DNA of 57,287 nucleotides, taken from positions 1-57,287 of IMG/VR virus record IMGVR_UViG_3300025869_000014. One strand, written 5' to 3'. Position numbers and translations under genes: made by a program. This stretch comes from a virus. Taxonomy: Duplodnaviria; Caudoviricetes. Under the pieces are notes generated by a model. The model saw only the letters and a list, made by a program, of their open reading frames with translations. It was not told the origin of the DNA and did not search any database. Shown here piece by piece: positions 1-57,287 of the stretch; the stretch's first letter is position 1, and each line of letters begins with the position of its first letter.

Positions 1-118
1 GCTTCAGCTTCAACCTGTGCGCCTATAAGAGTGTTTTGAGTCCCGCTTGTAACATTATCACCTGCAAGACCACCCACGAATGTGTTGTTTACGCCTGTGG
101 TTACTGCGGCTCCTGCTG
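1..118. repeat. Terminal redundancy: 1-118 identical to 57072-57189
   Basis: Direct comparison of both ends; indicates a circular or circularly permuted complete genome. Confidence 0.95.
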
Positions 119-3100
119 ATACACCCATAAGCGTGTTATTAGAGCCGGTTGTTATGCTATAACCTGCAACATAACCAACAGCAGTGTTATTTGCATCTGT
201 TGCTGAGGTGTTATTTTGCGTAAACAACGCAGCATAACCTATAGCCGTTGACCTGCTTCCTAGCGTTTCTTGCCCTAAAGTGTTTACGCCAATAGCTATG
301 TTGAAATCAGCGTCTGTTAACGCATCACCTGCTAGACCACCGATTAGGGTGTTAGATACGCCTGTGGTTACTGCGGCTCCTGCTGTATACCCCACGGCTG
401 TGTTAAAAGAATCTGTAGCTGATGTAAAGTTTTGCGCTTCTAAAGCGCCTACACCAATCGCTGTTGTTTTACTTCCTAATGTATCTCCTGATAAGGCGTG
501 ATAGCCTAGTGCTACGTTATAATCAGCGTCAGTTAAAGCATCACCTGTTAATCCACCGATGAGCGTATTTTGAACGCCTGTGGTTACTGAATCTCCACAT
601 TGAAAACCAATAGCAACATTGTAAGCATTTGTAGCTGAAGTAAAGTTTTGAACTTGTAATGCACTACGACCTATGGCTACTGACCTTGAGCCTAAAGTAT
701 CGCCTGATAAAGCTAAATAACCTATAGCAACATTATAATCAGCATCTGTTAAAGCATCACCCGCTAGTCCACCAATGAGGGTGTTTTCTGTGCCTGTGGT
801 TACTGCATTACCTGCGCTATAACCGACCGCTGTATTATAGGCAAGACCATCATAATTCTGTGCGTTTAATGTATAAGCACCAATCGCAACACTCCTGCCG
901 CCAGTGTCTTCCGTTTGCAGCGCATTCAGGCCAAGTGCCACGTTCTGACTGCCCGTAGTAAGAGAGTTGCCTGATAAGCCACCCATAAGGGTATTGTTTG
1001 TGCCTGTGGTTACTGATTGTCCTGAACCATAACCCAATGCTGTGTTGTACATGTTAGCTGCTGAAGCAGGGTTTTGAACTTCAAGTGCATAAGTACCAAC
1101 AGCGGTTGAGCGACTACCTACAGTGTTAGCGCCTAAAGAGCTATACCCGACAGCAACATTATTATCTGCATCAGTTAAGGCATCACCTGCTAAACCACCG
1201 ATCAGGGTGTTCTGAACACCTGTGGTTATTAATTCTCCAGTGCCGTAACCAACTGCTGTGTTATAAGAATCTGTAGAAGTTGTAAAGTTTTGAGACTGTA
1301 GTGCGGCTCGTCCAATAGCTACGTTTCTATCGCCTTTGGTATCAGCACTAAGAGCATGGGTTCCTACTGCAACATTAGTGTTTCCGACAGTAAGCGCATC
1401 CCCTGCAAGTGCACCGATTAACGTGTTTTCTGTGCCTGTGGTTACTGCATTACCTGCGCCGTACCCGACAGCCGTGTTGTAGGTAGTAGTTGCCGTTGTA
1501 AAGTTTTGGTTGTATAGCGTTTCGTAACCAATAGCGACTGAGCCAGTTCCTTTAGTATCTAGCCTTAAAGCTAACCGTCCCATTGCTACATTTTGATTAC
1601 CTTCTGTTATGCCGAAACCTGAGTCGCGCCCAATAAAAGAATTAGAATGGCCAGTAGTAATTGCATTTCCAACGCGTCCACCTACAAGCGTATTAGATGC
1701 GCCTGTGGTTATTGCTGCTCCGGCGTTGTGTCCAATGCCTATATTATAAGCAGCAGTTGAATCGGTAAAGTTTTGACTACCTAAAGCAAAATAGCCTATG
1801 CCAATAGACCTGCCTCCTGTTGTCTCAGCAACTAACGCAGACGAACCAATAGCTGCATTATAAGTACCTGTGGTGTTTGCTGATAAAGCATGATGTCCAA
1901 CGGCAATGTTGTTAGAGGCGGTAGTGTTGGAGTTTAATGCGGCATCACCTAATGCTACATTAGCAGCGCCTGTGGTGGTTGCGCCTAACGCACTATAACC
2001 AACCGCTACGTTAGAACCTCCAGAAGTAAGAGCATCACCTGCAAGACCGCCGATTAGGGTAGCGCGGGTAGCTGTGGTTACTGTTTGCCCTGCATCGTAA
2101 CCGATAGCAACGTTATACATGTCTGTATTTGAGGCAGGGTTTTGCAGACGTAGCGCATTATTTCCTATTGCTACTGACCTATCACCGACAGTGTTAGCAT
2201 GTAAAGCTTGATAGCCCATACCTACATTGTGATCACCTGTGGTGTTCGCTACTAAAGCACTTTTACCCACTGCCGTGTTGTAAGAAGCGGTGGTGTTTGC
2301 GTATAGAGCAGTATCACCAACCCCTACGTTGTTTGCGCCTGTGGTGTTTGAAAGTAAAGCACTATTGCCAACTGCTACGTTATTTGCTGCCGTGGTATTA
2401 CTACTTAAAGCTGCATATCCAAGACCAGTGTTTGTCGTACCTGTCGTGTTAGCGTCTAAAACAAAAGCTCCTAATGCGGTATTTCCAGCACCAGTATTAT
2501 TTAAAAGAGTCTGATGGCCGACAGCAGTATTATTTGATGCAGTAGTATTGATTTGTAAAGATTGTCTACCTATGGCAGTATTTGCAGTTCCGGTAGTGGT
2601 ACTTGTCAGTGCATTTTGACCAACTGCCACATTACTGTCAGCAGTAGTTACAGCATCTCCGGCAGCATCTCCTATAAAGACACTATAACTGCCTGTAGTA
2701 ATAGATGAACCTGCGCCTTTACCCACCGCGGTATTTTGTGTGCCTGTGGTGTTTGCATTTAAAGCACTTCTACCCACTGCCGTATTGTTTGTGCCTGTGG
2801 TGTTTGCTGCTAAACCACCTGTTCCTACCGCAGTATTATTAGAAGCTGTGGTATTAGCACCTAAAGCACTTGTACCTACTGCGGTATTGCTTCCGCCAGT
2901 AGAGTTTGCGTCTAAAGATACTGTGCCTACTGCGGTGTTTTGTGTGCCGGTGGTGTTCGCGTACAGTGCGCTTTGTCCTACTGCAACATTCGCATTACCT
3001 GTAGTGTTTGATGCTAAAGAGGTATAACCAAAAGCTGAGTTGCCAGAAGCTGTAGTGTTTGCACCTAAAGAAGCATAGCCCACTGCTGTATTATTATCTG

Positions 3101-5213
3101 CAGTCGTGTTAGCGTCTAAAGAACCCATGCCGACAGCGACATTATAGTCTCCTGTGGTGTTCGCTACTAAAGCCTCTCTACCAAAAGCAGAATTTCTTAC
3201 TCCTGTTGTATTTCCACCTAAAGCGCCATAGCCAAGGGCTGAGTTATAAGAACCCTCCGTATTTGCATCTAAAGAATTAGTACCCACGGCAACATTTTCA
3301 GTTCCTGTGGTGTTTGCGCTTAAAGAGTTGTAACCCATCGCTGTGTTGTTAGAGGCAGTTGTGTTTGCTTTTAGCGCCTGAAAACCCACGGCCACGTTAC
3401 TAGCACCAGTTGTATTTATGTCCATTGCTAAATAACCAAGGGCAACATTATTGCTTCCTGTTGTGTTATTCCGCAGAGCGCCGTAGCCCATAGCTATATG
3501 ATTGGAGCCAGTAGTGTTGTCCTCTAATGCTCTTCTACCTACGCCAGTATTAGTTTCGCCTGTTGTGTTGGAAAGCAGGGAATCCACACCAACCGCGGTA
3601 TTACTAGAGCCTGTGGTGTTTGCAGTTAAAGTGCTTCTGCCCAAGGCAGTGTTGTTTGCTCCAGTAGTGTTCTGTCCTAAAGCAGAGCCGCCTACCGCTG
3701 TATTATTGTCTGCCGTGGTGTTTGCGTCTAAAGAAAAAGCACCGACCGCAGTATTTTGAGTTCCTGTAGTGTTTGAAGCAAGCGAGTTACTGCCTATGCC
3801 AACATTGTTATCACCAGTAGTAATCGCAGTACCTGCTTCATCGCCCACGACAGTATTATAATTACCACCGCTTACAATGCTGTTACCTGCGTTGACACCA
3901 AAGCGGACGTTAGAGGTTCCTAGCGTTGGTGTGGATATAGAGCCCGTGACTTCTTGATCGCCCACCACCTTTAATCCATGAGTGGGAGTGAGTAGAGTTT
4001 TGGCTGTACTGTTTTCTATTGAAATAGTCGCGCGTGCGGTTCCGCCGGTATCCATCAGTTTTATGAGCGGGCCGTCAGCGGTTGCGTTACCAGCATATAG
4101 AGCCGCTATAGTTGCGGAAGACGGTCTAAATGCGACGGTTGGCGCTGTTATTGTTTCCGAACTAGTAAAATAAGGCGCTGTTGCTCCGCCTGCGTAAACG
4201 TCACCGGAGAACGTAGCCGTAGTGGCTGTGATGCCTGCGTTAAACGTAGCCGCACCTGCTTCTGACATATCTAAAACAATAGCATTGATGCTTGAGCCAC
4301 CGTCAGACCCGGATAAATAAATATCACCGTCTGATACCATGTTCTGCAAATACAAATTATTTGGCGTAGAGTTTGTGTACAGAGAACCCCAGTGAGTGCC
4401 GCCATTTAAAAGTTTGATGTCTGCACCATCCGCATCAAGGAGGATGTCTCCTGCAACGTCGAGGGTTAGGTCGCCTGAACTTACGTCAATCTCATTGCCA
4501 TCTATCGTAATGTTATCTACTACTACACCCGCGTTGGCTGTTACTACGCCGCCTGCGACAACAGTGCCAGATACATCTAAGTTACCATTCAGGTCTACGG
4601 TGGTAGCAGCTATCTGAATCTCAGTGTCAGCAACGATGTCAAGCTGTCCGTCTGCGCTTGAGTTTATGTAGATTGCGGCATCGCGGAACTGAACTTTGTC
4701 TGTTGTGCTAAGTTCTATATTAGTGCCGCCGGAGGTGTTACCTGCAACCAACACTTCTGTCAGCGTATCTGTTACGCCCGGATCAACGCCCGCCATCGCA
4801 TCAACTACCGCTGCGCCTGAGCCTGCACCATCTAAATAAACAATCGCCGTTTTACCTGTAAGAATGGTAACGTTAGCCCCAGAGCCTTGAGAGATTGCAA
4901 TCGATTGTGATCCTGTAGTTGCATTCTCTATAAACATCACGCGAGATAAAGTATTAGGTGCAATCGTACAAGTTCTTGTTGCCGTCAAACTGCCAGCAGA
5001 AGTAATCTTAAAGTACATTGCACGAGCAGGATCTGAAGTACCATCTGCAACGGTAGTTGTTGCGTCAGCATCGGAACTAAACACCTGCTGAGTTGCATAA
5101 CCTAGTGCTTCGCCAATTAACTCAAGGTTAGTATTTGTTGATGTACCCCATGTTCCGGCTTCATCGCCAGTGCTTATTTCTTTTAATCTAAGATCATTTA
5201 CATACGTTGCCAT
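1..5213 (-). CDS. Tail fibre / receptor-binding protein, N-terminal 1,737 codons; runs off the window start and continues at 57071
   Basis: Not in the ORF track because it is open at the edge. ATG at 5213 (MATYVNDLRLKEISTGDEAGTWGTSTNTNLELIG...), open frame to position 1, dozens of 17-aa NTTGxxNTAVGxxALxx repeats; joins in frame to the C-terminal part at 56576-57071 (about 1,902 aa in total). Confidence 0.92.
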   Translation of the reverse strand, partial: MATYVNDLRLKEISTGDEAGTWGTSTNTNLELIGEALGYATQQVFSSDADATTTVADGTSDPARAMYFKITSAGSLTATRTCTIAPNTLSRVMFIENATTGSQSIAISQGSGANVTILTGKTAIVYLDGAGSGAAVVDAMAGVDPGVTDTLTEVLVAGNTSGGTNIELSTTDKVQFRDAAIYINSSADGQLDIVADTEIQIAATTVDLNGNLDVSGTVVAGGVVTANAGVVVDNITIDGNEIDVSSGDLTLDVAGDILLDADGADIKLLNGGTHWGSLYTNSTPNNLYLQNMVSDGDIYLSGSDGGSSINAIVLDMSEAGAATFNAGITATTATFSGDVYAGGATAPYFTSSETITAPTVAFRPSSATIAALYAGNATADGPLIKLMDTGGTARATISIENSTAKTLLTPTHGLKVVGDQEVTGSISTPTLGTSNVRFGVNAGNSIVSGGNYNTVVGDEAGTAITTGDNNVGIGSNSLASNTTGTQNTAVGAFSLDANTTADNNTAVGGSALGQNTTGANNTALGRSTLTANTTGSSNTAVGVDSLLSNTTGETNTGVGRRALEDNTTGSNHIAMGYGALRNNTTGSNNVALGYLAMDINTTGASNVAVGFQALKANTTASNNTAMGYNSLSANTTGTENVAVGTNSLDANTEGSYNSALGYGALGGNTTGVRNSAFGREALVANTTGDYNVAVGMGSLDANTTADNNTAVGYASLGANTTASGNSAFGYTSLASNTTGNANVAVGQSALYANTTGTQNTAVGTVSLDANSTGGSNTAVGTSALGANTTASNNTAVGTGGLAANTTGTNNTAVGRSALNANTTGTQNTAVGKGAGSSITTGSYSVFIGDAAGDAVTTADSNVAVGQNALTSTTTGTANTAIGRQSLQINTTASNNTAVGHQTLLNNTGAGNTALGAFVLDANTTGTTNTGLGYAALSSNTTAANNVAVGNSALLSNTTGANNVGVGDTALYANTTASYNTAVGKSALVANTTGDHNVGMGYQALHANTVGDRSVAIGNNALRLQNPASNTDMYNVAIGYDAGQTVTTATRATLIGGLAGDALTSGGSNVAVGYSALGATTTGAANVALGDAALNSNTTASNNIAVGHHALSANTTGTYNAAIGSSALVAETTGGRSIGIGYFALGSQNFTDSTAAYNIGIGHNAGAAITTGASNTLVGGRVGNAITTGHSNSFIGRDSGFGITEGNQNVAMGRLALRLDTKGTGSVAIGYETLYNQNFTTATTTYNTAVGYGAGNAVTTGTENTLIGALAGDALTVGNTNVAVGTHALSADTKGDRNVAIGRAALQSQNFTTSTDSYNTAVGYGTGELITTGVQNTLIGGLAGDALTDADNNVAVGYSSLGANTVGSRSTAVGTYALEVQNPASAANMYNTALGYGSGQSVTTGTNNTLMGGLSGNSLTTGSQNVALGLNALQTEDTGGRSVAIGAYTLNAQNYDGLAYNTAVGYSAGNAVTTGTENTLIGGLAGDALTDADYNVAIGYLALSGDTLGSRSVAIGRSALQVQNFTSATNAYNVAIGFQCGDSVTTGVQNTLIGGLTGDALTDADYNVALGYHALSGDTLGSKTTAIGVGALEAQNFTSATDSFNTAVGYTAGAAVTTGVSNTLIGGLAGDALTDADFNIAIGVNTLGQETLGSRSTAIGYAALFTQNNTSATDANNTAVGYVAGYSITTGSNNTLMGVSAGAAVTTGVNNTFVGGLAGDNVTSGTQNTLIGAQVEAE
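94..3880 (-). repeat. Degenerate 51-bp (17-aa) tandem repeats of the tail fibre, with a 216-bp (72-aa) super-repeat in about 94-1700
   Basis: CCTGTGGTTAYT cores at 94, 361, 577, 793, 1003, 1219, 1435, 1702 (spacings 267, 216, 216, 210, 216, 216, 267). Confidence 0.9.
357..483. repeat. 127-bp segment identical to the last 127 nt of the window (57161-57287)
   Basis: Direct comparison; 127 nt is a common assembler k-mer overlap. Confidence 0.95.
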
Positions 5214-5984
5214 TTAAGCTGCCTCTTCTTGCCAGTTTGGTGTTTGACTTGCTGATACTGAATTCCAACTTGGCGTTTGATTCGCGGATATAGAGCTCCA
5301 GTTTGGTGTTTGACTTGCAGATATAGAACTCCAGTTCGGTGTTTGACTTGCAGATATAGGATTCCAATTAGGGTTTTGATTAGGATTTATTTTACTCCAA
5401 ACAAGTATCGTTCCGACTTGTCCTTGGCAAGAAACTCCAGCAACCGAAACATCAACATCAATGATAACAGTAACATTGCCAATGGAACCCGTCGAAGATA
5501 CCCCAGTAACACTACAGTTTGCATCTGCAGAAACTGAAACCGTACCAATAGATCCGCTGACAGCCAAGCCTGATGGAGAAACATTTGCAGCCGCTGTAAC
5601 AGTAACACTATTAATTCCCCCTGATGCCGCAACACCAGTGACAGAAACTTCTGAATCCGCAGAAACGGTAACACTACCAACTGAACCAGTAGCCGAAACA
5701 CCTGTAACAGAAACATTTGAATCTGCTGTAATAGATACAGAGCCAACAGTTCCAGATGCAGATACGCCTGTAACTGATACTTGAGCATCTGCTGAAACCG
5801 AAACTGTGCCAAGCGCAGATGTTCCAGATAACCCTGTAAGAGAAACATTTGCATCTGCCGAAACCGAAACTGTGCCAAGTGCAGATGATCCTTGAGCAAG
5901 AGGAACGCTTTCTCCCCAGCCAGCATCGCCCCAGCTTTGGTTAGAACTGTTCCAACCTTGAAACGCAACAGTGACATTAGCCAC
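5214..5984 (-). CDS. Virion/tail protein with 22-aa Ser/Val/Gly repeats and C-terminal 11-aa QTPNWSSISAS repeats
   Basis: 256-aa ORF abutting the fibre gene; repeats visible in the translation. Confidence 0.75.
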   Translation of the reverse strand: MANVTVAFQGWNSSNQSWGDAGWGESVPLAQGSSALGTVSVSADANVSLTGLSGTSALGTVSVSADAQVSVTGVSASGTVGSVSITADSNVSVTGVSATGSVGSVTVSADSEVSVTGVAASGGINSVTVTAAANVSPSGLAVSGSIGTVSVSADANCSVTGVSSTGSIGNVTVIIDVDVSVAGVSCQGQVGTILVWSKINPNQNPNWNPISASQTPNWSSISASQTPNWSSISANQTPSWNSVSASQTPNWQEEAA

Positions 5985-5992
5985 TAAATATT

Positions 5993-6421
5993 CTACGCAA
6001 TTCTTATAATGGCGTTACTTGCATCTGCTGTAGGAAAGGTAATTGTAAAATCACCAGCAGTAGATGTTTTATCTGCGCCAAAATCTAAAACACAAACGCT
6101 TGGGTCACCAGAAGCTGCTTCGTTAAAAATCAAAGCACCTCTTGCCGTAACCGAAGCCGAACTAAAAGTAAGGTCGTTAAAGTCTGTAAATCCAGTTGTG
6201 CCAGAACTAGTAGGTGTTACGCTTGTTAAAAAAGCACCCTTAGCTGTATAGCCACTACCACTGGACTCCCCGCTAGAAGTATAAGCTGTAGTCGAAGCTG
6301 CAAGACTTGCAGAGCTTGTATAAAGAGCAAGCTTGAAAACATTACTTGCTGCTGTAAAATTGTGCTTTGCTTCTAGCAATTCTTTTTTAAAAGAAGTACA
6401 CATTGCCTGAGTAATAGCCAT
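5993..6421 (-). CDS. Conserved phage virion structural protein (MAITQAMCTSFKKELL type)
   Basis: 142 aa, beta-rich, in the tail module. Confidence 0.7.
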   Translation of the reverse strand: MAITQAMCTSFKKELLEAKHNFTAASNVFKLALYTSSASLAASTTAYTSSGESSGSGYTAKGAFLTSVTPTSSGTTGFTDFNDLTFSSASVTARGALIFNEAASGDPSVCVLDFGADKTSTAGDFTITFPTADASNAIIRIA

Positions 6422-6708
6422 TATAGGCTCCTTATTATTTCTGCTATTTCCGGATATTCTTTAGATTCAAGTTCTGCAATCATTGTTGTCTTATTGCTAT
6501 TAACAGCTTCTTTCATGTAGAAAGAAATAACATCTTTTATTTGGCTTTTAAAAACTTCAGCCTGCTCAGAGATAAGTGGGTGGCTTTTATCTCCTACCGA
6601 TATTATAGTGCTTGTTGCTCTGTCAGCCCAATATTCAATGGGAAATCCTTTGTTATTGGTTGTTAGTACTTTAACAGAGCCAACGTTTCCTACTGTTATG
6701 TCAAACAT
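6421..6708 (-). CDS. Hypothetical phage protein
   Basis: 95 aa, 1-nt stop/start overlaps with both neighbours. Confidence 0.7.
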   Translation of the reverse strand: MFDITVGNVGSVKVLTTNNKGFPIEYWADRATSTIISVGDKSHPLISEQAEVFKSQIKDVISFYMKEAVNSNKTTMIAELESKEYPEIAEIIRSL

Positions 6709-7346
6709 TATCTAGCAGCCCTTACAGATCCAGACCTATAACTGTCTGTAGTACTATAACCTTCTCCAAGTGCTTTAAGGTTTTCTAAAGCTTCCATGTA
6801 TCTAGTATTATAAACTTGCATTAAATCAGGATTTCCTTTCATAAACGTGTATGACTCAACAAGACATCCGTAAAGCAAACTGCTTTCTGCATTAGTGCCT
6901 AGCCAACTAGTGCCATCAGAAGAGACTGTTATAGACTCCGGCTTATAAAAGTAATGAAGCTCTACATTGTAATTGCTTTGGGGTGTAGGGCCAATAATAA
7001 AATTAGCATCAGAAAATAATCCATAGTATTTTGGAACACCTTCTGTAGAAGAACTTGGGTAAGCTTCTCTAATAAAGTTTACGTCTTTAAATAACAAAAA
7101 CTCATAGCCACTGTTATCAACAGCTAATGAGTACGGAGCTAAAAAATCAGAAGGCGTTGCTAAGTAAGCATTACCAGAAGTTGTTATTCCTGTAGAATTT
7201 TTTCTAAAGTCTGGAAGCTGAACAGATTTTAAAATCCTGTCTTCTGCTTGCGTAATAATTACAGACAAATTATTAACAAACGTTGTTTCGCTATTTTGAG
7301 TATAGTCCTGAATAGCCTGCTTAAGAGTTGTAAACGTCCAAGCCAT
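6708..7346 (-). CDS. Head-tail adaptor-like protein
   Basis: 212 aa; LKQAIQDY...ITQAEDRI...GPTP...YFYKP...WL...LLYGCLVE pattern typical of podovirus adaptors. Confidence 0.65.
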   Translation of the reverse strand: MAWTFTTLKQAIQDYTQNSETTFVNNLSVIITQAEDRILKSVQLPDFRKNSTGITTSGNAYLATPSDFLAPYSLAVDNSGYEFLLFKDVNFIREAYPSSSTEGVPKYYGLFSDANFIIGPTPQSNYNVELHYFYKPESITVSSDGTSWLGTNAESSLLYGCLVESYTFMKGNPDLMQVYNTRYMEALENLKALGEGYSTTDSYRSGSVRAAR

Positions 7347-7684
7347 TACGTCACCACCGTCACATTGCCTATTTGGCCTTCAATATCTAATCCAATTGTT
7401 CTGCTGCCCAAAGCTGACACGCCGCCCCCAACTGGATTCCAAGCAAAATACTCTCTGCTTTCCTGCAAAGACTGATCTGGTCTTGGGTTTCTTAATGCTT
7501 GAGGGTCATCTAATCGAACCTTTCCTAGCTGCAACTGAGGTTGATCTTGATCTAAAACATCCTTGCCAACAAGCAAGCCTGTAGGTCTTTGATTAACAAT
7601 CTGCGGAACCAAATCTTTTTTTGGATACCTGAATCCGGTTCGATCACAATAACCAAAAGCATACTTTCCGCTAGCATAACTCAA
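7346..7684 (-). CDS. Conserved phage head-completion-region protein
   Basis: 112 aa, CDRTGFRY...DPQALRNPRPD; coupled to neighbours. Confidence 0.65.
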   Translation of the reverse strand: MSYASGKYAFGYCDRTGFRYPKKDLVPQIVNQRPTGLLVGKDVLDQDQPQLQLGKVRLDDPQALRNPRPDQSLQESREYFAWNPVGGGVSALGSRTIGLDIEGQIGNVTVVT

Positions 7685-8373
7685 AACTGATAACCTCCCG
7701 GAGAAACAAAAAGAGAAGCTTTTTCTCTAGCGGCATCAGAAGCTAAGTCCCATTGTTCTTGGTATTCTCCTTTTAACAAAGGCGCTCTTTCTGCTGCTTC
7801 TGGATACTTTATAGCCAAGTTATAAGCTAAACCAGCAACAAAGCACGGCAAGTATCTAGCAGGAATGTCCATGTTATTGCTTGCTGGCTTACCAGCATCT
7901 TCTATTCTTTCCATATAATAGTAGCCAAAAGTGTACGTCTCTTGACCATCTGGAGTAGGCCAGAGATTTATGACAACACCTGTCGGCGTTCTTTGAACGT
8001 AATACTCTAGCGGCTTAGACTGAGTAAGCTTATTAGATAGGTGAGAATATTGGCTTATAGATATCCTAGACATGCTTTGATCAAACTGACTTTGCACATC
8101 TCCGGCATCTGTTCTAAGAAAACCTTCGACAATATCAAATATCTTGCCATCTAATGTATAAGAGTTTGTGCCCGCAGTTAAAGCTTGCGTTCCAAAGTTA
8201 ACTGTCCACAAGTTTAAGCCACGGTTTTGCCACTCAAGCATTAGCAGATCAATGCTTCTTCTAGCAGTTTTGTAATCATAACCACTACGAAGTTCTAACC
8301 CAGCTCTTTCAAAAGCTTCTTCTATAGCTTCGCCAAGATCTAAGTTAAAAGAAAATGTGCCACTAGTAGCCAT
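7681..8373 (-). CDS. Head-tail adaptor / head-closure protein
   Basis: 230 aa; MATSGTFSFNLD...EEAFERAG...EWQNRGLNLWT...LWPTPD. Confidence 0.65.
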   Translation of the reverse strand: MATSGTFSFNLDLGEAIEEAFERAGLELRSGYDYKTARRSIDLLMLEWQNRGLNLWTVNFGTQALTAGTNSYTLDGKIFDIVEGFLRTDAGDVQSQFDQSMSRISISQYSHLSNKLTQSKPLEYYVQRTPTGVVINLWPTPDGQETYTFGYYYMERIEDAGKPASNNMDIPARYLPCFVAGLAYNLAIKYPEAAERAPLLKGEYQEQWDLASDAAREKASLFVSPGGYQF

Positions 8374-8648
8374 TAAACAAAGCGACCCTTAGTTTTTCCG
8401 CGAACAGCTAACCCATCAATAGGCTTTGATCTTGTTCTTCCGCCTGCTTTCATTTTAGAAGCTTCTGAAACCATACGCTCAGCTTTTAACTTTTCTGTTT
8501 CTTTTAATTCCATAGCTTCTGCTTCTTTTTTTTTGTTCTTTTTTCTTTTTTCAGTAAGCATCGCAGGAATGATACCTGCGTAATTCATAAGTCCTTCACC
8601 TTTAATTAAAGAGGCTGCTGGCGAAATGTCTGTTAATTTTAAACCCAT
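8373..8648 (-). CDS. Small basic protein
   Basis: 91 aa Lys-rich, ends MKAGG...DGLAVRGKTKGRFV. Confidence 0.7.
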   Translation of the reverse strand: MGLKLTDISPAASLIKGEGLMNYAGIIPAMLTEKRKKNKKKEAEAMELKETEKLKAERMVSEASKMKAGGRTRSKPIDGLAVRGKTKGRFV

Positions 8649-8666
8649 TACTTTTCTCCAAATTTA

Positions 8667-8930
8667 TTACTTTCGATTAGACTTGGCCCCAGAACACTTC
8701 CATCGTTTTCTAGAAAGATTGTTTGGCGTATTTGGATCGTTTTGTTTTTTCTTAGGGAGTCTTTTCTTAATGCCCAAACTTCTTGCACAATAGCTGTCGC
8801 CTTTGCTTGTTCCCGGCTTAACTCTTGGGCCACCGCCTTTTGCTTTACCCGCTTGTCCGTAGCTAACTTTCTTTCCAGTCGAAGTTACCTTAACCTTTGC
8901 TTTTCCTTTTGCTGGCTTTCTAGTAGCCAT
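8667..8930 (-). CDS. Small basic protein, DUF6321-like
   Basis: KKVSYGQ...SYCARS...DPNTPNNLSRKRWKC. Confidence 0.65.
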   Translation of the reverse strand: MATRKPAKGKAKVKVTSTGKKVSYGQAGKAKGGGPRVKPGTSKGDSYCARSLGIKKRLPKKKQNDPNTPNNLSRKRWKCSGAKSNRK

Positions 8931-9181
8931 TATCTATGCCTCGCAGTTTTCCTTGCTATCTTTTTTGGCTGTGGTGAATGCTGCTTACCTTTTTCTTTGT
9001 CAGACTTTTTCTTTCTAGAAGTAGCTTTATACTCTTTGTCGGTTAAAGCTTTTATAGCTTTCTTTGGCAGATAACGCTCACCCGTAGCCGTCTTACCTTG
9101 GGTAGAAGGTTTGCCAGACTTGGTTCCCCACTTTTCTTTTGTCCACTTTTTAAGGGACTTCTGAGGTTTCTTAAGAGCCAT
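8930..9181 (-). CDS. Small basic protein, DUF5872-like C-terminal half
   Basis: QKSLKKWTKEKW...ERYLPKKA. Confidence 0.65.
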   Translation of the reverse strand: MALKKPQKSLKKWTKEKWGTKSGKPSTQGKTATGERYLPKKAIKALTDKEYKATSRKKKSDKEKGKQHSPQPKKIARKTARHR

Positions 9182-9390
9182 TAGTCTTTATAACCTCCGC
9201 CAGCAGCCTTGTAACGTTTTGCTAACATCTGAGCTTTTCTAGCAGACCACTGGCCGCTTGATCCACCTTTAGATCCAGATTTAATCTGATTAAACAATCG
9301 CTTTCTTAAAGCAGGCTTGGTGTAGTTGCCCGCTTCATTAACACGAGACTTAGCTTTTTTCTTAGCTGGCGCTTTCTTTTTAGCTGCCAT
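9181..9390 (-). CDS. Small basic protein, DUF5872-like N-terminal half
   Basis: NYTKPALR...KGGSSGQWSARKAQMLAKRYKAAGGGY. Confidence 0.65.
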   Translation of the reverse strand: MAAKKKAPAKKKAKSRVNEAGNYTKPALRKRLFNQIKSGSKGGSSGQWSARKAQMLAKRYKAAGGGYKD

Positions 9391-9797
9391 TATCCGTAAC
9401 TCTTACTAACCTGCATAACAATGTTATAAACATCACCGCTGCTTGCGCCTACTGTAGTAAACGAAATGTCGCCAGTTTTACCTGCTGCAGAATTATTAGG
9501 GATACCTGTAAATCCTGTGAAGTCTAAAGTGTCTGACCAGTCAGATTGAAGCTGCCAAGCAAGAACATCGGTAGTTGCGTCAAAAAGTATCTTTACGCCC
9601 ATACCGATAGTCACATAATAAATCTGCTGAATCGTTACGGAAGAGCAGGCAGCATTAGTCATAGGATCTGGAGCAAGGGCAGACGCATCTATCTTTACGA
9701 CAGCCGCCTCTCCTGAGCCATCAGAAACATTTGTAAATCGAAAGATGGCCGTTTTGCCATCGTCTTGAATAGTTTGTGTCGCTACTGCATCAGCCAT
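9390..9797 (-). CDS. Virion structural protein
   Basis: Start re-assigned to ATG 9797 (MADAVATQ) after GGAGG. Confidence 0.7.
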   Translation of the reverse strand: MADAVATQTIQDDGKTAIFRFTNVSDGSGEAAVVKIDASALAPDPMTNAACSSVTIQQIYYVTIGMGVKILFDATTDVLAWQLQSDWSDTLDFTGFTGIPNNSAAGKTGDISFTTVGASSGDVYNIVMQVSKSYG

Positions 9798-9812
9798 TGC
9801 GTCCTCCAATAA

Positions 9813-9829
9813 AGGGGGCAAAGCCCCCT
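9813..9829 (-). terminator. GC hairpin with short U tract (weak terminator or mRNA-stability hairpin)
   Basis: AGGGGGC-TTT-GCCCCCT followed by TTATT on the minus strand. Confidence 0.45.
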
Positions 9830-9835
9830 ATACAA

Positions 9836-10291
9836 TTAAGAAAGGTTATTGTTTTGGATATAAAGGACAGTAGCTGTAGCTGCTCCAGTAGTACCATCTT
9901 CGTTACCCGCAACAAAGTCAGCATAAACATAAATGTCTGTCGTACCAACGTCCGTGGCTTCCGTATCAAGAGTACCGTGAGTAGTGGCTAGTGCCTTAAC
10001 GTTAGTTGCAGATATAAATGCATCTCCGTCAGCAGAAGTTCCTACTGCTACTGTAGCAGTGCCGCCATCATTGCTTACAGTTGTAACGTTTAAAATAACA
10101 TCCACAATCTGTGAGTTTGCTGGAACAACAGCAACTTGCTGATTTAAAGCGTCTGCGCCAATAATATCTAGAACGGCTGATTGCGCCATAACAACAGATC
10201 CAACGTTTGCTACATCAGTGCCAACGGTAGATCCAGTAGTATCTTTAAGAGTTCCAGCTTTAATTGGGCCAGAAAAAGTAGTAGTTCCCAT
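9836..10291 (-). CDS. Capsid-associated (decoration-like) protein
   Basis: 151 aa, MGTTTFSGPIKAG...PANSQIVD; follows the major capsid gene. Confidence 0.65.
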   Translation of the reverse strand: MGTTTFSGPIKAGTLKDTTGSTVGTDVANVGSVVMAQSAVLDIIGADALNQQVAVVPANSQIVDVILNVTTVSNDGGTATVAVGTSADGDAFISATNVKALATTHGTLDTEATDVGTTDIYVYADFVAGNEDGTTGAATATVLYIQNNNLS

Positions 10292-10345
10292 GTGATTTCT
10301 CCTGTCTTGGGATTGTCAGTGTTTCATGTGAAACATCTGTCAGGA
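10292..10345 (-). ncRNA. Structured leader downstream of the capsid gene (candidate Mu-gpT-DE-type element)
   Basis: UCCUG/CAGGA stem covering the SD, inner CAG-A-UGUUUC/GAAACA-CUG stem, three GACA motifs. Confidence 0.45.
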
Positions 10346-10348
10346 ATT

Positions 10349-10357
10349 ATTATAACA
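10349..10357 (-). promoter_or_regulatory. Extended -10 promoter TGTTATAAT
   Basis: Perfect TGnTATAAT immediately after the capsid terminator. Confidence 0.55.
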
Positions 10358-10380
10358 AAAAGGGGGCTAATGCCCCCCTT
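10357..10380 (-). terminator. Rho-independent terminator after the major capsid gene
   Basis: AAGGGGGGC-ATTA-GCCCCC-TTTTT. Confidence 0.8.
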
Positions 10381-10384
10381 AAGT

Positions 10385-11323
10385 TTAACTTGAACCGGGA
10401 GACCCGTAAACTCCAAGTGGATCAGATACTCCAAACGAGTAACGTTCACGCGCTTTATAGCGCACGTTACCTGTATCGAAGTCACCGTCCATAGAAGTTT
10501 CAAGTGCGGTTCTTTCAAAGTGCTTCATACCATTAGGGATATCCGTAATGATAAAGAAAGCGTTGCTGTCGGTGAGGTAATGATTAACGCTATAACCTTC
10601 TGGGATTGCGCCCATATTGCGAATAGAGTTAATGTCATTATCTGCTGTGCCAACTCGCTGAGTAGATTCAAGCAAGCGATCTGCTGTAAACATCAAAGCG
10701 GGTGGAACAATCAAACGACGAGGGCGAGCAGCAATTAACAAACCTCTTTCATCAGTGAATGCTGCAATATCAATAATTGCATTTTCCAAAGATGTTTCAT
10801 TAAGGTCAGCAGCCGTCACAGGACGGTTGTTGTTTTTGCCACCACTAACCAAGGGGTGACCATCACCTCCGGTTACTCCGTCACCAGATGCAGTGAACAG
10901 GTTTACACCATCACCAGACTGATAACTATTTGAGAAGCCATTGTTAAGAGGGAATACCGACTTAACTTGCTTCGTGTATGCCATAGCGCGAGCAAGAGCT
11001 TTGGTGTAGCGAGCAGAAAGCGAATCGTAAAGATTATCTTCCATTGCTTCTTCAGTAATACTGAAGCCCATAGCAATTGTTTCGTGGTTATAGCGAGCTG
11101 TAAAAGACTCCTGTGCAGAGTCATAACTGATGGCAGAGCCTTCAGCTTTAACTGGTGCAGCAGCAAATCCAGACAGCTTTACTTCTTCTTCAAAAGAACG
11201 ATCAGAACTTTCTGTCTCATAAATGAGAGTGTGTTCATCTTCGTACTTCTCATACTCCAAACCAAATAAGGCATTAAGCCCCGGCAGGAGTTCTTTAAGC
11301 ATTTGCGCTCTTGAAATAGCCAT
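10385..11323 (-). CDS. Major capsid protein (Mu gpT-like, HK97 fold)
   Basis: 312 aa MAISRAQMLKELLPGLNALFGLEY...DFDTGNVRYKARERYSFGVSDP; position after scaffold. Confidence 0.88.
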   Translation of the reverse strand: MAISRAQMLKELLPGLNALFGLEYEKYEDEHTLIYETESSDRSFEEEVKLSGFAAAPVKAEGSAISYDSAQESFTARYNHETIAMGFSITEEAMEDNLYDSLSARYTKALARAMAYTKQVKSVFPLNNGFSNSYQSGDGVNLFTASGDGVTGGDGHPLVSGGKNNNRPVTAADLNETSLENAIIDIAAFTDERGLLIAARPRRLIVPPALMFTADRLLESTQRVGTADNDINSIRNMGAIPEGYSVNHYLTDSNAFFIITDIPNGMKHFERTALETSMDGDFDTGNVRYKARERYSFGVSDPLGVYGSPGSS

Positions 11324-11336
11324 TACTTAATTCTCC

Positions 11337-11924
11337 TTATACGCCAAGCTTGGTTTCGTAAGCGTGACTCAAAGGCAGATAAGTCACGATGCAGTCAGTA
11401 TAGGCATCGCCTACAGCACTGGTCGGGCCATCTACGAAGTCAACGATACGCAGTGGAAGTGTATTAGTCGTAGCAATAGAGCCGCCATCTAGCGCGTTTC
11501 TGCTTCGACCGATTGAAGTTGATCCAGCAGTGCTAACCGCTGAAACGTTGTTGCCTAATCCAGTCTGAGCAATTGCTTCGTCAGCCTGCATGCGGAACAG
11601 CAGCTTAGGATCATCAACAACATACGCAACAATATCCGAAGCGGCAGTTGACGCTGGGAAGTATTGAGCAAATGTTTTCTGGTTGGTATTAGGATCTGTG
11701 TAAGCACAACCTACAAAGATTCCAACGGTGCCAGCAACAACAGAAGTTGTTACAGCGGCTTTTTCAACAGTGCCAGCAGCAACTAACTTTACGAAATCGC
11801 CGTAAAAGATAGCAGTGCCATAACCACTTGCAATTTTGATATGACGAACTTTGCCCGTAAACGAGCCACTCGCACTCAAAGTATCAACTGGTTCGGCACC
11901 CATAGGGGTTGCAGTAGTAGCCAT
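11337..11924 (-). CDS. Capsid-region structural protein (minor capsid/cement)
   Basis: 195 aa, IASGYGTAIFYGDFVK...AYVVDDP. Confidence 0.65.
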   Translation of the reverse strand: MATTATPMGAEPVDTLSASGSFTGKVRHIKIASGYGTAIFYGDFVKLVAAGTVEKAAVTTSVVAGTVGIFVGCAYTDPNTNQKTFAQYFPASTAASDIVAYVVDDPKLLFRMQADEAIAQTGLGNNVSAVSTAGSTSIGRSRNALDGGSIATTNTLPLRIVDFVDGPTSAVGDAYTDCIVTYLPLSHAYETKLGV

Positions 11925-11964
11925 TATTGGCCTCCTTACTTATTAGAAGCCTCTCTTTTTGAGA

Positions 11965-12420
11965 TTAACTTCTGCCAAAAGTTGTTCTCGTATTTCGCTC
12001 AGGTTTCATAAGCGGCATACGAGGATCATTTTCACGCAAGAAGTTGTTATCAACGGACTCCATCTGATTTGCTGCAACTCTTTCAAAGTGTTCAGTTCGT
12101 GACTTGATCTTCTCCGCAGGAGCTTTACAAAGTAACAAACCGCCAACTTCAACATTGCCGACAAATCTTGAGTTAAGATCTGACACAAGTTCTAGTTCTG
12201 GATGATCTTCTGCCTTTACAGGAATCCAACCTTCTCTCATTGATCTAGAAACGTTTGTGTTATCAGATTGACCCAAAATACTAGTCCGAATCCAACGAAA
12301 TGTCCAACCATCCTGTTCCTTTGGTGTAGGCAAAATAGATGCCGGAGACCAACTGTCGTCTGATCGGTACTGTTCTTCTTTTCGCGTGTTGTTTTCTCTG
12401 GGGGTGCGCTCTGTTGCCAT
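11965..12420 (-). CDS. Conserved head-morphogenesis protein
   Basis: 151 aa, FRWIR...REGWIPV...VGGLLLCK. Confidence 0.65.
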   Translation of the reverse strand: MATERTPRENNTRKEEQYRSDDSWSPASILPTPKEQDGWTFRWIRTSILGQSDNTNVSRSMREGWIPVKAEDHPELELVSDLNSRFVGNVEVGGLLLCKAPAEKIKSRTEHFERVAANQMESVDNNFLRENDPRMPLMKPERNTRTTFGRS

Positions 12421-12432
12421 TACCTTTCTCCT

Positions 12433-13485
12433 TTAGAGTAGCTCGGCTTGTCGGGCATACTGTTCGTTTGTAACTCCAAGTCGCTTGGCGAGGGCTACTT
12501 GAGTGGCCGTTAACCGTACTTTGCGCGGTTTAGCACCATTGTTCCTTGCGGAAGATGCTACCACCGTCGAGGGTCTACCAGTTGTCACGGACGCGCTACG
12601 GCCATTCGTATCGCTTGAATCCAACCAGTCGTAATCTGGAAATGCCGACTTAACCTTGTTATCAATGTAATCAAAATATTCTTTTGATCTCACATCAACA
12701 CCTGATCGAACGGCCTGCGTGTGCGCTCCATACGCTAACGCAGTCATATCTTCATAGCCTTCAGCCATGAACCAATTATTTTTTTGTGCCCATTGTTCTG
12801 CTTCAGGTGTAACTTGAGGCTGAACTTGCTGCTGCTGTGCAGCTACATTTTGAGCAGCTCTTCTAGCAATATCCTGCTGATAAGCTTGTTGTTGATAAGC
12901 TTGAGCATTCTGAGCTTGAGCATTTAAGTTGTTTTTATACTTTTCAATATCTGAAATTTCAGACTGAGCCCTAAGCATTTGCTCTTGAGTATTTACAACT
13001 CCATCCGTATCGCCTTCTTCATAGGCTTTACGATACCCTTCTTTTGCTTGAGCAAGATGCAGCTGAGCTCGTTCTCTAATTTGATCAACTAAAGCGGCTT
13101 CACCTCTTGTAATAAGAGACTCTTGCTCTTGAGCTTTGCTTGCATATTGCTGAGCAACCTTAACAGCTTCTTCCCGCATTCTTTCTGCGGACTCTCGCTG
13201 ACGGCGCTCTTCATGATAATCAAACTTAAGCTTGTTAAGTCTTTTCTGAACCTTGTCAGAATACTGACCAAGTTCTTCATCATCATCTTCAGAAGATTGA
13301 GAGGCTTTTGCAGGTCTCCTGTCTTCTTGAGGACGGTCATCAACTATCTCAAACTCGTACTCGCTAGACTCAGAGCCTGTATCAGCTTCTTTCTTTTTTC
13401 CGTGCGTAGTTTTTATGCCGAAAAATTTATCTTCTGCGCTATGAGAAGAATCCTCAGAACTTTCGTTTTCTAATAATTCACTCAT
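12433..13485 (-). CDS. Capsid scaffolding protein (putative)
   Basis: 350 aa acidic coiled coil, C-terminal VRLTATQVALAKRLGVTNEQYA; between portal and capsid. Confidence 0.7.
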   Translation of the reverse strand: MSELLENESSEDSSHSAEDKFFGIKTTHGKKKEADTGSESSEYEFEIVDDRPQEDRRPAKASQSSEDDDEELGQYSDKVQKRLNKLKFDYHEERRQRESAERMREEAVKVAQQYASKAQEQESLITRGEAALVDQIRERAQLHLAQAKEGYRKAYEEGDTDGVVNTQEQMLRAQSEISDIEKYKNNLNAQAQNAQAYQQQAYQQDIARRAAQNVAAQQQQVQPQVTPEAEQWAQKNNWFMAEGYEDMTALAYGAHTQAVRSGVDVRSKEYFDYIDNKVKSAFPDYDWLDSSDTNGRSASVTTGRPSTVVASSARNNGAKPRKVRLTATQVALAKRLGVTNEQYARQAELL

Positions 13486-13859
13486 GCTTTAACAATCCCC
13501 CTTGGATCTTCAACTACAGCTTCGACACTGTCATCGTTGATTAACCTAAACTCTTTGCCGTGAACTTTGAATCGAGTACCTGAATAAGATCTCATTATGA
13601 TCCAATCGCCATCTTTGCAAAAAGAGCCGGAAGGAAATCTGTTTGGATCATTGTAGCAATCTGGCCCCATTTTAAGAACCATGCCACAAATAGATCCAAG
13701 CTCTTCTTCTTGAATAGTCTTCATAGACTTAATAATCCCGCCATCATACTCTGACTCAGGATTTGGTAGCGCAATCAATATCTTGTAGCCCTTAGGCTCA
13801 GGCAGTTGAGTTGCGTTTCGAGACTCTTCAGTCTCTATTGGCTGAGCAGCTTCGCTCAT
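13482..13859 (-). CDS. groES: Co-chaperonin GroES-like
   Basis: P.GYKILI...GGII...GDWIIMRSYSGTRFKVHGKEFRLINDDSVEAVV; start ATG 13859 after AAGGAG. Confidence 0.85.
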   Translation of the reverse strand: MSEAAQPIETEESRNATQLPEPKGYKILIALPNPESEYDGGIIKSMKTIQEEELGSICGMVLKMGPDCYNDPNRFPSGSFCKDGDWIIMRSYSGTRFKVHGKEFRLINDDSVEAVVEDPRGIVKA

Positions 13860-13867
13860 ATCTTCTC

Positions 13868-13920
13868 CTTGCATCGGGATAACGCCCGAAGTCGCTTGCA
13901 CTAGGAAACGCCTAGAGTCG
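13868..13920 (-). promoter_or_regulatory. Tandem covarying RNA hairpins upstream of groES
   Basis: CGACU-CUAGG-CGUUU-CCUAG-UGCAAG then CGACU-UCGGG-CGUUAU-CCCGA-UGCAAG(GAG). Confidence 0.6.
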
Positions 13921-14118
13921 TTATTGCGCTCTCTCATATCGAGACTTAGCGTCCAAGATCTCTCGCTCTGCTTGAGCTAGACCTTGTATTATTCCGCAGC
14001 ACTTAGTGTACTCCGGATAATCTTTACATCCACCACTGCTTATGTGGTCATTGATGTCTTTCATTTGATCGTTAACATTTGACCTTAAATAGTCAAACAT
14101 GTCTACTTCTTTTGTCAT
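13921..14118 (-). CDS. Small conserved protein downstream of portal
   Basis: 65 aa, G.CKDYPEY...GIIQGL. Confidence 0.7.
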   Translation of the reverse strand: MTKEVDMFDYLRSNVNDQMKDINDHISSGGCKDYPEYTKCCGIIQGLAQAEREILDAKSRYERAQ

Positions 14119-16586
14119 TTATTACCCATAATATCTTTTGCAACTTCAACGCCTAACTTAGCGCCAGAAAGCTGATCTTGTGCAGCTATCCTTGCTGATT
14201 CAAGTTCTTCCCTAGAATTTGTTTCAGCTATCTTTGCGCCAAGCTTTGCTGTTTCTAGTCGCTCTTGTTGATCTAGTTTTTCTTTATCAAGCTGAGCCTT
14301 AGCCATTGCTTTTTGCATATCAAGCTCTATCTTAGCCATTTCTGACTGCGCTTTTTGCTGAACTTCCTGTTGTTTAATCTGAAGTTCCTGCATTTGCATT
14401 TGAACAATAGGGTCTTGCATATTCTTTTGTGCTTGTTCTGCTTGCTGTTCTTTTGCAGCTTTGCCTGTTATTTGCGCTGCAGCAGGCGCTACTAGTCTAG
14501 ATATTCTGTATTCAATATCCTCAGGCAGCGATTCGTTTGGACTAGGAAGCTCTACGCCCAATTCTTTTTCGACTTCTTGTCTGTACTTAAATGCTAAATG
14601 CTCTTGAACATGTGCCGCCATTTCTGCAATTGCTTTCTTTGCATTAGGACTCTTGCCCATAATCTCCATAACCTGAGGGTTCTCAGTTAGGCTCATGTGA
14701 GTTTGAATATGAGCTTCGTGATCTTGGTAGATAAACGCCTTAAGCGGCTTGCCATTAATAATGTCCATGTTTTCACTGACTGGATCAGTGGGCTTCATGT
14801 CTTTTTCTGTAGGAACAATCTTATCTGCGTCCTGAATGCCTAGGATATCCAGCATTTGACGGTGCAATAACGGCATGTCGTACATTTCGGGTGCTTGAGC
14901 GGCTAATTGTAGCGCCGCTTGGTACTGCATTATCCTTTGAGCCATCGTTCCAGCGTTAGGATCACTAACGGGTATGATGTCTACACGGTCATCGAAGTCC
15001 TCGGACACTAAATCGTTGCTATCAGGCAGGTATGGGTACTTTTCTGGGCCAAAATCACGGACAAGACCGCTTAATATACGCAATTCTACCCGCATAGAAG
15101 CGTGTAATCGGGCCTGAATCGCGCTCATAACCTTCATTGACCGCTCTAGTATAGCCAATGTTGTCCCGACAGGTGCTTCTGCGTTCATATCTGCTGCTTT
15201 TACGTCTCCTGCGGACGCAAATCGCCTGCCTTCTTCTACAATGTCGCCCATTAACTGATATAGAACGTTACTTGGCTCTTTGTAAGGCAAATAACTAATG
15301 TTATCCCTGATTGCACCGCCCGGAACGTCTACATCCCGGAATTCTCCCGGCATAATTGGCGTATCGTCGCCTTTAATTCTAAGTCCTCTAGACTTAAGAC
15401 CGCCCGGAAGGTTGGACAGAGTACCTGCGTCTACTAATTGGCGCAGCAAAGAGGTAGCAGACTTGGCTAATCCTCCAATCATGTGGATTAAACCAAATCC
15501 ATAGAATCCTAGTCCGGGAACGTACTGGTAATGAACAAAATGTTCTCGCTTAATCTTAAGATCATCTCCTTCATACCAGTTTCTTCTTATAGACAGGACA
15601 TCTCTAGAGCCTGAATCAATAGAAACAACATAAGGTAAGGCTATTCCGGTAGGTTCGCCGTTTTCTTCGTCTTCAAATCCCAAAAGATCTAAGTTAACTT
15701 GGATCTCAAGTATCGTGTGTCTAGAGTCAAGGTCATAACTGGCACTATCGCCAGTCAATCTGTTGTATTTTTCCTGTATTTCATCAACATTATTTGATGG
15801 TGCCCCAAGATCTATGTCTCTATAGAATCCTGACACTTGCAACTTGCGAATCTCATTAGACGAACGCTTCATTATATGCGTTGCTCTTTCACAAGTTGTT
15901 AAATCGGCAGCGCCATAGCTAACAACAAAGTCTTCAGCCGGGACAAACATGCTGCAGGGTCTGCCCATACCGGGATCGTAGTAAATTTTTCTAAACGCAC
16001 TGCCTGCTAAGGGCAAAGAAAACAACATCTTTTCTGTTTCAGAGCGATACTCTGTCATCTTTTCTGTTAGCAAGTAGTTTAAATAGTTCTGGACTCTATA
16101 AGCCTGCTTTTCCTTATCGTCTGTGATCGTGCCAACAACAGATGTTTTTACAGGGCCGCTTGCAGGAAACAGTTCTTGTATAGATTGTGACTGGAACTTA
16201 ATAACTGAATCAGATAGTAGCGGGTGAAAAACTCCGCAGGCTCCATCCCAAGGCGTAGTTCTGTCCTCGTTTTTTAGCCCAAGAAGATCAAGACCGTCAA
16301 CGTAAGCTCTTTCCCAATCAGCCCTGCTTTCTTTGTCTGCTTTAAACTGTCCAATTAAATCTGAAGCAATTGTATTTAGTTCTGCCTCATCAACAACATC
16401 AGCTAGGTTAGCGTCATGAGGAAGCATCCCTAGTGAAGCTAGTGTGCTTGCATCCGGATCAAAATCTAAAATAACGCCGCCATCTTCTGTTTCAATAGAA
16501 ACGGCTTCGGGATTTTCTATTTCAATCTCAAGACCCTGTCCTTCCCCTATTAAGGGATTGGAGCGCAAACTTCTATCAATAGCCAT
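14115..16586 (-). CDS. Portal protein
   Basis: 823 aa; SRADWE...PWDGACGVFHPLL...GSAFRKIYYD...GFYGFGL, C-terminal Gln-rich coil; follows TerL. Confidence 0.88.
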   Translation of the reverse strand: MAIDRSLRSNPLIGEGQGLEIEIENPEAVSIETEDGGVILDFDPDASTLASLGMLPHDANLADVVDEAELNTIASDLIGQFKADKESRADWERAYVDGLDLLGLKNEDRTTPWDGACGVFHPLLSDSVIKFQSQSIQELFPASGPVKTSVVGTITDDKEKQAYRVQNYLNYLLTEKMTEYRSETEKMLFSLPLAGSAFRKIYYDPGMGRPCSMFVPAEDFVVSYGAADLTTCERATHIMKRSSNEIRKLQVSGFYRDIDLGAPSNNVDEIQEKYNRLTGDSASYDLDSRHTILEIQVNLDLLGFEDEENGEPTGIALPYVVSIDSGSRDVLSIRRNWYEGDDLKIKREHFVHYQYVPGLGFYGFGLIHMIGGLAKSATSLLRQLVDAGTLSNLPGGLKSRGLRIKGDDTPIMPGEFRDVDVPGGAIRDNISYLPYKEPSNVLYQLMGDIVEEGRRFASAGDVKAADMNAEAPVGTTLAILERSMKVMSAIQARLHASMRVELRILSGLVRDFGPEKYPYLPDSNDLVSEDFDDRVDIIPVSDPNAGTMAQRIMQYQAALQLAAQAPEMYDMPLLHRQMLDILGIQDADKIVPTEKDMKPTDPVSENMDIINGKPLKAFIYQDHEAHIQTHMSLTENPQVMEIMGKSPNAKKAIAEMAAHVQEHLAFKYRQEVEKELGVELPSPNESLPEDIEYRISRLVAPAAAQITGKAAKEQQAEQAQKNMQDPIVQMQMQELQIKQQEVQQKAQSEMAKIELDMQKAMAKAQLDKEKLDQQERLETAKLGAKIAETNSREELESARIAAQDQLSGAKLGVEVAKDIMGNK

Positions 16587-16864
16587 TAGCCATCCTTTCT
16601 AAATACTTGAGGTCTTGCTGCACCAGAACCACGAGCCATTGTTTTGCCTCCAGTCTTACCACCTTTAGCCATGCCTTTGGTTTTGCCGCCCATAAAATAA
16701 CCCTTAGCGCCCGGAACTTTTCGACCAGCACTCATCTTGCCAACGCCATCAGCAGCAAAGAAAGGAACCTCTTTACCCTGTTTGTTGGTGGTCATTTTTA
16801 ATTTACCGCCATTGGACATGCCTTTGGTCTTACCACCCGACATGTAACCTTTAGTTTTCTTCAT
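16586..16864 (-). CDS. Small basic protein with repeated M/F-x-x-GG motifs
   Basis: 92 aa; contains VPFFAADGVGKM. Confidence 0.7.
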   Translation of the reverse strand: MKKTKGYMSGGKTKGMSNGGKLKMTTNKQGKEVPFFAADGVGKMSAGRKVPGAKGYFMGGKTKGMAKGGKTGGKTMARGSGAARPQVFRKDG

Positions 16865-17542
16865 TTAATCCTCACTGTACAAGTTGTCAAAAACTCGCTT
16901 TGTGTCATGAATATACTCTACATCATCTTTCGAGTTGTAGGTTCGTTGATTAGGTCTAAAGTCTGGCGCACCAACCCCAGTCTCAAACCAAGCTGGATGC
17001 GTAACTCTTACCCTGTTATTAGGCAGCGCAACAATATTTCCTGTGTACTCCCCAGCGTCAAGCAGCTCTAGCACATGACTTTGTTTGTGCTGTGCTGGGT
17101 CATCCGCTACTTCGTTATCGGTATAGTCTACAGTAAAATAATACTTTGCGGGGTAAAACTCTCCGTCTACTTTGGCAAGCCAAGGCGCTGGGCTTGCTCT
17201 TTCTATCTGATAAACCGCATGGGTATGTGACATACAGTCCCAAGGCTGTGCTGCCCAGACAGGTAACTCCTTAGGCCACTCTTCAAAAGGAGTGTCGCCT
17301 ACTAATGCGGTGATGGGCATTCTTGCCCACATGGCCCCGCCATGAATGTTTTGCTGATCTTCCTCATCGTAAGTTTCAGCGCCAGTAAAAATAACCTGAA
17401 AGCTTAAGCATCTTTTTGGCATTGTTGTAACAGCCACAACCATTGCATGCAAAAACTCTCCATGATACTTCTGGTTGTTATGCGTGTATTCTTTTCTAAC
17501 CCAGCATTTAAAGTACGGAATGTTACTTTGTAAGAAGGCCAT
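16865..17542 (-). CDS. Conserved hypothetical phage protein
   Basis: 225 aa MAFLQSNIPYFKCWVRKEY...GAMWARMPI...HKQSH...ALPNNR. Confidence 0.75.
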   Translation of the reverse strand: MAFLQSNIPYFKCWVRKEYTHNNQKYHGEFLHAMVVAVTTMPKRCLSFQVIFTGAETYDEEDQQNIHGGAMWARMPITALVGDTPFEEWPKELPVWAAQPWDCMSHTHAVYQIERASPAPWLAKVDGEFYPAKYYFTVDYTDNEVADDPAQHKQSHVLELLDAGEYTGNIVALPNNRVRVTHPAWFETGVGAPDFRPNQRTYNSKDDVEYIHDTKRVFDNLYSED

Positions 17543-19053
17543 TAGTAATACTCAGCCTTCTTGGAATAAAACGGCTCGTCTTCTTCGTCGCTATTTAGCT
17601 TTAAGAATCCACCTTGCCTAAATCTTAGTAGCGCCTGTGTAGAGGAATCCACTAAGTCATCGTGTTCTCCAGCAGGGAAAGCTGCAAACTCTTCTATCAC
17701 TTCCTCTGCAAATCTTAATTCGGGTGCCCAAACAATCCCGGATGCAAACAAATCTGATACAGCATTTACCCTAGAAATCTTGTCGTTACCTCTAGAGGGG
17801 GTGTATTCAGAAACAGGTATGCCCATAGATCTTAATTCAAAGATTAACGGTGTGCCTGCCGCCTTGGCTTCTACAATAAACGCATCCGGTTGCCAGTCAA
17901 CCCACATATCGTAAGCTTTTCTTTTAAGCTCTGGAAACTCCAGTCTTTCTTTATGGGCATCTAAAAGAATAATATTTGGCTGTTCAATGCCAGATCCGTC
18001 CGGGTGGTAAAATACGCCCCACGTTGTGCAAGCAGAGAAGTCAGCTCTTTGGGTTTTAAGAAAAGCGGTGTCCCAAGACTGAATAATAAACTCGCACATT
18101 GGCGGATTATCTTTTTCCCAGACCTTCCACCACTCTCTTTTAACTAACGCGCCTTCTTCTGATGTTGGATTCTGCTGATACTGAGCATTCCATTTAGGTG
18201 CAGGTAACTCATTCTTTAGCGCATCCAGCTCTTCTTTCGGCCAAAACTCAGGCCATAAAGGCTCATTAGAAGGCATTAAAGCCGGGAACTCTATAAGCTC
18301 CCACTCATCTGAACCTGCTCTTTGTAAAGATGATTTGAGAATCTGACCTGTCAAATCCCGTTTATGCCAACGAGTCATCACAAGTACAATAGCGCCTCCG
18401 GGTTGAAGGCGCTGTCGAGGCCCAGAGGTGTACCAGTCATAGACGCGATCAAAGACTGACGAGTCTGAGCTTTGACCTTCCTGCTCACTATGAGGGTCGT
18501 CGATCACAAGAAGGTCTGCGCCTTTACCTGTGACTGCGCCACCAACACCGATGGCAAAATATTCACCACCCTTGTTTGTACTCCATCGACCAGCGGCCTT
18601 AGAGTCAGACCTCAACAGCACGTTCTGGAATATAGACTTATAGTCATCACTGTTCACAAGGTTTCTAACCTTACGACCAAAGCCAACACTAAGCTCTGCG
18701 GTGTGAGCAGTTTGAATTATCTTCTTTTCAGGGTAGTTGCCTAAAAACCAAGCCGGGAGAAGGAATGAAGCAAACTCAGACTTGGTATGCCTTGGCGGCA
18801 TATTAACTATTAGTCTTTTAAGATCCCCACTGGCAACCCTATCAAAAGCGTCCGCCATTATTTTGTGGTGCCTACCCTCAATAAAAGCAGGCCAAACCTT
18901 ATTAACAAATCCTATAAAGCTATCCCTAGCGTCTTGCTTCTTTTCAGCATCATCCAACTCTTCAAGAAGAAGTAAGATCTCTTCCTGATCCTTAGCTGGT
19001 AGCTTATCAATATTCTGCAATAGACTAGGATCTATTCTATCTTCTATAGCCAT
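17542..19053 (-). CDS. terL: Terminase large subunit
   Basis: NMPPRHTKSE Walker A variant, LLVIDDP Walker B, MTRWH, SWDTA and HDDLVDS nuclease motifs. Confidence 0.95.
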   Translation of the reverse strand: MAIEDRIDPSLLQNIDKLPAKDQEEILLLLEELDDAEKKQDARDSFIGFVNKVWPAFIEGRHHKIMADAFDRVASGDLKRLIVNMPPRHTKSEFASFLLPAWFLGNYPEKKIIQTAHTAELSVGFGRKVRNLVNSDDYKSIFQNVLLRSDSKAAGRWSTNKGGEYFAIGVGGAVTGKGADLLVIDDPHSEQEGQSSDSSVFDRVYDWYTSGPRQRLQPGGAIVLVMTRWHKRDLTGQILKSSLQRAGSDEWELIEFPALMPSNEPLWPEFWPKEELDALKNELPAPKWNAQYQQNPTSEEGALVKREWWKVWEKDNPPMCEFIIQSWDTAFLKTQRADFSACTTWGVFYHPDGSGIEQPNIILLDAHKERLEFPELKRKAYDMWVDWQPDAFIVEAKAAGTPLIFELRSMGIPVSEYTPSRGNDKISRVNAVSDLFASGIVWAPELRFAEEVIEEFAAFPAGEHDDLVDSSTQALLRFRQGGFLKLNSDEEDEPFYSKKAEYY

Positions 19054-19200
19054 ACTTAAAACTTAGCCCTCTACTTAGTCTTAGTTGCCTACTTATACTT
19101 AGCAGGCTACTTAATAGTAGACTCCTAAGATATTGCACACCTAGTGTCGTTCCCCTCAAGGGAAACGACCTAGACTACTTCGTCTTAGTAGCCTACTTAG
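19052..19200. repeat. Degenerate 18-bp repeats (consensus about CTACTTAGTCTTAGTAGC) flanking a hairpin
   Basis: CTACTT at 19071, 19089, 19107 and 19175, 19193; hairpin GTCGTTCCC...GGGAAACGAC at 19146-19169. Confidence 0.7.
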
Positions 19201-19464
19201 TACGCAGTTATCACTTTGATCTTAGCATATTACGCCGCTTGACAAGCAAGTCAACTATGAAGTCAAAAATTTGAAAAAAATTTTGGGGGCATGGGACTCC
19301 TGACGCAAAAGCTGAAAACAAAAGGGGCGACAAAATACATGTGACATGCATACTACCAGAAAAAAAGGTAATTATATGAGTGTATTACTATGTATATGCG
19401 AAGCAGGTACGGCCCGCGCTCAGGGGGGGGTGGGGGTATGCCTAGGGGCCTGCCCCACGCCAGC

Positions 19465-19947
19465 TTAATGCACCTCATCGCCTGCCTCGCGAGCTGGTTG
19501 CTGGTCATCGTCGCGACTCAGCAGTCCTGTTAGCTTACTCTGAAGCTCAGCTGCGACCTCGCTGGCATCTCTGTCACGAGTAGTCACGTTGACTTCCGTA
19601 GTGAACAGCCCAGCGGCCTTGCCAAGCAATTCAGCAGCGCGAAGCTTGGCTGTATCCGTGGGCTCAGCGTTGTCCATCCATCCCCGAAGTTTGCTCAGCA
19701 CCTTGTCCCTGTCCGTGACCGCAGAAGCTGCTACAGCCCTCTCCCTAGCAACAATTAGCGCGTCCACCCTCGACCTTATCTCAACCCTGCCCATGAGCCG
19801 TGACGCTAGTGTATGGATGCTAGCAGCCGTGGTTGAGTCCGAAGGTTCGTAAGCCTCCCTGTATGCATCAGCTTGCGTCATGCCGGATGCAACGCATCGA
19901 GTGAAGTGGAGCATTTTTGGCGTTAGTTGTTTCGTTGCCATGTTCAT
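19465..19947 (-). CDS. terS: Terminase small subunit
   Basis: LTPKMLHF...GMTQADAYREAY...ASRLM...KLRAAELLGKAAGLF; upstream of terL. Confidence 0.8.
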   Translation of the reverse strand: MNMATKQLTPKMLHFTRCVASGMTQADAYREAYEPSDSTTAASIHTLASRLMGRVEIRSRVDALIVARERAVAASAVTDRDKVLSKLRGWMDNAEPTDTAKLRAAELLGKAAGLFTTEVNVTTRDRDASEVAAELQSKLTGLLSRDDDQQPAREAGDEVH

Positions 19948-20181
19948 TTACCCGTCAATGATTAATGTCCGGATTCTACATCAGCAGAAACGCTGATCAC
20001 ATAAACGTGCTACTTGTCAACGTTGACATCTGACAGCAAACATGCCTTTCAAGTTAACATTTATCACTTAATACTTGACACGCATTAGACGCATTCTGAG
20101 CCGATCTGAGGGCTTTTCAGACTACCCTTGATCATGGGTCTACTTATGACAGAAAACGCCTTACAGCGAATACGCCTTATA

Positions 20182-20194
20182 TATCAATGACTTA
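20182..20194 (+). promoter_or_regulatory. IHF-consensus site
   Basis: TATCAATGACTTA matches WATCAANNNNTTR, in the divergent terS/early intergenic region. Confidence 0.35.
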
Positions 20195-20348
20195 CGACAG
20201 GACAATATCTACCACTATATGTAGCTGGTTATTCATGACCTACAACTACGTTATGCACATCAGTGGTGACCGACTTACAGCACCCCAGTAATTAATTGCT
20301 GAACTCCACTGATCACAGTGTTTATTGTCATTTATCATCCAGTGTCTA

Positions 20349-20377
20349 TTGCATGTCACATGTCTATGTGAGATATT
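20349..20377 (+). promoter_or_regulatory. Early promoter TTGCAT-N17-GATATT
   Basis: Upstream of the first plus-strand gene; same motif with same spacing at 25030-25058. Confidence 0.6.
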
Positions 20378-20434
20378 CAAATTCCCCCACGGGACTAACA
20401 TACTTATGTTGCACTGCAACAAGGAGCACTAACA

Positions 20435-20875
20435 ATGTCAACGAGAGCCACTTACAAATTCGTCAGTGATTGGGCGGGCACTCACACTGCTTACATTCAT
20501 CATGACGGTTATCCGATAGGTGCCGCCGGATATTTGAGCAACGATGCGGTTATAAATAAATACAACAGAGATGTAATGACTAATCCAATCATTGCACCGA
20601 TAACCAATATCAACACTTTCATTAGGGCAAACGAGCAGGCTGAGATGACTCAGGATCACGACTCACATGCCGACACTGACTACCGTTACACCATTGCGGG
20701 AACGTACATCATCGCTGAGGAGCGAGTTAAGAAAGATGTCCTTGTTGATTTGGCTGACGTTGATTTTTCTGACTACGGAAGAGAAACATTTAAGACTTTT
20801 TGGGAGGGTGACATCGAAGATTTTTTAATCATTTTCTGCCCTCACGCCGACGATTTGAAATTCATTAACAAATAA
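20435..20875 (+). CDS. Early hypothetical protein (YxHxDGYP motif)
   Basis: 146 aa, AAGGAG SD, MSTRA...YIHHDGYP. Confidence 0.75.
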   Translation: MSTRATYKFVSDWAGTHTAYIHHDGYPIGAAGYLSNDAVINKYNRDVMTNPIIAPITNINTFIRANEQAEMTQDHDSHADTDYRYTIAGTYIIAEERVKKDVLVDLADVDFSDYGRETFKTFWEGDIEDFLIIFCPHADDLKFINK

Positions 20876-20887
20876 GGAAAACAACTA

Positions 20888-21187
20888 ATGGCTACATATA
20901 CAGGCAAACAGGAAATTAGGCGTTCAATCATATCTGAAGCGATGCAGCGGATCATCGGTCAACTTAGCTTGGATCAGCTAAAAGCAATCTATGAGGCTGA
21001 GGAAAATGCATTGCGGGCATCTCAACAGCTAGGCATTAGCGCACAAATAGCAGCGCAGGATGCAGCGAGAACAGTCACTAGAGAAATATTTGCAGGGCTG
21101 TCAGATTACTCAATCGACCGAATGGAACAGGATATTAAAGTATCTGCCCGCGACCTCAATAAAATTAACAAACTATCTGGAGAGTAA
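20888..21187 (+). CDS. Early hypothetical protein
   Basis: 99 aa helical, AAGGA SD. Confidence 0.7.
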   Translation: MATYTGKQEIRRSIISEAMQRIIGQLSLDQLKAIYEAEENALRASQQLGISAQIAAQDAARTVTREIFAGLSDYSIDRMEQDIKVSARDLNKINKLSGE

Positions 21188-21189
21188 GA

Positions 21190-21291
21190 ATGTTATTAAT
21201 TCACCTATGCCTTATCGGATTTGGAATTTGCCTAGGAGGGTCACTGACTGCCCTGTTCCTACTCGACAGGCTGACGGACAACGATGATTAA
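21190..21291 (+). CDS. Small membrane peptide (33 aa)
   Basis: MLLIHLCLIGFGICLGGSLTALFLLDRLTDNDD; GGAG SD; below the ORF-track cutoff. Confidence 0.55.
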   Translation: MLLIHLCLIGFGICLGGSLTALFLLDRLTDNDD

Positions 21292-21345
21292 CTGCACTGA
21301 TGATCGGGGCCGGATACCCCGTGAAAGCCCTCAGGGGCTATGCAG
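21292..21345 (+). ncRNA. Type I hammerhead ribozyme
   Basis: CUGCA[I]-CUGAUGA-U-CGGGG[II]-CCGGAUA-CCCCG-U-GAAA-GCCC[III]-UCAG-GGGC-UA-UGCAG[I']; predicted cleavage after A21340. Confidence 0.85.
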
Positions 21346-21375
21346 AATCCACTGCAATTACTAGGAGTAATTTAT

Positions 21376-22527
21376 ATGTTTAGCAACATTGAAACAGTCA
21401 CACTTAACGAGGCATCTCAGATTATCGAGGCACTATTGCCTGTCAGCAACAAGCCCGTGTTCCTGCATGGGCCCTTTGGCATTGGCAAGTCTGCCATCAT
21501 TAAAGCACTGGCCGTGAGGCTGAATGAAACCACTGGTCAAAACTGGGGCTTGATCGAGATTCGCGCCAGCCAGATAGACAGCACCGACACGCGAGGCATT
21601 CCCGATACTGAGGACAGACGTACATTTTTTGCAACGCCAGACTGGCTACCCCGCGTCGAGCGTGATGGGCAATTTGGCATCGTCTTTCTAGATGAATTGC
21701 TACTTGGCTCAGAGTCCACCCAGCGAGCGTTGTATCAGTTTCTTGAAGGGAAGCTGGGAGACTATGAGTTACCTATTGGGTGGCGAATAATTGCGGCGAG
21801 TAACCGCCCTTGCGATGGCGCTGGTGTACGCGGTCGGCATGACGCTGCGTTGATGACGCGCTTTGAAACTCAACTCAACGTGACCGCTGACCCAGATGAA
21901 TGGAAAGAATACGCGGTACGGGCACCTGTCGATCATCGCGTTGCTGGGCTTCGCAAGAAACTTGGGCTCGATGAAATGCCAGAAGGCTTTCACCCGTTCG
22001 TCGTTGCATTTATGGATTGGAAAGGCAAGCCAACTTTGAAGGGCGATGGCACGATTGATCAGGCTGGTCTGTTACTCGAATACCCTGACGGAGGCATACC
22101 AAAGGGCCATACGGCAGCTGCTCAACCCAGAGGCTGGCACTCAGTTAGCAACATTCTCTATTCATTGCTGCCACATAACCTATTGCAAGCTCCAATAGCT
22201 GGCGCAGTGGGCGTTGGCCCTGCAGCTACATTTATGGGGTTCCTGCAGATTCTAAATAATCTACCGGATGCCAATCTGATCCTCAGGAATCCAGACGATG
22301 CGGATGTGCCGTCAGAGAACGAGTTAGGTACTCGATATGCAATAGCGACCACACTAGCGCAGCGAGTGACCAGCAAGAATATCGACAACGCCGTGCGGTA
22401 CATCAAGCGCATGCATGAGGAATTGCTGTCGGTATTCTTTTTGATAGCGACTAATCGTGACCCCAATCTGCAAGCAACACAGGCTTACATTAATTTCAAA
22501 ATCGAAACTCAATCAACAGTTATCTAA
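21376..22527 (+). CDS. MoxR-type AAA+ ATPase
   Basis: GPFGIGKS Walker A, IVFLDE Walker B, AASNR sensor, PRGW; start ATG 21376 after AGGAG. Confidence 0.88.
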   Translation: MFSNIETVTLNEASQIIEALLPVSNKPVFLHGPFGIGKSAIIKALAVRLNETTGQNWGLIEIRASQIDSTDTRGIPDTEDRRTFFATPDWLPRVERDGQFGIVFLDELLLGSESTQRALYQFLEGKLGDYELPIGWRIIAASNRPCDGAGVRGRHDAALMTRFETQLNVTADPDEWKEYAVRAPVDHRVAGLRKKLGLDEMPEGFHPFVVAFMDWKGKPTLKGDGTIDQAGLLLEYPDGGIPKGHTAAAQPRGWHSVSNILYSLLPHNLLQAPIAGAVGVGPAATFMGFLQILNNLPDANLILRNPDDADVPSENELGTRYAIATTLAQRVTSKNIDNAVRYIKRMHEELLSVFFLIATNRDPNLQATQAYINFKIETQSTVI

Positions 22528-22539
22528 CGGAGATATGTC

Positions 22540-23421
22540 ATGGATAAGTTACAAAACAACGCACTAATCGTGAAGGTTGAATGCACCAAGTGGAGCAACA
22601 CCATCGAAGATAGAAACCTCAGTGTCGAGATCGTCAGCGACAAGAATGCTGAGGCTCGATCACTGAGGGTCATGAAGCCACTCGCCAAAGGGCCAGTGAT
22701 CAAGGAACTCAACAAGCTCATTGGTCAGATTGGCAATCAGGTTGTCCGTCGATGGTGCGTTCCGTGGGACACGGGCAAACACCTTATCGTGGTCGATAAC
22801 CTGAAAAAATTTGAAGATGACCTGAAGGCTAAAAATGACAGGCTCGAAGAGCTTAAGATCGAGTTACGCAACGAATGGCTGAACATCGTCCGCGATGATC
22901 AACTTAAACTGGGCGATGCCTTCAAGGCTAGTGACTACCCTAACGTCGAAGACATCGTTGATAAGTACAGCATCAAGTACAGCCTGTTCCCGATTACGTC
23001 TGGCGATGATGTGCCTGCTCAACTGAGGCTCCCAGCAGAGCGGATCAGACAGATCGAGGCTGATGTCGAAGCTGATGCAAACGAGCGCGTGGAAGCAGGC
23101 ATGAAGGCTATTCACAAGCGTGTCACTAACGTGCTTAACACTTTCATCGATGGCATGGATCGTCACGGCATCAAGGCTCAAGGACAGCAGCGAGCGTCGA
23201 AGTTTAGTGACACAACAGTCACTGCAATCGAGGAACTCGCGGAGACACTACCGCATATCAACCTGACCAATGACCCAGCGTTGACTGAGGTAGCAAACGA
23301 CTTGCTATCTAGAATGCGCGACCTCGATCCGCAGAAACTGCGCGATGACCCCGCTGAACGTAAGAACGCTGCAAAAACTGCTCGCGACATTGCCTCTAAA
23401 CTCAACGGATTATTTGATTAA
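22540..23421 (+). CDS. DUF3150-like helical protein
   Basis: 293 aa; VPW...LI, LGDAFKASDYP, HINLTNDP; between AAA and vWA genes. Confidence 0.55.
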   Translation: MDKLQNNALIVKVECTKWSNTIEDRNLSVEIVSDKNAEARSLRVMKPLAKGPVIKELNKLIGQIGNQVVRRWCVPWDTGKHLIVVDNLKKFEDDLKAKNDRLEELKIELRNEWLNIVRDDQLKLGDAFKASDYPNVEDIVDKYSIKYSLFPITSGDDVPAQLRLPAERIRQIEADVEADANERVEAGMKAIHKRVTNVLNTFIDGMDRHGIKAQGQQRASKFSDTTVTAIEELAETLPHINLTNDPALTEVANDLLSRMRDLDPQKLRDDPAERKNAAKTARDIASKLNGLFD

Positions 23422-23431
23422 GGACACGATC

Positions 23432-24670
23432 ATGACTGTAAAAATAAATAAAGCTAAGAGCCGGATGGTAACTGATCATCCCTTCTATGCCTGCCTCCTG
23501 TATAGGCTCAAGATGGTTGCTTCAGAAGACTTCGATACGATGGCTACTGACGGTAAGAGTATTTTCTACAACCCCGCGTGGGTTGATACGCTGCCTGTCG
23601 CTCAGATCACTGGCGTAATTGCTCACGAGTGCGCCCACGTTGGTCACGGCCATCACTTGAGGAAGGGTGGTCGTAACCACGAGCTATGGAATGTGGCATG
23701 CGACTACGCGATAAACGACACGCTAATTAAGGCAGGGTTTAAGCTGCCTGAAGGTGGACTATTTGATGCCAAATACTCAGGCTGGGCTGCCGAGAAAATA
23801 TATGTGGCGCTTGAAAAAGAGCAGCGTAAAAAGCAACAACAGCAACAGGATGGCGAGCAGGGCGATGATCAGGGTGGTGACTCTCAGGGTCAGTCTACTG
23901 GCAATGCCCCTGCCAAGACTCCGGAAAAAGAATCAGGCTGCAGCTGGGGCGAGGTACTCGACGCTGTCGATGAGTCTGGCGATGCACTTGATGAGGCTGG
24001 CAAGGCCGCTGAACAGCGAGCAATATCTGCCACGCTAAATGAGGCTGAACTTGTCGAGCGCAAGGCTGGCAACACATCCGGCGGTCACGCTAGAGCAATG
24101 ATAGAAACAACCAAGGGTGACATTCAACCGTGGAATGAAATTCTATGCGATGCATTGGTTGACACTATCGTGGTGGATCAGACTTTCGCGAGACCAAACA
24201 GAAGGCTGCATCACAAGGGCATCCGCATGCCAACTGATGTGACCCGACCTACGGGTGAACTGGTCATCGTTGTCGATACGTCTTGTTCATTGGATGATCA
24301 TGAGTTATCGATCATTGGTCATCATGTCGATGACATCGTCGATGCGATTGACCCCACCGGCGTGATCGTGATCTATTGCGACCACACTTTGAACGGCGAG
24401 CCTATCCACTTTGATGCAGGCGAAGAGGTCAAGCTTAGCATTCACGGTGGCGGCGGCACTGCATTCAACCCGCCTTTCAACTGGTGCGCGAGAAACGACA
24501 TCGAACCGCAGGCATTACTCTACTTCACTGATGGTGAGGCTGACGTTGGCCCTAACGCATGGTATGGCAGAGACTTTGAGATGCCTGACTACCCTGTGTT
24601 CTGGATCACCAATCACACTGATCCAGAGTTCTCCGGCTGCGAAGAGTTCGGAGAGATAGTTTACATCTAA
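23432..24670 (+). CDS. DUF2201-type metallopeptidase plus vWA domain protein
   Basis: TMATDG...HECAH...WNVACDYAIN; VVDTSCS MIDAS-like motif and GGGGTAF; start ATG 23432. Confidence 0.85.
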   Translation: MTVKINKAKSRMVTDHPFYACLLYRLKMVASEDFDTMATDGKSIFYNPAWVDTLPVAQITGVIAHECAHVGHGHHLRKGGRNHELWNVACDYAINDTLIKAGFKLPEGGLFDAKYSGWAAEKIYVALEKEQRKKQQQQQDGEQGDDQGGDSQGQSTGNAPAKTPEKESGCSWGEVLDAVDESGDALDEAGKAAEQRAISATLNEAELVERKAGNTSGGHARAMIETTKGDIQPWNEILCDALVDTIVVDQTFARPNRRLHHKGIRMPTDVTRPTGELVIVVDTSCSLDDHELSIIGHHVDDIVDAIDPTGVIVIYCDHTLNGEPIHFDAGEEVKLSIHGGGGTAFNPPFNWCARNDIEPQALLYFTDGEADVGPNAWYGRDFEMPDYPVFWITNHTDPEFSGCEEFGEIVYI

Positions 24671-24704
24671 CTTAGCAGGGGCTACGGCCCCAAAGGAGAG
24701 CGTA

Positions 24705-24926
24705 GTGAGTACAACAGGCAGACCAAGCAGCGGATTAACGAAGAGTGAAATAGCCGCCAAGAGTAGGTTGCAAAACGATGTTAAGAATATATCTATCAAT
24801 GGCGAGTTACTACAGAGGTTTAGTCGATACAGAGACGAAGAGTCCAAGCGACTAGGCTATAAGTTAACTGTTAAGCAATTCTTAGCTGTCTTGCTTAACA
24901 AATGGGAGAATACAAATCCAAGCTAA
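24705..24926 (+). CDS. Small putative DNA-binding protein
   Basis: 73 aa basic, KNISIN strand followed by two helices (RHH-like), AAGGAG SD. Confidence 0.55.
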   Translation: MSTTGRPSSGLTKSEIAAKSRLQNDVKNISINGELLQRFSRYRDEESKRLGYKLTVKQFLAVLLNKWENTNPS

Positions 24927-25029
24927 GAGGTTACACTTAAATAGCTGGCGCTCCTAGACCGTGGTGCGGCGCACGGTTAAGCCTGATCAGATGCCAGCTT
25001 AAACATTATCTGTCAGGTACTGTCGCATC

Positions 25030-25058
25030 TTGCATCTTATTGGACGTTGTGAGATATT
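25030..25058 (+). promoter_or_regulatory. Second copy of the early promoter
   Basis: TTGCAT-N12-TGTGAGATATT, matching 20349-20377. Confidence 0.55.
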
Positions 25059-25064
25059 GATCAC

Positions 25065-25127
25065 GAGAACTTCACACACTCTCACCTACCTAGCCTAGCC
25101 CTGCTCTTAACGGAGCGGGGCTTTTTT
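25065..25127 (+). ncRNA. Candidate small RNA of about 63 nt
   Basis: Between the promoter copy and a terminator; no start codon or SD. Confidence 0.45.
25097..25127 (+). terminator. Rho-independent terminator
   Basis: AGCCCTGCTC-TTAACG-GAGCGGGGCT-TTTTT. Confidence 0.85.
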
Positions 25128-25308
25128 ATTGGTCAACCAATAGCTAAGCTCACCAAACCTACCCCTCTGAAACAATCCCTTTAAGACAGGTTAAACTAGG
25201 TCGTTAAACGTGTTACTGCTTCCCGACCAATAGCGGTGTTTTGTATACCTGTGATGGCGGACGATACTGCTATAGGATTGGGTGTAAAATTCTTCTGCAG
25301 CCCGCTGT

Positions 25309-25752
25309 TTACTTGCGCTTGAGTATCTTAGCTATCAAGCTGATGAGTGCGAAGTCGGTGGTGAACATACCATCAACAACATGATTAACGATAACCCGCT
25401 CACCTTCATGTCCAAATTTTTTGACCACCCACTTCATGTAACCAGCGTAACGGATTAGTCCGCTGTTCAGCATGTCCGGTCTACCACCGCCATGACTAAT
25501 CGAATCCATTGAAGGGCTCTTGAGGTACACTTGAGCAGACACTGCGAGGTTGATTACCCGCTCAGCTTCCATGTGCTGGTGGACATCAATCATGTCCTTA
25601 ATTAATAAGTGATCAATAAATAACTGGTCTTTGACCACGGCCCGACCAACGCCGCTGCCCGCATCCTCCACATCAACGGCGTGATGCTTACGAAGAAGCG
25701 GGCTACCCTTGTCATTGACCTTTAGGTCAGAGCCAGTCGTCATCGTTTTCAT
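25309..25752 (-). CDS. Hypothetical protein downstream of primase-helicase
   Basis: Probable start at 25752 or 25743, overlapping the helicase end. Confidence 0.6.
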   Translation of the reverse strand: MKTMTTGSDLKVNDKGSPLLRKHHAVDVEDAGSGVGRAVVKDQLFIDHLLIKDMIDVHQHMEAERVINLAVSAQVYLKSPSMDSISHGGGRPDMLNSGLIRYAGYMKWVVKKFGHEGERVIVNHVVDGMFTTDFALISLIAKILKRK

Positions 25753-27514
25753 GCCAGCTCTTGTGCGGCTGCAATGATTGAGGAATTGGAATAGGTTTGA
25801 ACAACTTCTCTGAATACCTCCCTGTCGGCACATCGTATTCAAGTTGCACCTTGCCAACCTTACCTATCCATTTGAATCGCACCTTCCAACAATGAATCTC
25901 AACGTCTCGATCTTTGTTCTGATGCACCGTGATACCAAGGTCAGCTTTAGCGAAGAAGCTGGCGCTGCCCGATATGTTCATGCCCTTGGGCACAGCTGTT
26001 GATCCTGAAGCATCCGTTGGCATCTTGCTGGGGTGAGCAATGAACCAGATGTGGACATCGTTTGCTCTGGCAAAGGCGACCAATCGTGTTAGCAGATCGT
26101 TGATACTTTGATGTTCGTTGTCGCTATTACTTTGCTGGGCAATGTAATTATACGGGTCAATGACTAACCCTCTCACCCCCATTCTCATCACCGCCTGTTG
26201 CGCCCGATCCAGCACTGAATCAATCGTGACAAGCTCGCCTGATCTTTGCTCAAGAAACAACCAATGATTGTGGATGTATGTCAGCGCGTTGTCTGCCTCT
26301 TCCTTGCTCATCCTACCGTTGGGCCCGTCGAAGAATGGCTTGCCAACAATTTTTTCTGCAAGCTTGGCGATGTGCAGTGGTGGTGGATTTTCAAAGGAAG
26401 CAACGGCGAACTTCCAATCATAGTTCTTGGCTAAGTTAACCATTAGCTGGTCAATAAACTCCGACTTACCAGATCCCGGCACCCCTGTTATAACGGACAG
26501 CTGCCCCTGAACTACGGTGAATAGCTCATCAACCACAGGCATCCCCGTCGAAAGACCTCCGATCACTCCGTTAGTATACAAGTGGGTCACCTCACTTTTG
26601 TAATCATCGACTGTGTATACGCCTTCAAGCGGGAGTGGCTCTGCAGCGTTAACAATATCAACGATCTTCTCTGCGCCGTACTGTTGCAACACATCGTTCA
26701 TATCCTTGGTGCCATCTGGATACTCCACCTGATAACACTTGGCTCTGCCTATTCTTCTAGCTAGCTCCTCGCGCAACGCTTCACCTGCCTCGTCACTATC
26801 TGTTGCTAGTATAATTTTCTCAGCAGACTTCATCACCGCCTTTGCTTCCCAGACATAGCTAAACTTATTGTCTTCTTTCGCGTCTATTTTGCGATTAGCT
26901 ACACGCTGAGGCGCACCGTTTGGCACACTAAGTATAGCTATTTGATCATCAATAATAGAAGAGGCCACTGACAAGCAGTCTACCTCACCCTCGCAAATAA
27001 CAATGGTCTTTGCTTCTACTTTCTTTGCATGCTCTATGCCCCAGAATGTTCTCGCCGCACCATCCTGTGTGAACCGCTTATCATTCAGCGGTCTCCACTT
27101 CACCGCCTCCTTATCTCCGTACACAAATCCAATCGCCGGAAACTCCCCAGCGTTTAGCTCACCCTTGGCATTGAAGTATCGCTTGCCTGTTACCAAGGCG
27201 AACCTGTCTTTTATTTTGTCATGATCTATGCCGCGACCCTTTAGATACTGACTGACAATGCCTGAGTCAGATTCTTTTGGCACTGATATCGCCGTGACTT
27301 TCTTTGGCCGCTCAACATAGGTTGGCTTGTCCTCCGATCTCTTGCCTGATATCTCGCAGTGATGACAGAGAAACACAAGCCCATCGCTCTTAAACGACAC
27401 GCTCAAAGTGCGCTCTCTCTGGTTAACTTTCTTCCTGTTTGGGGTGCATACTGGGCAAACATATCTGCCCTCTTGAGTAATGGTATTTAGAAACGTATCC
27501 AAAACCTCTTGCAT
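25727..27514 (-). CDS. Primase-helicase (T7 gp4/Twinkle-like)
   Basis: CPVC...CHHC zinc finger, TOPRIM (EGEVD, DSDEAG), GVPGSGKS Walker A, VIDPYN, AHP; start ATG 27514 after GAGGT. Confidence 0.92.
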   Translation of the reverse strand: MQEVLDTFLNTITQEGRYVCPVCTPNRKKVNQRERTLSVSFKSDGLVFLCHHCEISGKRSEDKPTYVERPKKVTAISVPKESDSGIVSQYLKGRGIDHDKIKDRFALVTGKRYFNAKGELNAGEFPAIGFVYGDKEAVKWRPLNDKRFTQDGAARTFWGIEHAKKVEAKTIVICEGEVDCLSVASSIIDDQIAILSVPNGAPQRVANRKIDAKEDNKFSYVWEAKAVMKSAEKIILATDSDEAGEALREELARRIGRAKCYQVEYPDGTKDMNDVLQQYGAEKIVDIVNAAEPLPLEGVYTVDDYKSEVTHLYTNGVIGGLSTGMPVVDELFTVVQGQLSVITGVPGSGKSEFIDQLMVNLAKNYDWKFAVASFENPPPLHIAKLAEKIVGKPFFDGPNGRMSKEEADNALTYIHNHWLFLEQRSGELVTIDSVLDRAQQAVMRMGVRGLVIDPYNYIAQQSNSDNEHQSINDLLTRLVAFARANDVHIWFIAHPSKMPTDASGSTAVPKGMNISGSASFFAKADLGITVHQNKDRDVEIHCWKVRFKWIGKVGKVQLEYDVPTGRYSEKLFKPIPIPQSLQPHKSWHENDDDWL

Positions 27515-27618
27515 AAACTTACCTCGCCTGTTAATTTTAAAATCCCCCGTAAGGGGGCACACTAAGTAGACTCCTTAAAATTAAGAAACCTACTAACTAA
27601 AAAAATAAAGTAGACTAC

Positions 27619-27906
27619 TTAGGTACCTACTAAGTCTCTTACAATATTCCTGACTAACTTCTCTCTTCTTATTCCTTCATGACTGATTGCTGTCATGACT
27701 TCCTCTTTTATTTTTATTGGATCAACACCAAGATTCTGCGCCAGATTATTATGATTGTTACTGGCGAAAAATTCTATCGCATCCATCCGTACAACCTCCT
27801 CTTTGTCAAACAAATCCAGCACTGCTCTCTTTAAGATTCGTTGACCAATGACTCTATCGTTGTCATCAAAACTTCCGCTCGTGGATTCTCTCTGTCTAAT
27901 CCCCAT
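27619..27906 (-). CDS. Hypothetical protein
   Basis: 95 aa, ILKRAVLDL...DAIEFF. Confidence 0.6.
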   Translation of the reverse strand: MGIRQRESTSGSFDDNDRVIGQRILKRAVLDLFDKEEVVRMDAIEFFASNNHNNLAQNLGVDPIKIKEEVMTAISHEGIRREKLVRNIVRDLVGT

Positions 27907-28208
27907 TCAATCACCTTCCTCTTAACTTGCCTGTCGTTCTTGTAAATTTTATCCTGCATGCAGTCGAGTATCACGCTCTCGTCTAGGTCAGGTCTACGAG
28001 TCGCGTAATAAATTTTTATCTCAGCTTGCAGGTCACCTTCGAGCATTGAGTCACCCATCTGTGGGCACTGCTCATCAAATAGTTTCACATAAGCCAACGC
28101 CTTCTTGCTTTTGATAAACGCTGGCCTTCCCTTGATCGTCACTAACCTGCGGCTGTTTGCTTTGCTGGCAGGTTCTCCATTTATTATAAAAAAAATACTT
28201 GATATCAT
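27831..28208 (-). CDS. rusA: RusA-like Holliday junction resolvase
   Basis: GEPASKAN...RPDLD...LDCMQ...NDRQV...PRAEV. Confidence 0.82.
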   Translation of the reverse strand: MISSIFFIINGEPASKANSRRLVTIKGRPAFIKSKKALAYVKLFDEQCPQMGDSMLEGDLQAEIKIYYATRRPDLDESVILDCMQDKIYKNDRQVKRKVIEWGLDRENPRAEVLMTTIESLVNES

Positions 28209-28319
28209 GTGCTATTTGCCTTAATGTTGATCGTCCGTTGTGACTGAATACAGGACAATAGCAAATGGGAAAGATAAGTCAATGGTTGATTGACAAAGAA
28301 GAACGAGGAGAAGTAATTT

Positions 28320-28613
28320 ATGACGAACAAAGAAAAAGATATCAAGATAGAGCGGGTGCCGTTGCCCGAAGTGCGAGTGAAGGAGATGCTGAATCCGAAT
28401 GTGTTAGAGGCCATCATGAGTCTGGCACCGGAGGAATCCTTTTTCATTGCGACTGATGATGAAGATCATACCCAACGTAAGGTCAGTGCGCTACGACAAA
28501 GAGTGCATCGGATACAAATAGCTGCGCCAGATAAACAGTTTACGGTGCGTAAGCGGCACGAGAATAATCAAATGGGCGTGAGAGTCTTTAGGTTACCGAA
28601 TGAAAATAACTAA
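28320..28613 (+). CDS. Small putative DNA-binding protein
   Basis: 97 aa, GAGGAG SD; ESFFI...KQFTVR...GVRVFR. Confidence 0.65.
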   Translation: MTNKEKDIKIERVPLPEVRVKEMLNPNVLEAIMSLAPEESFFIATDDEDHTQRKVSALRQRVHRIQIAAPDKQFTVRKRHENNQMGVRVFRLPNENN

Positions 28614-29475
28614 TAAGCACAAGCTGCCAGAGGTTGTCTTCAACGCTCTGACTTTTAGTGACTACACCAGAGGCGACAGTCTATTGTCTGCGACTCAGTT
28701 GATAGACTCACCGCGTGTCTCTCAGTTACAGCGTCAGCATGATGACGAGATCGAGCAGGATGCGGTTGACTTTTTGTGGTCACGGTTCGGCACCAGCGTT
28801 CATCAAATGTTTGAGGCTGCTGTTCAGGGCGATGACTGCATCAGCGAAGAGAGATTGTTTGCTGAGGTTAACGGCTGGAAGATCAGTGGCGCAATTGACC
28901 TGCAACACACGACCCCTGAGGGCATCATTGTCAGTGACTATAAAGTAACCAGTGTCTGGTCAGTGATGAATGACAAGCAGGAATGGCACAAGCAGTTAAA
29001 CCTGTACGCTTGGTTGGTTAGACAGGCTAAGCAATTGCCCGTCAAGCAGCTAAGAATCATTGCGATTCTGCGCGACTGGGTCAGACGCAAGGCTGAACAG
29101 GGCGGTAACTATCCCGACTCTCCCATTCAAATGATCACCATTCCGCTTTGGTCGGAGTCTGATCAGGATGCCTACGTTGAAGAGCGTGTTGAGCTGCATC
29201 AGTCCGCTGACTTTGAATACACCACAGGTGGGGAGCTTCCTTTGTGCGATGCACATGAGCGATGGGAGAAGCCAACCGTCTACGCTGTGCATAAGAAAGG
29301 CAGAGTAAGAGCAATCAAGATTCATCAGCAAGAAGATGAAGCATCTGATCATGCCAAGTCCCTAGGCACCGGACATTACGTTGACACAAGGCTAGGCGAA
29401 AGCACTCGCTGCGCTCAGAACTGGTGCCGCGTGAGTCAGTGGTGTTCACAATTCAAAGAGAGCATAGAAGAATGA
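28600..29475 (+). CDS. PD-(D/E)XK (Cas4-like) exonuclease
   Basis: SATQL, GTSVH, SGAID, DYK, QLNLY, C-terminal Cys cluster. Confidence 0.85.
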   Translation: MKITNKHKLPEVVFNALTFSDYTRGDSLLSATQLIDSPRVSQLQRQHDDEIEQDAVDFLWSRFGTSVHQMFEAAVQGDDCISEERLFAEVNGWKISGAIDLQHTTPEGIIVSDYKVTSVWSVMNDKQEWHKQLNLYAWLVRQAKQLPVKQLRIIAILRDWVRRKAEQGGNYPDSPIQMITIPLWSESDQDAYVEERVELHQSADFEYTTGGELPLCDAHERWEKPTVYAVHKKGRVRAIKIHQQEDEASDHAKSLGTGHYVDTRLGESTRCAQNWCRVSQWCSQFKESIEE

Positions 29476-29834
29476 TAAATAAGAATCAGCAAGAAGATTT
29501 AGAGGCAGAATTAGAACTGGCTCGAGAAGAAATGGACAAACAGCTTTATCAACCCGCCAAATCGATTGAGCATTTGAACGTTGAAGAACTTCTGAACGAT
29601 ACGACACAATTATTCAGGGCTTTAGATTCGATGAAGGTTAATGAGGTAATGCTTATTAAAAAAGATGATCAAGTAAATTTTTATCACTGGAAGAGGAAGC
29701 ACCCGCGCAAAAAAATGATCAGTAAATCTGTTGGGACACCATCCGTGGTCGATCAAATATTCTTCCTCGATGATGTTGAACTCCCTCTCCCCAGTAAGAG
29801 CAGCGGTTATCTGATTATCAAACGAACATCCTAA
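29472..29834 (+). CDS. Hypothetical protein (paralog of next gene)
   Basis: ATGA overlap with the nuclease; LYQP...MKVNEVMLI. Confidence 0.65.
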   Translation: MINKNQQEDLEAELELAREEMDKQLYQPAKSIEHLNVEELLNDTTQLFRALDSMKVNEVMLIKKDDQVNFYHWKRKHPRKKMISKSVGTPSVVDQIFFLDDVELPLPSKSSGYLIIKRTS

Positions 29835-29850
29835 TTTGCGAGGAAGACAA

Positions 29851-30153
29851 ATGAGCAAGGAAGAGGAATATGAAAGAATGCTTTACCAACCTCAGACACA
29901 TATCGAGGGCGTAGAGTTCGCTTCAAAGCTTTCTGTAGGAATTAACGCGCTGAAGGTTGACGAGATGATGCTGATTAGAGGGTCGGATCGGCCACGATTT
30001 TTCACGATAGCGGGCAAGTTAAAGGATAAAAAGTTTATCAGTCGATGGGCAAAGATTCCTGTCGTTATTAATGGCGTAACTGACCCAGCGAAACTCAAGG
30101 CTGAGGGCCCACAACACAGGGACTCATTTGTCGCGGTGAAAAGAATCAAATGA
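29851..30153 (+). CDS. Hypothetical protein (paralog of previous gene)
   Basis: ATG 29851 after GAGGA; LYQP...LKVDEMMLI. Confidence 0.65.
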   Translation: MSKEEEYERMLYQPQTHIEGVEFASKLSVGINALKVDEMMLIRGSDRPRFFTIAGKLKDKKFISRWAKIPVVINGVTDPAKLKAEGPQHRDSFVAVKRIK

Positions 30154-30419
30154 TAGAAGACGCAGATTTTTACAGGAAGATGATTGGACTTTGGCAGATC
30201 ACAAAGATACCCATGCTGAAGGCATCAGTTATTGGAGATCAAATAGATTTCACATGGGCTCAGGGCGCTGGTTTATCGTTGCCTGTCAGCATGTTTCTCA
30301 GGCTAGAGCCTGTTGAGATACTTGAGATTCTAGAAAAAACTATCGAAGAGCGATACAAAATTAATGCCAAGCAATGGCGCAGTGACTTACGCGGCTTCAC
30401 CAAAAAACCGCTAACCTAG
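30150..30419 (+). CDS. Hypothetical protein
   Basis: 89 aa, ATGA coupling. Confidence 0.65.
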   Translation: MIEDADFYRKMIGLWQITKIPMLKASVIGDQIDFTWAQGAGLSLPVSMFLRLEPVEILEILEKTIEERYKINAKQWRSDLRGFTKKPLT

Positions 30420-30429
30420 GAGATACAAA

Positions 30430-31107
30430 ATGGCAAGCTACAAACAAGTTTGGGAAACCCTGAGTGCTATCGACTGCTCAGCATACACCAAGAAAAAAAA
30501 TGATCTGTCCTATTTAAGCTGGACATGGGCATGGGCACAACTCATGGAGCAGTACCCTGATGCGACCTACGAGTTTCAAGATAACGAAGTTCACGGGGAT
30601 GGTACTGTTTCTGTCCATTGCACAATCAATATTGGTGAGCTGCAGCGTAGTATGTGGCTTCCCGTCATGACCGGATTTAAGAACGCGGCGTTAGCAAACC
30701 CTAGCGCAAGAGATGTAGGCGATGCCAAGATGCGATGCCTAGTAAAGTGCATGGCGTTTTTCGGACTGGGTCATTATATCTATGCGGGCGAAGACCTGCC
30801 GCGTGAAACCAAATCTAAACCAAAGAAGAAGGAGGATGTTTTCGACAGCGCGGATCAAGTTGTCGAGTCAAGTACGTTAGAAGAAGCGGTAGAAAAAACG
30901 ATGACAGGCGCAATGACTGACGAAGATGCAAGGAAAACTACTGAAGTGGTTCTTGTATTTGCCAGACAAACCGACACAATTGAAGGACTTAAGTCTTTGC
31001 ACACGGCAAACAAGAAGGCGCTCGATGAAATTAAACTGTCGCATCCTGACGTTTACGAAGCGTATGTCAACGAGTTCAAATCAATCAGATCAAAAGTAGA
31101 ATCTTAG
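30430..31107 (+). CDS. Sak/DUF1071 single-strand annealing protein
   Basis: LSYLSWTWAW...MWLPVM...MRCLVKCMAFFGLGHYIYAGEDLP. Confidence 0.85.
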   Translation: MASYKQVWETLSAIDCSAYTKKKNDLSYLSWTWAWAQLMEQYPDATYEFQDNEVHGDGTVSVHCTINIGELQRSMWLPVMTGFKNAALANPSARDVGDAKMRCLVKCMAFFGLGHYIYAGEDLPRETKSKPKKKEDVFDSADQVVESSTLEEAVEKTMTGAMTDEDARKTTEVVLVFARQTDTIEGLKSLHTANKKALDEIKLSHPDVYEAYVNEFKSIRSKVES

Positions 31108-31117
31108 GAGAAATACA

Positions 31118-31441
31118 ATGGACAAAGAAAACGTGGCAAAAGGCGACGAGTTCTACATGAACAGCAACAACAGGAAGAACGCGGAAAATCACCCAGATTT
31201 TGTTGGCAAGCTCATGATCAACCAAGAACAGTTGCGGGCGTTGATCGAGATACATGAGCGAGCAAGAGAGCAAGGCAAGCAGCCAGTACTTCAGGTAGAT
31301 GTTTCTGGTTGGAAAGGCAAGAGCAAGAATGATGGCAAGCCTTATCTCTATTGTAGGCACGAGGTTTACTCTGGCCCTCGCAAAGACCCAAGCGAGAAGT
31401 CTTTTGCAAAGACAGTTAGCACGGACGAAGACTGGCTATGA
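31118..31441 (+). CDS. Putative ssDNA-binding protein
   Basis: HPDFVG...VSGW...GKPYL, acidic-aromatic tail DEDWL; follows the annealase. Confidence 0.6.
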   Translation: MDKENVAKGDEFYMNSNNRKNAENHPDFVGKLMINQEQLRALIEIHERAREQGKQPVLQVDVSGWKGKSKNDGKPYLYCRHEVYSGPRKDPSEKSFAKTVSTDEDWL

Positions 31442-31875
31442 TTCATTACCACATTCATCCATTGAGTCATGATAACGTCATGGAGCTGATGCGGTTGCTG
31501 TCGAAGATCGATGGCTCAAAGATGGATGAGGTTACTCATTTAGTAAAGAATGCTGATCTGGGCGTTAAGCTGACGGTTGATAAGATTAAAAGGCAGCGCA
31601 CCAGACAGCAGGAAAACTACTATCACAAGTGGGTCAATGAGTTTGGAAAGTTTTGCGGCATGACGCACGATGAAATGCACGAGGAATTGTTGTGTCGAGC
31701 TTACGGTTCAGAAGATGTGAACACCAAGTTCGGATTCAAGCGCAGACCATTGAAGCGTTCAAGCCAAGCAAGCAAAGCAAAGTACTCTGAACTTATCGAC
31801 ACGCTCATTATTACCGCTGCCGAATTAGGATTTGCGGTGCCAGAACCTAAAGGAGAAGAAGATGGAAGAACCTAA
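31438..31875 (+). CDS. ninB: NinB/Orf-like recombination protein
   Basis: RTRQQENYYH...EMHEEL...SS...YSELID...AAELG. Confidence 0.65.
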   Translation: MIHYHIHPLSHDNVMELMRLLSKIDGSKMDEVTHLVKNADLGVKLTVDKIKRQRTRQQENYYHKWVNEFGKFCGMTHDEMHEELLCRAYGSEDVNTKFGFKRRPLKRSSQASKAKYSELIDTLIITAAELGFAVPEPKGEEDGRT

Positions 31876-31938
31876 ATGGACAGGATGGGCAATGCTGTTG
31901 GCCTTGTTTGTTGGAATGGTTATCGGAGCGGCATTCGG

Positions 31939-32289
31939 ATGACAGAGACAAGACAAGAAGAGATGCGCGGACAAGTGATTGCTTTTCACGAGGATCACCC
32001 CGAAGTCTGGAACTTGTTTTGCGGATTTACTTTCGAGATGATATCTAGAGGGTATACTCATTACTCAGTCAATGCTGTATTTGAAAGAATACGATGGGAG
32101 ATTGATGCTGGCGGCGATGGAACCGACAGCTTCAAACTAAACAACAACTACAGGGCGTTCTACTCTAGAAGATTTATGAACACATACCCTGAGTACGCAG
32201 GTTTTTTTAGAACGCGAGAGCAAACTAGTAAGGATAAGTCTGCTACTAAATTACCAGAGTTAACACCGGAGTACTATGAGCAAAGATAA
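31939..32289 (+). CDS. Conserved hypothetical phage protein
   Basis: FH...PEVW...ERIRWE...FKLNNNYRAFYSR...FFRTR; start probably MTETRQ. Confidence 0.65.
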   Translation: MTETRQEEMRGQVIAFHEDHPEVWNLFCGFTFEMISRGYTHYSVNAVFERIRWEIDAGGDGTDSFKLNNNYRAFYSRRFMNTYPEYAGFFRTREQTSKDKSATKLPELTPEYYEQR

Positions 32290-32440
32290 TTCTGTCAGTG
32301 ATGACGTAGTCATGAATGTAAGTTCAGAAGAGCAATTAATAAATCTTCTTGACTTGATCTATACAGAACTAAGCGGTATCAACGATGGGTTTAATCGCAT
32401 CATTGACCTGATAGAAAAGGAAAGAAGTGAAGACATCTAA
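32276..32440 (+). CDS. Small hypothetical protein (54 aa)
   Basis: Open frame filling the gap, GGAG upstream; below the track cutoff. Confidence 0.5.
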   Translation: MSKDNSVSDDVVMNVSSEEQLINLLDLIYTELSGINDGFNRIIDLIEKERSEDI

Positions 32441-32729
32441 GATTCGGAAGTCTGCACGAGGAAAGATGTGCGCCTTACAGATTCACCCGTACTGTAACAA
32501 CAACACAGAGACCACAGTGCTGGCGCACTTACCAAGCATGGCGAAAGGCATGAGCATTAAGTCACCAGATCACATAGCCGTTTACTCCTGCTCAACTTGC
32601 CATGACGTAATAGACGGCAGAATGAAAACAAACCTGAGCAAAGAAGAGTTGCTGCGCTGTCAGCTAAGAGGACTTGAAAGAACTTGGGGTGAGTTAATTA
32701 TTGAGGGTTTAATAACTATAAACGCATGA
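32427..32729 (+). CDS. DUF1364/YbcO-like nuclease
   Basis: IRKSARGKMC...C...ETTVLAH...K.PD...CSTCHDVIDGR. Confidence 0.8.
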   Translation: MKTSKIRKSARGKMCALQIHPYCNNNTETTVLAHLPSMAKGMSIKSPDHIAVYSCSTCHDVIDGRMKTNLSKEELLRCQLRGLERTWGELIIEGLITINA

Positions 32730-32965
32730 CAAAGCTAACACGGAAGCAAGAAAAAACTATACAGCCTAAGCTTAAAACTTACGCTGAGAAAGAAGAGGCA
32801 AGGCAAGAGATGCTGGATCAGGTTGATCAGTTCATAAAGAACGGAGGCGAGATTCAGGCAGTAGAACAAGGTGCCACTGCTTTGCGCTACGGAAAGACAA
32901 CTAAGTGGAGGCAGGAGCTAGCCGACAAAGGTAAGTCCGGCGCAGCCTCTACTCACAAAAAGTAA
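32726..32965 (+). CDS. SutA RNAP-binding-domain-like protein
   Basis: RQEMLDQVDQFIKNGGEIQAVEQG. Confidence 0.55.
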   Translation: MTKLTRKQEKTIQPKLKTYAEKEEARQEMLDQVDQFIKNGGEIQAVEQGATALRYGKTTKWRQELADKGKSGAASTHKK

Positions 32966-32977
32966 TCAGGAAAAATT

Positions 32978-33356
32978 ATGCTGAATAAGATACTAGAGTT
33001 CATAGAGTTGATGACTAGTCGTTCGTTCTGGCCCATGTTTGCAATGTTCTTTTTGTTGTTAGCAATGGCAGCTTACACATTACTGGAGTCAATCTAATGG
33101 TAGTTAAGAGAAATAAAAACGGGTTGTTCGTTGCGACAGTGAACGACAGAGATGGTAATTTGTGCGCGGGATTTTCCAAAGATAGAATTCAAGCAATGAT
33201 CTTTTGCTTTGAGTTGCTTATTGAATGAGCTACCCCAAAGACGAGGGCTGGAAGAACCTAAGCTACCCGAAAGAAGAACTTACTCTGGAAGAAATAAAGA
33301 AGATGATGCAGAAAAAAGAAGACAGAGAGAATGCAAAGAAGAGGCCGCTTAATTAG
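32978..33356 (+). other. Three coupled micro-ORFs (32978-33097 hydrophobic, 33097-33228, 33225-33356)
   Basis: TAATG and ATGA overlaps fill the gap up to the convergent gene. Confidence 0.45.
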
Positions 33357-36300
33357 TGCGCCCAACTTTCTTGTCATAGGATTTGTTAAACCTATTATAG
33401 ACAGAGTTCATTCTATCGTAGACTTCTTCTTCCGCTTTACCCATCTTCAAAGCATCCTGTGGCGACCTTGAAGCAATAGCTTTAATTCTTTTGCGTTGCT
33501 CTCTTAATTTTCTTAGCTGATCTTCTGCTCTTTCTAAATCCCTAAGCGTTCTTAATTTTTGCGCGTTATTCTTTCTAAAGTTAATACGGTCAGCGCCTCG
33601 CAACACATCCAGCCTAGCTTCTAACTGCTCAAGCTTAATCTTTCTTTCGTAGAAATCTCCCATGCTAACTCTTTCGTCGGGCTCGCCTTTGATTCTACGA
33701 AGGAACGGTATCTCTCTTGCCTTAAGGTCTTCTCCCTTCTGCCATTTTTCAAACGCATCAAGATTACGCATGCCAAATGTTCCGGCACCGCCCAATGCAA
33801 ACTCAGCTAGATGCTCTAGTACATCTGGCGAAACATCCAGTGCCCCAGACTGTTGCTCATTACCACCTATCAAAGAGTTGGAGAGCTTAGCCATCCACTT
33901 GAACGGTGTTCGCGTTGTAGACATTGACATAGAAGACTCTGGTAACTGAGTTCCTGTCGGGAAGTTCTCCCTATATATAGGAGAGCCGAAGAAGTTTTCG
34001 TTCTTTGCTATCTCTATAAAAGGCTGAGCTATTGTCGGCGCAGGAGAAGAGAATCCTATCGGGGAGAACGATCCTAGGAATGCACTGGTCACATTAGACG
34101 TTGCCTTAAGTGGAGATATGTGGCCGTTGCTCATCTCAAAAACATTCTGCCCAAGAGAATGAAACACGTTGTATCCGTATGGCAGCGGGATGGTGTAATG
34201 ATTCTTCCCGTCATCGGCCATGATCACTATGTTTCTTTCTTTAACGTAGTCTGGTATCTCGGAGTAGTAAGACCTTCCCGTCTCTGGGTTCTCTTCGCTC
34301 TCTTCTTCTGCTCTTAAGGCAGACAAAGCGCCGAACATGATCAAAGATGTAACTGCCCCCTGCTTAACGCGACTAGCTTCAGAGCTAAGCGGATTCATAT
34401 TAGGCCCGAACAATCCTCTTGCGAAGTTAGCTGTGCCCTGAACACTAGCATTGAAGAACAAATAGAGAGAGTTAACCAAGTCTCCGGCGTTGCCCTTTCG
34501 ATTAAAGTTGATTGTCAAATTCTTAGCGAGTGACGCAGCTTGAGCCAAAGCTTCGGGCCTTGGCACCCCAGCATTAAGCAGCTCATCACGCGATGCTTTG
34601 AACGTGGCTAGTCGCACAGCGTTTTCAACAGAGGCATTGCTGTCTTCAACAAACTTCATGACAGACTGATATCTTCGCTGGAAGTTTCCTTTGAAGGTTC
34701 CGTTTGCCATATCAATCATAGATTGAATAGTCTTGGTTTGATCTTCGGGGGGTCTTGAGTGGAACCAGTCAGCTTTTGCCCCAGACTCCATGTACTCTCT
34801 GACATCTGCCTGATCCACAGGATCTATGCCGGATAAGTTTCCTACAAATGTTCCGTCTTTAACTGAGAAGTTTCTTGCTGCTTTATAAAAAACGCCCATC
34901 GAAGGAATGACATCTTTTATAACCTTAGCTACAAGCTTCTGATCTTTCGCTTTACCTTGAGACATATCCTGTTCGCCAAGGATATTAAAGATAGCTGTCT
35001 GCACATCACGAGAGAAGTTGCCAATAACAAACTCGGGGTTAAGCGATGTGTTCATCATGGATAGGAATCTATTAACAACACCAAACTTCTGAATAAGATT
35101 GTCTGCTGTGCCGCTGTCCATGCCAAGAATGGCATCCCTTAATCTTTTATCTGCAAGCTCAACGTAAACTTGCTGACCATCTAGCTTCACGCCAATTAAA
35201 TCTTTATCAAAACCGGGGCTAAGGTTGTCTCTCTTTAGCACTATCTTCTGTATGTAATCCTTTCTGTTAGCGTCCGGCGGTATCTCTGAGAACGTCTGGC
35301 CCTGCAAGTCTTTGTCGTTTCCAACGTAGGTAAACTTCTTCTCAAAAGCTCGCATGTACCTAGGGTCTTCAGGAGATATGACCCTCCAAAACTCCGCATC
35401 CGGACTGCTCTTTACCAAGTTAACTAGGCGCTCACCGAACTGTTTATTCTTTGTGCCCCTAGCCATTGACCGCTCAGCATTTAACAGAACATGTCCTAGT
35501 GGTGACTGAGCAGCAGACTCCCTGCCCATAGCTCGCAGAAATTCTTTGCCTTTTGTACTGATGCTACTGCCTATAATCAGGTTCTCAGCGTAGTCATCTT
35601 CTATGTCTTTGCCTCTCAATGGCGCGTAGTATTTGTAGGCACTCCTGATTCCTTCAGCGGAGTCTTTGTCTATCAGTCCACCTTCAATCGTTCCGTCTAT
35701 GGTTTCATTGACTATCTTATCAACGTCCGCAGCAACGCTTTGAAGTTTCTTTCCTCTCCCGTTACCACCTGACCATGTGCCCGTGGAACTATTCCAGTCC
35801 ATGTCGTAACGCTCTTTCATCTTGCGCTTGACAAAACTATTGGTGAGAGCTTGTCCGGTCTTAAGCTTTCCTGATCCGGGATTTAGTTCTACGTCTCTTT
35901 GTGAATCCCGAATGGCAACCTTTTCATTCCGCTCAATAGCGTGTCTAAGAATAAGAAACTCATCGACTTCATCTAGACTGTAACCAGAGTCAGCAATCTT
36001 CTTTGCCAAGGGTTTCTTTCTTTCATCTTCAAACCGCCGCATCTTGTTGCCAAGAATGCCTGAAATACTTTCCTCTCCAATGTAAGCAGACTCTGTTGCC
36101 TTGAGAGGGCTGAGGCCAAGACTGGCCCTGTATTTATTTATCTCTCGCTCTGCATCCTTGAGTCCGGTGAACTTATCAGCAGCCCAGAAGACAAACTTAT
36201 CCTTAAAAGAATAACCTTTTGTTTGAAAACTGAATGGCTCGCCAAGTATTTCTTGGTCAATAATTGATTGCTGAACTTCTGGGGAGTTGTCCAGTGAGTT

Positions 36301-39300
36301 CATTATGGTGCTGGGAGGATTCCTTTCTGAAAACTCTGCTGCTTTTTGTTCTGCTGCTTTTAATTCGTCTTTAGATTCTACTCTGGCCCTAGATTCTGTG
36401 ACAGGATCTTCATACTCTAGACCTTCTGTCCATGTCCAGTCCGGCATAAGACCTATTTTTTGCTCGGCAAATACGGTGTCTTCTATCTTTGCCGTTCTGT
36501 TGTTCTCAGCATAAGGCCCATAATTTAACCAACTATTTTGACCCCTTGTTTCAGAAGTAAGAGCATGCAAGGCTGGGCCAGTAAACAATTTAGCATGAGC
36601 CTGCCATGCGTTCTCTTCCCCTCTGGCTCGGAACCCACTTCCTTCTATGCCGTGCCCGAAAGCATCATGCACAGCGCGAAACAAATCGTTGGCAGTGACA
36701 AGTTTTCTATCTCCACTCTGATCCTTCCACCTCAGCCCCGTATCTTCTAGCATCGGATTGTTTTCTATTTCAGAATCAGTGATCCCTTCTGTGCCATAAC
36801 CATCATAAGTTCCATAAACTGCCATGCGTTTGGTAGCGCGAAGGTCTCGCATAGCGTTGAAAGGATTGCCGTCATAAGGGTCTGACTCAGAGTCATAGAA
36901 AGTAAACTCATAACCAGCATCTGTCAGAGCCTTATATTGGTTTTTAGTTTGCCTTATAAGATCTTTATATGCTTTCTTTACAGCAGGATTTTGCGGGTCG
37001 TTACGCATCTCATCATACGCTTTAGCCAGCCTCTCGCCACGATCCTTTGGGACTTTTACATAGGATCTTTGTTTTCTTTCAGGGAGTCCGTAGTCTTCTG
37101 CGTATTCTTCTGCGATAGCAACGATTTCTGGGATTGGCCCTGTCGCCCCTTGAATAGCTGGCGCACCTTCAAGCGGCGTAAAGCTTCTGCTCTGTAACCG
37201 TCTTCCTCTGTCTCTATTTCGTTGCCCCAATCTTCTTGCTTGCTCATCAGAAACTCCTCCTGTGGTATCTTCTTGTATTGTATCATCTGTTCCCTGTTTT
37301 GAGAACATAATATCATCCGCGTATTCGTACCCTTGCGGAACACCTGATGGATCGTACTGAGCATGTACACCTTTGATATCTGATGGCTTGAACATAGCGA
37401 TGCCAGTTGCCATGTCCTGTATGCTATTCTCATAGTCAACGTAAGAATCATACCCCGCGCTTCGGACAAAAGGAGACAAGGCTTCCAGCTCTGCGAAGCC
37501 AACATCTGAGGGTCTTTGTGTAATGCTACCTACAATTTGTTGAAGCTGCTTTCTTCTACCATTTATTATCGAATCTCTAGCTTCGGTGTCTGAAGCAGGG
37601 TAACCCATCTGCTCCATCATCTTATCTGCGTAGCTCTTGTAGACAGGACTAGATAAGTTATCCACTTCTCTAGACAAAGCTTGAAGCTCACCTCCGGAAT
37701 CTTTTTCTCTGGAAATTCTGCCCGGATCAAAAGAGTTTCCTTGTCTTAAATAGACGGGGTATACAGTGCCCGCGTCTGCCGCATTCTCTGGATCAGAGAA
37801 GTCAGATCGATCCGGCGCAAACATATTTGCAAACTCTGGATTGACAGTAAAATGACCAGCTATGATGTCATTAGTGGCTGAGTCAAAGCTACCTGCAAGA
37901 TTGCTCCTGAACTTCTTGATGTTGGTTTTACCAGTGCCATGATAATAGGTAGTGTTGGTATCGAATCCCTGCTCTGCTGCCCTATCTCTTTGCCTCGATG
38001 CAGATATCTCTTCCTCTTCTGTCTCCGGCGTAAGTACTTTGACATCTCTCGATAGACCTATGCCTCTGTCCGGCACTGCGCCTAATCTTTTCTCCGTAGC
38101 TTGAAGCGTTCTTATCCGATCTCTTTCTCTTGAACCTATCTCTCCTTTCTCAAGGCGATTTAATACATCATCAAAGCTCTGGAACCCTGTGCCACTTAAT
38201 GCATTACCTGTCTTCTCGAAAAAACTATACATCCTTTCAACAAGACTCTTGGGCTTGCCAGTAATAAGCTTCTTATCTTTTCTTCCGTACCTGATAATCT
38301 CAGCAACGGCTTCTTCCATCTGTCCGACAGCTGATAGGTCGGGGTATCTTTCCTGAGCGTCATTGAAAAAAGTAACGTTACCCCTGCCCGGAAATATTTT
38401 TTTCCTTGTCAAGTTTTCTAGCAGCCGCCATTCTTTTTCTTTCCACAGGTCAAGGTTTCTAACGCCGTGAACAATCTCGTGATCTAATATTTCAGTGAGA
38501 GCTTCTCTTCTTGCTTCCGGAGTTTGGTCTCTTGCCCCCTGCTTAATCCTATCAAGCGCAAGGAATACCGTATTCGATCTGGGCCTGTAATATCCTTCAG
38601 TCTCTTGACGGATATCCTCCCCTTCCTTTCCGGCAAGTATCAGCTCTCCCTTTCTAGTTACTGGCCCAATCTTTAACTCATCAAGAACCCTGACACGGAT
38701 GTCATCTAGACCCATACCCTTGAGGTCTTCATTAAGCAGCTTCTCAAGATTGGCCGCATCTTCTGAAACGGTCTCAGCGTATGGTTTTATTTCCGGCTCA
38801 AAGCGTTCTGGCGCGGGCAATGTTGTGCGCGTAACGACTTCATCTTTGTTGTTGATTAAGCCAGTCTTCTTGATCGCCTTCTGCAAATCAGAAGCAACCT
38901 TCCTTGTTCTTTTGGCTGATCCAATGTCTCCGATCTGGCTCTCGATGTTCTCTACAGTGCCGTCACCTGTCTCAGTAACGTACTGAACAGCGGCGTTGTA
39001 TTGTTTTCTTGTGTATGTCTTCGGCCTGAAGTCCGGCAAGGATGCTGGCTGAGCAACAACAGGAAGCTTTCTTAATTCCTGAACGAGATACATGCGCTGA
39101 GAAGGGCTCATGCTTTCTACGTTGGTTTCGTTAACAATCTTTTCTAATAGATAACCTACCTCAGGAGAATCAACACTTGATGCAATGTTCTTTTCTTGAA
39201 GAACAGAAGACACTTCTTCTAGGGTTCTTTTTTGATCTTGATACTCTTGCCTGCTAGCCGCTAGGCGAGCGCCAACAGAGCCAAAGTTCTCCGTTGTTTC

Positions 39301-41103
39301 CGTCATGTCTGGAGAGCTAACCCCTACCAGCACATCAAATACATTTGAGTATTTATCGCCCAATACTTGTTTGGCTTCTTCAAGCGTAAACTCTTGAACC
39401 TCAGGTAGACCTTTCTTTCTTCGATCAAAGTTAATTTCTTGAGCGGCTGTTAGGTTTGAAAGATCTCGATAAAGTTTTTCACCCTTATCTGAGTACGGTG
39501 GGACTCCATACTGATTGGTATGAAGTTGATCTATTGTTTGATTCTCTTGGTAAGGAGACTTAGGAGACTGAGTTGTGCCTGCAGCTTCGTTAAGTACCGC
39601 TGAAGTAACAGTGAAACGCTTTGGCCTGTTTAGTTTTTGACCAATAACATACAAGCTTTCTGATTGCTCAGGGGTGTAGGCTTCCGGGGCAAGATCAAGG
39701 GAGTCTATTACGGAATCGTTTACTCTTCTGTTGATCAGCTCTTGATTAAGATTTGCCATCAAATGGATAGCAGATTCTCTTTCCTGCTCAGGCTGTCCGA
39801 ACTGCTCACCTGTCTCAGAATGAACTACCTTAAAGACAGAACCTCCCGGCAATTTATCTTCGACAATGTCAAACTTGCCTGACTCTGGGAAAGCTCCGTC
39901 TTTTTGTATGCCGCTTCTTGCTATCTGACTAGCGTACTCCGCAGCCCTGTCAATCATGTTTACTTGTCGGCCAAGATACGGCTGTGCTGGGTCGAACTCA
40001 AACTGCTCGCCTTCAAAAGTTTCAGTGCCATACAAGGGATCTGGAACGACTACCGAATCTCTTTCTACTTTTAGCTTGGCAGCTTCTGCCATGTCATAGA
40101 GGTCTTGGCTTGCCTTTTCATCTTCGTCTCTAAATGCTTGCTCTCTTTCTTGCTCAGCATCTAGAACCATTTTAGATCTGCGCCGAGTTACACCGCTGGT
40201 AATTGCATCTAGCAGGGCACCAGAGCCAGCGCCTACAGTGAAGTCGTCCCATAGAGATTCTGTATAGTTAACGTTGTCAGAATAAACGCCGTCTTCAATA
40301 GCGTTCTGCAACAAGCTTGCGGCTACTTCCTGAGTTCCTTCAACAGCGCCCTCAGCCACCGCGCTACTAACAGCATTAAAAGCCTCTTCGTTTTTCCTTG
40401 GGTTCTTAAACCTTGCTATCTTTTTTAAAACGTTCAGGGGCGCAATGGCTTCTGATGCCCCAACAAAACCACCAAGAGCTATAGCTAAATCTTCTTGTCC
40501 CGCAGATACTTCTTCTCCTCTGGCTCTGGCAGCAGCTACCCTATCAGCTTGCTCTGAAGCTCCGGCACCAACGCCTGCTCCAGTTGCGCCAACCGTGGCC
40601 GCAATTCTCTGCCCTCTTGCTGCTGCACCAAGACCTTTAGCTCCAAGACCAAAAGCACCGCCCGGAACAAAGAACGAACCTATAGAGCCTAGACCTTCGC
40701 TAAGCTTTACTAGATAGTTATCTTTGTATGCATCGCCAAGACCAAGGCTTTCATTGAGAGCCTGCTTGCCCTCATTCGCTAGCCGAATAAGTTCGTTTTC
40801 ATCGCCGCTATCTATTAGATCATCAAGACCTATCAGGTCTGTGCCTACATCAGCAAGTTCTGCTAGACCAGCGCCAGCAGAAAGAAGGCCAGAACCAAAT
40901 CCTCTGACCAATCCTTTTCCCATCTCAACAGGAACACCTGCGTAATAGTCAACGCCTTTGGGCTGATTAAAACCCATTTGCCTGTGATACTCCTCAAGAT
41001 CTAAGTTTGAGTAGTATTTATTGTACAGACCATCAACAACTTCTTCGTCAGTAAGATCCTTATACTGAGGATATTTTTCTCTGAAAACAGTTAGACCGCT
41101 CAT
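33349..41103 (-). CDS. Large polyvalent internal virion protein (metallopeptidase-like, ART-like, LPD38-like)
   Basis: 2,584 aa; HEIVH; YYHGT...HFT...VYPVYL...GYDS; HDAFGH; C-terminal YYSEIPDY...TIPLPYG. Confidence 0.75.
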   Translation of the reverse strand: MSGLTVFREKYPQYKDLTDEEVVDGLYNKYYSNLDLEEYHRQMGFNQPKGVDYYAGVPVEMGKGLVRGFGSGLLSAGAGLAELADVGTDLIGLDDLIDSGDENELIRLANEGKQALNESLGLGDAYKDNYLVKLSEGLGSIGSFFVPGGAFGLGAKGLGAAARGQRIAATVGATGAGVGAGASEQADRVAAARARGEEVSAGQEDLAIALGGFVGASEAIAPLNVLKKIARFKNPRKNEEAFNAVSSAVAEGAVEGTQEVAASLLQNAIEDGVYSDNVNYTESLWDDFTVGAGSGALLDAITSGVTRRRSKMVLDAEQEREQAFRDEDEKASQDLYDMAEAAKLKVERDSVVVPDPLYGTETFEGEQFEFDPAQPYLGRQVNMIDRAAEYASQIARSGIQKDGAFPESGKFDIVEDKLPGGSVFKVVHSETGEQFGQPEQERESAIHLMANLNQELINRRVNDSVIDSLDLAPEAYTPEQSESLYVIGQKLNRPKRFTVTSAVLNEAAGTTQSPKSPYQENQTIDQLHTNQYGVPPYSDKGEKLYRDLSNLTAAQEINFDRRKKGLPEVQEFTLEEAKQVLGDKYSNVFDVLVGVSSPDMTETTENFGSVGARLAASRQEYQDQKRTLEEVSSVLQEKNIASSVDSPEVGYLLEKIVNETNVESMSPSQRMYLVQELRKLPVVAQPASLPDFRPKTYTRKQYNAAVQYVTETGDGTVENIESQIGDIGSAKRTRKVASDLQKAIKKTGLINNKDEVVTRTTLPAPERFEPEIKPYAETVSEDAANLEKLLNEDLKGMGLDDIRVRVLDELKIGPVTRKGELILAGKEGEDIRQETEGYYRPRSNTVFLALDRIKQGARDQTPEARREALTEILDHEIVHGVRNLDLWKEKEWRLLENLTRKKIFPGRGNVTFFNDAQERYPDLSAVGQMEEAVAEIIRYGRKDKKLITGKPKSLVERMYSFFEKTGNALSGTGFQSFDDVLNRLEKGEIGSRERDRIRTLQATEKRLGAVPDRGIGLSRDVKVLTPETEEEEISASRQRDRAAEQGFDTNTTYYHGTGKTNIKKFRSNLAGSFDSATNDIIAGHFTVNPEFANMFAPDRSDFSDPENAADAGTVYPVYLRQGNSFDPGRISREKDSGGELQALSREVDNLSSPVYKSYADKMMEQMGYPASDTEARDSIINGRRKQLQQIVGSITQRPSDVGFAELEALSPFVRSAGYDSYVDYENSIQDMATGIAMFKPSDIKGVHAQYDPSGVPQGYEYADDIMFSKQGTDDTIQEDTTGGVSDEQARRLGQRNRDRGRRLQSRSFTPLEGAPAIQGATGPIPEIVAIAEEYAEDYGLPERKQRSYVKVPKDRGERLAKAYDEMRNDPQNPAVKKAYKDLIRQTKNQYKALTDAGYEFTFYDSESDPYDGNPFNAMRDLRATKRMAVYGTYDGYGTEGITDSEIENNPMLEDTGLRWKDQSGDRKLVTANDLFRAVHDAFGHGIEGSGFRARGEENAWQAHAKLFTGPALHALTSETRGQNSWLNYGPYAENNRTAKIEDTVFAEQKIGLMPDWTWTEGLEYEDPVTESRARVESKDELKAAEQKAAEFSERNPPSTIMNSLDNSPEVQQSIIDQEILGEPFSFQTKGYSFKDKFVFWAADKFTGLKDAEREINKYRASLGLSPLKATESAYIGEESISGILGNKMRRFEDERKKPLAKKIADSGYSLDEVDEFLILRHAIERNEKVAIRDSQRDVELNPGSGKLKTGQALTNSFVKRKMKERYDMDWNSSTGTWSGGNGRGKKLQSVAADVDKIVNETIDGTIEGGLIDKDSAEGIRSAYKYYAPLRGKDIEDDYAENLIIGSSISTKGKEFLRAMGRESAAQSPLGHVLLNAERSMARGTKNKQFGERLVNLVKSSPDAEFWRVISPEDPRYMRAFEKKFTYVGNDKDLQGQTFSEIPPDANRKDYIQKIVLKRDNLSPGFDKDLIGVKLDGQQVYVELADKRLRDAILGMDSGTADNLIQKFGVVNRFLSMMNTSLNPEFVIGNFSRDVQTAIFNILGEQDMSQGKAKDQKLVAKVIKDVIPSMGVFYKAARNFSVKDGTFVGNLSGIDPVDQADVREYMESGAKADWFHSRPPEDQTKTIQSMIDMANGTFKGNFQRRYQSVMKFVEDSNASVENAVRLATFKASRDELLNAGVPRPEALAQAASLAKNLTINFNRKGNAGDLVNSLYLFFNASVQGTANFARGLFGPNMNPLSSEASRVKQGAVTSLIMFGALSALRAEEESEENPETGRSYYSEIPDYVKERNIVIMADDGKNHYTIPLPYGYNVFHSLGQNVFEMSNGHISPLKATSNVTSAFLGSFSPIGFSSPAPTIAQPFIEIAKNENFFGSPIYRENFPTGTQLPESSMSMSTTRTPFKWMAKLSNSLIGGNEQQSGALDVSPDVLEHLAEFALGGAGTFGMRNLDAFEKWQKGEDLKAREIPFLRRIKGEPDERVSMGDFYERKIKLEQLEARLDVLRGADRINFRKNNAQKLRTLRDLERAEDQLRKLREQRKRIKAIASRSPQDALKMGKAEEEVYDRMNSVYNRFNKSYDKKVGRTN

Positions 41104-43508
41104 TATGCCGTAGGTATCAAATCGGTAGGATTAACATCATCGAATGGAGACTTTGTTTTTGGCTGACCAGAACTTGGAGCAGCAATGTCTTTAGTGTTTA
41201 AAATACCTTGAGTGAATTTTTGCAAAGCAGCGTTCCATTCTGCAGGAGAGTGTTCAGGATTGTCCGTAGCCCAGTTTTTCATGGCCTCGTCTATTGGTTT
41301 AACATAAAGCCTAAGCTGAGCAGCCGTCAAGTCTCTCTCAGAATTCTTGGTTATTTCTTTGTATCTTTCTACTGTTGCCTGAGCAATAAGATTTTGCAAT
41401 TGCCTGTCGCTTTCCGCTTTACTTGCAGCGTTAATTGCCTTGGCAATCTCCGCTTCAAAGTTTGCTCTTGCAATAGCAGCGTCCTTATCCATACCTGCAG
41501 CTAGAAACTCCTTCTGCCGCTGGTCTGCATAGTCTGCCGTTACTGCATCAAGTTTTTTATTGTAGTTAGCAACGGCTGCTTCTCTTCCTTTAACGCCCAT
41601 ATTCATCTGAGCTTCTTTTGAAACCATCTCCATGCGACGAGCTAAGCTGTTTTCAGCAGATGATTCTGCTCTAGCTTCTTTCATAATATCAGAAGATACT
41701 CTGCTAGCGCCTCTCAACCCTTCGGATACATTCCCTTCTGCAATGCCTGCGCCTAACTGAATCAACGCTTGAGCGCCAGCATCTTTTTTAGCATCTTCTT
41801 TTATTTTTCTAACTCTTCTTTCTGACTCCGTTATAAGTCCTTTGTAATCAGGGGCAAAGCTTGAGTAATCTGTGCTAGGCCTTTCTCCGCTTAACTTGCC
41901 AAGCAATTCTATGTACCCAGTCGATGTGCTGTTTCTTAGATTTTCAGCAACCGAGTCTATCTCATTGATTCTTTCTTGAGCTTTAGAGAAATCAGTAGGA
42001 ACAACTGGTTTGTTTTGTAGCCCTCTCAACCCTTCGGAAACAGCTGCGAAACCGGATGGGTCTTGCATTGCATCTATCACGGCTGAGTGATCAAGACTGT
42101 ATTGAGGATCATTCCTCCCAAGCCATGACTCTTTTTGTTCGACGGTTGCGTTGGCAGGAGGCTGAGCAACAGCCTCGACAATGTTAGTGCTGGCAGGAAC
42201 TTCAGCTACACCATTGTTTAAGTACTGGTCGAGAGCCCCTGTCCGTTCTATGTATTTATCAAACTGAGTTCTTGCTCTTTCATCAGCTCTAAAGGGACTA
42301 GAAAAAGCTCTTGGCACATTTTCTCCAAGAATTCTTTTGTACATCTCCCCTCTAGTTTCAACTACGGGGTCTATTGTGCGGTCATAAAACGTTCGTGAAC
42401 CTTTAGTGTAGGGTAACTCTGAGTTAAAAATACTGTCTGATAATTCTTCTATTGTACTGCCCTTAGGCTGAAACAGCTTACTTTGATCAGTCTCCACTTT
42501 AATCTCAGGACTTGATTCATTCATGGCAGCATTGATCATTGCGTTATTCGGCTGGGTTCCAGAAGAAAGCGCCAGCTTTTCTCCATCACCTATTACCGCG
42601 CTACTGTCTCTTACCTTGGTAATAAGACTCTCAAGAGGCGCGTAAGATATTCCGGGATTAGTTCCCATTAGTTCTTTGGCCGCAGTGCTGTCTGGGTATC
42701 TACTAGCTAGGTTTTGAAGCTGAGAGGCTACATCGTCAGGCTCAGACAAGTCTCCTACTACACCGGACATAAAGTTAGGGTTGAGCCCTAACTCACCAAT
42801 CTTGTTGCTTATCTCGTCAGGACTAGCCATTGCCAACAAAGTTTCTAGCCTATCATCTTGAGAATAATCACCAAGCGTAGATCCATATAAGTCACCTACT
42901 TGATCTTGAATACCTAGGCTTTGTTTCCTCGCAGTATTTCTTTGGTCACCCCTAAGCTGTAGAGCTGCTCTCTCTAGATCACCAATCTGTTGACCCATAG
43001 GCATAACTTCTTGATTGTATGCCGCCAAGTCTTGTAAATAAGGGCTGGTAAAAGGTGCGTCTTGACCGCCAGCCATTCTAACAACACCGCCCGCAGCCAT
43101 ACCCATTGGCTGTTGCATGCTCATCTGAGGAGGCATACCCATTGGCGGTTGACCCATTGGAGGAGGTGGCCCCATTGGAGGCTGGCCCATCTGAGGAGGC
43201 ATGCCCATCTGAGGAGGTGGCCCCATCTGTGGGGGCTGACCCATTGGAGGTTGGCCCATCTGTGGAGGTTGGCCCATTGGGGGTTGAGAACCTAGTTCAG
43301 CAATGCCACCACTAAGAATCTGATCCTTTACAGTTCCTTGCGGAGACTGCTCACCCTGTTGAGAAAACCTTTTCCTCATGTCCTGTCTTCTCTGTATTTC
43401 GGACACAATAAGATACTGAGGTAGCGGGCCAGAAGGACGCTGAGCTTCCTGCATTAGAGATTGATCCGGCAGTCCTTTGATTAAATCTTCTTGCTCAAAT
43501 ATGTTCAT
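41103..43508 (-). CDS. Internal virion (ejection) protein
   Basis: 801 aa; N-terminal PPMGQ repeats, MAAGGV motif, helical C-terminus. Confidence 0.65.
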   Translation of the reverse strand: MNIFEQEDLIKGLPDQSLMQEAQRPSGPLPQYLIVSEIQRRQDMRKRFSQQGEQSPQGTVKDQILSGGIAELGSQPPMGQPPQMGQPPMGQPPQMGPPPQMGMPPQMGQPPMGPPPPMGQPPMGMPPQMSMQQPMGMAAGGVVRMAGGQDAPFTSPYLQDLAAYNQEVMPMGQQIGDLERAALQLRGDQRNTARKQSLGIQDQVGDLYGSTLGDYSQDDRLETLLAMASPDEISNKIGELGLNPNFMSGVVGDLSEPDDVASQLQNLASRYPDSTAAKELMGTNPGISYAPLESLITKVRDSSAVIGDGEKLALSSGTQPNNAMINAAMNESSPEIKVETDQSKLFQPKGSTIEELSDSIFNSELPYTKGSRTFYDRTIDPVVETRGEMYKRILGENVPRAFSSPFRADERARTQFDKYIERTGALDQYLNNGVAEVPASTNIVEAVAQPPANATVEQKESWLGRNDPQYSLDHSAVIDAMQDPSGFAAVSEGLRGLQNKPVVPTDFSKAQERINEIDSVAENLRNSTSTGYIELLGKLSGERPSTDYSSFAPDYKGLITESERRVRKIKEDAKKDAGAQALIQLGAGIAEGNVSEGLRGASRVSSDIMKEARAESSAENSLARRMEMVSKEAQMNMGVKGREAAVANYNKKLDAVTADYADQRQKEFLAAGMDKDAAIARANFEAEIAKAINAASKAESDRQLQNLIAQATVERYKEITKNSERDLTAAQLRLYVKPIDEAMKNWATDNPEHSPAEWNAALQKFTQGILNTKDIAAPSSGQPKTKSPFDDVNPTDLIPTA

Positions 43509-46500
43509 TAACCACCGCCTCCTAAGGCTCTATATAATCCGACTCCACCAATACCTGCTCCCAAAGCCTCGCTATAAGGACTTGGTTGTGATCCATACGA
43601 AGCCGTGGTCGATCCCGGAGTAATCGGCAAGCCTCTTAGTATATTGCTAAACATACTTAGTTGCTCTCTTGGGAACGCTTGTTGTCTCAAGAAGTCTTGA
43701 TAACCCATGTCCATGCTGCGCTGACCCATATCTCTCTGAATCTGCCCAGCGGCCTGAAGATTACGCAATCTTTCATAGCCCATCTGCTGCTCTTGTCCGC
43801 CAAAGGTGCCAAGCATTCTTGAAGCCTCAAGCTGCTGATTCCTTGTTGCTTGATCTGCGCCAAGTCCAGCCAATCCAAGCCTAGCCGCTGTTTCTCCAGA
43901 TCCAACATTAAACTGTTGAGCATCCATTCGCATTTGATTTTCAGCTTGTCTTGCAGCATCTTCTTGTTGCTGTGCATTAAGGCCAAGTCGAGATGCTTCC
44001 TGTCTAGCCTGCTCTCCAGCTTGATAAACGGCTCTTTCTTCTTGTTGTTGAGCAATCCTAAGCTGTTCGTTTTGATTAAACTGATTTTGTCTAAACTCTT
44101 CTGCAGCTCTATTAGAAGCATCTTGCTGTTCTTGTGCGCTAAGCCCAAGCCTTGCTGCTTCTTGTCTCGCTTGCTCTTGTATCTGAAACGTTTGATTTTC
44201 AAACTCTTGAGCTTGCTGACTAGCTTGTTCTGATTGCTGGAAAGCAGATTGTCTATATCTTTCTGTTGCTTCCCTGCTAGCTTGCTCTTGCTGTTGAGCA
44301 TTCAATCCTAAACGAGCGGCCTCTTGTCTTGCTTGCTGCCCTGCATTGAAGGCATCTTGATCAAACGATTCTTGCTGCTGCCTAAATGATTGAGTTTGTT
44401 GGAACGCGCTTTGACGAAACTCTTCAGAAGCTTGTTTTGCAGCTTCTTCTTGTTGCTGGGCATTCAATCCTAGTCGGGCAGCTTCTTGCTTTGCTTGCTC
44501 TCCTGCATCAAAAGCCTGTTGATTTATTCTGTCTTGTTGAACTTCAGACTCTAATCGTTGGCTTTCTGCACTCTGTTTGAATTGTTCGATAGCTCTTTTA
44601 GATGAGTCATCTTGTTCTTGAGCAGACAATCCTAATCTAGCTGCCTCTTGCTTGGCTTGTTCTCCGGCTTGAAAAGCTCTTAAGTTTATATCTTCTTGTT
44701 GAACTTCTGCTTGCAGCTTTTGTCCTTCAGCTGATTGTCTAAATTCTTCCTGCGCTCTACGAGCAGCCTCTTCTTGTTCTTGAGAAGAAAGGCCCAACCT
44801 TGCAGCTTCTTGGCGAGCAGACTCTCCAAGCTGGAACACTTGGTTTTGTAGCTCTTGCCTTGTAACTCTTCCGGCTTCTGACTGCTGAAAGGCAGATTGT
44901 CTAAACTCTTCTTGCGCCCTACGAGATGCTTCTTCTTGCTCTTGCGCTGAAAGCCCTAGCCTTGCTGCTTCTTGACGAGCAGATTCTCCTGCCTGAAAAG
45001 ATTGAACATCCAGCTCTTGTTGTCTTACTCTTCCAGTTTCTGTTTGCTGGAACGCAGACTGCCTAAATTCTTCTTGGGCACGACGAGAAGCTTCTTCTTG
45101 TTCCTGTGCCGAAAGTCCCATTCTGGCTGCTTCTTGTTTTGCTTGTTCGCCAGCCTGAAAAGCTCTCAGGTTTATATCTTCCTGTTGCGTTTGAGCCTGT
45201 AATTGTTGGCCTTCTGAGCTTTGTCTAAACTGTTCTTGAGCTTGCCTTGCCGCTTCATCTTGCTCTTGCGCCGACAATCCTAGTCGAGCAGCTTCCTGTC
45301 TCGCAGCCTCTCCTGTTTGATATGCTTGAGCATTTAGTTCTTGCTGTCTTACTCTGCCAGACTCTGTTTGTTGAAATGCAGATTGACTAAGTTCTTCTTG
45401 GGCCCTCTTAGCAGCTTCTTCTTGCTGCTGGGCATTTAAACCTAAGTCTGCAGCTCTTTGACGAGCCGATTCCCCAGCTTCAAACGACCTAATCGCCATG
45501 CTTTGCTGTTCTTGCCTAGCTTGCTCAGAGGTTTGAAAAGCCCCTTGACGAAGCCTTTCCGATTCTTGTCTAGCTCGATCCTTTGCCTCACCTGTACTTA
45601 GCCCAAGTTCAGACTCTTGAAGTCTTGCTGCTCTATCCGCTTCAAATGACTGAAGAGCTTGCTGATAAGCTGCTTGACCACCCTGTGATTGAATGTCTGA
45701 TAGTTGCTGGCCTAGGTTTCTTTCTCTTTCAGACTGCATGATGGCTTCTCTATATCCACCAAGGCCGCCAGATGCTGCTGCTTGTTGAGATATCTGAGAT
45801 CCTGCAATGTCAGATTGTTTTTGCGCTTCTCTTTTTTCAATGTCCGTAACTAATTGTTGATACGGATTCATGTATTTTTCTAAAGTTGCAGCATCAGCTA
45901 CAGTACCCGCTTGAAAAGCTGGGCCTGTATCAATATCTCCTGCGTACTGACTTTGTAATTCTCTAGCTGTATAGTCTTGACCGAGTTCTCTTGCAACATA
46001 TCCGGGATCAAAATCTCCGGCTTGATAACCAGACTCTAAATCCCTTGCTTGATAGTCTTGTTGAAGGTCTCTTGCTTGATAACCCGGATCAAAATCTCCA
46101 GCTGTATATCTGGAATCTCCGGGAACAGTAAGTCTTCCTGCTTCAAAATCACCTGCCTGATAACCCGGATCAAAATCTCCTGCAGTGAATTGTGAGTTTA
46201 AGTCTCTAGCCGAATAACCTTGACCAATATTCCCGGCAGAATATCCCGGATCAAATGTGTCACCAATAAAATTAGATTGAAAATCGATTGGGGCATAACC
46301 TTGATTCAAATCTCTTGCTTGATAGCCGGGATCAAAATCCCCGCCATAATACTGAGAAGCGCCCGGAGCAGTTATTTGTCCTGCAGCAAAGTCATTAGGA
46401 TTGTATCCCGGATCAAACTGAGTGCCTTGATATTGATTTCTTCTAGGCCCAGAAAGCTGAAGACCCTCTCTTGTAGTAGCATTATAGCCGGGGTCAAAAC

Positions 46501-47089
46501 TTCCTGAATCATACTCAGAGCTTAAATCGCCAGCCTCATACTGACTCCTTCTTTCTCCCGGCCTGTAACCAGAATAAAAGTTTCTGTCCTGAAGGTTACT
46601 GTCAATAGAACCCGGAACATATCCTTGAGTAGCGGTGCCTGCATCATAGCCAGAATCAAAAGAAGTTGGACTGTATTCGGCTTGCCTTTGCCCTGCCTCG
46701 TAACCTTGACCAAGTTTTCCTGCTGCATAACCGGGATCAAACATGCCCGCTTGATAATTAGATGCAATCTGCTGGGGATTAAAACCTCCAGCAATATTCA
46801 TCCCCATATTAGAATCTTGATATCCTATTTGAGAAGCAATATCCGAAGCTTGCCTCAGCTGCAGAGGAGTGCCTGCAGAAGCCATGTCGAACATGCCTTG
46901 CATACCCATTTGCTCGTAAGGAGTAAAGTCTGCTATTCGTTGACCGGGATAAGCTTCGTATGGACGAGTAGTCTCATACATGGATCGACCAAGCATTTCT
47001 TCAAAATACGGACGAGCGTATTCTGGCAAGTTGCTTGTTGTTTGAACAACCTCTTGTGGCCCGCTTGAGCCTCCGCCGCCTTTACTCAT
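43508..47089 (-). CDS. Gln-rich DNA-ejection/pilot-like protein with two repeat arrays
   Basis: 1,193 aa; Gly-rich ends, central YMNPYQQ core; function inferred from position among internal virion genes. Confidence 0.65.
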   Translation of the reverse strand: MSKGGGGSSGPQEVVQTTSNLPEYARPYFEEMLGRSMYETTRPYEAYPGQRIADFTPYEQMGMQGMFDMASAGTPLQLRQASDIASQIGYQDSNMGMNIAGGFNPQQIASNYQAGMFDPGYAAGKLGQGYEAGQRQAEYSPTSFDSGYDAGTATQGYVPGSIDSNLQDRNFYSGYRPGERRSQYEAGDLSSEYDSGSFDPGYNATTREGLQLSGPRRNQYQGTQFDPGYNPNDFAAGQITAPGASQYYGGDFDPGYQARDLNQGYAPIDFQSNFIGDTFDPGYSAGNIGQGYSARDLNSQFTAGDFDPGYQAGDFEAGRLTVPGDSRYTAGDFDPGYQARDLQQDYQARDLESGYQAGDFDPGYVARELGQDYTARELQSQYAGDIDTGPAFQAGTVADAATLEKYMNPYQQLVTDIEKREAQKQSDIAGSQISQQAAASGGLGGYREAIMQSERERNLGQQLSDIQSQGGQAAYQQALQSFEADRAARLQESELGLSTGEAKDRARQESERLRQGAFQTSEQARQEQQSMAIRSFEAGESARQRAADLGLNAQQQEEAAKRAQEELSQSAFQQTESGRVRQQELNAQAYQTGEAARQEAARLGLSAQEQDEAARQAQEQFRQSSEGQQLQAQTQQEDINLRAFQAGEQAKQEAARMGLSAQEQEEASRRAQEEFRQSAFQQTETGRVRQQELDVQSFQAGESARQEAARLGLSAQEQEEASRRAQEEFRQSAFQQSEAGRVTRQELQNQVFQLGESARQEAARLGLSSQEQEEAARRAQEEFRQSAEGQKLQAEVQQEDINLRAFQAGEQAKQEAARLGLSAQEQDDSSKRAIEQFKQSAESQRLESEVQQDRINQQAFDAGEQAKQEAARLGLNAQQQEEAAKQASEEFRQSAFQQTQSFRQQQESFDQDAFNAGQQARQEAARLGLNAQQQEQASREATERYRQSAFQQSEQASQQAQEFENQTFQIQEQARQEAARLGLSAQEQQDASNRAAEEFRQNQFNQNEQLRIAQQQEERAVYQAGEQARQEASRLGLNAQQQEDAARQAENQMRMDAQQFNVGSGETAARLGLAGLGADQATRNQQLEASRMLGTFGGQEQQMGYERLRNLQAAGQIQRDMGQRSMDMGYQDFLRQQAFPREQLSMFSNILRGLPITPGSTTASYGSQPSPYSEALGAGIGGVGLYRALGGGG
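43988..45607 (-). repeat. Ten 162-bp (54-aa) repeats LGLSAQEQEE...QARQEAAR
   Basis: Exact 54-aa period counted in the translation. Confidence 0.9.
45944..46753 (-). repeat. Ten 81-bp (27-aa) repeats xAGDFDPGY...
   Basis: Exact 27-aa period counted in the translation. Confidence 0.9.
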
Positions 47090-47601
47090 TCTTCAAGCCT
47101 CTTTTCATAAACAACGTATGATCTTTCAAAATCATCTTGCTTTAGCCACTGCCAGAATCCCATTCTAGCTGTAGCTTCTATGCCTTTGCAGTTGTTATCT
47201 CTAGCCCAGTCATGAAATCTATCAAGCATATCCCAGACCCATTCATTAAACTTATCGCCACCCAAGAACTGTATAGCAAGCATTCTTTTATTAGGATAAT
47301 CAACAAGCTCTGTTGTACCAACACCACTGATATTTTTGTCTGAATCGAAAGCAACCCAAAGATGTTGCTGCCCATTTAGTATGGATGCAAAAAGCATTTC
47401 CATGCTCCATCGGCCTTTAGATCTAGCGATAGCTTTCGCTAATTGCTCGCTTACATCAGGCCACAAAGTAGCCAAGTAATTAGACGGAACCAAAGCAATA
47501 GTATGAGTAGCCTCTCCTCGCTCTGATCTAGACTTTACTTTAGGCTCCCTAGAAAGATCCTTTATATTTTTTAGATTAGAAAACTCTATAGGTTTTATCA
47601 T
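47086..47601 (-). CDS. GNAT-fold-like virion-assembly protein
   Basis: LWV...TT...YP...L.I.FLGG...WARDNNC..IE..AR.G. Confidence 0.55.
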   Translation of the reverse strand: MIKPIEFSNLKNIKDLSREPKVKSRSERGEATHTIALVPSNYLATLWPDVSEQLAKAIARSKGRWSMEMLFASILNGQQHLWVAFDSDKNISGVGTTELVDYPNKRMLAIQFLGGDKFNEWVWDMLDRFHDWARDNNCKGIEATARMGFWQWLKQDDFERSYVVYEKRLEE

Positions 47602-50585
47602 GCGGGTAACACTCCTCCTATGCTCATTGGCGCTGGCTGTCTTAACGTTCCAGTTCTTTCTTGTCGAACTCTATCAAGCATCTGATCAAGCTCGCCAACA
47701 CCAGCATCGGTACTACCATCTCCTAAGCCAGAAACAACATCAGCAGGAATAATGTATTCACCGGGACTAACAGCTACAGGCTGGCTATTTCCTATCATAC
47801 CCGGAACCATGTCATCCATCCCGCCTCCTGCTCCAATAATTTCTCCTTGTTTTTGAGAGCCGGGAACAATTTCTTCTAATACTTTTTCTCTAAGTATTTG
47901 AAAAGCTTCTGGGCCAAATTGATCAACAAAGCTAGCAATTATCGCACTAGACTCTTCTTCGCTTAATTGACCGGATATTGCTTGTACTGCACGTTCAATA
48001 AGTAATTGACCATTTGCTTCTGCTGTTTCATTCATTGGCATAGATTCAAACTCTCCACCTTCTGCCATTAATTTCCTTAGTTTACCTTCCGATTTATACC
48101 CGCCTCTTCCTTTTTTTGTTTGACGAGGAGGAGCCGAAGAATTTTCTTTTACAGGCTGTCTTGAAGAAGGTGCCGGAGTTTTAAAAGCTCTCAATGCTTC
48201 TAAGTCTATATCACCAGATCCTTTGTATACCTTGGGGCCAGCAGTGCCAAGTCCATCTGGGCCTATTCCTCTACCACCCAAAGTTCCAATCATATCGTTA
48301 ACTGGAGAATTAATGCTTGGAGGGGGAGAAACGGCAACAGGTGGAGGTGGCATCATAGGCATTGGTGCAGGCTGAGGAATAGGTGGCGGTGTCATTGGTG
48401 CAGGCTGACGAATAGGTGGAGCAGGTGGCATCATTGGCGCAGGTGGAGGTGCAACAGCAACAGGTGGAACAACTGGCGCTTGTATCGGAGGAATAACTGG
48501 CGCTGAAACAGGTGAAGGCTGCTGCATAAGCGAAGCAATACCTTCTCTTTCCTCAAACCTTGGCATAGGCATTGGCGATACTGGAGGTGCCAAGGTATAC
48601 ATTGTGTCTGGGTTATTAGATTTTCCGAGGGCTTGAGAAATATCTGACAGCTCATTAGGAGCCGTCATTGGTGGAGGTACTGGCACTTGAACAGGTGAAA
48701 TGATCGGTGGAGATGCTATTGGTGCAGGTGCGGGTGCAGGTGCAGAAGCGGAACGCCTCGCTGCATTTATTTTTCTAACCCGCTCATTATTAAAATCATA
48801 AGCATTATTCCTAGCATTTAAAAATGAGGCTTCATCTAAAAATCCTTCTGAGCCAAAACTTTGAACCATGCTCCCGTCATCATTATAAGAAACAGCATAA
48901 GGTTCAAAATTATCATTTGTCGATACTGGTGCAGGCGGAATAATCGGTGGTGGTGCAACAGCGACAGGTGGAGGCATTATTGGTGCAGGCTGGGGTGCCA
49001 TTGGCGGAGGTGGAGGTGCAACAGCAACAGGTGGAGGAGTATTATTCCCCACAGTTCTCGTTGTTTCAGCCAAGATGTCATCGTAATTAATTGAAGGCTC
49101 ATTTCCTATGCCTTCAGAAACATTGTAATTATACTGAGGATTCACTGGTGATTGGGCGGAAGCTTCTTGATTATTTAGTACTTGATCAATAGATCCGACT
49201 GTTGCATTGCCTTCTGGGGTAGATAAATAATCACTAATTTGTTGATTAAATCCACCAAGACCTAGCTGAGAAAGATCTAAGTTAGAAAAATCAACACCAG
49301 ACAAATCAACTCCATAATTAGAATCTCCAGTAGGTTCTAAAATAATATCTTCTGGGCTTTCTGGAGTTCTTTTTGGAAAATAATTTATCTCAGCATCAAA
49401 ACCGGGGCGAGTTCCTTGAAGTTCCGCTGAAGAAATAGCTTTTGGGCCTCTGATTCCAGATTGTCTTTGTGCAGACCCAAAACTTCCAACTGGCCCAGAG
49501 TTTCCAAAGTTTAAGTTATTAAATATTTCACCACCAGTAAACATTTGAACAGCGCCGCCAGCTAATTGCTGCAATCCTTTAACACTTTCTGCGTAATGGT
49601 TAGGGTCTATCGAGGTCACACCCCCCATTGAATATCTTGGAATTTGGTAATCTTTGTAAGCGTAATCACTTTCTAACTGATCGTAAGCACCGCTCATATT
49701 GCCAAGAGCCCTTTGATACTCAGCTTCACGATCTCGTTCAAATCTTTTGTTGTCTTCTTCAGCAAGCTCTCTTGCTTCAATTTCTGCTATTTTCCCTTCT
49801 CCAACCCCAACAGCGGCCAAGTTAGCTGGCTTCATTAAAGCTTTGCCAAAAGCTCCGGGCTGTTTGAACGGAGCAAGAAATCTATCCCCTGCAGTTTGAT
49901 CTAATCTGAGAGAATCAATCTGACCTGAAAGGTCTGCTACCTTTGCATTTGCTGCATTTTTAATTCCTTCTGCACTAGTAGAAGATATTGCTGGAGACAT
50001 TTGCAATGCTTGATTTGTTGCCGATCCTGTAATCGAGCTTGTTCCTACGTTACCTGCATTCTTTATTGCTTCGGCTACAGGGTCTGCAACTTCTCCTGCA
50101 GTCAATGCTAAGTTTTTGCCAGCTTCTGCAGCAGCTGTTGATGCATCTCCTAATGCTGCTGTAGCGTCAATTATTTCTGGGTTTAATGCATCTCCAGCAG
50201 CGCCTAAAACTTGACCCAAACCAAAACCAGTAATGCCAGAAAGCAATCCTTTTTTAAGATCTCCTGTTACAGCAGTAGTAGCAAGGCCAGAGCCAATAGC
50301 ACCTGCTGCTGCAGAACTTAATCCAGCTCCACCTAATATGCCGCCTAAAGTTGATCCAGCAAGCAACGAAGATCCAAACATGCTACCTAATATTGGCGCT
50401 AAAAATGGCAAGAAGGCTTCTGGCTGTCCCGTTACAGGATTAATTGTTAGCTTTCCTGTTGGAGACAAAGCTGCTATCCCTTGCACTTCTGCAGGGTTCA
50501 TGTGAACTAGCATACTGTCGCCATAACGACCATAGCGAGCCATATCCTCAGCTCTTGCCTGTAAAGGCGGTTGATTTTGATACAT
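47598..50585 (-). CDS. Internal virion protein, Pro-rich
   Basis: 995 aa; GRYGDSMLVHMNP...NPVTGQPEAF N-terminus; G.GGGMDD...SPGEYIIPADVVSGLGDGS C-terminus. Confidence 0.65.
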   Translation of the reverse strand: MYQNQPPLQARAEDMARYGRYGDSMLVHMNPAEVQGIAALSPTGKLTINPVTGQPEAFLPFLAPILGSMFGSSLLAGSTLGGILGGAGLSSAAAGAIGSGLATTAVTGDLKKGLLSGITGFGLGQVLGAAGDALNPEIIDATAALGDASTAAAEAGKNLALTAGEVADPVAEAIKNAGNVGTSSITGSATNQALQMSPAISSTSAEGIKNAANAKVADLSGQIDSLRLDQTAGDRFLAPFKQPGAFGKALMKPANLAAVGVGEGKIAEIEARELAEEDNKRFERDREAEYQRALGNMSGAYDQLESDYAYKDYQIPRYSMGGVTSIDPNHYAESVKGLQQLAGGAVQMFTGGEIFNNLNFGNSGPVGSFGSAQRQSGIRGPKAISSAELQGTRPGFDAEINYFPKRTPESPEDIILEPTGDSNYGVDLSGVDFSNLDLSQLGLGGFNQQISDYLSTPEGNATVGSIDQVLNNQEASAQSPVNPQYNYNVSEGIGNEPSINYDDILAETTRTVGNNTPPPVAVAPPPPPMAPQPAPIMPPPVAVAPPPIIPPAPVSTNDNFEPYAVSYNDDGSMVQSFGSEGFLDEASFLNARNNAYDFNNERVRKINAARRSASAPAPAPAPIASPPIISPVQVPVPPPMTAPNELSDISQALGKSNNPDTMYTLAPPVSPMPMPRFEEREGIASLMQQPSPVSAPVIPPIQAPVVPPVAVAPPPAPMMPPAPPIRQPAPMTPPPIPQPAPMPMMPPPPVAVSPPPSINSPVNDMIGTLGGRGIGPDGLGTAGPKVYKGSGDIDLEALRAFKTPAPSSRQPVKENSSAPPRQTKKGRGGYKSEGKLRKLMAEGGEFESMPMNETAEANGQLLIERAVQAISGQLSEEESSAIIASFVDQFGPEAFQILREKVLEEIVPGSQKQGEIIGAGGGMDDMVPGMIGNSQPVAVSPGEYIIPADVVSGLGDGSTDAGVGELDQMLDRVRQERTGTLRQPAPMSIGGVLPA

Positions 50586-50586
50586 A

Positions 50587-50916
50587 TTAACTAGTCTCCA
50601 CTCCGAACAAATTGAAAGATAAGTCAGCAGAACTTGCGTAAACCTTTACAACGTCCGTTTGATTAAGACACATACCAATAACCACTGTTTGTGTCGTATT
50701 ACCTGCTAAGGATTGATCGTAAAATAAATATTGTTTGTTGTCTGCAGAAGCTCCAGCTACATGAACAGACACTCTAAATGTTTGTGCCGAACCGCTTCTA
50801 TTACATATAACTAAAGAACTAATGGTTGTTTGAACTAAATTAGGAGCAGTATACAACGTTGTCGTTGTCGTTGCGCTAGGAGCTGATTGACCTAATACTG
50901 AGATTACGTCTGTCAA
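50587..50916 (-). CDS. Small tail protein
   Basis: 109 aa, TTLYTAP...ISSLVICN. Confidence 0.6.
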   Translation of the reverse strand: MTDVISVLGQSAPSATTTTTLYTAPNLVQTTISSLVICNRSGSAQTFRVSVHVAGASADNKQYLFYDQSLAGNTTQTVVIGMCLNQTDVVKVYASSADLSFNLFGVETS

Positions 50917-51110
50917 GATGCCCCCATTAGTAAGAATTGAAATCTTCTTACTGCTAAAGATCCGGTTTTATCGCCTTGCGTTTTTGCTAGCTCAACATCG
51001 TTTTCTAAAGTTTGAAAAGCAAACTCAATTGTTCTTCTTGTTATTGCCTCGTTTTCTCTAACATACTCTTCAGTTGGAACAGGAAGAGGAACCGTTCTTC
51101 TAGAAGCCAT
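50913..51110 (-). CDS. Small tail-region protein
   Basis: 65 aa, coupled to neighbours. Confidence 0.6.
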   Translation of the reverse strand: MASRRTVPLPVPTEEYVRENEAITRRTIEFAFQTLENDVELAKTQGDKTGSLAVRRFQFLLMGAS

Positions 51111-52960
51111 TACCTTCTCCCGTCTGGTTGCATGTCAAATCTTAAGTCCCCAAGTCTCCACCCATAGCCTGATCCTGTACTTTCAACCCTAACAATAGAA
51201 TGCCTTGCTCTATTCCTTACATAAGACTGAGTGCTGCTAGGGGTAACAACAGAGGTAGACAAAGTTGTTGCAGCTTCTAATGGAAAGTCGCTGCCTTTTA
51301 TAACTATATTGGCAGTCGCATCTGACTGATCACCGTTAAATGTAAAGTCAGGAATTATCCTGCTCATAAACATAAGGTATTCACCCTCAGCCATTTCTAA
51401 ATCGCCAGACTCTATGTATGCAGTCATAGCTTCTCCATCAGCATCGTAACCAACTTCCTGTTCATAAAGATAATTATTGCCTCCATCAATCGCCGTTGTT
51501 GCTAAAGGATATTGCCTAGTTGTTCCTCCAGCCCAAGCGCCTCTTGATAAAGTTCCGACTGACCACAAGTTTTCAGAGTAATTATAAGTAACGTAATTTG
51601 TTACTTCTGTGTCATCAGACCCTATAGGATAAAACCAAGTGACTTCATTGTAGTCATTGTTTTCTGCGGCAAAAACTTTATATGCCTGATCTTGATTTAA
51701 GTTAGAAAACACAAAGTCTTTTACCGAACAAGGTAATGGCTGCACAGATCCGTTGTAAACGTAAAAGTTTTTTCTGTCCATAAAGTAAACAGATCCCCTT
51801 GCATTAACAGCAGCATTAGGAGAAATCATAGAAACGTCAGAGCTAACTCTTGTAAATTCAAATATAAATGGAGCGCCAACAAACCTCATAGAGTGTAGGC
51901 TGACATCCGTCCATATTAATATTTCTTGTCTGGTTTGAACCGCGCCAACAATTAAAGACCCGGAGTTTATTCTTACACCACCAGCCGAATTGGTTGCGGT
52001 TGGAGTCCAATCAGCAACGTTTTCTTGATCTGAAAACCTAATAAAAAGAGGATCTATATTAGATGATCCAATAGGATTTACGCCAAAAGCTATTACATGC
52101 TGATCCGTATCAGATACCATGACTTGTAAGGCAACCGTAGGAACATTAGATGCTCCGCCAAGGCTGGTAATATTTACAGCTCTAGCACCTGTACCACTAG
52201 ATTCATCCCAATAATAAAGACCACCACCTCTAATATTGAACAGCAAATCTTCGCCAAAATTATCTTGACTCCACAGTCTAAGCTGACCAGCAGAAGATAC
52301 TGCGCTAGAGCTTCCCCATGTACCAAAGCCCCATGTGCCAGCACCCCAACCAGTACCACTAATAAAAGTATTTAATCCTGTGTTAATTTGATAAGCGCCA
52401 ACTGTGCTTGACCCACCGTTTCCTGTATCACTAGCGTTTGCAGAGACTGCATTTCCATCAACATCTTTAGCTGTGATTGTATAGGTGCTTGTTGTTGGCA
52501 CAGAAGCAATTTGATACTCCTGATTTAATACGGTTGCAGATATGTTTCCACCTAACGTTGCTGCATCTGTATAAGTAACAAAATCATTTACTACCGCTCC
52601 GTGCGCGGTGTCTGTAATAGTTAAGGTAGAAGAACCATTTACTGCTGCAAAAGTTACATCCCCGGCTGACGTTGTTAATCTAATCGGAGTAACATCATTA
52701 AAGCTACTACCTTCTGCCACATAAAATTTAAGATTAGTTCCAAGACCAATATACTTAATAGACTCCAATGAAGCCCAGTCATGTATTGATCGACAAACTC
52801 CTAAGAAATAATCTTCAGTAAATTTTCTCCATCCACCTATTTTTTCTGGACGACCTTTTCTAAATCTAATCTTGTCAGAGTCAAACCAACCAGAATCTGC
52901 TGAATACTCAGTCCCTTCCTTGTTAACGCCCGGAGCAAACTGTATTTTTGTTAACGGCAT
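51110..52960 (-). CDS. Tail/packaged-DNA stabilisation protein (P22 gp10-like)
   Basis: 616 aa MPLTKIQFAPG...DKIRFR...EKIGGW...IRFSDQE...WRLG...DGRR. Confidence 0.75.
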   Translation of the reverse strand: MPLTKIQFAPGVNKEGTEYSADSGWFDSDKIRFRKGRPEKIGGWRKFTEDYFLGVCRSIHDWASLESIKYIGLGTNLKFYVAEGSSFNDVTPIRLTTSAGDVTFAAVNGSSTLTITDTAHGAVVNDFVTYTDAATLGGNISATVLNQEYQIASVPTTSTYTITAKDVDGNAVSANASDTGNGGSSTVGAYQINTGLNTFISGTGWGAGTWGFGTWGSSSAVSSAGQLRLWSQDNFGEDLLFNIRGGGLYYWDESSGTGARAVNITSLGGASNVPTVALQVMVSDTDQHVIAFGVNPIGSSNIDPLFIRFSDQENVADWTPTATNSAGGVRINSGSLIVGAVQTRQEILIWTDVSLHSMRFVGAPFIFEFTRVSSDVSMISPNAAVNARGSVYFMDRKNFYVYNGSVQPLPCSVKDFVFSNLNQDQAYKVFAAENNDYNEVTWFYPIGSDDTEVTNYVTYNYSENLWSVGTLSRGAWAGGTTRQYPLATTAIDGGNNYLYEQEVGYDADGEAMTAYIESGDLEMAEGEYLMFMSRIIPDFTFNGDQSDATANIVIKGSDFPLEAATTLSTSVVTPSSTQSYVRNRARHSIVRVESTGSGYGWRLGDLRFDMQPDGRR

Positions 52961-52969
52961 TTTTTGTTC

Positions 52970-54019
52970 TCATTGATTTATATAAGAAGACAATACATCT
53001 TTATTAGGAAACGCGGTTTGCCCTCCGCCCATCATGCCTTTGCCCTGACTAGGATAATTACTAAAACTGTTAAAGCCTCCACCAAACCCCATTGAAGGTT
53101 GACTCTGATTTGAGGACGGCATCGTATTGCCTTTTCTTCCCGGACTATTAAATCCTCCGCCAAATCCCATTTGATTATACTGATTTGACAATGACGGAGG
53201 AGCCGACATAGCAGTTGTAGGCGCTGAGGTATACATTGTGTCTGCGTTATTAGAAAATGAATAATCGCCCGGATTTCTTGTATAGAGCAAAGCGTCTCTA
53301 GAAGAAATTCTTCCATCATTGTTCAAATCATATTGCATGTCCTCATCAATAAGTCCGGTAGACATTCTTAGTATGTTTTGAGAAATATCTGACTGCTCAT
53401 TAGTAGGTGTTATTGGTGGAGGTGTAGGTTGCATAGACGCATTAGGAGTCGGGACAGAAGCTGAACTAGGAGCGTTTGTTATTCTTGCCCCTGAATTAAA
53501 CATGCTGGAATTATAGGGCTGATAGTGAGGATTCTGGAACATGTTCAAATTTGAAGGAACACTCGATCCGCTAAATCTATAAGGATTAAATTGAGTTAAG
53601 TTGCTGGTCTGACCATAACCACGAGGCATCATTGGCTGTTGATAGCTAGGCATTCCCATTGGGCTTCCTTTTCTGCCCGGACTATTAAATCCAAAAGAAG
53701 GATATGTTGGCGAGCTAGGAGGTTGCGGGTAATAGCCTGTTGGCTGAGGCGCATTTCTTTGACCTTTCCTGCCGGGAGAAGGAAATCGAGGAGCTGGTTG
53801 CCTAGGCGGATAAAAAGGATCAGGCATACCCGGAGGCATCCTAGGTATTCCATAGGTAGGCTCTTGATATCTTTGATTTTGAGAGCTGCGCTGAAACAAG
53901 TTCTGCCTGTAGTTATTAATTCCGGGCTCTTGAAACATTCCGCCATACGAGCTATCTAATCCACGCAAAAAGTTGTCAGCAGAAAAGCTTCTGTTATTAA
54001 AAATAGGTCGTTGTGACAT
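52970..54019 (-). CDS. Low-complexity Pro/Gln/Ser/Gly protein with a dockerin/EF-hand-like motif
   Basis: 349 aa; SPGRKG x3; YDLNNDGRISSRDAL. Confidence 0.65.
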   Translation of the reverse strand: MSQRPIFNNRSFSADNFLRGLDSSYGGMFQEPGINNYRQNLFQRSSQNQRYQEPTYGIPRMPPGMPDPFYPPRQPAPRFPSPGRKGQRNAPQPTGYYPQPPSSPTYPSFGFNSPGRKGSPMGMPSYQQPMMPRGYGQTSNLTQFNPYRFSGSSVPSNLNMFQNPHYQPYNSSMFNSGARITNAPSSASVPTPNASMQPTPPPITPTNEQSDISQNILRMSTGLIDEDMQYDLNNDGRISSRDALLYTRNPGDYSFSNNADTMYTSAPTTAMSAPPSLSNQYNQMGFGGGFNSPGRKGNTMPSSNQSQPSMGFGGGFNSFSNYPSQGKGMMGGGQTAFPNKDVLSSYINQ

Positions 54020-54020
54020 G

Positions 54021-54446
54021 TTACCTCTCTTGGTACTCGCCAGATTTAATCATTTGACAAAGCTCTAACGCTCTATCTCCAACTTGCTTTGCCCATCTGC
54101 TGTCGTAAAATTCATCTCCAGCTTTTTCAAAATTGTTTTCAGCCATGTAAGCCAATGCTTTAACAAACCCTCTTAATCTTGTTTGCCCAATATTAAATGA
54201 CAAATCTATAAGAGCTTCTTTTCTTACCATATCTAAAGTGTTAAACCAAAAGTATTCTTTAGACAGCTCTTCTCGGCATCTGTTGATGTCGTTGTTTAGC
54301 ATGTAATCTATTTCATCATCTGAAATACCAAGCCCAGATTCAGATATGTTTCTGCCAACACCAATGGTCTCGTATCCGGCGGAACACATGTAGACTTTGT
54401 CCCTAACTCCTTCATGCCTTCTGAGCATTTTTATCAATCTATTCAT
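54021..54446 (-). CDS. Endolysin, GH24 lysozyme
   Basis: HEG...Y.C..GY.TIGVG...FNIG...DSRWAKQVG.RA. Confidence 0.9.
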   Translation of the reverse strand: MNRLIKMLRRHEGVRDKVYMCSAGYETIGVGRNISESGLGISDDEIDYMLNNDINRCREELSKEYFWFNTLDMVRKEALIDLSFNIGQTRLRGFVKALAYMAENNFEKAGDEFYDSRWAKQVGDRALELCQMIKSGEYQER

Positions 54447-54919
54447 TTTTCATGCTTATGTGACGCGCCGTAATAAAAGCTAATGATCGATGAAACGATA
54501 CCTCCCAAATAACCCAGCACAAGATTTACAATACCGTCATCATTTGCAGCAGGATCTTGCAAAGTAACCAATGCAATGTATCCACCAAAAAATAAAACAC
54601 AAGCTACCGCAATAAACTTTGGAGTCCAATCTCCTTTAAAGGCAGACCTAGCATGCTGAATGTCTTCTGTTTCTAGCGCAAAAACATCTACATCTAGTTT
54701 TTTCATCTGAACCTGAAAATCAAGCTCGGCTTTTTTAAGCTCAGCAAGTTGCTCAGGCGTTGCTGCCTGCACTGCATGAACAATACTTTTCTCATCAGGA
54801 TTGCAGCCAAGAACGCTAGCAATTGTTTGAGCTGCTGCCCCGCCTAAAGGCCCGCCCAAAGCTTGCCCAATAGTAGGAGCTACTGCGCCAATCAGTCCTT
54901 TAATCGCTTTAAGATTCAT
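54443..54919 (-). CDS. Holin-like membrane protein
   Basis: APTIGQALGGPLGG N-terminus, two TM segments, SFYYG; adjacent to lysozyme. Confidence 0.65.
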   Translation of the reverse strand: MNLKAIKGLIGAVAPTIGQALGGPLGGAAAQTIASVLGCNPDEKSIVHAVQAATPEQLAELKKAELDFQVQMKKLDVDVFALETEDIQHARSAFKGDWTPKFIAVACVLFFGGYIALVTLQDPAANDDGIVNLVLGYLGGIVSSIISFYYGASHKHEK

Positions 54920-55116
54920 TTAGCTAACACCAAGCCAACAATGGCAACAAGAGAAGCTATCATTACAGGGTATATTCCCCAAATCATATTTTCTAACTTA
55001 TCAAATCTTTTTCTTCCAGAATCAAGTCTTTCATGGATTGAGTCATACCGCAAAACGCACTCACGTTCATGAAGCTCTATTTTCTGCAACGCTTTGCTAG
55101 CATGAGTCTGAGCCAT
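54916..55116 (-). CDS. Small membrane protein of the lysis cassette
   Basis: HERECVLRY coil plus C-terminal TM segment. Confidence 0.6.
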   Translation of the reverse strand: MAQTHASKALQKIELHERECVLRYDSIHERLDSGRKRFDKLENMIWGIYPVMIASLVAIVGLVLAK

Positions 55117-55379
55117 TAGCTTGCTTCCGATTCTATTTCATCTTCTTCAATTACTTTTATCGATTCCCGCAAAGCATTCTCGCGAAACCCAAGAGCAACT
55201 TGTAAATTTAAAGCTTGCTGTTGAGCTGCATTTATTTGATTATGCAACTGACTAACTTGATTTCTAAGATTAATTACCTCAACATAATGAGTCTTAGAAT
55301 CATCTCTAAGATCGTTTACCTTATATTCTTGATCATCAATAGTTAAGGTTGCTTCTTGTATTTCTGCTTGTTCGGTCAT
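55116..55379 (-). CDS. Coiled-coil hypothetical protein
   Basis: 87 aa, AGGAG SD. Confidence 0.65.
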   Translation of the reverse strand: MTEQAEIQEATLTIDDQEYKVNDLRDDSKTHYVEVINLRNQVSQLHNQINAAQQQALNLQVALGFRENALRESIKVIEEDEIESEAS

Positions 55380-55458
55380 AACTTCTCCTAGGTTTATTTT
55401 AAAGTCTAATCATTCTGCCATTATTTTTAACAAGTTTCATCTTGTCTTGTGTTTTTTG

Positions 55459-55914
55459 TTACTTCTTAAACAACAAAATGATAGTCCCAAGTATAACGCC
55501 AAATCCAATAATTCCTGCCGTGAACGCAACGCCAAGTTGTTTGGCAAAAGCAATGTTCTTACGCCTGCGGATCAACGCTATCCTTATTTGCTTTTCATGT
55601 TCCAAGCGACTCTCTTCGACCCTGTTCATCATTTCTTTATAATCAGCCCCTAAGCCCGCCATTGTGAATTGATCTTTGAGCTGCTGGTTAAACATTTTCA
55701 ATTGCCGTTTTGCCATCGTTATCTGTAACGATTCTTTCACTGACAGCCTACCAACATATTTACTTTCTACATCTTGGATGGTTTCGTTAGCTTTGCTATA
55801 CCGTTCCATGACAGAAGATATATCACTAGCATGCCCGCCAGCTTCTTTTAAAGCGCCTATCGCGTCATTTAGCCCCTTGACAACCGATATAACTGTAGCT
55901 ATTTCGGCAATCAT
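55459..55914 (-). CDS. Membrane-anchored hypothetical protein
   Basis: Start MIAEIA at 55914 (TAATG overlap); C-terminal TM segment. Confidence 0.65.
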   Translation of the reverse strand: MIAEIATVISVVKGLNDAIGALKEAGGHASDISSVMERYSKANETIQDVESKYVGRLSVKESLQITMAKRQLKMFNQQLKDQFTMAGLGADYKEMMNRVEESRLEHEKQIRIALIRRRKNIAFAKQLGVAFTAGIIGFGVILGTIILLFKK

Positions 55915-56063
55915 TAGTCTTTCTTGTTCCATAGCTCAAAGAGCATCTTTACCTTCTCTTTGATAGTCTCTATATCGCCATGCATCTTAGCCAGCACTAT
56001 GACCAACGTAACAAAGCCCACCGCTATCGGCCACATTGTATTTACAAGGTCTAGTGCTTCCAT
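55914..56063 (-). CDS. Small membrane protein (49 aa)
   Basis: MEALDLVNTMWPIAVGFVTLVIVLAKMH...; below the track cutoff. Confidence 0.55.
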   Translation of the reverse strand: MEALDLVNTMWPIAVGFVTLVIVLAKMHGDIETIKEKVKMLFELWNKKD

Positions 56064-56075
56064 GCTCTTTAATAA

Positions 56076-56324
56076 CTAGGCAGCTTCAGCAGCAGCAATA
56101 GCAGCATTGATTGCGGACATATCTTCGCTGCCCCAATCGTCGAGTGCTACACCTGCTGACAGATAACCGGAGCTACGCATAACGCGCTCTTTCACTTCTT
56201 CGTCTGTCATGTCGTCGCAAAAGTCGTTGTCTGCGTCTAAAGCATTGGTGATAACGCTAACGCTGCCAAGCATTGCGCTGTACATTTGTGCTTTTTCTTC
56301 TGCTGTTCGTTCTATTTCGCTCAT
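56076..56324 (-). CDS. Acidic small protein, possible tail-fibre assembly factor (paralog 2)
   Basis: 82 aa, RT.EE...AM..S...DDWGSE. Confidence 0.6.
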   Translation of the reverse strand: MSEIERTAEEKAQMYSAMLGSVSVITNALDADNDFCDDMTDEEVKERVMRSSGYLSAGVALDDWGSEDMSAINAAIAAAEAA

Positions 56325-56569
56325 GATGCTGTGTATCCTTTTCCTGCGCTAATAGCTGCGTCAGTAGCTGTAAAACTTTCGCTACCCCAATCGTCTTTAG
56401 CTTTCATAAGTTCAAGGTGGGCTACATTTCTGTCAACACAATCCTGCCTGTCTGCGGCTTCTTCATCTGCCATAGCGTCTCCTGCGATTACGTCTGTGAT
56501 TAGACTAATGCTGTGACCCATTGCCGTGAAGTCTGCGGCACATTCTTCTGATGTTCTATCTTCGCTCAT
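56321..56569 (-). CDS. Acidic small protein, possible tail-fibre assembly factor (paralog 1)
   Basis: 82 aa, directly after the fibre gene. Confidence 0.6.
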   Translation of the reverse strand: MSEDRTSEECAADFTAMGHSISLITDVIAGDAMADEEAADRQDCVDRNVAHLELMKAKDDWGSESFTATDAAISAGKGYTAS

Positions 56570-56575
56570 AGTTGT

Positions 56576-57287
56576 TTATCCTTCTAAGGTTGTGATTCTT
56601 GCTGTTAATGATTCAATCAAGGCTTGCTGCTCTTGGATTGCTTTGACTAGGATGGGTATTAAGGCAGCTTCTGCTACTTCCTGAGAGCCATCTTCTCTAT
56701 CGTCCCATAGTCTAAAGCCGTCTTTAATGCTGTCATCTGCATCTATAGCTGCTTTGACTTCTTGGGCTATAAAGCCGTGGTTGGTGTCAGAGTTTTTAAA
56801 GACTTCGGTTGAGTCAGCTTTGTAAGCTCTAAAGGTTTCAGGTAGTTCGCCAAGTGTCTTGTACTTAAAGGTACGAGGCTGTAGAGCGTTAATAAAGCTA
56901 AGACCTGCTGTAGAGTCTGTGATGTCTTTCTTGTAGCGTTCGTCAGATACTGCGGCCCATGTTGCTGTACCATGTGCGGCTCTAATGTCATTAGCATCAA
57001 TACCAAGAGTTGTAAACCCTGCACCTGCTACAATGTTAAAACCTAAGCCTATGCAGTTGTTACTACCTGCGGCTTCAGCTTCAACCTGTGCGCCTATAAG
57101 AGTGTTTTGAGTCCCGCTTGTAACATTATCACCTGCAAGACCACCCACGAATGTGTTGTTTACGCCTGTGGTTACTGCGGCTCCTGCTGTATACCCCACG
57201 GCTGTGTTAAAAGAATCTGTAGCTGATGTAAAGTTTTGCGCTTCTAAAGCGCCTACACCAATCGCTGTTGTTTTACTTCCTAATGTA
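56576..57287 (-). CDS. Tail fibre C-terminal part with Peptidase S74 intramolecular chaperone
   Basis: SDERYKKDI...L.P..F.Y...GFIAQEV...LVKAIQE; continuation of the 1-5213 frame. Confidence 0.9.
   Translation of the reverse strand, partial: TLGSKTTAIGVGALEAQNFTSATDSFNTAVGYTAGAAVTTGVNNTFVGGLAGDNVTSGTQNTLIGAQVEAEAAGSNNCIGLGFNIVAGAGFTTLGIDANDIRAAHGTATWAAVSDERYKKDITDSTAGLSFINALQPRTFKYKTLGELPETFRAYKADSTEVFKNSDTNHGFIAQEVKAAIDADDSIKDGFRLWDDREDGSQEVAEAALIPILVKAIQEQQALIESLTARITTLEG

Follow-up and report, generated by a model that had tools for sequence, protein, structure and literature searches.

A predicted type I hammerhead ribozyme with a covarying downstream hairpin precedes an AAA ATPase gene in a marine phage

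The gap between a 33-codon open reading frame and an AAA ATPase gene in a 57-kb marine phage is occupied by a hammerhead motif, at positions 21292-21345 on the plus strand of the window (the whole stretch of 57,287 nucleotides analysed here). The element is probably a type I hammerhead self-cleaving ribozyme, which cuts a polycistronic phage mRNA, leaves a hairpin-capped 5'-OH leader on the downstream part, and uncouples the AAA gene block. Homologous hammerheads occupy the equivalent site in related phages. Their stems covary, as do a pseudoknot and a copy of one stem I strand located downstream of the ribozyme. The features of the locus are collected in Table 1.

Table 1. Features of the ribozyme locus and its gene block, in window coordinates
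Feature	Positions	Strand	Remarks
Small hydrophobic ORF, 33 codons (MLLIHLCLIGFGICLGG...)	21190-21291	+	TAA stop 21289-21291 abuts ribozyme
Stem I 5' strand, CUGCA	21292-21296	+	Pairs with UGCAG 21341-21345
Catalytic core C3-A9, CUGAUGA	21297-21303	+	
Stem II hairpin, U10.1 to U11.1	21304-21322	+	
Stem II strands CGGGG / CCCCG; loop II CCGGAUA	21305-21309 / 21317-21321; 21310-21316	+	
Pseudoknot 5' half, loop II GGAU	21312-21315	+	Complementary to 21347-21350
Core G12 A13 A14 (GAA)	21323-21325	+	
Stem III hairpin, A15.1 GCCC / GGGC U16.1, loop UCAG	21326-21339	+	
Predicted cleavage site, A17 (21340) / U1.1 (21341)	21340-21341	+	Hammerhead numbering
Stem I 3' strand UGCAG, also 5' arm of alternative hairpin	21341-21345	+	
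Pseudoknot 3' half, AUCC	21347-21350	+	
Copy of stem I 5' strand, CUGCA	21352-21356	+	With 21341-21345: 5-bp hairpin, loop AAUCCA
Hairpin AUUACU-AGG-AGUAAU carrying Shine-Dalgarno AGGAG (21363-21367)	21357-21371	+	RNA fold
AAA+ ATPase gene, 383 aa	21376-22527	+	Opens downstream block; ATG at 21376
Conserved 293-aa protein, family unassigned	22540-23421	+	Syntenic homologues in related loci L013, L014, L019, L052
DUF2201_N putative metallopeptidase + VWA-like DUF2201 protein	23345-24670	+	Pfam 4.6e-48 and 3.2e-14
Intrinsic-terminator-like hairpin, 11 pairs then T run	25097-25122	+	

Inspection of the sequence locates every element of a complete type I hammerhead at the positions given in the preliminary description of this DNA. 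The junction of stems I and II carries CUGAUGA (21297-21303), which agrees with C3 U4 G5 A6 N7 G8 A9. The GAA at 21323-21325 is followed by stem III (AGCCC 21326-21330 with GGGCU 21335-21339), which opens with the pair A15.1-U16.1 (A21326-U21339), and N17 is A21340 and hence not G. Cleavage is presumed to follow this A17, in keeping with established hammerhead numbering. The 54-nt RNA folds as a hammerhead at -20.2 kcal/mol, and descriptors for type II and type III hammerheads detected none in the window.

The surrounding genes form a plus-strand transcription unit bounded by a divergent start region near 19950-20430 and by the terminator-like hairpin at 25097-25122, which probably closes it. 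A consensus scan found no promoter-like site beside the ribozyme. The TAA stop of the 33-codon ORF is at position -3 relative to the hammerhead start. Its product had no match in a protein family search, and the peptide start MIIQLCLIGFGVC in locus L162 resembles its own. The AAA gene product matches Pfam AAA (2e-05) and the phrog_1297 ATPase (6.1e-62), and has a homologue of equal length (383 aa) that is 95% identical. The downstream trio had been read as AAA-DUF3150-vWA. The first gene matches AAA and the last DUF2201_N plus DUF2201; the middle gene has no DUF3150 match at E ≤ 10. The true start of the DUF2201 gene is probably about 30 codons further in, judging from tblastn matches that open at residues 30-34. 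A blastn search of 20400-24700 against deposited phages gave no match.

Related loci were recovered by alignment-based scans, a search with the single AAA protein having given none. Among the 59 near loci, two are too short to judge. In the other 57, the 170 nt preceding the AAA gene include a type I hammerhead in 36 and a type II-order hammerhead in 11, and two of the 10 loci with neither (L052 and L057) carry a type III hammerhead about 100 nt upstream of this gene.

Covariation was counted in a model-made alignment of 34 distinct sequences (A5). This alignment replaced A4, in which two rows had small errors and two started one base late; the MAFFT alignments A2 and A3 were excluded from the counts, their 3' halves being out of register. 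In A5, 94.6% of cells are paired, compared with 31-41% when partners are slid, and double changes occur in 16 of 22 pairs, a score reached by none of 500 shuffles; the cells come from related sequences, and independent events are fewer than cells. In stem I, all five pairs form in every one of the 34 sequences, and four of them show double changes. The paired fraction is 97.1% of cells in stem II and 99.4% in stem III, where four of five pairs show double changes. Three helices with the open ends in stem I are recovered, 15 of their 17 pairs having changed on both sides. RNAalifold independently recovers stems I, II, and III, with 14 of 16 pairs compensatory. The catalytic core is conserved, being changed only in the rows L054 (UUGAUAA) and L049:2408 (CCGAUGA), and the GAA columns are 90-100% conserved, with one row shifted by one column. 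The type I topology first read from a single sequence is therefore borne out by homologous hammerheads at the equivalent site, whose stems I-III covary.

The suggested pseudoknot between loop II and the 3' tail gains similar support. GGAU (21312-21315) is complementary to AUCC (21347-21350), and across A5, which was not fitted to this helix, GGA:UCC alternates with GGU:ACC. Column pair 23-74 is GC in 28 rows and 24-73 in 31, while among the 32 rows with letters 25-72 is UA in 18, AU in 12, and neither in 2. According to the accessible text of Perreault et al. (PMC3088659), pseudoknots occur in all three hammerhead types.

A second CUGCA, just beyond the ribozyme, had been proposed to compete with stem I. 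Comparison bears out this competing helix insofar as changes in stem I are matched by changes in the downstream copy. Full copies are found in the window (CUGCA), in six distinct relatives (CCACA), and in L169 (CCCGA), and four of five bases are matched in L019 and L186 (CCGU in the partial form), with a spacing from the stem of always 6 nt. The exact copy is present in 7 of 34 rows, plus L169, so that most hammerheads of the family are without a competitor, and the copy that forms a 5' hairpin is limited to a subgroup with an AAUCC tail. Of 26 distinct 3' products, 17 have at least four of their first five bases paired; shuffles give 8.4 ± 2.1, with a maximum of 14.

The 38-nt 3' product of the window folds as two hairpins (-7.6 kcal/mol). 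The second, noticed earlier as AAUUACU/AGUAAUU (21356-21372) around the Shine-Dalgarno sequence, is identical in the closest relatives and has counterparts of different sequence at the same place in L169 and L186 (UGACU-AAGG-AGUCA and UGACU-UAGG-AGUCG). The hammerheads of L169 and L186 have no adjoining AAA gene in the stretches examined. Pairing of the stem I 5' strand with the Shine-Dalgarno sequence (UCCAA with UUGGAG) was seen in one group; it is absent in the window and its kin and provides no general rule.

From these parts we infer a course of events that runs from folding and cleavage to an effect on expression. The ribozyme would fold during synthesis of the polycistronic RNA, with the 4-bp pseudoknot, in which loop II GGAU would pair with the AUCC just past stem I, tying stems I and II together, and would cut after A21340. 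The upstream piece, with three small ORFs, would end in stems II and III and a 2',3'-cyclic phosphate. The downstream piece, encoding the AAA ATPase, the 293-aa protein, and the DUF2201 protein, would have U21341 as its first nucleotide, bearing a 5'-OH and lying 35 nt ahead of the start codon. Its first five bases could then re-pair with the CUGCA at 21352-21356. This would destroy stem I, and therefore the cut could not be resealed and the products would part. As a result of the re-pairing, the new leader would consist of two adjacent hairpins, one 5'-terminal and the other presenting the Shine-Dalgarno sequence. This would make the AAA block independent of the upstream sequence in both stability and translation, much as engineered ribozyme insulators do.

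The same helices might alternatively serve a conditional switch, in which the downstream copy would already contend with stem I ahead of cleavage, ribosomes ending the small ORF at 21289-21291 would cover the stem I 5' strand, and cutting would be partial. The cut fraction would be set by the speed of transcription or translation or by ions, and the U-U at 10.1/11.1 (see below) would tune the rate. Consistent with this, the centroid of the 87-nt RNA forms the competing hairpin instead of stem I, albeit in a nearest-neighbour model that ignores the pseudoknot. Both helices have identical base pairs, and their balance would therefore be set by the loops and the pseudoknot. Translation could also reach the ribozyme: upstream ORFs of the related loci stop between -16 and +6 of the hammerhead, and in six of them (L009, L011, L014, L036, L162, and L031) the hammerhead core itself supplies the stop codon through its UGA. 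Parts of the region occur as assembled contigs in two runs from a single marine metatranscriptome study and in one run that is probably DNA; contigs from these runs start at 21328 and 21335, but assembled contigs cannot reveal RNA ends. One RNA-library contig, X17, has a loose end and spans the predicted cleavage site, so its library held either uncleaved RNA, as a switch would produce, or DNA, carry-over of which is possible. Covariation of the copy with stem I also suits a switch, but a hairpin acting only after cleavage predicts it equally. Given that most family hammerheads lack the competitor, and that the locus shows no obvious ligand-like or protein-binding element, a switch is considered unlikely.

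The element departs from canonical hammerheads at one pair beside the core. As the preliminary description had remarked, U21304 and U21322 are unpaired on inspection, at positions 10.1 and 11.1, where a pair (typically G-C) is highly conserved, though not absolutely required. Because G10.1 helps to bind a metal ion, the U-U could slow the ribozyme or alter its ion needs. The 34 rows of A5 have GC in 21, GU in 10, UG in 1, and other combinations in 2. In the accessible portion of PMC4209133, the canonical 10.1-11.1 G-C is called 'highly conserved', and in that of PMC3088659, candidates mispaired here were rejected unless activity was measurable. A literature search turned up no paper describing a naturally occurring U-U at these positions, and the supplementary alignments of PMC3088659 may already contain such marine sequences. 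A paper on A6C and a structural one on the PK-hammerhead concern, in their accessible text, variants other than U-U.

It is conceivable that the U-U abolished catalysis, and that the stems persist in a disabled relic as a structured spacer or as RNA-stabilising hairpins. A mispair adjacent to the core is a usual ground for rejecting candidates (PMC3088659, accessible text), the decayed cores of L054 and L049:2408 belong to the same family, and the window's element has the lowest score of 64 matches to the covariance model described below. However, all its remaining core positions are intact. Moreover, the U-U is present in five distinct hammerheads, namely that of the window, two in L052 (3562-3617 and 5983-6040), and those of L169 and L186, whose stems I-III differ by compensatory changes while the pseudoknot is kept. 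A close strain variant, known from a contig with loose ends, carries substitutions at both partners of one stem II pair (CUGGG/CCCAG) and retains the core and the U-U. Loss of activity is thus quite improbable, and a working ribozyme remains the preferred reading.

A descriptor search finds the motif exactly once in the window, and one of 300 Markov-1 random windows contains one. Such rarity is insufficient for a scan of very many windows, and therefore the comparative evidence decides. A covariance model, R1, was trained on 14 hammerheads drawn solely from distant relatives, with the window and its closest kin excluded. With filters off, its best match in the window is 21292-21353 (32 bits, E 1.6e-6), followed by one of 9.9 bits. 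R1 gave 64 matches in 60 near sources and none in 100 distant loci (479,421 bases, with more distant AAA genes); its searches covered loci other than L167. A match to hammerhead models had been put forward as a check, and here the Rfam models failed: they have no match in the window at gathering score, nor in 21150-21500 at E ≤ 10, where two chance snoRNA-like matches alone appear. At gathering score they also report nothing in 20 related loci. Since even canonical hammerheads of relatives fall short (18.8 against a gathering score of 34; 26.2 and 22.4 against 56.3), this silence reflects the reach of the models. A chance resemblance within a cluster of intergenic hairpins would account for the missing Rfam match and for a fold energy z-score of merely -1.40 for the 54-nt RNA, but it is very hard to credit in view of the independent model match, the homologous hammerheads in the same position, and the covariation of the stems.

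Hammerheads are already known in phages, and their roles there and in bacteria are described as still unknown in the accessible text of a review (PMC6765202). What this locus offers in particular is the covarying post-cleavage hairpin, which gives a concrete idea of what the cut does for the downstream mRNA, together with a naturally occurring set of U-U variants, of a kind lost to standard filters and Rfam thresholds. The textbook picture is refined rather than changed, and a blind spot of current models is exposed. In addition, the locus belongs to a well-defined set for comparison: the upstream site of one gene family carries type I, II, or III hammerheads across different phages, which argues that cleavage at this site, and not a particular fold, is selected.

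As a tentative extension, a subfamily of marine-phage hammerheads might represent a portable three-part cassette placed before unrelated genes and acting as a one-way switch that re-uses the stem I 3' strand. Its marks would be the U-U at 10.1/11.1, A17, the AAUCC tail, a perfect repeat of the stem I 5' strand, and the hairpin holding the Shine-Dalgarno sequence. Translation of the ORF abutting it upstream may also tune the cassette. If so, cleavage would be irreversible, the 5'-OH end would be capped against decay, and the ribosome-binding context would be fixed, making the cassette a natural counterpart to the engineered RiboJ insulator.

The nearest comparison in the accessible text of PMC3088659 is with the type I hammerheads of phages, prophages, and marine metagenomes. 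These share with the window's element the core, the three-stem junction with open stem I ends, a 4-bp pseudoknot in place of loop-loop contacts, and a place between genes of a phage operon, a short way 5' of a start codon. Several gene-flanking hammerheads are found in prophages of that study and also among the relatives here. The window's element differs in its U-U at 10.1/11.1 (rejected there unless activity was measured), in A17 with G15.2-C16.2, in the covarying stem I 5' strand copy 6 nt past the ribozyme, and in lying below Rfam thresholds. The Rfam models RF00163 (Hammerhead_1) and RF03152 (RAGATH-1-hammerhead) align end to end with the canonical elements of relatives, which score far under the gathering scores, and leave the window's element unreported at E ≤ 10.

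For HHphage, in haloviruses HF1/HF2, a 5' end was mapped at most 3 nt from the cleavage site (PMC3088659, accessible text). Like HHphage, the element described here is a variant hammerhead a few nucleotides 5' of the start codon of the gene that opens a phage polycistronic unit. Unlike it, the variation consists of the U-U at 10.1/11.1 rather than insertions near C3, and host and gene differ. RiboJ, as presented in the accessible text of PMC7536230, combines a hammerhead with a hairpin and normalises the 5' UTR. On paper, the phage element resembles such insulators in the removal of upstream RNA, the hairpin after the cut, and the fixed leader with its ribosome-binding site. In contrast to RiboJ, it is natural and phage-borne, a second hairpin holds its Shine-Dalgarno sequence, its role is predicted from sequence, and its 5' hairpin uses the stem I 3' strand and so forms only by sacrificing the ribozyme fold.

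The 84-nt gap ahead of the AAA+ ATPase gene begins, immediately 3' of a TAA stop codon, with a type I hammerhead motif, and every motif coordinate in the preliminary description proved correct on inspection of the sequence. The window is a complete virus record of 57,287 bases that is present in marine metagenomes from several studies. The plus-strand block containing the gap is flanked by minus-strand genes, including those for terminase and primase-helicase, and no promoter-like site was found near the gap. The middle gene of the block had been labelled DUF3150, a label that finds no Pfam match even at E ≤ 10. The gene after it carries conflicting labels: Pfam gives a DUF2201_N putative metallopeptidase with a VWA-like DUF2201, while the best PHROG is phrog_1314 (2.7e-82), annotated 'HNH endonuclease'. 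Most of the small hydrophobic ORF may be missing from some strains, since one DNA contig (run X10) skips 77 bases inside it (21192-21270).

Features of the hammerhead and its surroundings in the window
Feature	Coordinates	Strand	Details
ORF	20435-20875	+	upstream of gap
ORF	20888-21187	+	upstream of gap
33-codon hydrophobic ORF	21190-21291	+	followed by 84-nt gap
Stem I			CUGCA/UGCAG
Core			CUGAUGA
10.1/11.1			U-U
Stem II			CGGGG/CCCCG, loop CCGGAUA; inside U-U
GAA			between stems II and III
Stem III			AGCCC/GGGCU, loop UCAG
A17	21340		
3' of stem I	21352-21356 (second CUGCA)		AAUCC, A, second CUGCA, then hairpin around Shine-Dalgarno (SD) AGGAG
AAA+ ATPase gene	21376-22527	+	first gene after gap; ATG at 21376
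293-aa protein without family	22540-23421	+	middle gene
DUF2201_N/DUF2201 protein	23345-24670	+	Pfam
Terminator-like hairpin and T run	25097-25122		

Our own descriptor, which requires the core and stems of at least four pairs each and tolerates a single mismatch at 10.1/11.1, has one instance in the window; among 300 random Markov-1 windows, one has an instance. At this rate chance cases would still arise over very many windows, so it is the comparison with relatives that decides. Rfam has no match in the window at gathering score, and no hammerhead in 21150-21500 at E ≤ 10. This negative weighs little, because 20 related loci with textbook type I hammerheads also yield no match at gathering score; at E ≤ 10, two canonical elements of one such relative (L014) reach only 18.8 bits with Hammerhead_1 (threshold 34), and 26.2 and 22.4 bits with RAGATH-1-hammerhead (threshold 56.3). 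The sole Rfam match over 21292-21356 at E ≤ 10, to the C/D-box snoRNA model snoR60 (13.1 bits), is a chance one, evidently attracted by the UGAUGA and CUGA letters. As an independent test of the window, our covariance model R1, built from 14 hammerheads of more distant phages only, with the window and its nearest kin excluded, matched 21292-21353 with filters off (32 bits, E 1.6e-6), and nothing above 9.9 bits in the rest of the window on either strand. R1 has 64 matches among 60 near sources and none in 100 loci with AAA genes at most 35% identical (479,421 bases; L167 left out).

Homologues of the AAA protein in the protein collection number 43, at identities of 95% and below, and a 27-sequence alignment served as query for scans of IMG/VR (80 kept of 263 relatives) and of metagenome contigs (80 kept of 528). 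By the descriptor, many relatives have type I hammerheads on the same strand as the gene, with differing stem sequences. Among loci with closer AAA genes, 59 were examined, two of which had too little upstream DNA. In 36 of the 57 judged, a type I hammerhead lies no more than 170 nt upstream of the AAA gene; in 11 the elements follow the type II order instead (GAAA, stem III, cleavage site, stem I hairpin, CUGAUGA), and in 10 these tests detect neither. The 38 distinct upstream sequences include 21 of type I and 8 of type II. In two of the ten (L052, L057) there is a type III element some 100 nt upstream. The occurrence of three topologies at one syntenic position argues that what is conserved is RNA cutting at this site rather than any one fold. 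Many relatives have two to three hammerheads around the AAA gene block, and the window has only one.

Type II hammerheads lie some 110 nt ahead of the AAA gene in L016, L017, L056, L091 and L168, and at the same syntenic spot in L021-L024 and L055. In those of the first five loci, one U between A9 and stem II is left unpaired (CUGAUGA-U-GGC with GCC-GAAA), which recalls the window's U-U. In type II relatives, loop I can base-pair with the sequence that follows stem II (e.g. UGGCU/AGCCA in L021). Type III hammerheads occur in the same gene block in L009, L011, L012, L014, L018, L036, L089 and L162, and also in L021/L022 and L052 (2375-2426). The one in L162 (1536-1590) lies just before a small hydrophobic ORF resembling that of the window, where the counterpart site holds no hammerhead. 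Core variants with all stems intact include UUGAUAA at the AAA site of L054 (2404-2468), probably dead, and CCGAUGA (U4 to C) in L049 (2408-2471), L050, L051 and L110. In L019 and L020 the hammerhead is replaced by a GC-rich, apparently structured stretch some 130 nt ahead of the AAA gene. By our tests it lacks a hammerhead core, and in L019 Rfam does not match it at gathering score; it may be a different RNA element.

The covariation alignment was model-made and holds 34 distinct rows, with the pseudoknot added by hand. Standard pairs occupy 94.6% of 706 cells, as against 31-41% with partners shifted by 1-3 columns, although cells overstate independent events because the rows are related. Both sides change in 16 of 22 pairs, and the covariation score was reached by none of 500 shuffles. 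RNAalifold alone returns the same three stems (16 pairs, 14 with compensatory changes). Stem I occurs as UCCAA, CCACA, CCGCA, CCGUA, UCCUA, GCCUA, UCUGA and CUGCA, each with a matching partner. The pseudoknot suspected between loop II and the tail (GGAU/AUCC in the window) is absent from the model, so the alignment was not fitted to it. Its G23-C74 pair is found in 28 rows and G24-C73 in 31, while the third pair is U-A in 18 rows, A-U in 12 and neither in two. In other hammerheads such pseudoknots were shown to be required for fast cleavage, and they are predicted for about 40% of all hammerheads (PMC3088659).

The second CUGCA, a copy of the stem I 5' strand, is the most interesting detail of the preliminary description. 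Such copies always start 6 nt 3' of stem I, leaving a loop AAUCCN. Six distinct nearest relatives combine stem I CCACA/UGUGG with the copy CCACA, and L169 combines CCCGA/UCGGG with CCCGA; the copy retains four of five bases in L019 (CCGUA/UACGG) and L186 (CCCGA/UCGGG). In line with the proposed pairing with the stem I 3' strand, three strands thus covary in three full versions, and such concerted change would not be expected unless both helices were important. The exact copy is a subgroup trait, missing in L013 and L090, which have the AAUCC tail, and in the UCCAA group, where a weak UUGG-NNNN-CCAA hairpin is still possible in many members. At least four of the first five bases are paired in 17 of 26 distinct 30-nt 3' products, as against 8.4 ± 2.1 (maximum 14) in 200 shuffles of the tails. 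The window element is a real hammerhead of a known kind, previously unlisted; it is homologous to the relatives' elements, and selection acts on its fold and pseudoknot and, in the subgroup, on the copy after stem I.

The hairpin over the AAA gene SD (AUUACU-AGG-AGUAAU) has the same sequence in the closest relatives and is hence uninformative there, but it recurs with other sequences at the equivalent place in L169 (UGACU-AAGG-AGUCA) and L186 (UGACU-UAGG-AGUCG). By eye, the SD of the type II group is flanked by AAUCC...GGAUU and AUUCC...GGAAU.

Canonical hammerheads have a highly conserved G-C at 10.1/11.1 (PMC4209133), whereas the window has the U-U already noticed, and candidates with a mispair there have been rejected unless activity was measurable (Perreault et al., PMC3088659). 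The position is looser in the relatives' family (GC 21, GU 10, UG 1, other 2; 34 rows). U-U recurs at two sites in L052/L057, found by a search not requiring it, and in L169 and L186, found by an IMG/VR pattern scan in which 4 of 20 matches are true hammerheads, two of these on the L052/L057 contigs. The pattern fixed 10.2, 11.2, 15.2, 16.2 and A17, so these letters are shared by construction in L169 and L186. A strain variant, seen at the loose ends of one DNA contig and one RNA-library contig, has stem II CUGGG/CCCAG, changed on both sides relative to CGGGG/CCCCG, and keeps U-U. Decay as an account of U-U is hard to square with these sequences, because the five distinct U-U hammerheads vary in stems I, II and III and keep the pseudoknot intact; decayed cores in the family (L054) look unlike them. 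G10.1 contributes to a divalent-ion site, and altered ion dependence of the U-U hammerhead is therefore possible. In L169 and L186, the U-U hammerheads lie 3' of ArdC-like (ArdcN + MPTase-PolyVal) genes and before genes of no assigned function (L169 1516-2493, minus strand; L186 7914-8777, plus strand). The cassette is thus not tied to the AAA gene.

Thermodynamic folding gives the hammerhead fold for the 54-nt RNA alone (-20.2 kcal/mol), stems II and III with the competing and SD hairpins for the 87-nt RNA, and two adjacent hairpins for the 38-nt 3' product (-7.6 kcal/mol); the energy model omits the pseudoknot, a contact that should stabilise the ribozyme fold prior to cleavage. The main rival to the post-cleavage reading set out below likewise has the ribozyme kept, but casts the copy as a brake before cleavage, perhaps linked to ribosomes that terminate on the upstream ORF. 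In its favour, that ORF stops at -3 of the hammerhead in the window, and the stop codon is the core's own UGA (U4-A6 of CUGA) in L009, L011, L014, L036, L162 and L031. In these six loci the upstream ORF enters the ribozyme, and that of the window ends with TAA directly before stem I.

Under the post-cleavage reading, which is the most likely one, co-transcriptional cleavage after A21340 would split the operon RNA in two: the 5' part would have stems II and III and a cyclic phosphate at its end, and the 3' part would begin 35 nt upstream of the AAA start codon. The freed UGCAG would snap onto CUGCA and break stem I, and this pairing would prevent religation and help the products to separate. 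The new 5'-OH end would then be base-paired, and a hairpin that presents the SD would come next. RNA-library contigs take in parts of the AAA block, and one of them crosses the predicted cleavage site, although RNA ends are not visible in contigs and the libraries may contain DNA. The preliminary description is accurate except for one gene label; its functional claim is inferential, and separate regulation of the AAA-block mRNA is not supported. The window hammerhead combines a recurrent non-canonical 10.1/11.1 with a covarying, predicted post-cleavage hairpin. For prophage hammerheads, processing of polycistronic phage RNA has been proposed (PMC3088659) and is described as unproven (PMC6765202). 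If the post-cleavage reading is true, the AAA block would be uncoupled from its upstream context, and this would share the logic of engineered RiboJ insulators, in which a hammerhead and a hairpin normalise the 5' UTR (PMC7536230).

What the first reader, a model, noticed from the sequence alone, without database searches (positions are those of the whole stretch)
43988..46753. Mirror-ordered, co-expanded repeat arrays in a putative ejection protein: a fold-back molecular ruler
Seen: a central core (YMNPYQQ...AYQQA) is flanked by two unrelated arrays with the same copy number, 10x27 aa (3x9, FDPGY) before it and 10x54 aa (3x18, LGLSAQEQ) after it. Counting outward from the core, irregular units fall at positions 3, 6 and 7 on both sides (N side: QAGDFEAGRLTVPGDSRY, NPNDFAAGQITAPGASQY, NATTREGLQLSGPRRNQY; C side: SEGQQLQAQTQQEDIN, AEGQKLQAEVQQEDIN, AESQRLESEVQQDRIN); the other seven are regular on both sides. 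Inference: the chain folds back so that each extended 9-mer (about 3 A per residue) packs antiparallel on an 18-residue helix (1.5 A per residue), giving a rod or tube of up to about 80 nm whose length changes only by paired duplications at two separate DNA sites. I know of no description of this architecture.
Basis: partly seen in the sequence, partly recalled or inferred. Interest (0 to 1): 0.85.

Follow-up and report, generated by a model that had tools for sequence, protein, structure and literature searches.

The report
Length-matched fold-back stalk, phage protein
A 1,193-residue virion protein of a marine phage carries two unrelated repeat arrays that have grown and shrunk together across hundreds of relatives, one residue of the first for every two of the second, which points to a thin strand laid back along a helix to give a stalk or tube of adjustable length.

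Summary
The gene (window 43508-47089, minus strand, 1193 aa) has ten exact 27-aa (3x9) Tyr/Gly units, a conserved core, then ten exact 54-aa (3x18) helical units; odd units sit at mirror positions 3, 6 and 7. In 264 distinct relatives, the spacer after the core is twice the spacer before it (227 of 264 within 15 aa of the line; slope 1.93-1.97). Close relatives step by exactly +9/+18 aa. Insertions and deletions fall at the same unit index counted outward from the core. The odd C units face Tyr-less N units at the same index in 21 of 23 cases. The nearest relative has lost 54 aa and 108 aa at matching places. So the arrays are coupled in mirror register, most simply by an extended, probably polyproline-II-like, strand lying antiparallel on a helix. 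Physical contact was not shown. Whether the pairing is within one chain, and whether the protein is a tail tube or an ejected conduit, stays open. The design has precedents (streptococcal AgI/II stalk; phage A1002 tail tube). This scan noted similar arrays before on other DNA (e1-6274084, e1-5891772).

The parts
43508..47089 (-). Whole gene, 1193 aa (P0001), virion protein of the late 'ejection-protein' gene block
   Evidence: ORF list and translation; conserved with the same neighbours in 80 viral contigs
46850..47089 (-). Conserved N-terminal domain, about aa 1-80 (three predicted helices in the minimal relative)
   Evidence: HMM anchor 'nd' built from relatives; AF2 of minimal relative, helices 23-41, 57-72, 76-89, pLDDT 82-91
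46742..46849 (-). Four degenerate 9-mers (aa 81-116) that continue the N array outward, indices 31-34
   Evidence: 9-mer layout counted from the core
45932..46741 (-). N array: ten exact 27-aa units = thirty 9-mers (aa 117-386). Tyr or Phe sits at position 5 of 26 of 30 9-mers. Gly 15%, Asp 11%, Tyr 10%, Pro 6%
   Evidence: TRF period 27 nt at 45987-46098
46337..46498 (-). N odd units 4 and 5 (aa 198-251), middle 9-mers without Tyr = indices 20 and 17 from the core
46094..46174 (-). N odd unit 8 (aa 306-332), Tyr-less 9-mer = index 8 from the core
45608..45931 (-). Conserved core (aa 387-494), the most conserved part of the family; predicted pair of long helices joined by a Gly-rich loop; proposed tip of the stalk
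   Evidence: 2796 protein clusters match it at E<=0.001; AF2 of minimal relative, helices 120-160 and 165-214
43988..45607 (-). C array: ten exact 54-aa units = thirty 18-mers (aa 495-1034). Gln 23%, Ala 17%, Glu 15%. One apolar position per helical turn, plus Phe at position 5 of two 18-mers in three
   Evidence: TRF period 162 nt; helical in AF2 of relative P0002, pLDDT 70-90
45122..45283 (-). C odd unit 3 (aa 603-656); its middle 18-mer without Phe = index 8
44474..44797 (-). C odd units 6 and 7 (aa 765-872); middle 18-mers = indices 17 and 20
43511..43987 (-). Partial eleventh unit (aa 1035-1070) and conserved C-terminal domain (aa 1071-1193)
   Evidence: HMM anchor 'cd'; only part of P0001 that tblastn finds in cultured phages
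47086..47601 (-). Upstream 171-aa gene, always directly in front of the family gene (167-173 aa in relatives)
   Evidence: phrog_7642, unknown function
47598..50585 (-). Upstream 995-aa protein with a Gly-rich hydrophobic N-terminal stretch and long Pro-rich tracts; same block
   Evidence: translation; conserved position; no family hit
41103..43508 (-). Downstream 801-aa protein with Pro/Gln/Met/Gly short repeats; same block
33349..41103 (-). Downstream 2584-aa giant protein with an LPD38 polyvalent-protein domain; end of the block
   Evidence: Pfam PF18857 E 1.8e-42; phrog_14770/616

Best explanation
The gene encodes a virion protein of the DNA-delivery gene block of an uncultured marine podophage related to the HTVC023P/HTVC027P pelagiphages. 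[quoted passage not shown] Between them lies a two-layer stalk. The N-side array of 9-residue Tyr/Gly units runs as an extended strand, most likely polyproline-II-like. It lies antiparallel on the C-side array of 18-residue alpha-helical units. Nine extended residues (about 3 A each) cover the same 27 A as eighteen helical ones (1.5 A each). Nine residues are three polyproline-II turns and eighteen are five alpha turns, so every repeat shows the same face to its partner. Each 9-mer has its own 18-mer partner. The Tyr of the strand faces the Phe of the helix, and both are lost together in the odd units. A unit gained or lost on one side leaves an unpaired bulge, so selection keeps only matched changes. 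This lets the stalk evolve from almost nothing (about 350-aa relatives) to about 80-90 nm here, the longest seen. The helix also carries an Ala/Leu stripe fit for helix-helix packing. I therefore think that several copies build the wall of a long DNA conduit, with helices inside and strands outside, either as a distal tail tube or as a tube assembled on ejection. Shown: periodicity, the 1:2 law, mirror register, matched indels. Inferred: contact, polyproline-II conformation, fold-back within one chain, oligomeric tube, function.
For: Exact periods 27 and 54 aa, ten units each. Length law across the family: 227 of 264 distinct proteins lie within 15 aa of L_C = 2 L_N + 15; Theil-Sen slope 1.93 (1.90-1.96); OLS on the 98 on-line length classes 1.974 +/- 0.011, r 0.998. 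In an unbiased sample, cluster representatives found with the core alone, 100 of 150 could be parsed, 74 of 100 lay on the line against 11.8 by shuffling (maximum 27 in 10,000), and the slope was 1.79. The close subfamily has 15 length classes from (160,196) to (385,646), all on L_C = 2 L_N - 124 within a few residues. Phylogenetic control on a tree of 90 proteins built from conserved parts only: contrast slope 1.86, r 0.92. Of 27 sister pairs, 15 differ; 7 are exactly 1:2, 3 more are within 4 aa, 1 is off by 14, and 4 are discordant. Register: 21 of 23 odd C 18-mers (16 of 18 in 13 distinct architectures) sit at the index of a Tyr-less N 9-mer when both are counted outward from the core. The best other offset gives 10 and the best parallel offset 7; the background Tyr-less fraction is 12%. 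A second marker pair, a Leu-for-Tyr 9-mer with one special 18-mer type, shares its index in P0001 (25), L003 (10), L007 (13), L006 (19) and L009 (7). Indels of 8 compared pairs fall at the same index +/-1 on both sides, including two separate paired indels in L012/L013. The nearest relative L002 (93% nt identity) lacks 162 nt in the N array and 324 nt in the C array at matching indices. A shortened odd pair (21 aa and 43 aa) is present or absent as a pair in P0005/L067. A subfamily with unrelated repeats has periods 32 and 66 aa, and P0023 to P0026 differ by +32/+66. The C array is helical in AF2. Its apolar positions are spaced one per turn with an 18/5 period, plus a separate Phe line; the N array has Tyr at position 5 and Phe/Leu at position 1. 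Role: minimal relatives match phrog_4287 'DNA ejection protein' over their whole length (E 1e-15 to 1e-20). The block 171 aa - family gene - 480-960 aa - giant protein is conserved in all loci examined. One relative carries an SLT lytic domain. Established geometry supplies the rises (alpha-helix 1.5 A and 3.6 residues per turn; polyproline II 3.1 A and 3 per turn). An alpha/polyproline-II fold-back stalk exists in AgI/II (PMC7732690, PMC3707005 passages).
Against: No structure prediction shows the contact. AF2 of relative P0002 leaves the whole N array without secondary structure at pLDDT about 32 (pTM 0.30). It also breaks the C array into helices of about 50 residues at each Gly of the L-G-L sites, which would fit a zigzag rather than one long rod. 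The N array has only 6% Pro, so polyproline II rests on geometry, not on composition. Column-by-column mutual information between paired 9-mers and 18-mers barely exceeds that of shifted pairings (mean 0.47 against 0.40-0.48). Among the seven regular units of this protein there is no mirror similarity. Exceptions exist: 18 of 264 proteins lie more than 25 aa off the line, and 4 of 15 changed sister pairs are discordant. One is P0003/P0004, where the N side loses a unit while the C side gains one. P0001 itself hits no PHROG or Pfam family, so the role rests on relatives and on synteny. No solved structure matches by sequence or by fold. Stalk length does not track the lengths of the neighbouring proteins (Spearman 0.18 and 0.12), so nothing shows what, if anything, it measures.
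Confidence: 0.7

Rival explanations
1. The same strand-on-helix pairing, but between chains. Two or more unfolded-back subunits lie antiparallel with their cores overlapping, so the N array of one chain lies on the C array of another (a domain-swapped dimer or lattice). The rod would then be about twice as long, with a base at each end.
For: All the comparative evidence demands only that N unit j and C unit j, counted from the core, lie side by side. An antiparallel dimer with the dyad at the core gives the same index rule. Tube-forming phage proteins are oligomers (PMC13730344 section 10; PMC11445570 passages).
Against: The core is predicted as a pair of long helices joined by a tight Gly-rich loop, the natural turn of a hairpin. 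The two described analogues (AgI/II, A1002 gp37) fold back within one chain. No test here separates the two.
Confidence: 0.2
2. The paired arrays do not form a straight rod but a compact zigzag. Each 54-aa unit is one helix of about 50 residues that turns at the L-G-L site. Each 27-aa unit is one strand that turns at its Asp-Pro-Gly. The layers of helix plus strand stack side by side.
For: AF2 breaks the helices at every L-G-L. By the index rule, the Asp-Pro-Gly of the N unit and the L-G-L of the C unit fall at the same boundary, between indices 3k and 3k+1. A folded form would fit inside a capsid.
Against: Lengths change by single 9/18-aa steps (classes 160/196, 169/214, 177-181/232, 187/250, 196/268; sister pair L045/L054), which would give layers of unequal length. 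The apolar stripe with exact 18/5 period runs on through the unit borders. AF2's global arrangement is unreliable (pTM 0.30).
Confidence: 0.2
3. The two arrays do not touch each other. Each binds side by side along the same third, periodic partner (another virion protein or DNA), and that partner enforces equal physical length and common register.
For: A shared ruler would also give equal physical lengths and matched indels. The block holds other long repeat-bearing proteins (801 aa, 995 aa).
Against: The lengths of the two neighbouring proteins do not follow array length (Spearman 0.18, P 0.20, n 52; 0.12, P 0.42, n 47). Arrays range from none to 34 pairs in otherwise syntenic phages. The joint loss of Tyr on one side and Phe on the other at the same index is most simply a direct contact.
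Confidence: 0.07
4. Chance or shared mutational history: two independent low-complexity arrays that happen to be long in the same lineages.
For: Within this one protein the mirror match is only about 1 in 120 before allowing for counting choices, and the regular units show no mirror similarity.
Against: The slope of 2 holds across 98 length classes with r 0.998. Seven sister pairs are exactly 1:2. Indel positions match. Shuffling gives 11.8 against 74 of 100. No inverted DNA repeats link the arrays; 4 short pairs only.
Confidence: 0.01

Closest known systems
Streptococcal antigen I/II adhesins (SpaP/P1, SspB, BspA): fold-back stalk of the alanine-rich A repeats (alpha-helix) intertwined with the proline-rich P repeats (polyproline-II helix), V domain at the tip, N- and C-terminal domains locked at the base
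   Same: One chain has a helical repeat array and an extended repeat array on either side of a tip domain. The two pair to form a long thin stalk (over 50 nm in SpaP). Aromatic residues interlock with the partner strand, and the termini meet at the base (PMC7732690 and PMC3707005, passages read; Larson et al. 2010 is known to me only through these, as it is not held). By my recollection the repeats are 82 and 39 residues, the same 2:1 ratio.
   Different: There is no sequence relation (no Pfam hit). The order is reversed: strand first, helix second. The strand is Tyr/Gly/Asp-rich with 6% Pro instead of PxxP-rich, and the tyrosines sit on the strand, not on the helix. There are up to 34 small 9/18 pairs instead of 3-4 large ones. 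It is a phage virion protein, not a wall-anchored adhesin.
Tail-tube protein gp37 of Pseudomonas podophage A1002 (Kochitakasuvirus), double-layered tube of 12 subunits (PMC13730344, outline, section 10 and passages read)
   Same: A protein of about 318 aa whose N-terminal part (three helices and long loops) forms an extended outer wall. A pair of antiparallel helices docks at the proximal end, and C-terminal helices run back as the inner DNA channel. The minimal relatives here (about 290-350 aa) have the same order of predicted elements. The gene lies just upstream of large virion proteins and a giant one in KPP25, as here.
   Different: No detectable similarity: hhalign probability 0.2% against KPP25 ORF003, which I take to be the gp37 counterpart by length only. 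There is no tblastn hit of any late protein of the window in KPP25. gp37 has no repeat arrays and no length series.
Periplasmic-tunnel ejection proteins of podophages (T7 gp15, P22 gp20, DEV gp72)
   Same: The position is in an operon that ends in a giant ejected protein. They are all-helical tube formers of very variable length (431-982 aa for gp15-like proteins; PMC8954989 section 4 read; PMC11445570 passages). The PHROG label of the minimal relatives is 'DNA ejection protein'.
   Different: No sequence or fold match to any solved one. The small upstream protein here (171 aa) shows no obvious hydrophobic helix in its sequence (by eye). None of those proteins is described with coupled repeat arrays.
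Antiparallel intramolecular coiled-coil arms of SMC/Rad50/MukB
   Same: N- and C-terminal halves of a head are joined by a long fold-back arm with a hinge at the tip, and the two strands of the arm must match in length (established knowledge). MukB and Smc coiled-coil fragments appear among the weak Foldseek rows (E above 1, not evidence).
   Different: Both strands there are alpha-helices (1:1 in residues). Here one strand is extended (1:2).

Membership tests
PHROG 4287 ('DNA ejection protein') | Full-length match to the family profile | tested here: inconclusive
   P0001 itself: 0 PHROG families at E<=0.001. Minimal relatives L058, P0128, P0165, P0015 and P0199 match positions 5-321 of 392 with E 2.8e-9 to 6.2e-20. 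P0001 is tied to them by the core and by three domain HMMs.
PHROG 4287 ('DNA ejection protein') | Protein is packaged in the head and expelled at infection | not testable with these tools
   The label is an annotation, not a tested function. BFVD look-alikes with fused S74 chaperone, tail-fibre and peptidoglycan-binding labels would rather suit an external tail part.
AgI/II-type alpha/polyproline-II fold-back stalk (structural class) | Helical repeat array and extended repeat array flanking a tip domain, about 2 helical residues per extended residue | tested here: met
   Periods 54 and 27 aa; family slope 1.93-1.97; second subfamily 66 and 32 aa; C array helical in AF2, N array non-helical.
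AgI/II-type alpha/polyproline-II fold-back stalk (structural class) | Proline-rich (PxxP) strand in polyproline-II conformation | tested here: not met
   The N array has 5.9% Pro. The polyproline-II reading rests only on the 1:2 ratio and on a period divisible by 3 and not by 2.
AgI/II-type alpha/polyproline-II fold-back stalk (structural class) | Direct association of the two arrays | not testable with these tools
   Inferred from covariation only. AF2 does not place the N array.
AgI/II adhesin family (homology) | Sequence similarity to A, V, P or C regions | tested here: not met
   No Pfam family at E<=0.01 for P0001 or at E<=10 for its three conserved parts.
A1002 gp37-type double-layered tail tube | Sequence similarity to gp37 or its Kochitakasuvirus counterpart | tested here: not met
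   hhalign of alignment A5 against KPP25 ORF003: probability 0.2%, 17 columns; tblastn of 19 window proteins against KPP25 1-50000: no hit at E<=0.01.
A1002 gp37-type double-layered tail tube | Three-part layout: N-terminal helices with extended loops, antiparallel helix pair, C-terminal channel helices, about 320 aa | tested here: inconclusive
   AF2 of the 353-aa relative gives helices 23-41, 57-72 and 76-89, a loop 90-119, helices 120-160 and 165-214, then helices 219-232 and 242-314. This resembles the description in PMC13730344 section 10. No coordinates could be compared: the entry is newer than the fold library, and the VIA libraries were absent.
T7 gp15 / DEV gp72 periplasmic-tunnel proteins | Similarity to a solved member | tested here: not met
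   A profile of 9 minimal relatives against all PDB sequences: 0 hits at E<=1. Foldseek of both models: nothing at E<=0.001.
T7 gp15 / DEV gp72 periplasmic-tunnel proteins | Middle gene of an operon: small membrane protein - tunnel protein - giant ejected protein | tested here: inconclusive
   The order 171 aa - 1193 aa - 801 aa - 2584 aa is conserved in relatives. But the 171-aa protein is not visibly a membrane protein, and there is an extra gene.
Tape-measure proteins of long-tailed phages | Gene between tail-assembly chaperones and distal tail genes of a sipho- or myophage; one helical protein whose length sets tail length | tested here: not met
   No tail-tube, sheath or chaperone families appear among the 28 window proteins scanned. 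Array length runs from none to 34 pairs among syntenic relatives.

The most novel reading that the evidence does not exclude
A widespread family of marine phage proteins (2796 clusters match the core) builds its DNA-delivery tube or stalk from a protein 'stem'. An extended strand and an alpha-helix pair residue-block by residue-block at 1:2, in mirror register. The pairing evolves like an RNA helix, by compensating insertions and deletions at two distant sites of the gene. Stalk length, from about 0 to 90 nm, would then be a freely tunable trait. It would set how far the phage reaches through the host's surface layers, without any tape-measure protein.
Probability: 0.4. Interest if true: 0.9.

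Novelty: new variant of a known kind. Interest (0 to 1): 0.82.

Why it matters
If the pairing is physical, this is one of the clearest natural cases of length co-evolution between two different secondary-structure types. It obeys a quantitative law (two helical residues per extended residue) across hundreds of variants that nature has already tested. It offers a simple, sequence-readable rule for a rod or tube whose length is programmed by repeat number, which is of interest for protein design. It gives a handle on an uncharacterised but very common protein of marine podophages, including relatives of the abundant pelagiphages. It also raises a testable question in phage biology: why do close relatives need a DNA-delivery stalk of anything between 0 and about 90 nm? 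Finally, it shows that indel covariation between repeat arrays can reveal contacts that current structure predictors miss.

Tried and rejected
Family searches with the whole protein gave nothing (PHROGs and Pfam; Pfam on the three conserved parts at E<=10). tblastn of P0001 against cultured phages found only the last 60 residues, in three cyanophages. The core alone found nothing. The N domain gave 4 weak hits. The minimal relative hit 3 cyanophage records over 96% of its length, plus one roseophage.

Within-protein tests. The Mantel test on the regular units alone showed no mirror signal. Column-wise mutual information between paired units was inconclusive: excess only at strand positions 5 and 7 against helix positions 5, 9 and 13, driven by the odd pairs.

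Structure. AF2 of P0002 (alignment of 43) and of the minimal relative (alignment of 36) gave pTM 0.30 and 0.38 and did not place the N spacer. Foldseek against the PDB had no match at E<=0.001 for either model. BFVD gave only uncharacterised viral proteins. The PDB sequence profile search gave 0 hits. The ESM Atlas gave only unnamed viral clusters.

Complex prediction: C-array segment (162 aa, alignment A4) with N-array segment (81 aa, alignment A3). The result was no verdict, score 0.00 against a mark of 0.32, and the controls were not run. It is neither for nor against binding.

A nucleic-acid explanation (the arrays as arms of a DNA or RNA stem) was rejected. Only 4 short inverted pairs were found, and the arms differ twofold in length. 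A ruler matched to the neighbouring proteins was rejected. Pfam on outliers with long N spacers gave nothing, apart from HTH hits in P0010. Homology to the A1002/KPP25 tail tube was rejected at the sequence level.

Literature. Searches, and the look-up in PMC9599517, found no description of coupled arrays in phage proteins. These searches cover only the held open-access library, and supplements were not seen.

Reads. Run X3 has one 138-nt contig (depth 4.8) that skips 146 nt of the N array with 11 other letters between. It is too short, and too unlike on one side (6 differences in 52), to count as a variant. No matching joint was seen in the C array, which contigs cannot exclude. Parts without cover in X4 and X9 say nothing.

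My first anchor regular expressions parsed only 53 of 343 proteins and missed P0001 itself. They were replaced (125 of 343) and then checked with HMM anchors (274 of 343). The 69 unparsed proteins are fragments or too diverged and were not examined.

Full report
THE OBJECT. The finding lies inside one ORF, window 43508-47089 on the minus strand, 1193 aa.

The window is a phage genome. It carries a large terminase (17542-19053), a portal (14115-16586), a major head protein (10385-11323), a primase/helicase, and a long tail-spike-like protein that runs off the window's start. The terminase is 55-59% identical to those of Pelagibacter phages HTVC027P and HTVC023P and two uncultured phages.

The gene sits in a late block read in the order 995 aa, 171 aa, 1193 aa, 801 aa, 2584 aa. 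The last of these carries an LPD38 polyvalent-protein domain.

THE OBSERVATION.
- The N array is ten 27-aa units with no slip (motif starts at aa 117+27i).
- The C array is ten 54-aa units (starts at aa 495+54i), followed by a 36-aa partial unit.
- Each 27-mer is three 9-mers with Tyr or Phe at position 5 (26 of 30) and Phe or Leu at position 1.
- Each 54-mer is three 18-mers with one apolar residue per helical turn (positions 4, 7, 11, 14/15, 18). Two of the three also have Phe at position 5.
- In 9-mer and 18-mer indices counted outward from the core they are 8, 17 and 20 on both sides.

Taken alone this is only suggestive. Nominal chance is 1 in 120. The Mantel test gave P 0.017-0.078, and nothing among the regular units. 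The units are old, at most 74% nt identity to each other. An independent public run holds the whole gene in one 11,174-nt contig with 30 substitutions and no gap.

RELATIVES. Three searches supplied them:
- A word-indexed search gave 138 proteins at E<=0.001.
- A scan of viral contigs with the 106-aa core gave 250 confirmed places, of which 80 loci were kept.
- An exhaustive search of cluster representatives with the core gave 2796 clusters at E<=0.001.

Gene order is the same in every locus read: a 620-960-aa protein, a 167-173-aa protein, the family gene (351-1033 aa), and a 485-957-aa protein. Minimal members of about 350 aa have almost no arrays. The window's protein is the longest of the 343 pooled proteins.

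THE LENGTH LAW. I measured two spacers: from the N domain to the core (L_N), and from the core to the C domain (L_C). I used regular-expression anchors (125 of 343 parsed) and then three HMMs (274 of 343 parsed, 264 distinct).
- 227 of 264 proteins lie within 15 aa of L_C = 2 L_N + 15.
- Spearman is 0.92 and the Theil-Sen slope is 1.93 (1.90-1.96).
- The 98 on-line length classes give an OLS slope of 1.974 +/- 0.011, r 0.998.
- 18 proteins are more than 25 aa off the line.
- In the close subfamily the classes run (160,196), (169,214), (177-181,232), (187,250), (196,268), (213,304), (223-226,322), (250,376), (268,412), (277,430), (287,448), (295,466), (304,484), (331,538), (385,646). That is +9 aa against +18 aa each time.
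- The sample least biased by array length is the set of representatives found with the core alone. There 100 of 150 could be parsed, and 74 of 100 lay on the line against 11.8 by shuffling (maximum 27 of 10,000). The slope was 1.79.
- On a tree of 90 proteins made from the conserved parts only, independent contrasts give slope 1.86, r 0.92.
- Of 27 sister pairs, 15 differ. Seven are exactly 1:2, three more are within 4 aa, one is off by 14, and four are discordant.

REGISTER. The odd C 18-mers (Phe replaced, a short signature) sit at the same index as a Tyr-less N 9-mer in 21 of 23 cases, in 17 of 18 proteins. The shared indices are 5, 7, 8, 11, 13, 14, 16, 17 and 20, depending on the protein.
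- The best other mirror offset gives 10 matches, the best parallel offset gives 7, and the Tyr-less background is 12%.
- The exception is P0004.
- A second marker pair, a Leu-for-Tyr 9-mer with one special 18-mer type, also shares its index in five proteins.

Unit-level alignment of eight pairs of relatives puts the indels at the same index +/-1 on both sides. This includes two separate paired indels in L012/L013, at indices 4-7 and 24-25.

The nearest relative, L002 (93% nt identity), lacks 162 nt of the N array and 324 nt of the C array at matching indices. It also has a one-base gap that breaks the frame.

A shortened odd pair (21 aa and 43 aa) comes and goes as a pair. A subfamily with unrelated repeat sequences has periods of 32 and 66 aa and steps of +32/+66.

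WHAT IT MEANS. Two arrays at separate DNA sites are held to a 1:2 residue ratio in mirror register. The simplest cause is side-by-side packing of an extended strand on an alpha-helix. Established geometry fits:
- 18 x 1.5 A = 27 A and 9 x 3.1 A = 28 A.
- 66 x 1.5 = 99 A and 32 x 3.1 = 99 A.
- A 9-residue period is three turns of polyproline II but an odd number of beta-strand residues. Only the former would present every Tyr to the same side. That is my reason to prefer a polyproline-II-like strand despite only 6% Pro.
- An 18-residue period is five alpha turns, a straight helix. Its Ala/Leu stripe is free for helix-helix packing, and the separate Phe line can face the strand's Tyr. This is inference.

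The stalk here would be 30 to 34 pairs, about 81 to 92 nm.

WHAT WAS NOT SHOWN.
- AF2 does not place the N array (pLDDT about 32). It breaks the C array at each L-G-L.
- The minimal relative folds as three N-terminal helices, a pair of long core helices, and long C-terminal helices, with modest confidence.
- No solved structure matches.
- Pairing within one chain cannot be told from antiparallel pairing between chains.
- A zigzag of helix-strand layers remains possible.

ROLE.
- Minimal relatives match phrog_4287, labelled 'DNA ejection protein', over their full length. One relative carries an SLT domain.
- The block resembles the ejection operons of T7 and DEV in ending with a giant protein (PMC8954989 section 4; PMC11445570 passages).
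It runs out as an extended outer layer and back as inner helices (PMC13730344 section 10).
- The predicted element order of the minimal relatives resembles that description. There is, however, no sequence similarity to the KPP25 counterpart.
- BFVD look-alikes with fused fibre-chaperone and peptidoglycan-binding labels hint at an external position.
- I therefore leave open whether the stalk is a distal tail tube or an ejected conduit.
- Array length does not follow the lengths of the neighbouring proteins.

COMPARISON AND NOVELTY.
- The design principle is known from streptococcal AgI/II adhesins: an alpha-helix intertwined with a polyproline-II helix, a tip domain, and termini locked at the base (PMC7732690, PMC3707005, passages).
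- Matched fold-back arms are known from SMC proteins.
- What I did not find in print (searches; look-up) is such a stalk in a phage protein family, built from many small 9/18 pairs and documented by a strict length law with position-matched indels.
- The scan has noted similar arrays on other DNA: e1-6274084 (the same 9/18 design, not followed up), e1-5891772 and e1-6312375.

VERDICT. It is unproven on physical contact and chain topology, and it is mistaken in claiming no precedent. I class it as a new variant of a known kind, of high interest.

Noticed in passing
window 41103-43508 (minus), repeats at 43122-43286: The downstream 801-aa protein has a run of short Pro/Gln/Met/Gly repeats (TRF periods 18, 33, 51 nt), followed by a long, probably helical C-terminal half. 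No family hit.
   Followed up: partly
window 47598-50585 (minus): The upstream 995-aa protein starts with a Gly-rich hydrophobic stretch that looks membrane-active. It holds several long Pro-rich tracts (TRF rows at 48364-48448, 48721-48745). No family hit. Its length varies from 620 to 960 aa in relatives, independently of the stalk.
   Followed up: partly
L002 (viral contig), gene position about nt 1540 of the window's gene: The nearest relative's gene has a one-base gap that breaks the reading frame inside the first C unit. It may be a sequencing error or a real defect. The downstream frame continues the array intact.
   Followed up: partly
window 3-5213 and 56576-57286 (minus): A tail-spike-like ORF of at least 1737 aa, with 10-15 repeated matches to virion-protein PHROGs, runs off the window's start. 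An ORF open at the window's other end may be its beginning, which suggests a circularly permuted, nearly complete genome.
   Followed up: no
proteins P0012, P0023, P0026, P0032, P0045 (relatives, not in the window): A second subfamily has quite different repeat sequences, with periods of 32 aa (before the core) and 66 aa (after it). That is 10 2/3 polyproline-II turns against 18 1/3 alpha turns, so the pair might supercoil slowly.
   Followed up: partly
protein P0008 (relative): An outlier with periods of about 45 aa and 72 aa. Each C unit holds an 18-aa Gly-rich piece that, if extended rather than helical, would restore equal physical length (54 x 1.5 + 18 x 3 = 45 x 3 A). This is speculation.
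   Followed up: no
L083 (HTVC027P) 30184-31044; L001 (Pag-Yong1) 8290-9240: Cultured phages carry minimal family members. HTVC027P gp83 (287 aa) matches the core HMM at 1e-11. The 317-aa Pag-Yong1 protein, annotated as a peptidase S74 domain protein, matches all three domain HMMs.
   Followed up: partly
window 54021-54446 (minus): A 141-aa protein in the late block matches endolysin and tail-lysozyme PHROGs (phrog_7, E 1.6e-18).
   Followed up: no
window 45938-46210, run X3: In one public run the assembly breaks up inside the N array, and a short low-depth contig skips 146 nt there. This may be a length variant or a relative.
   Followed up: no
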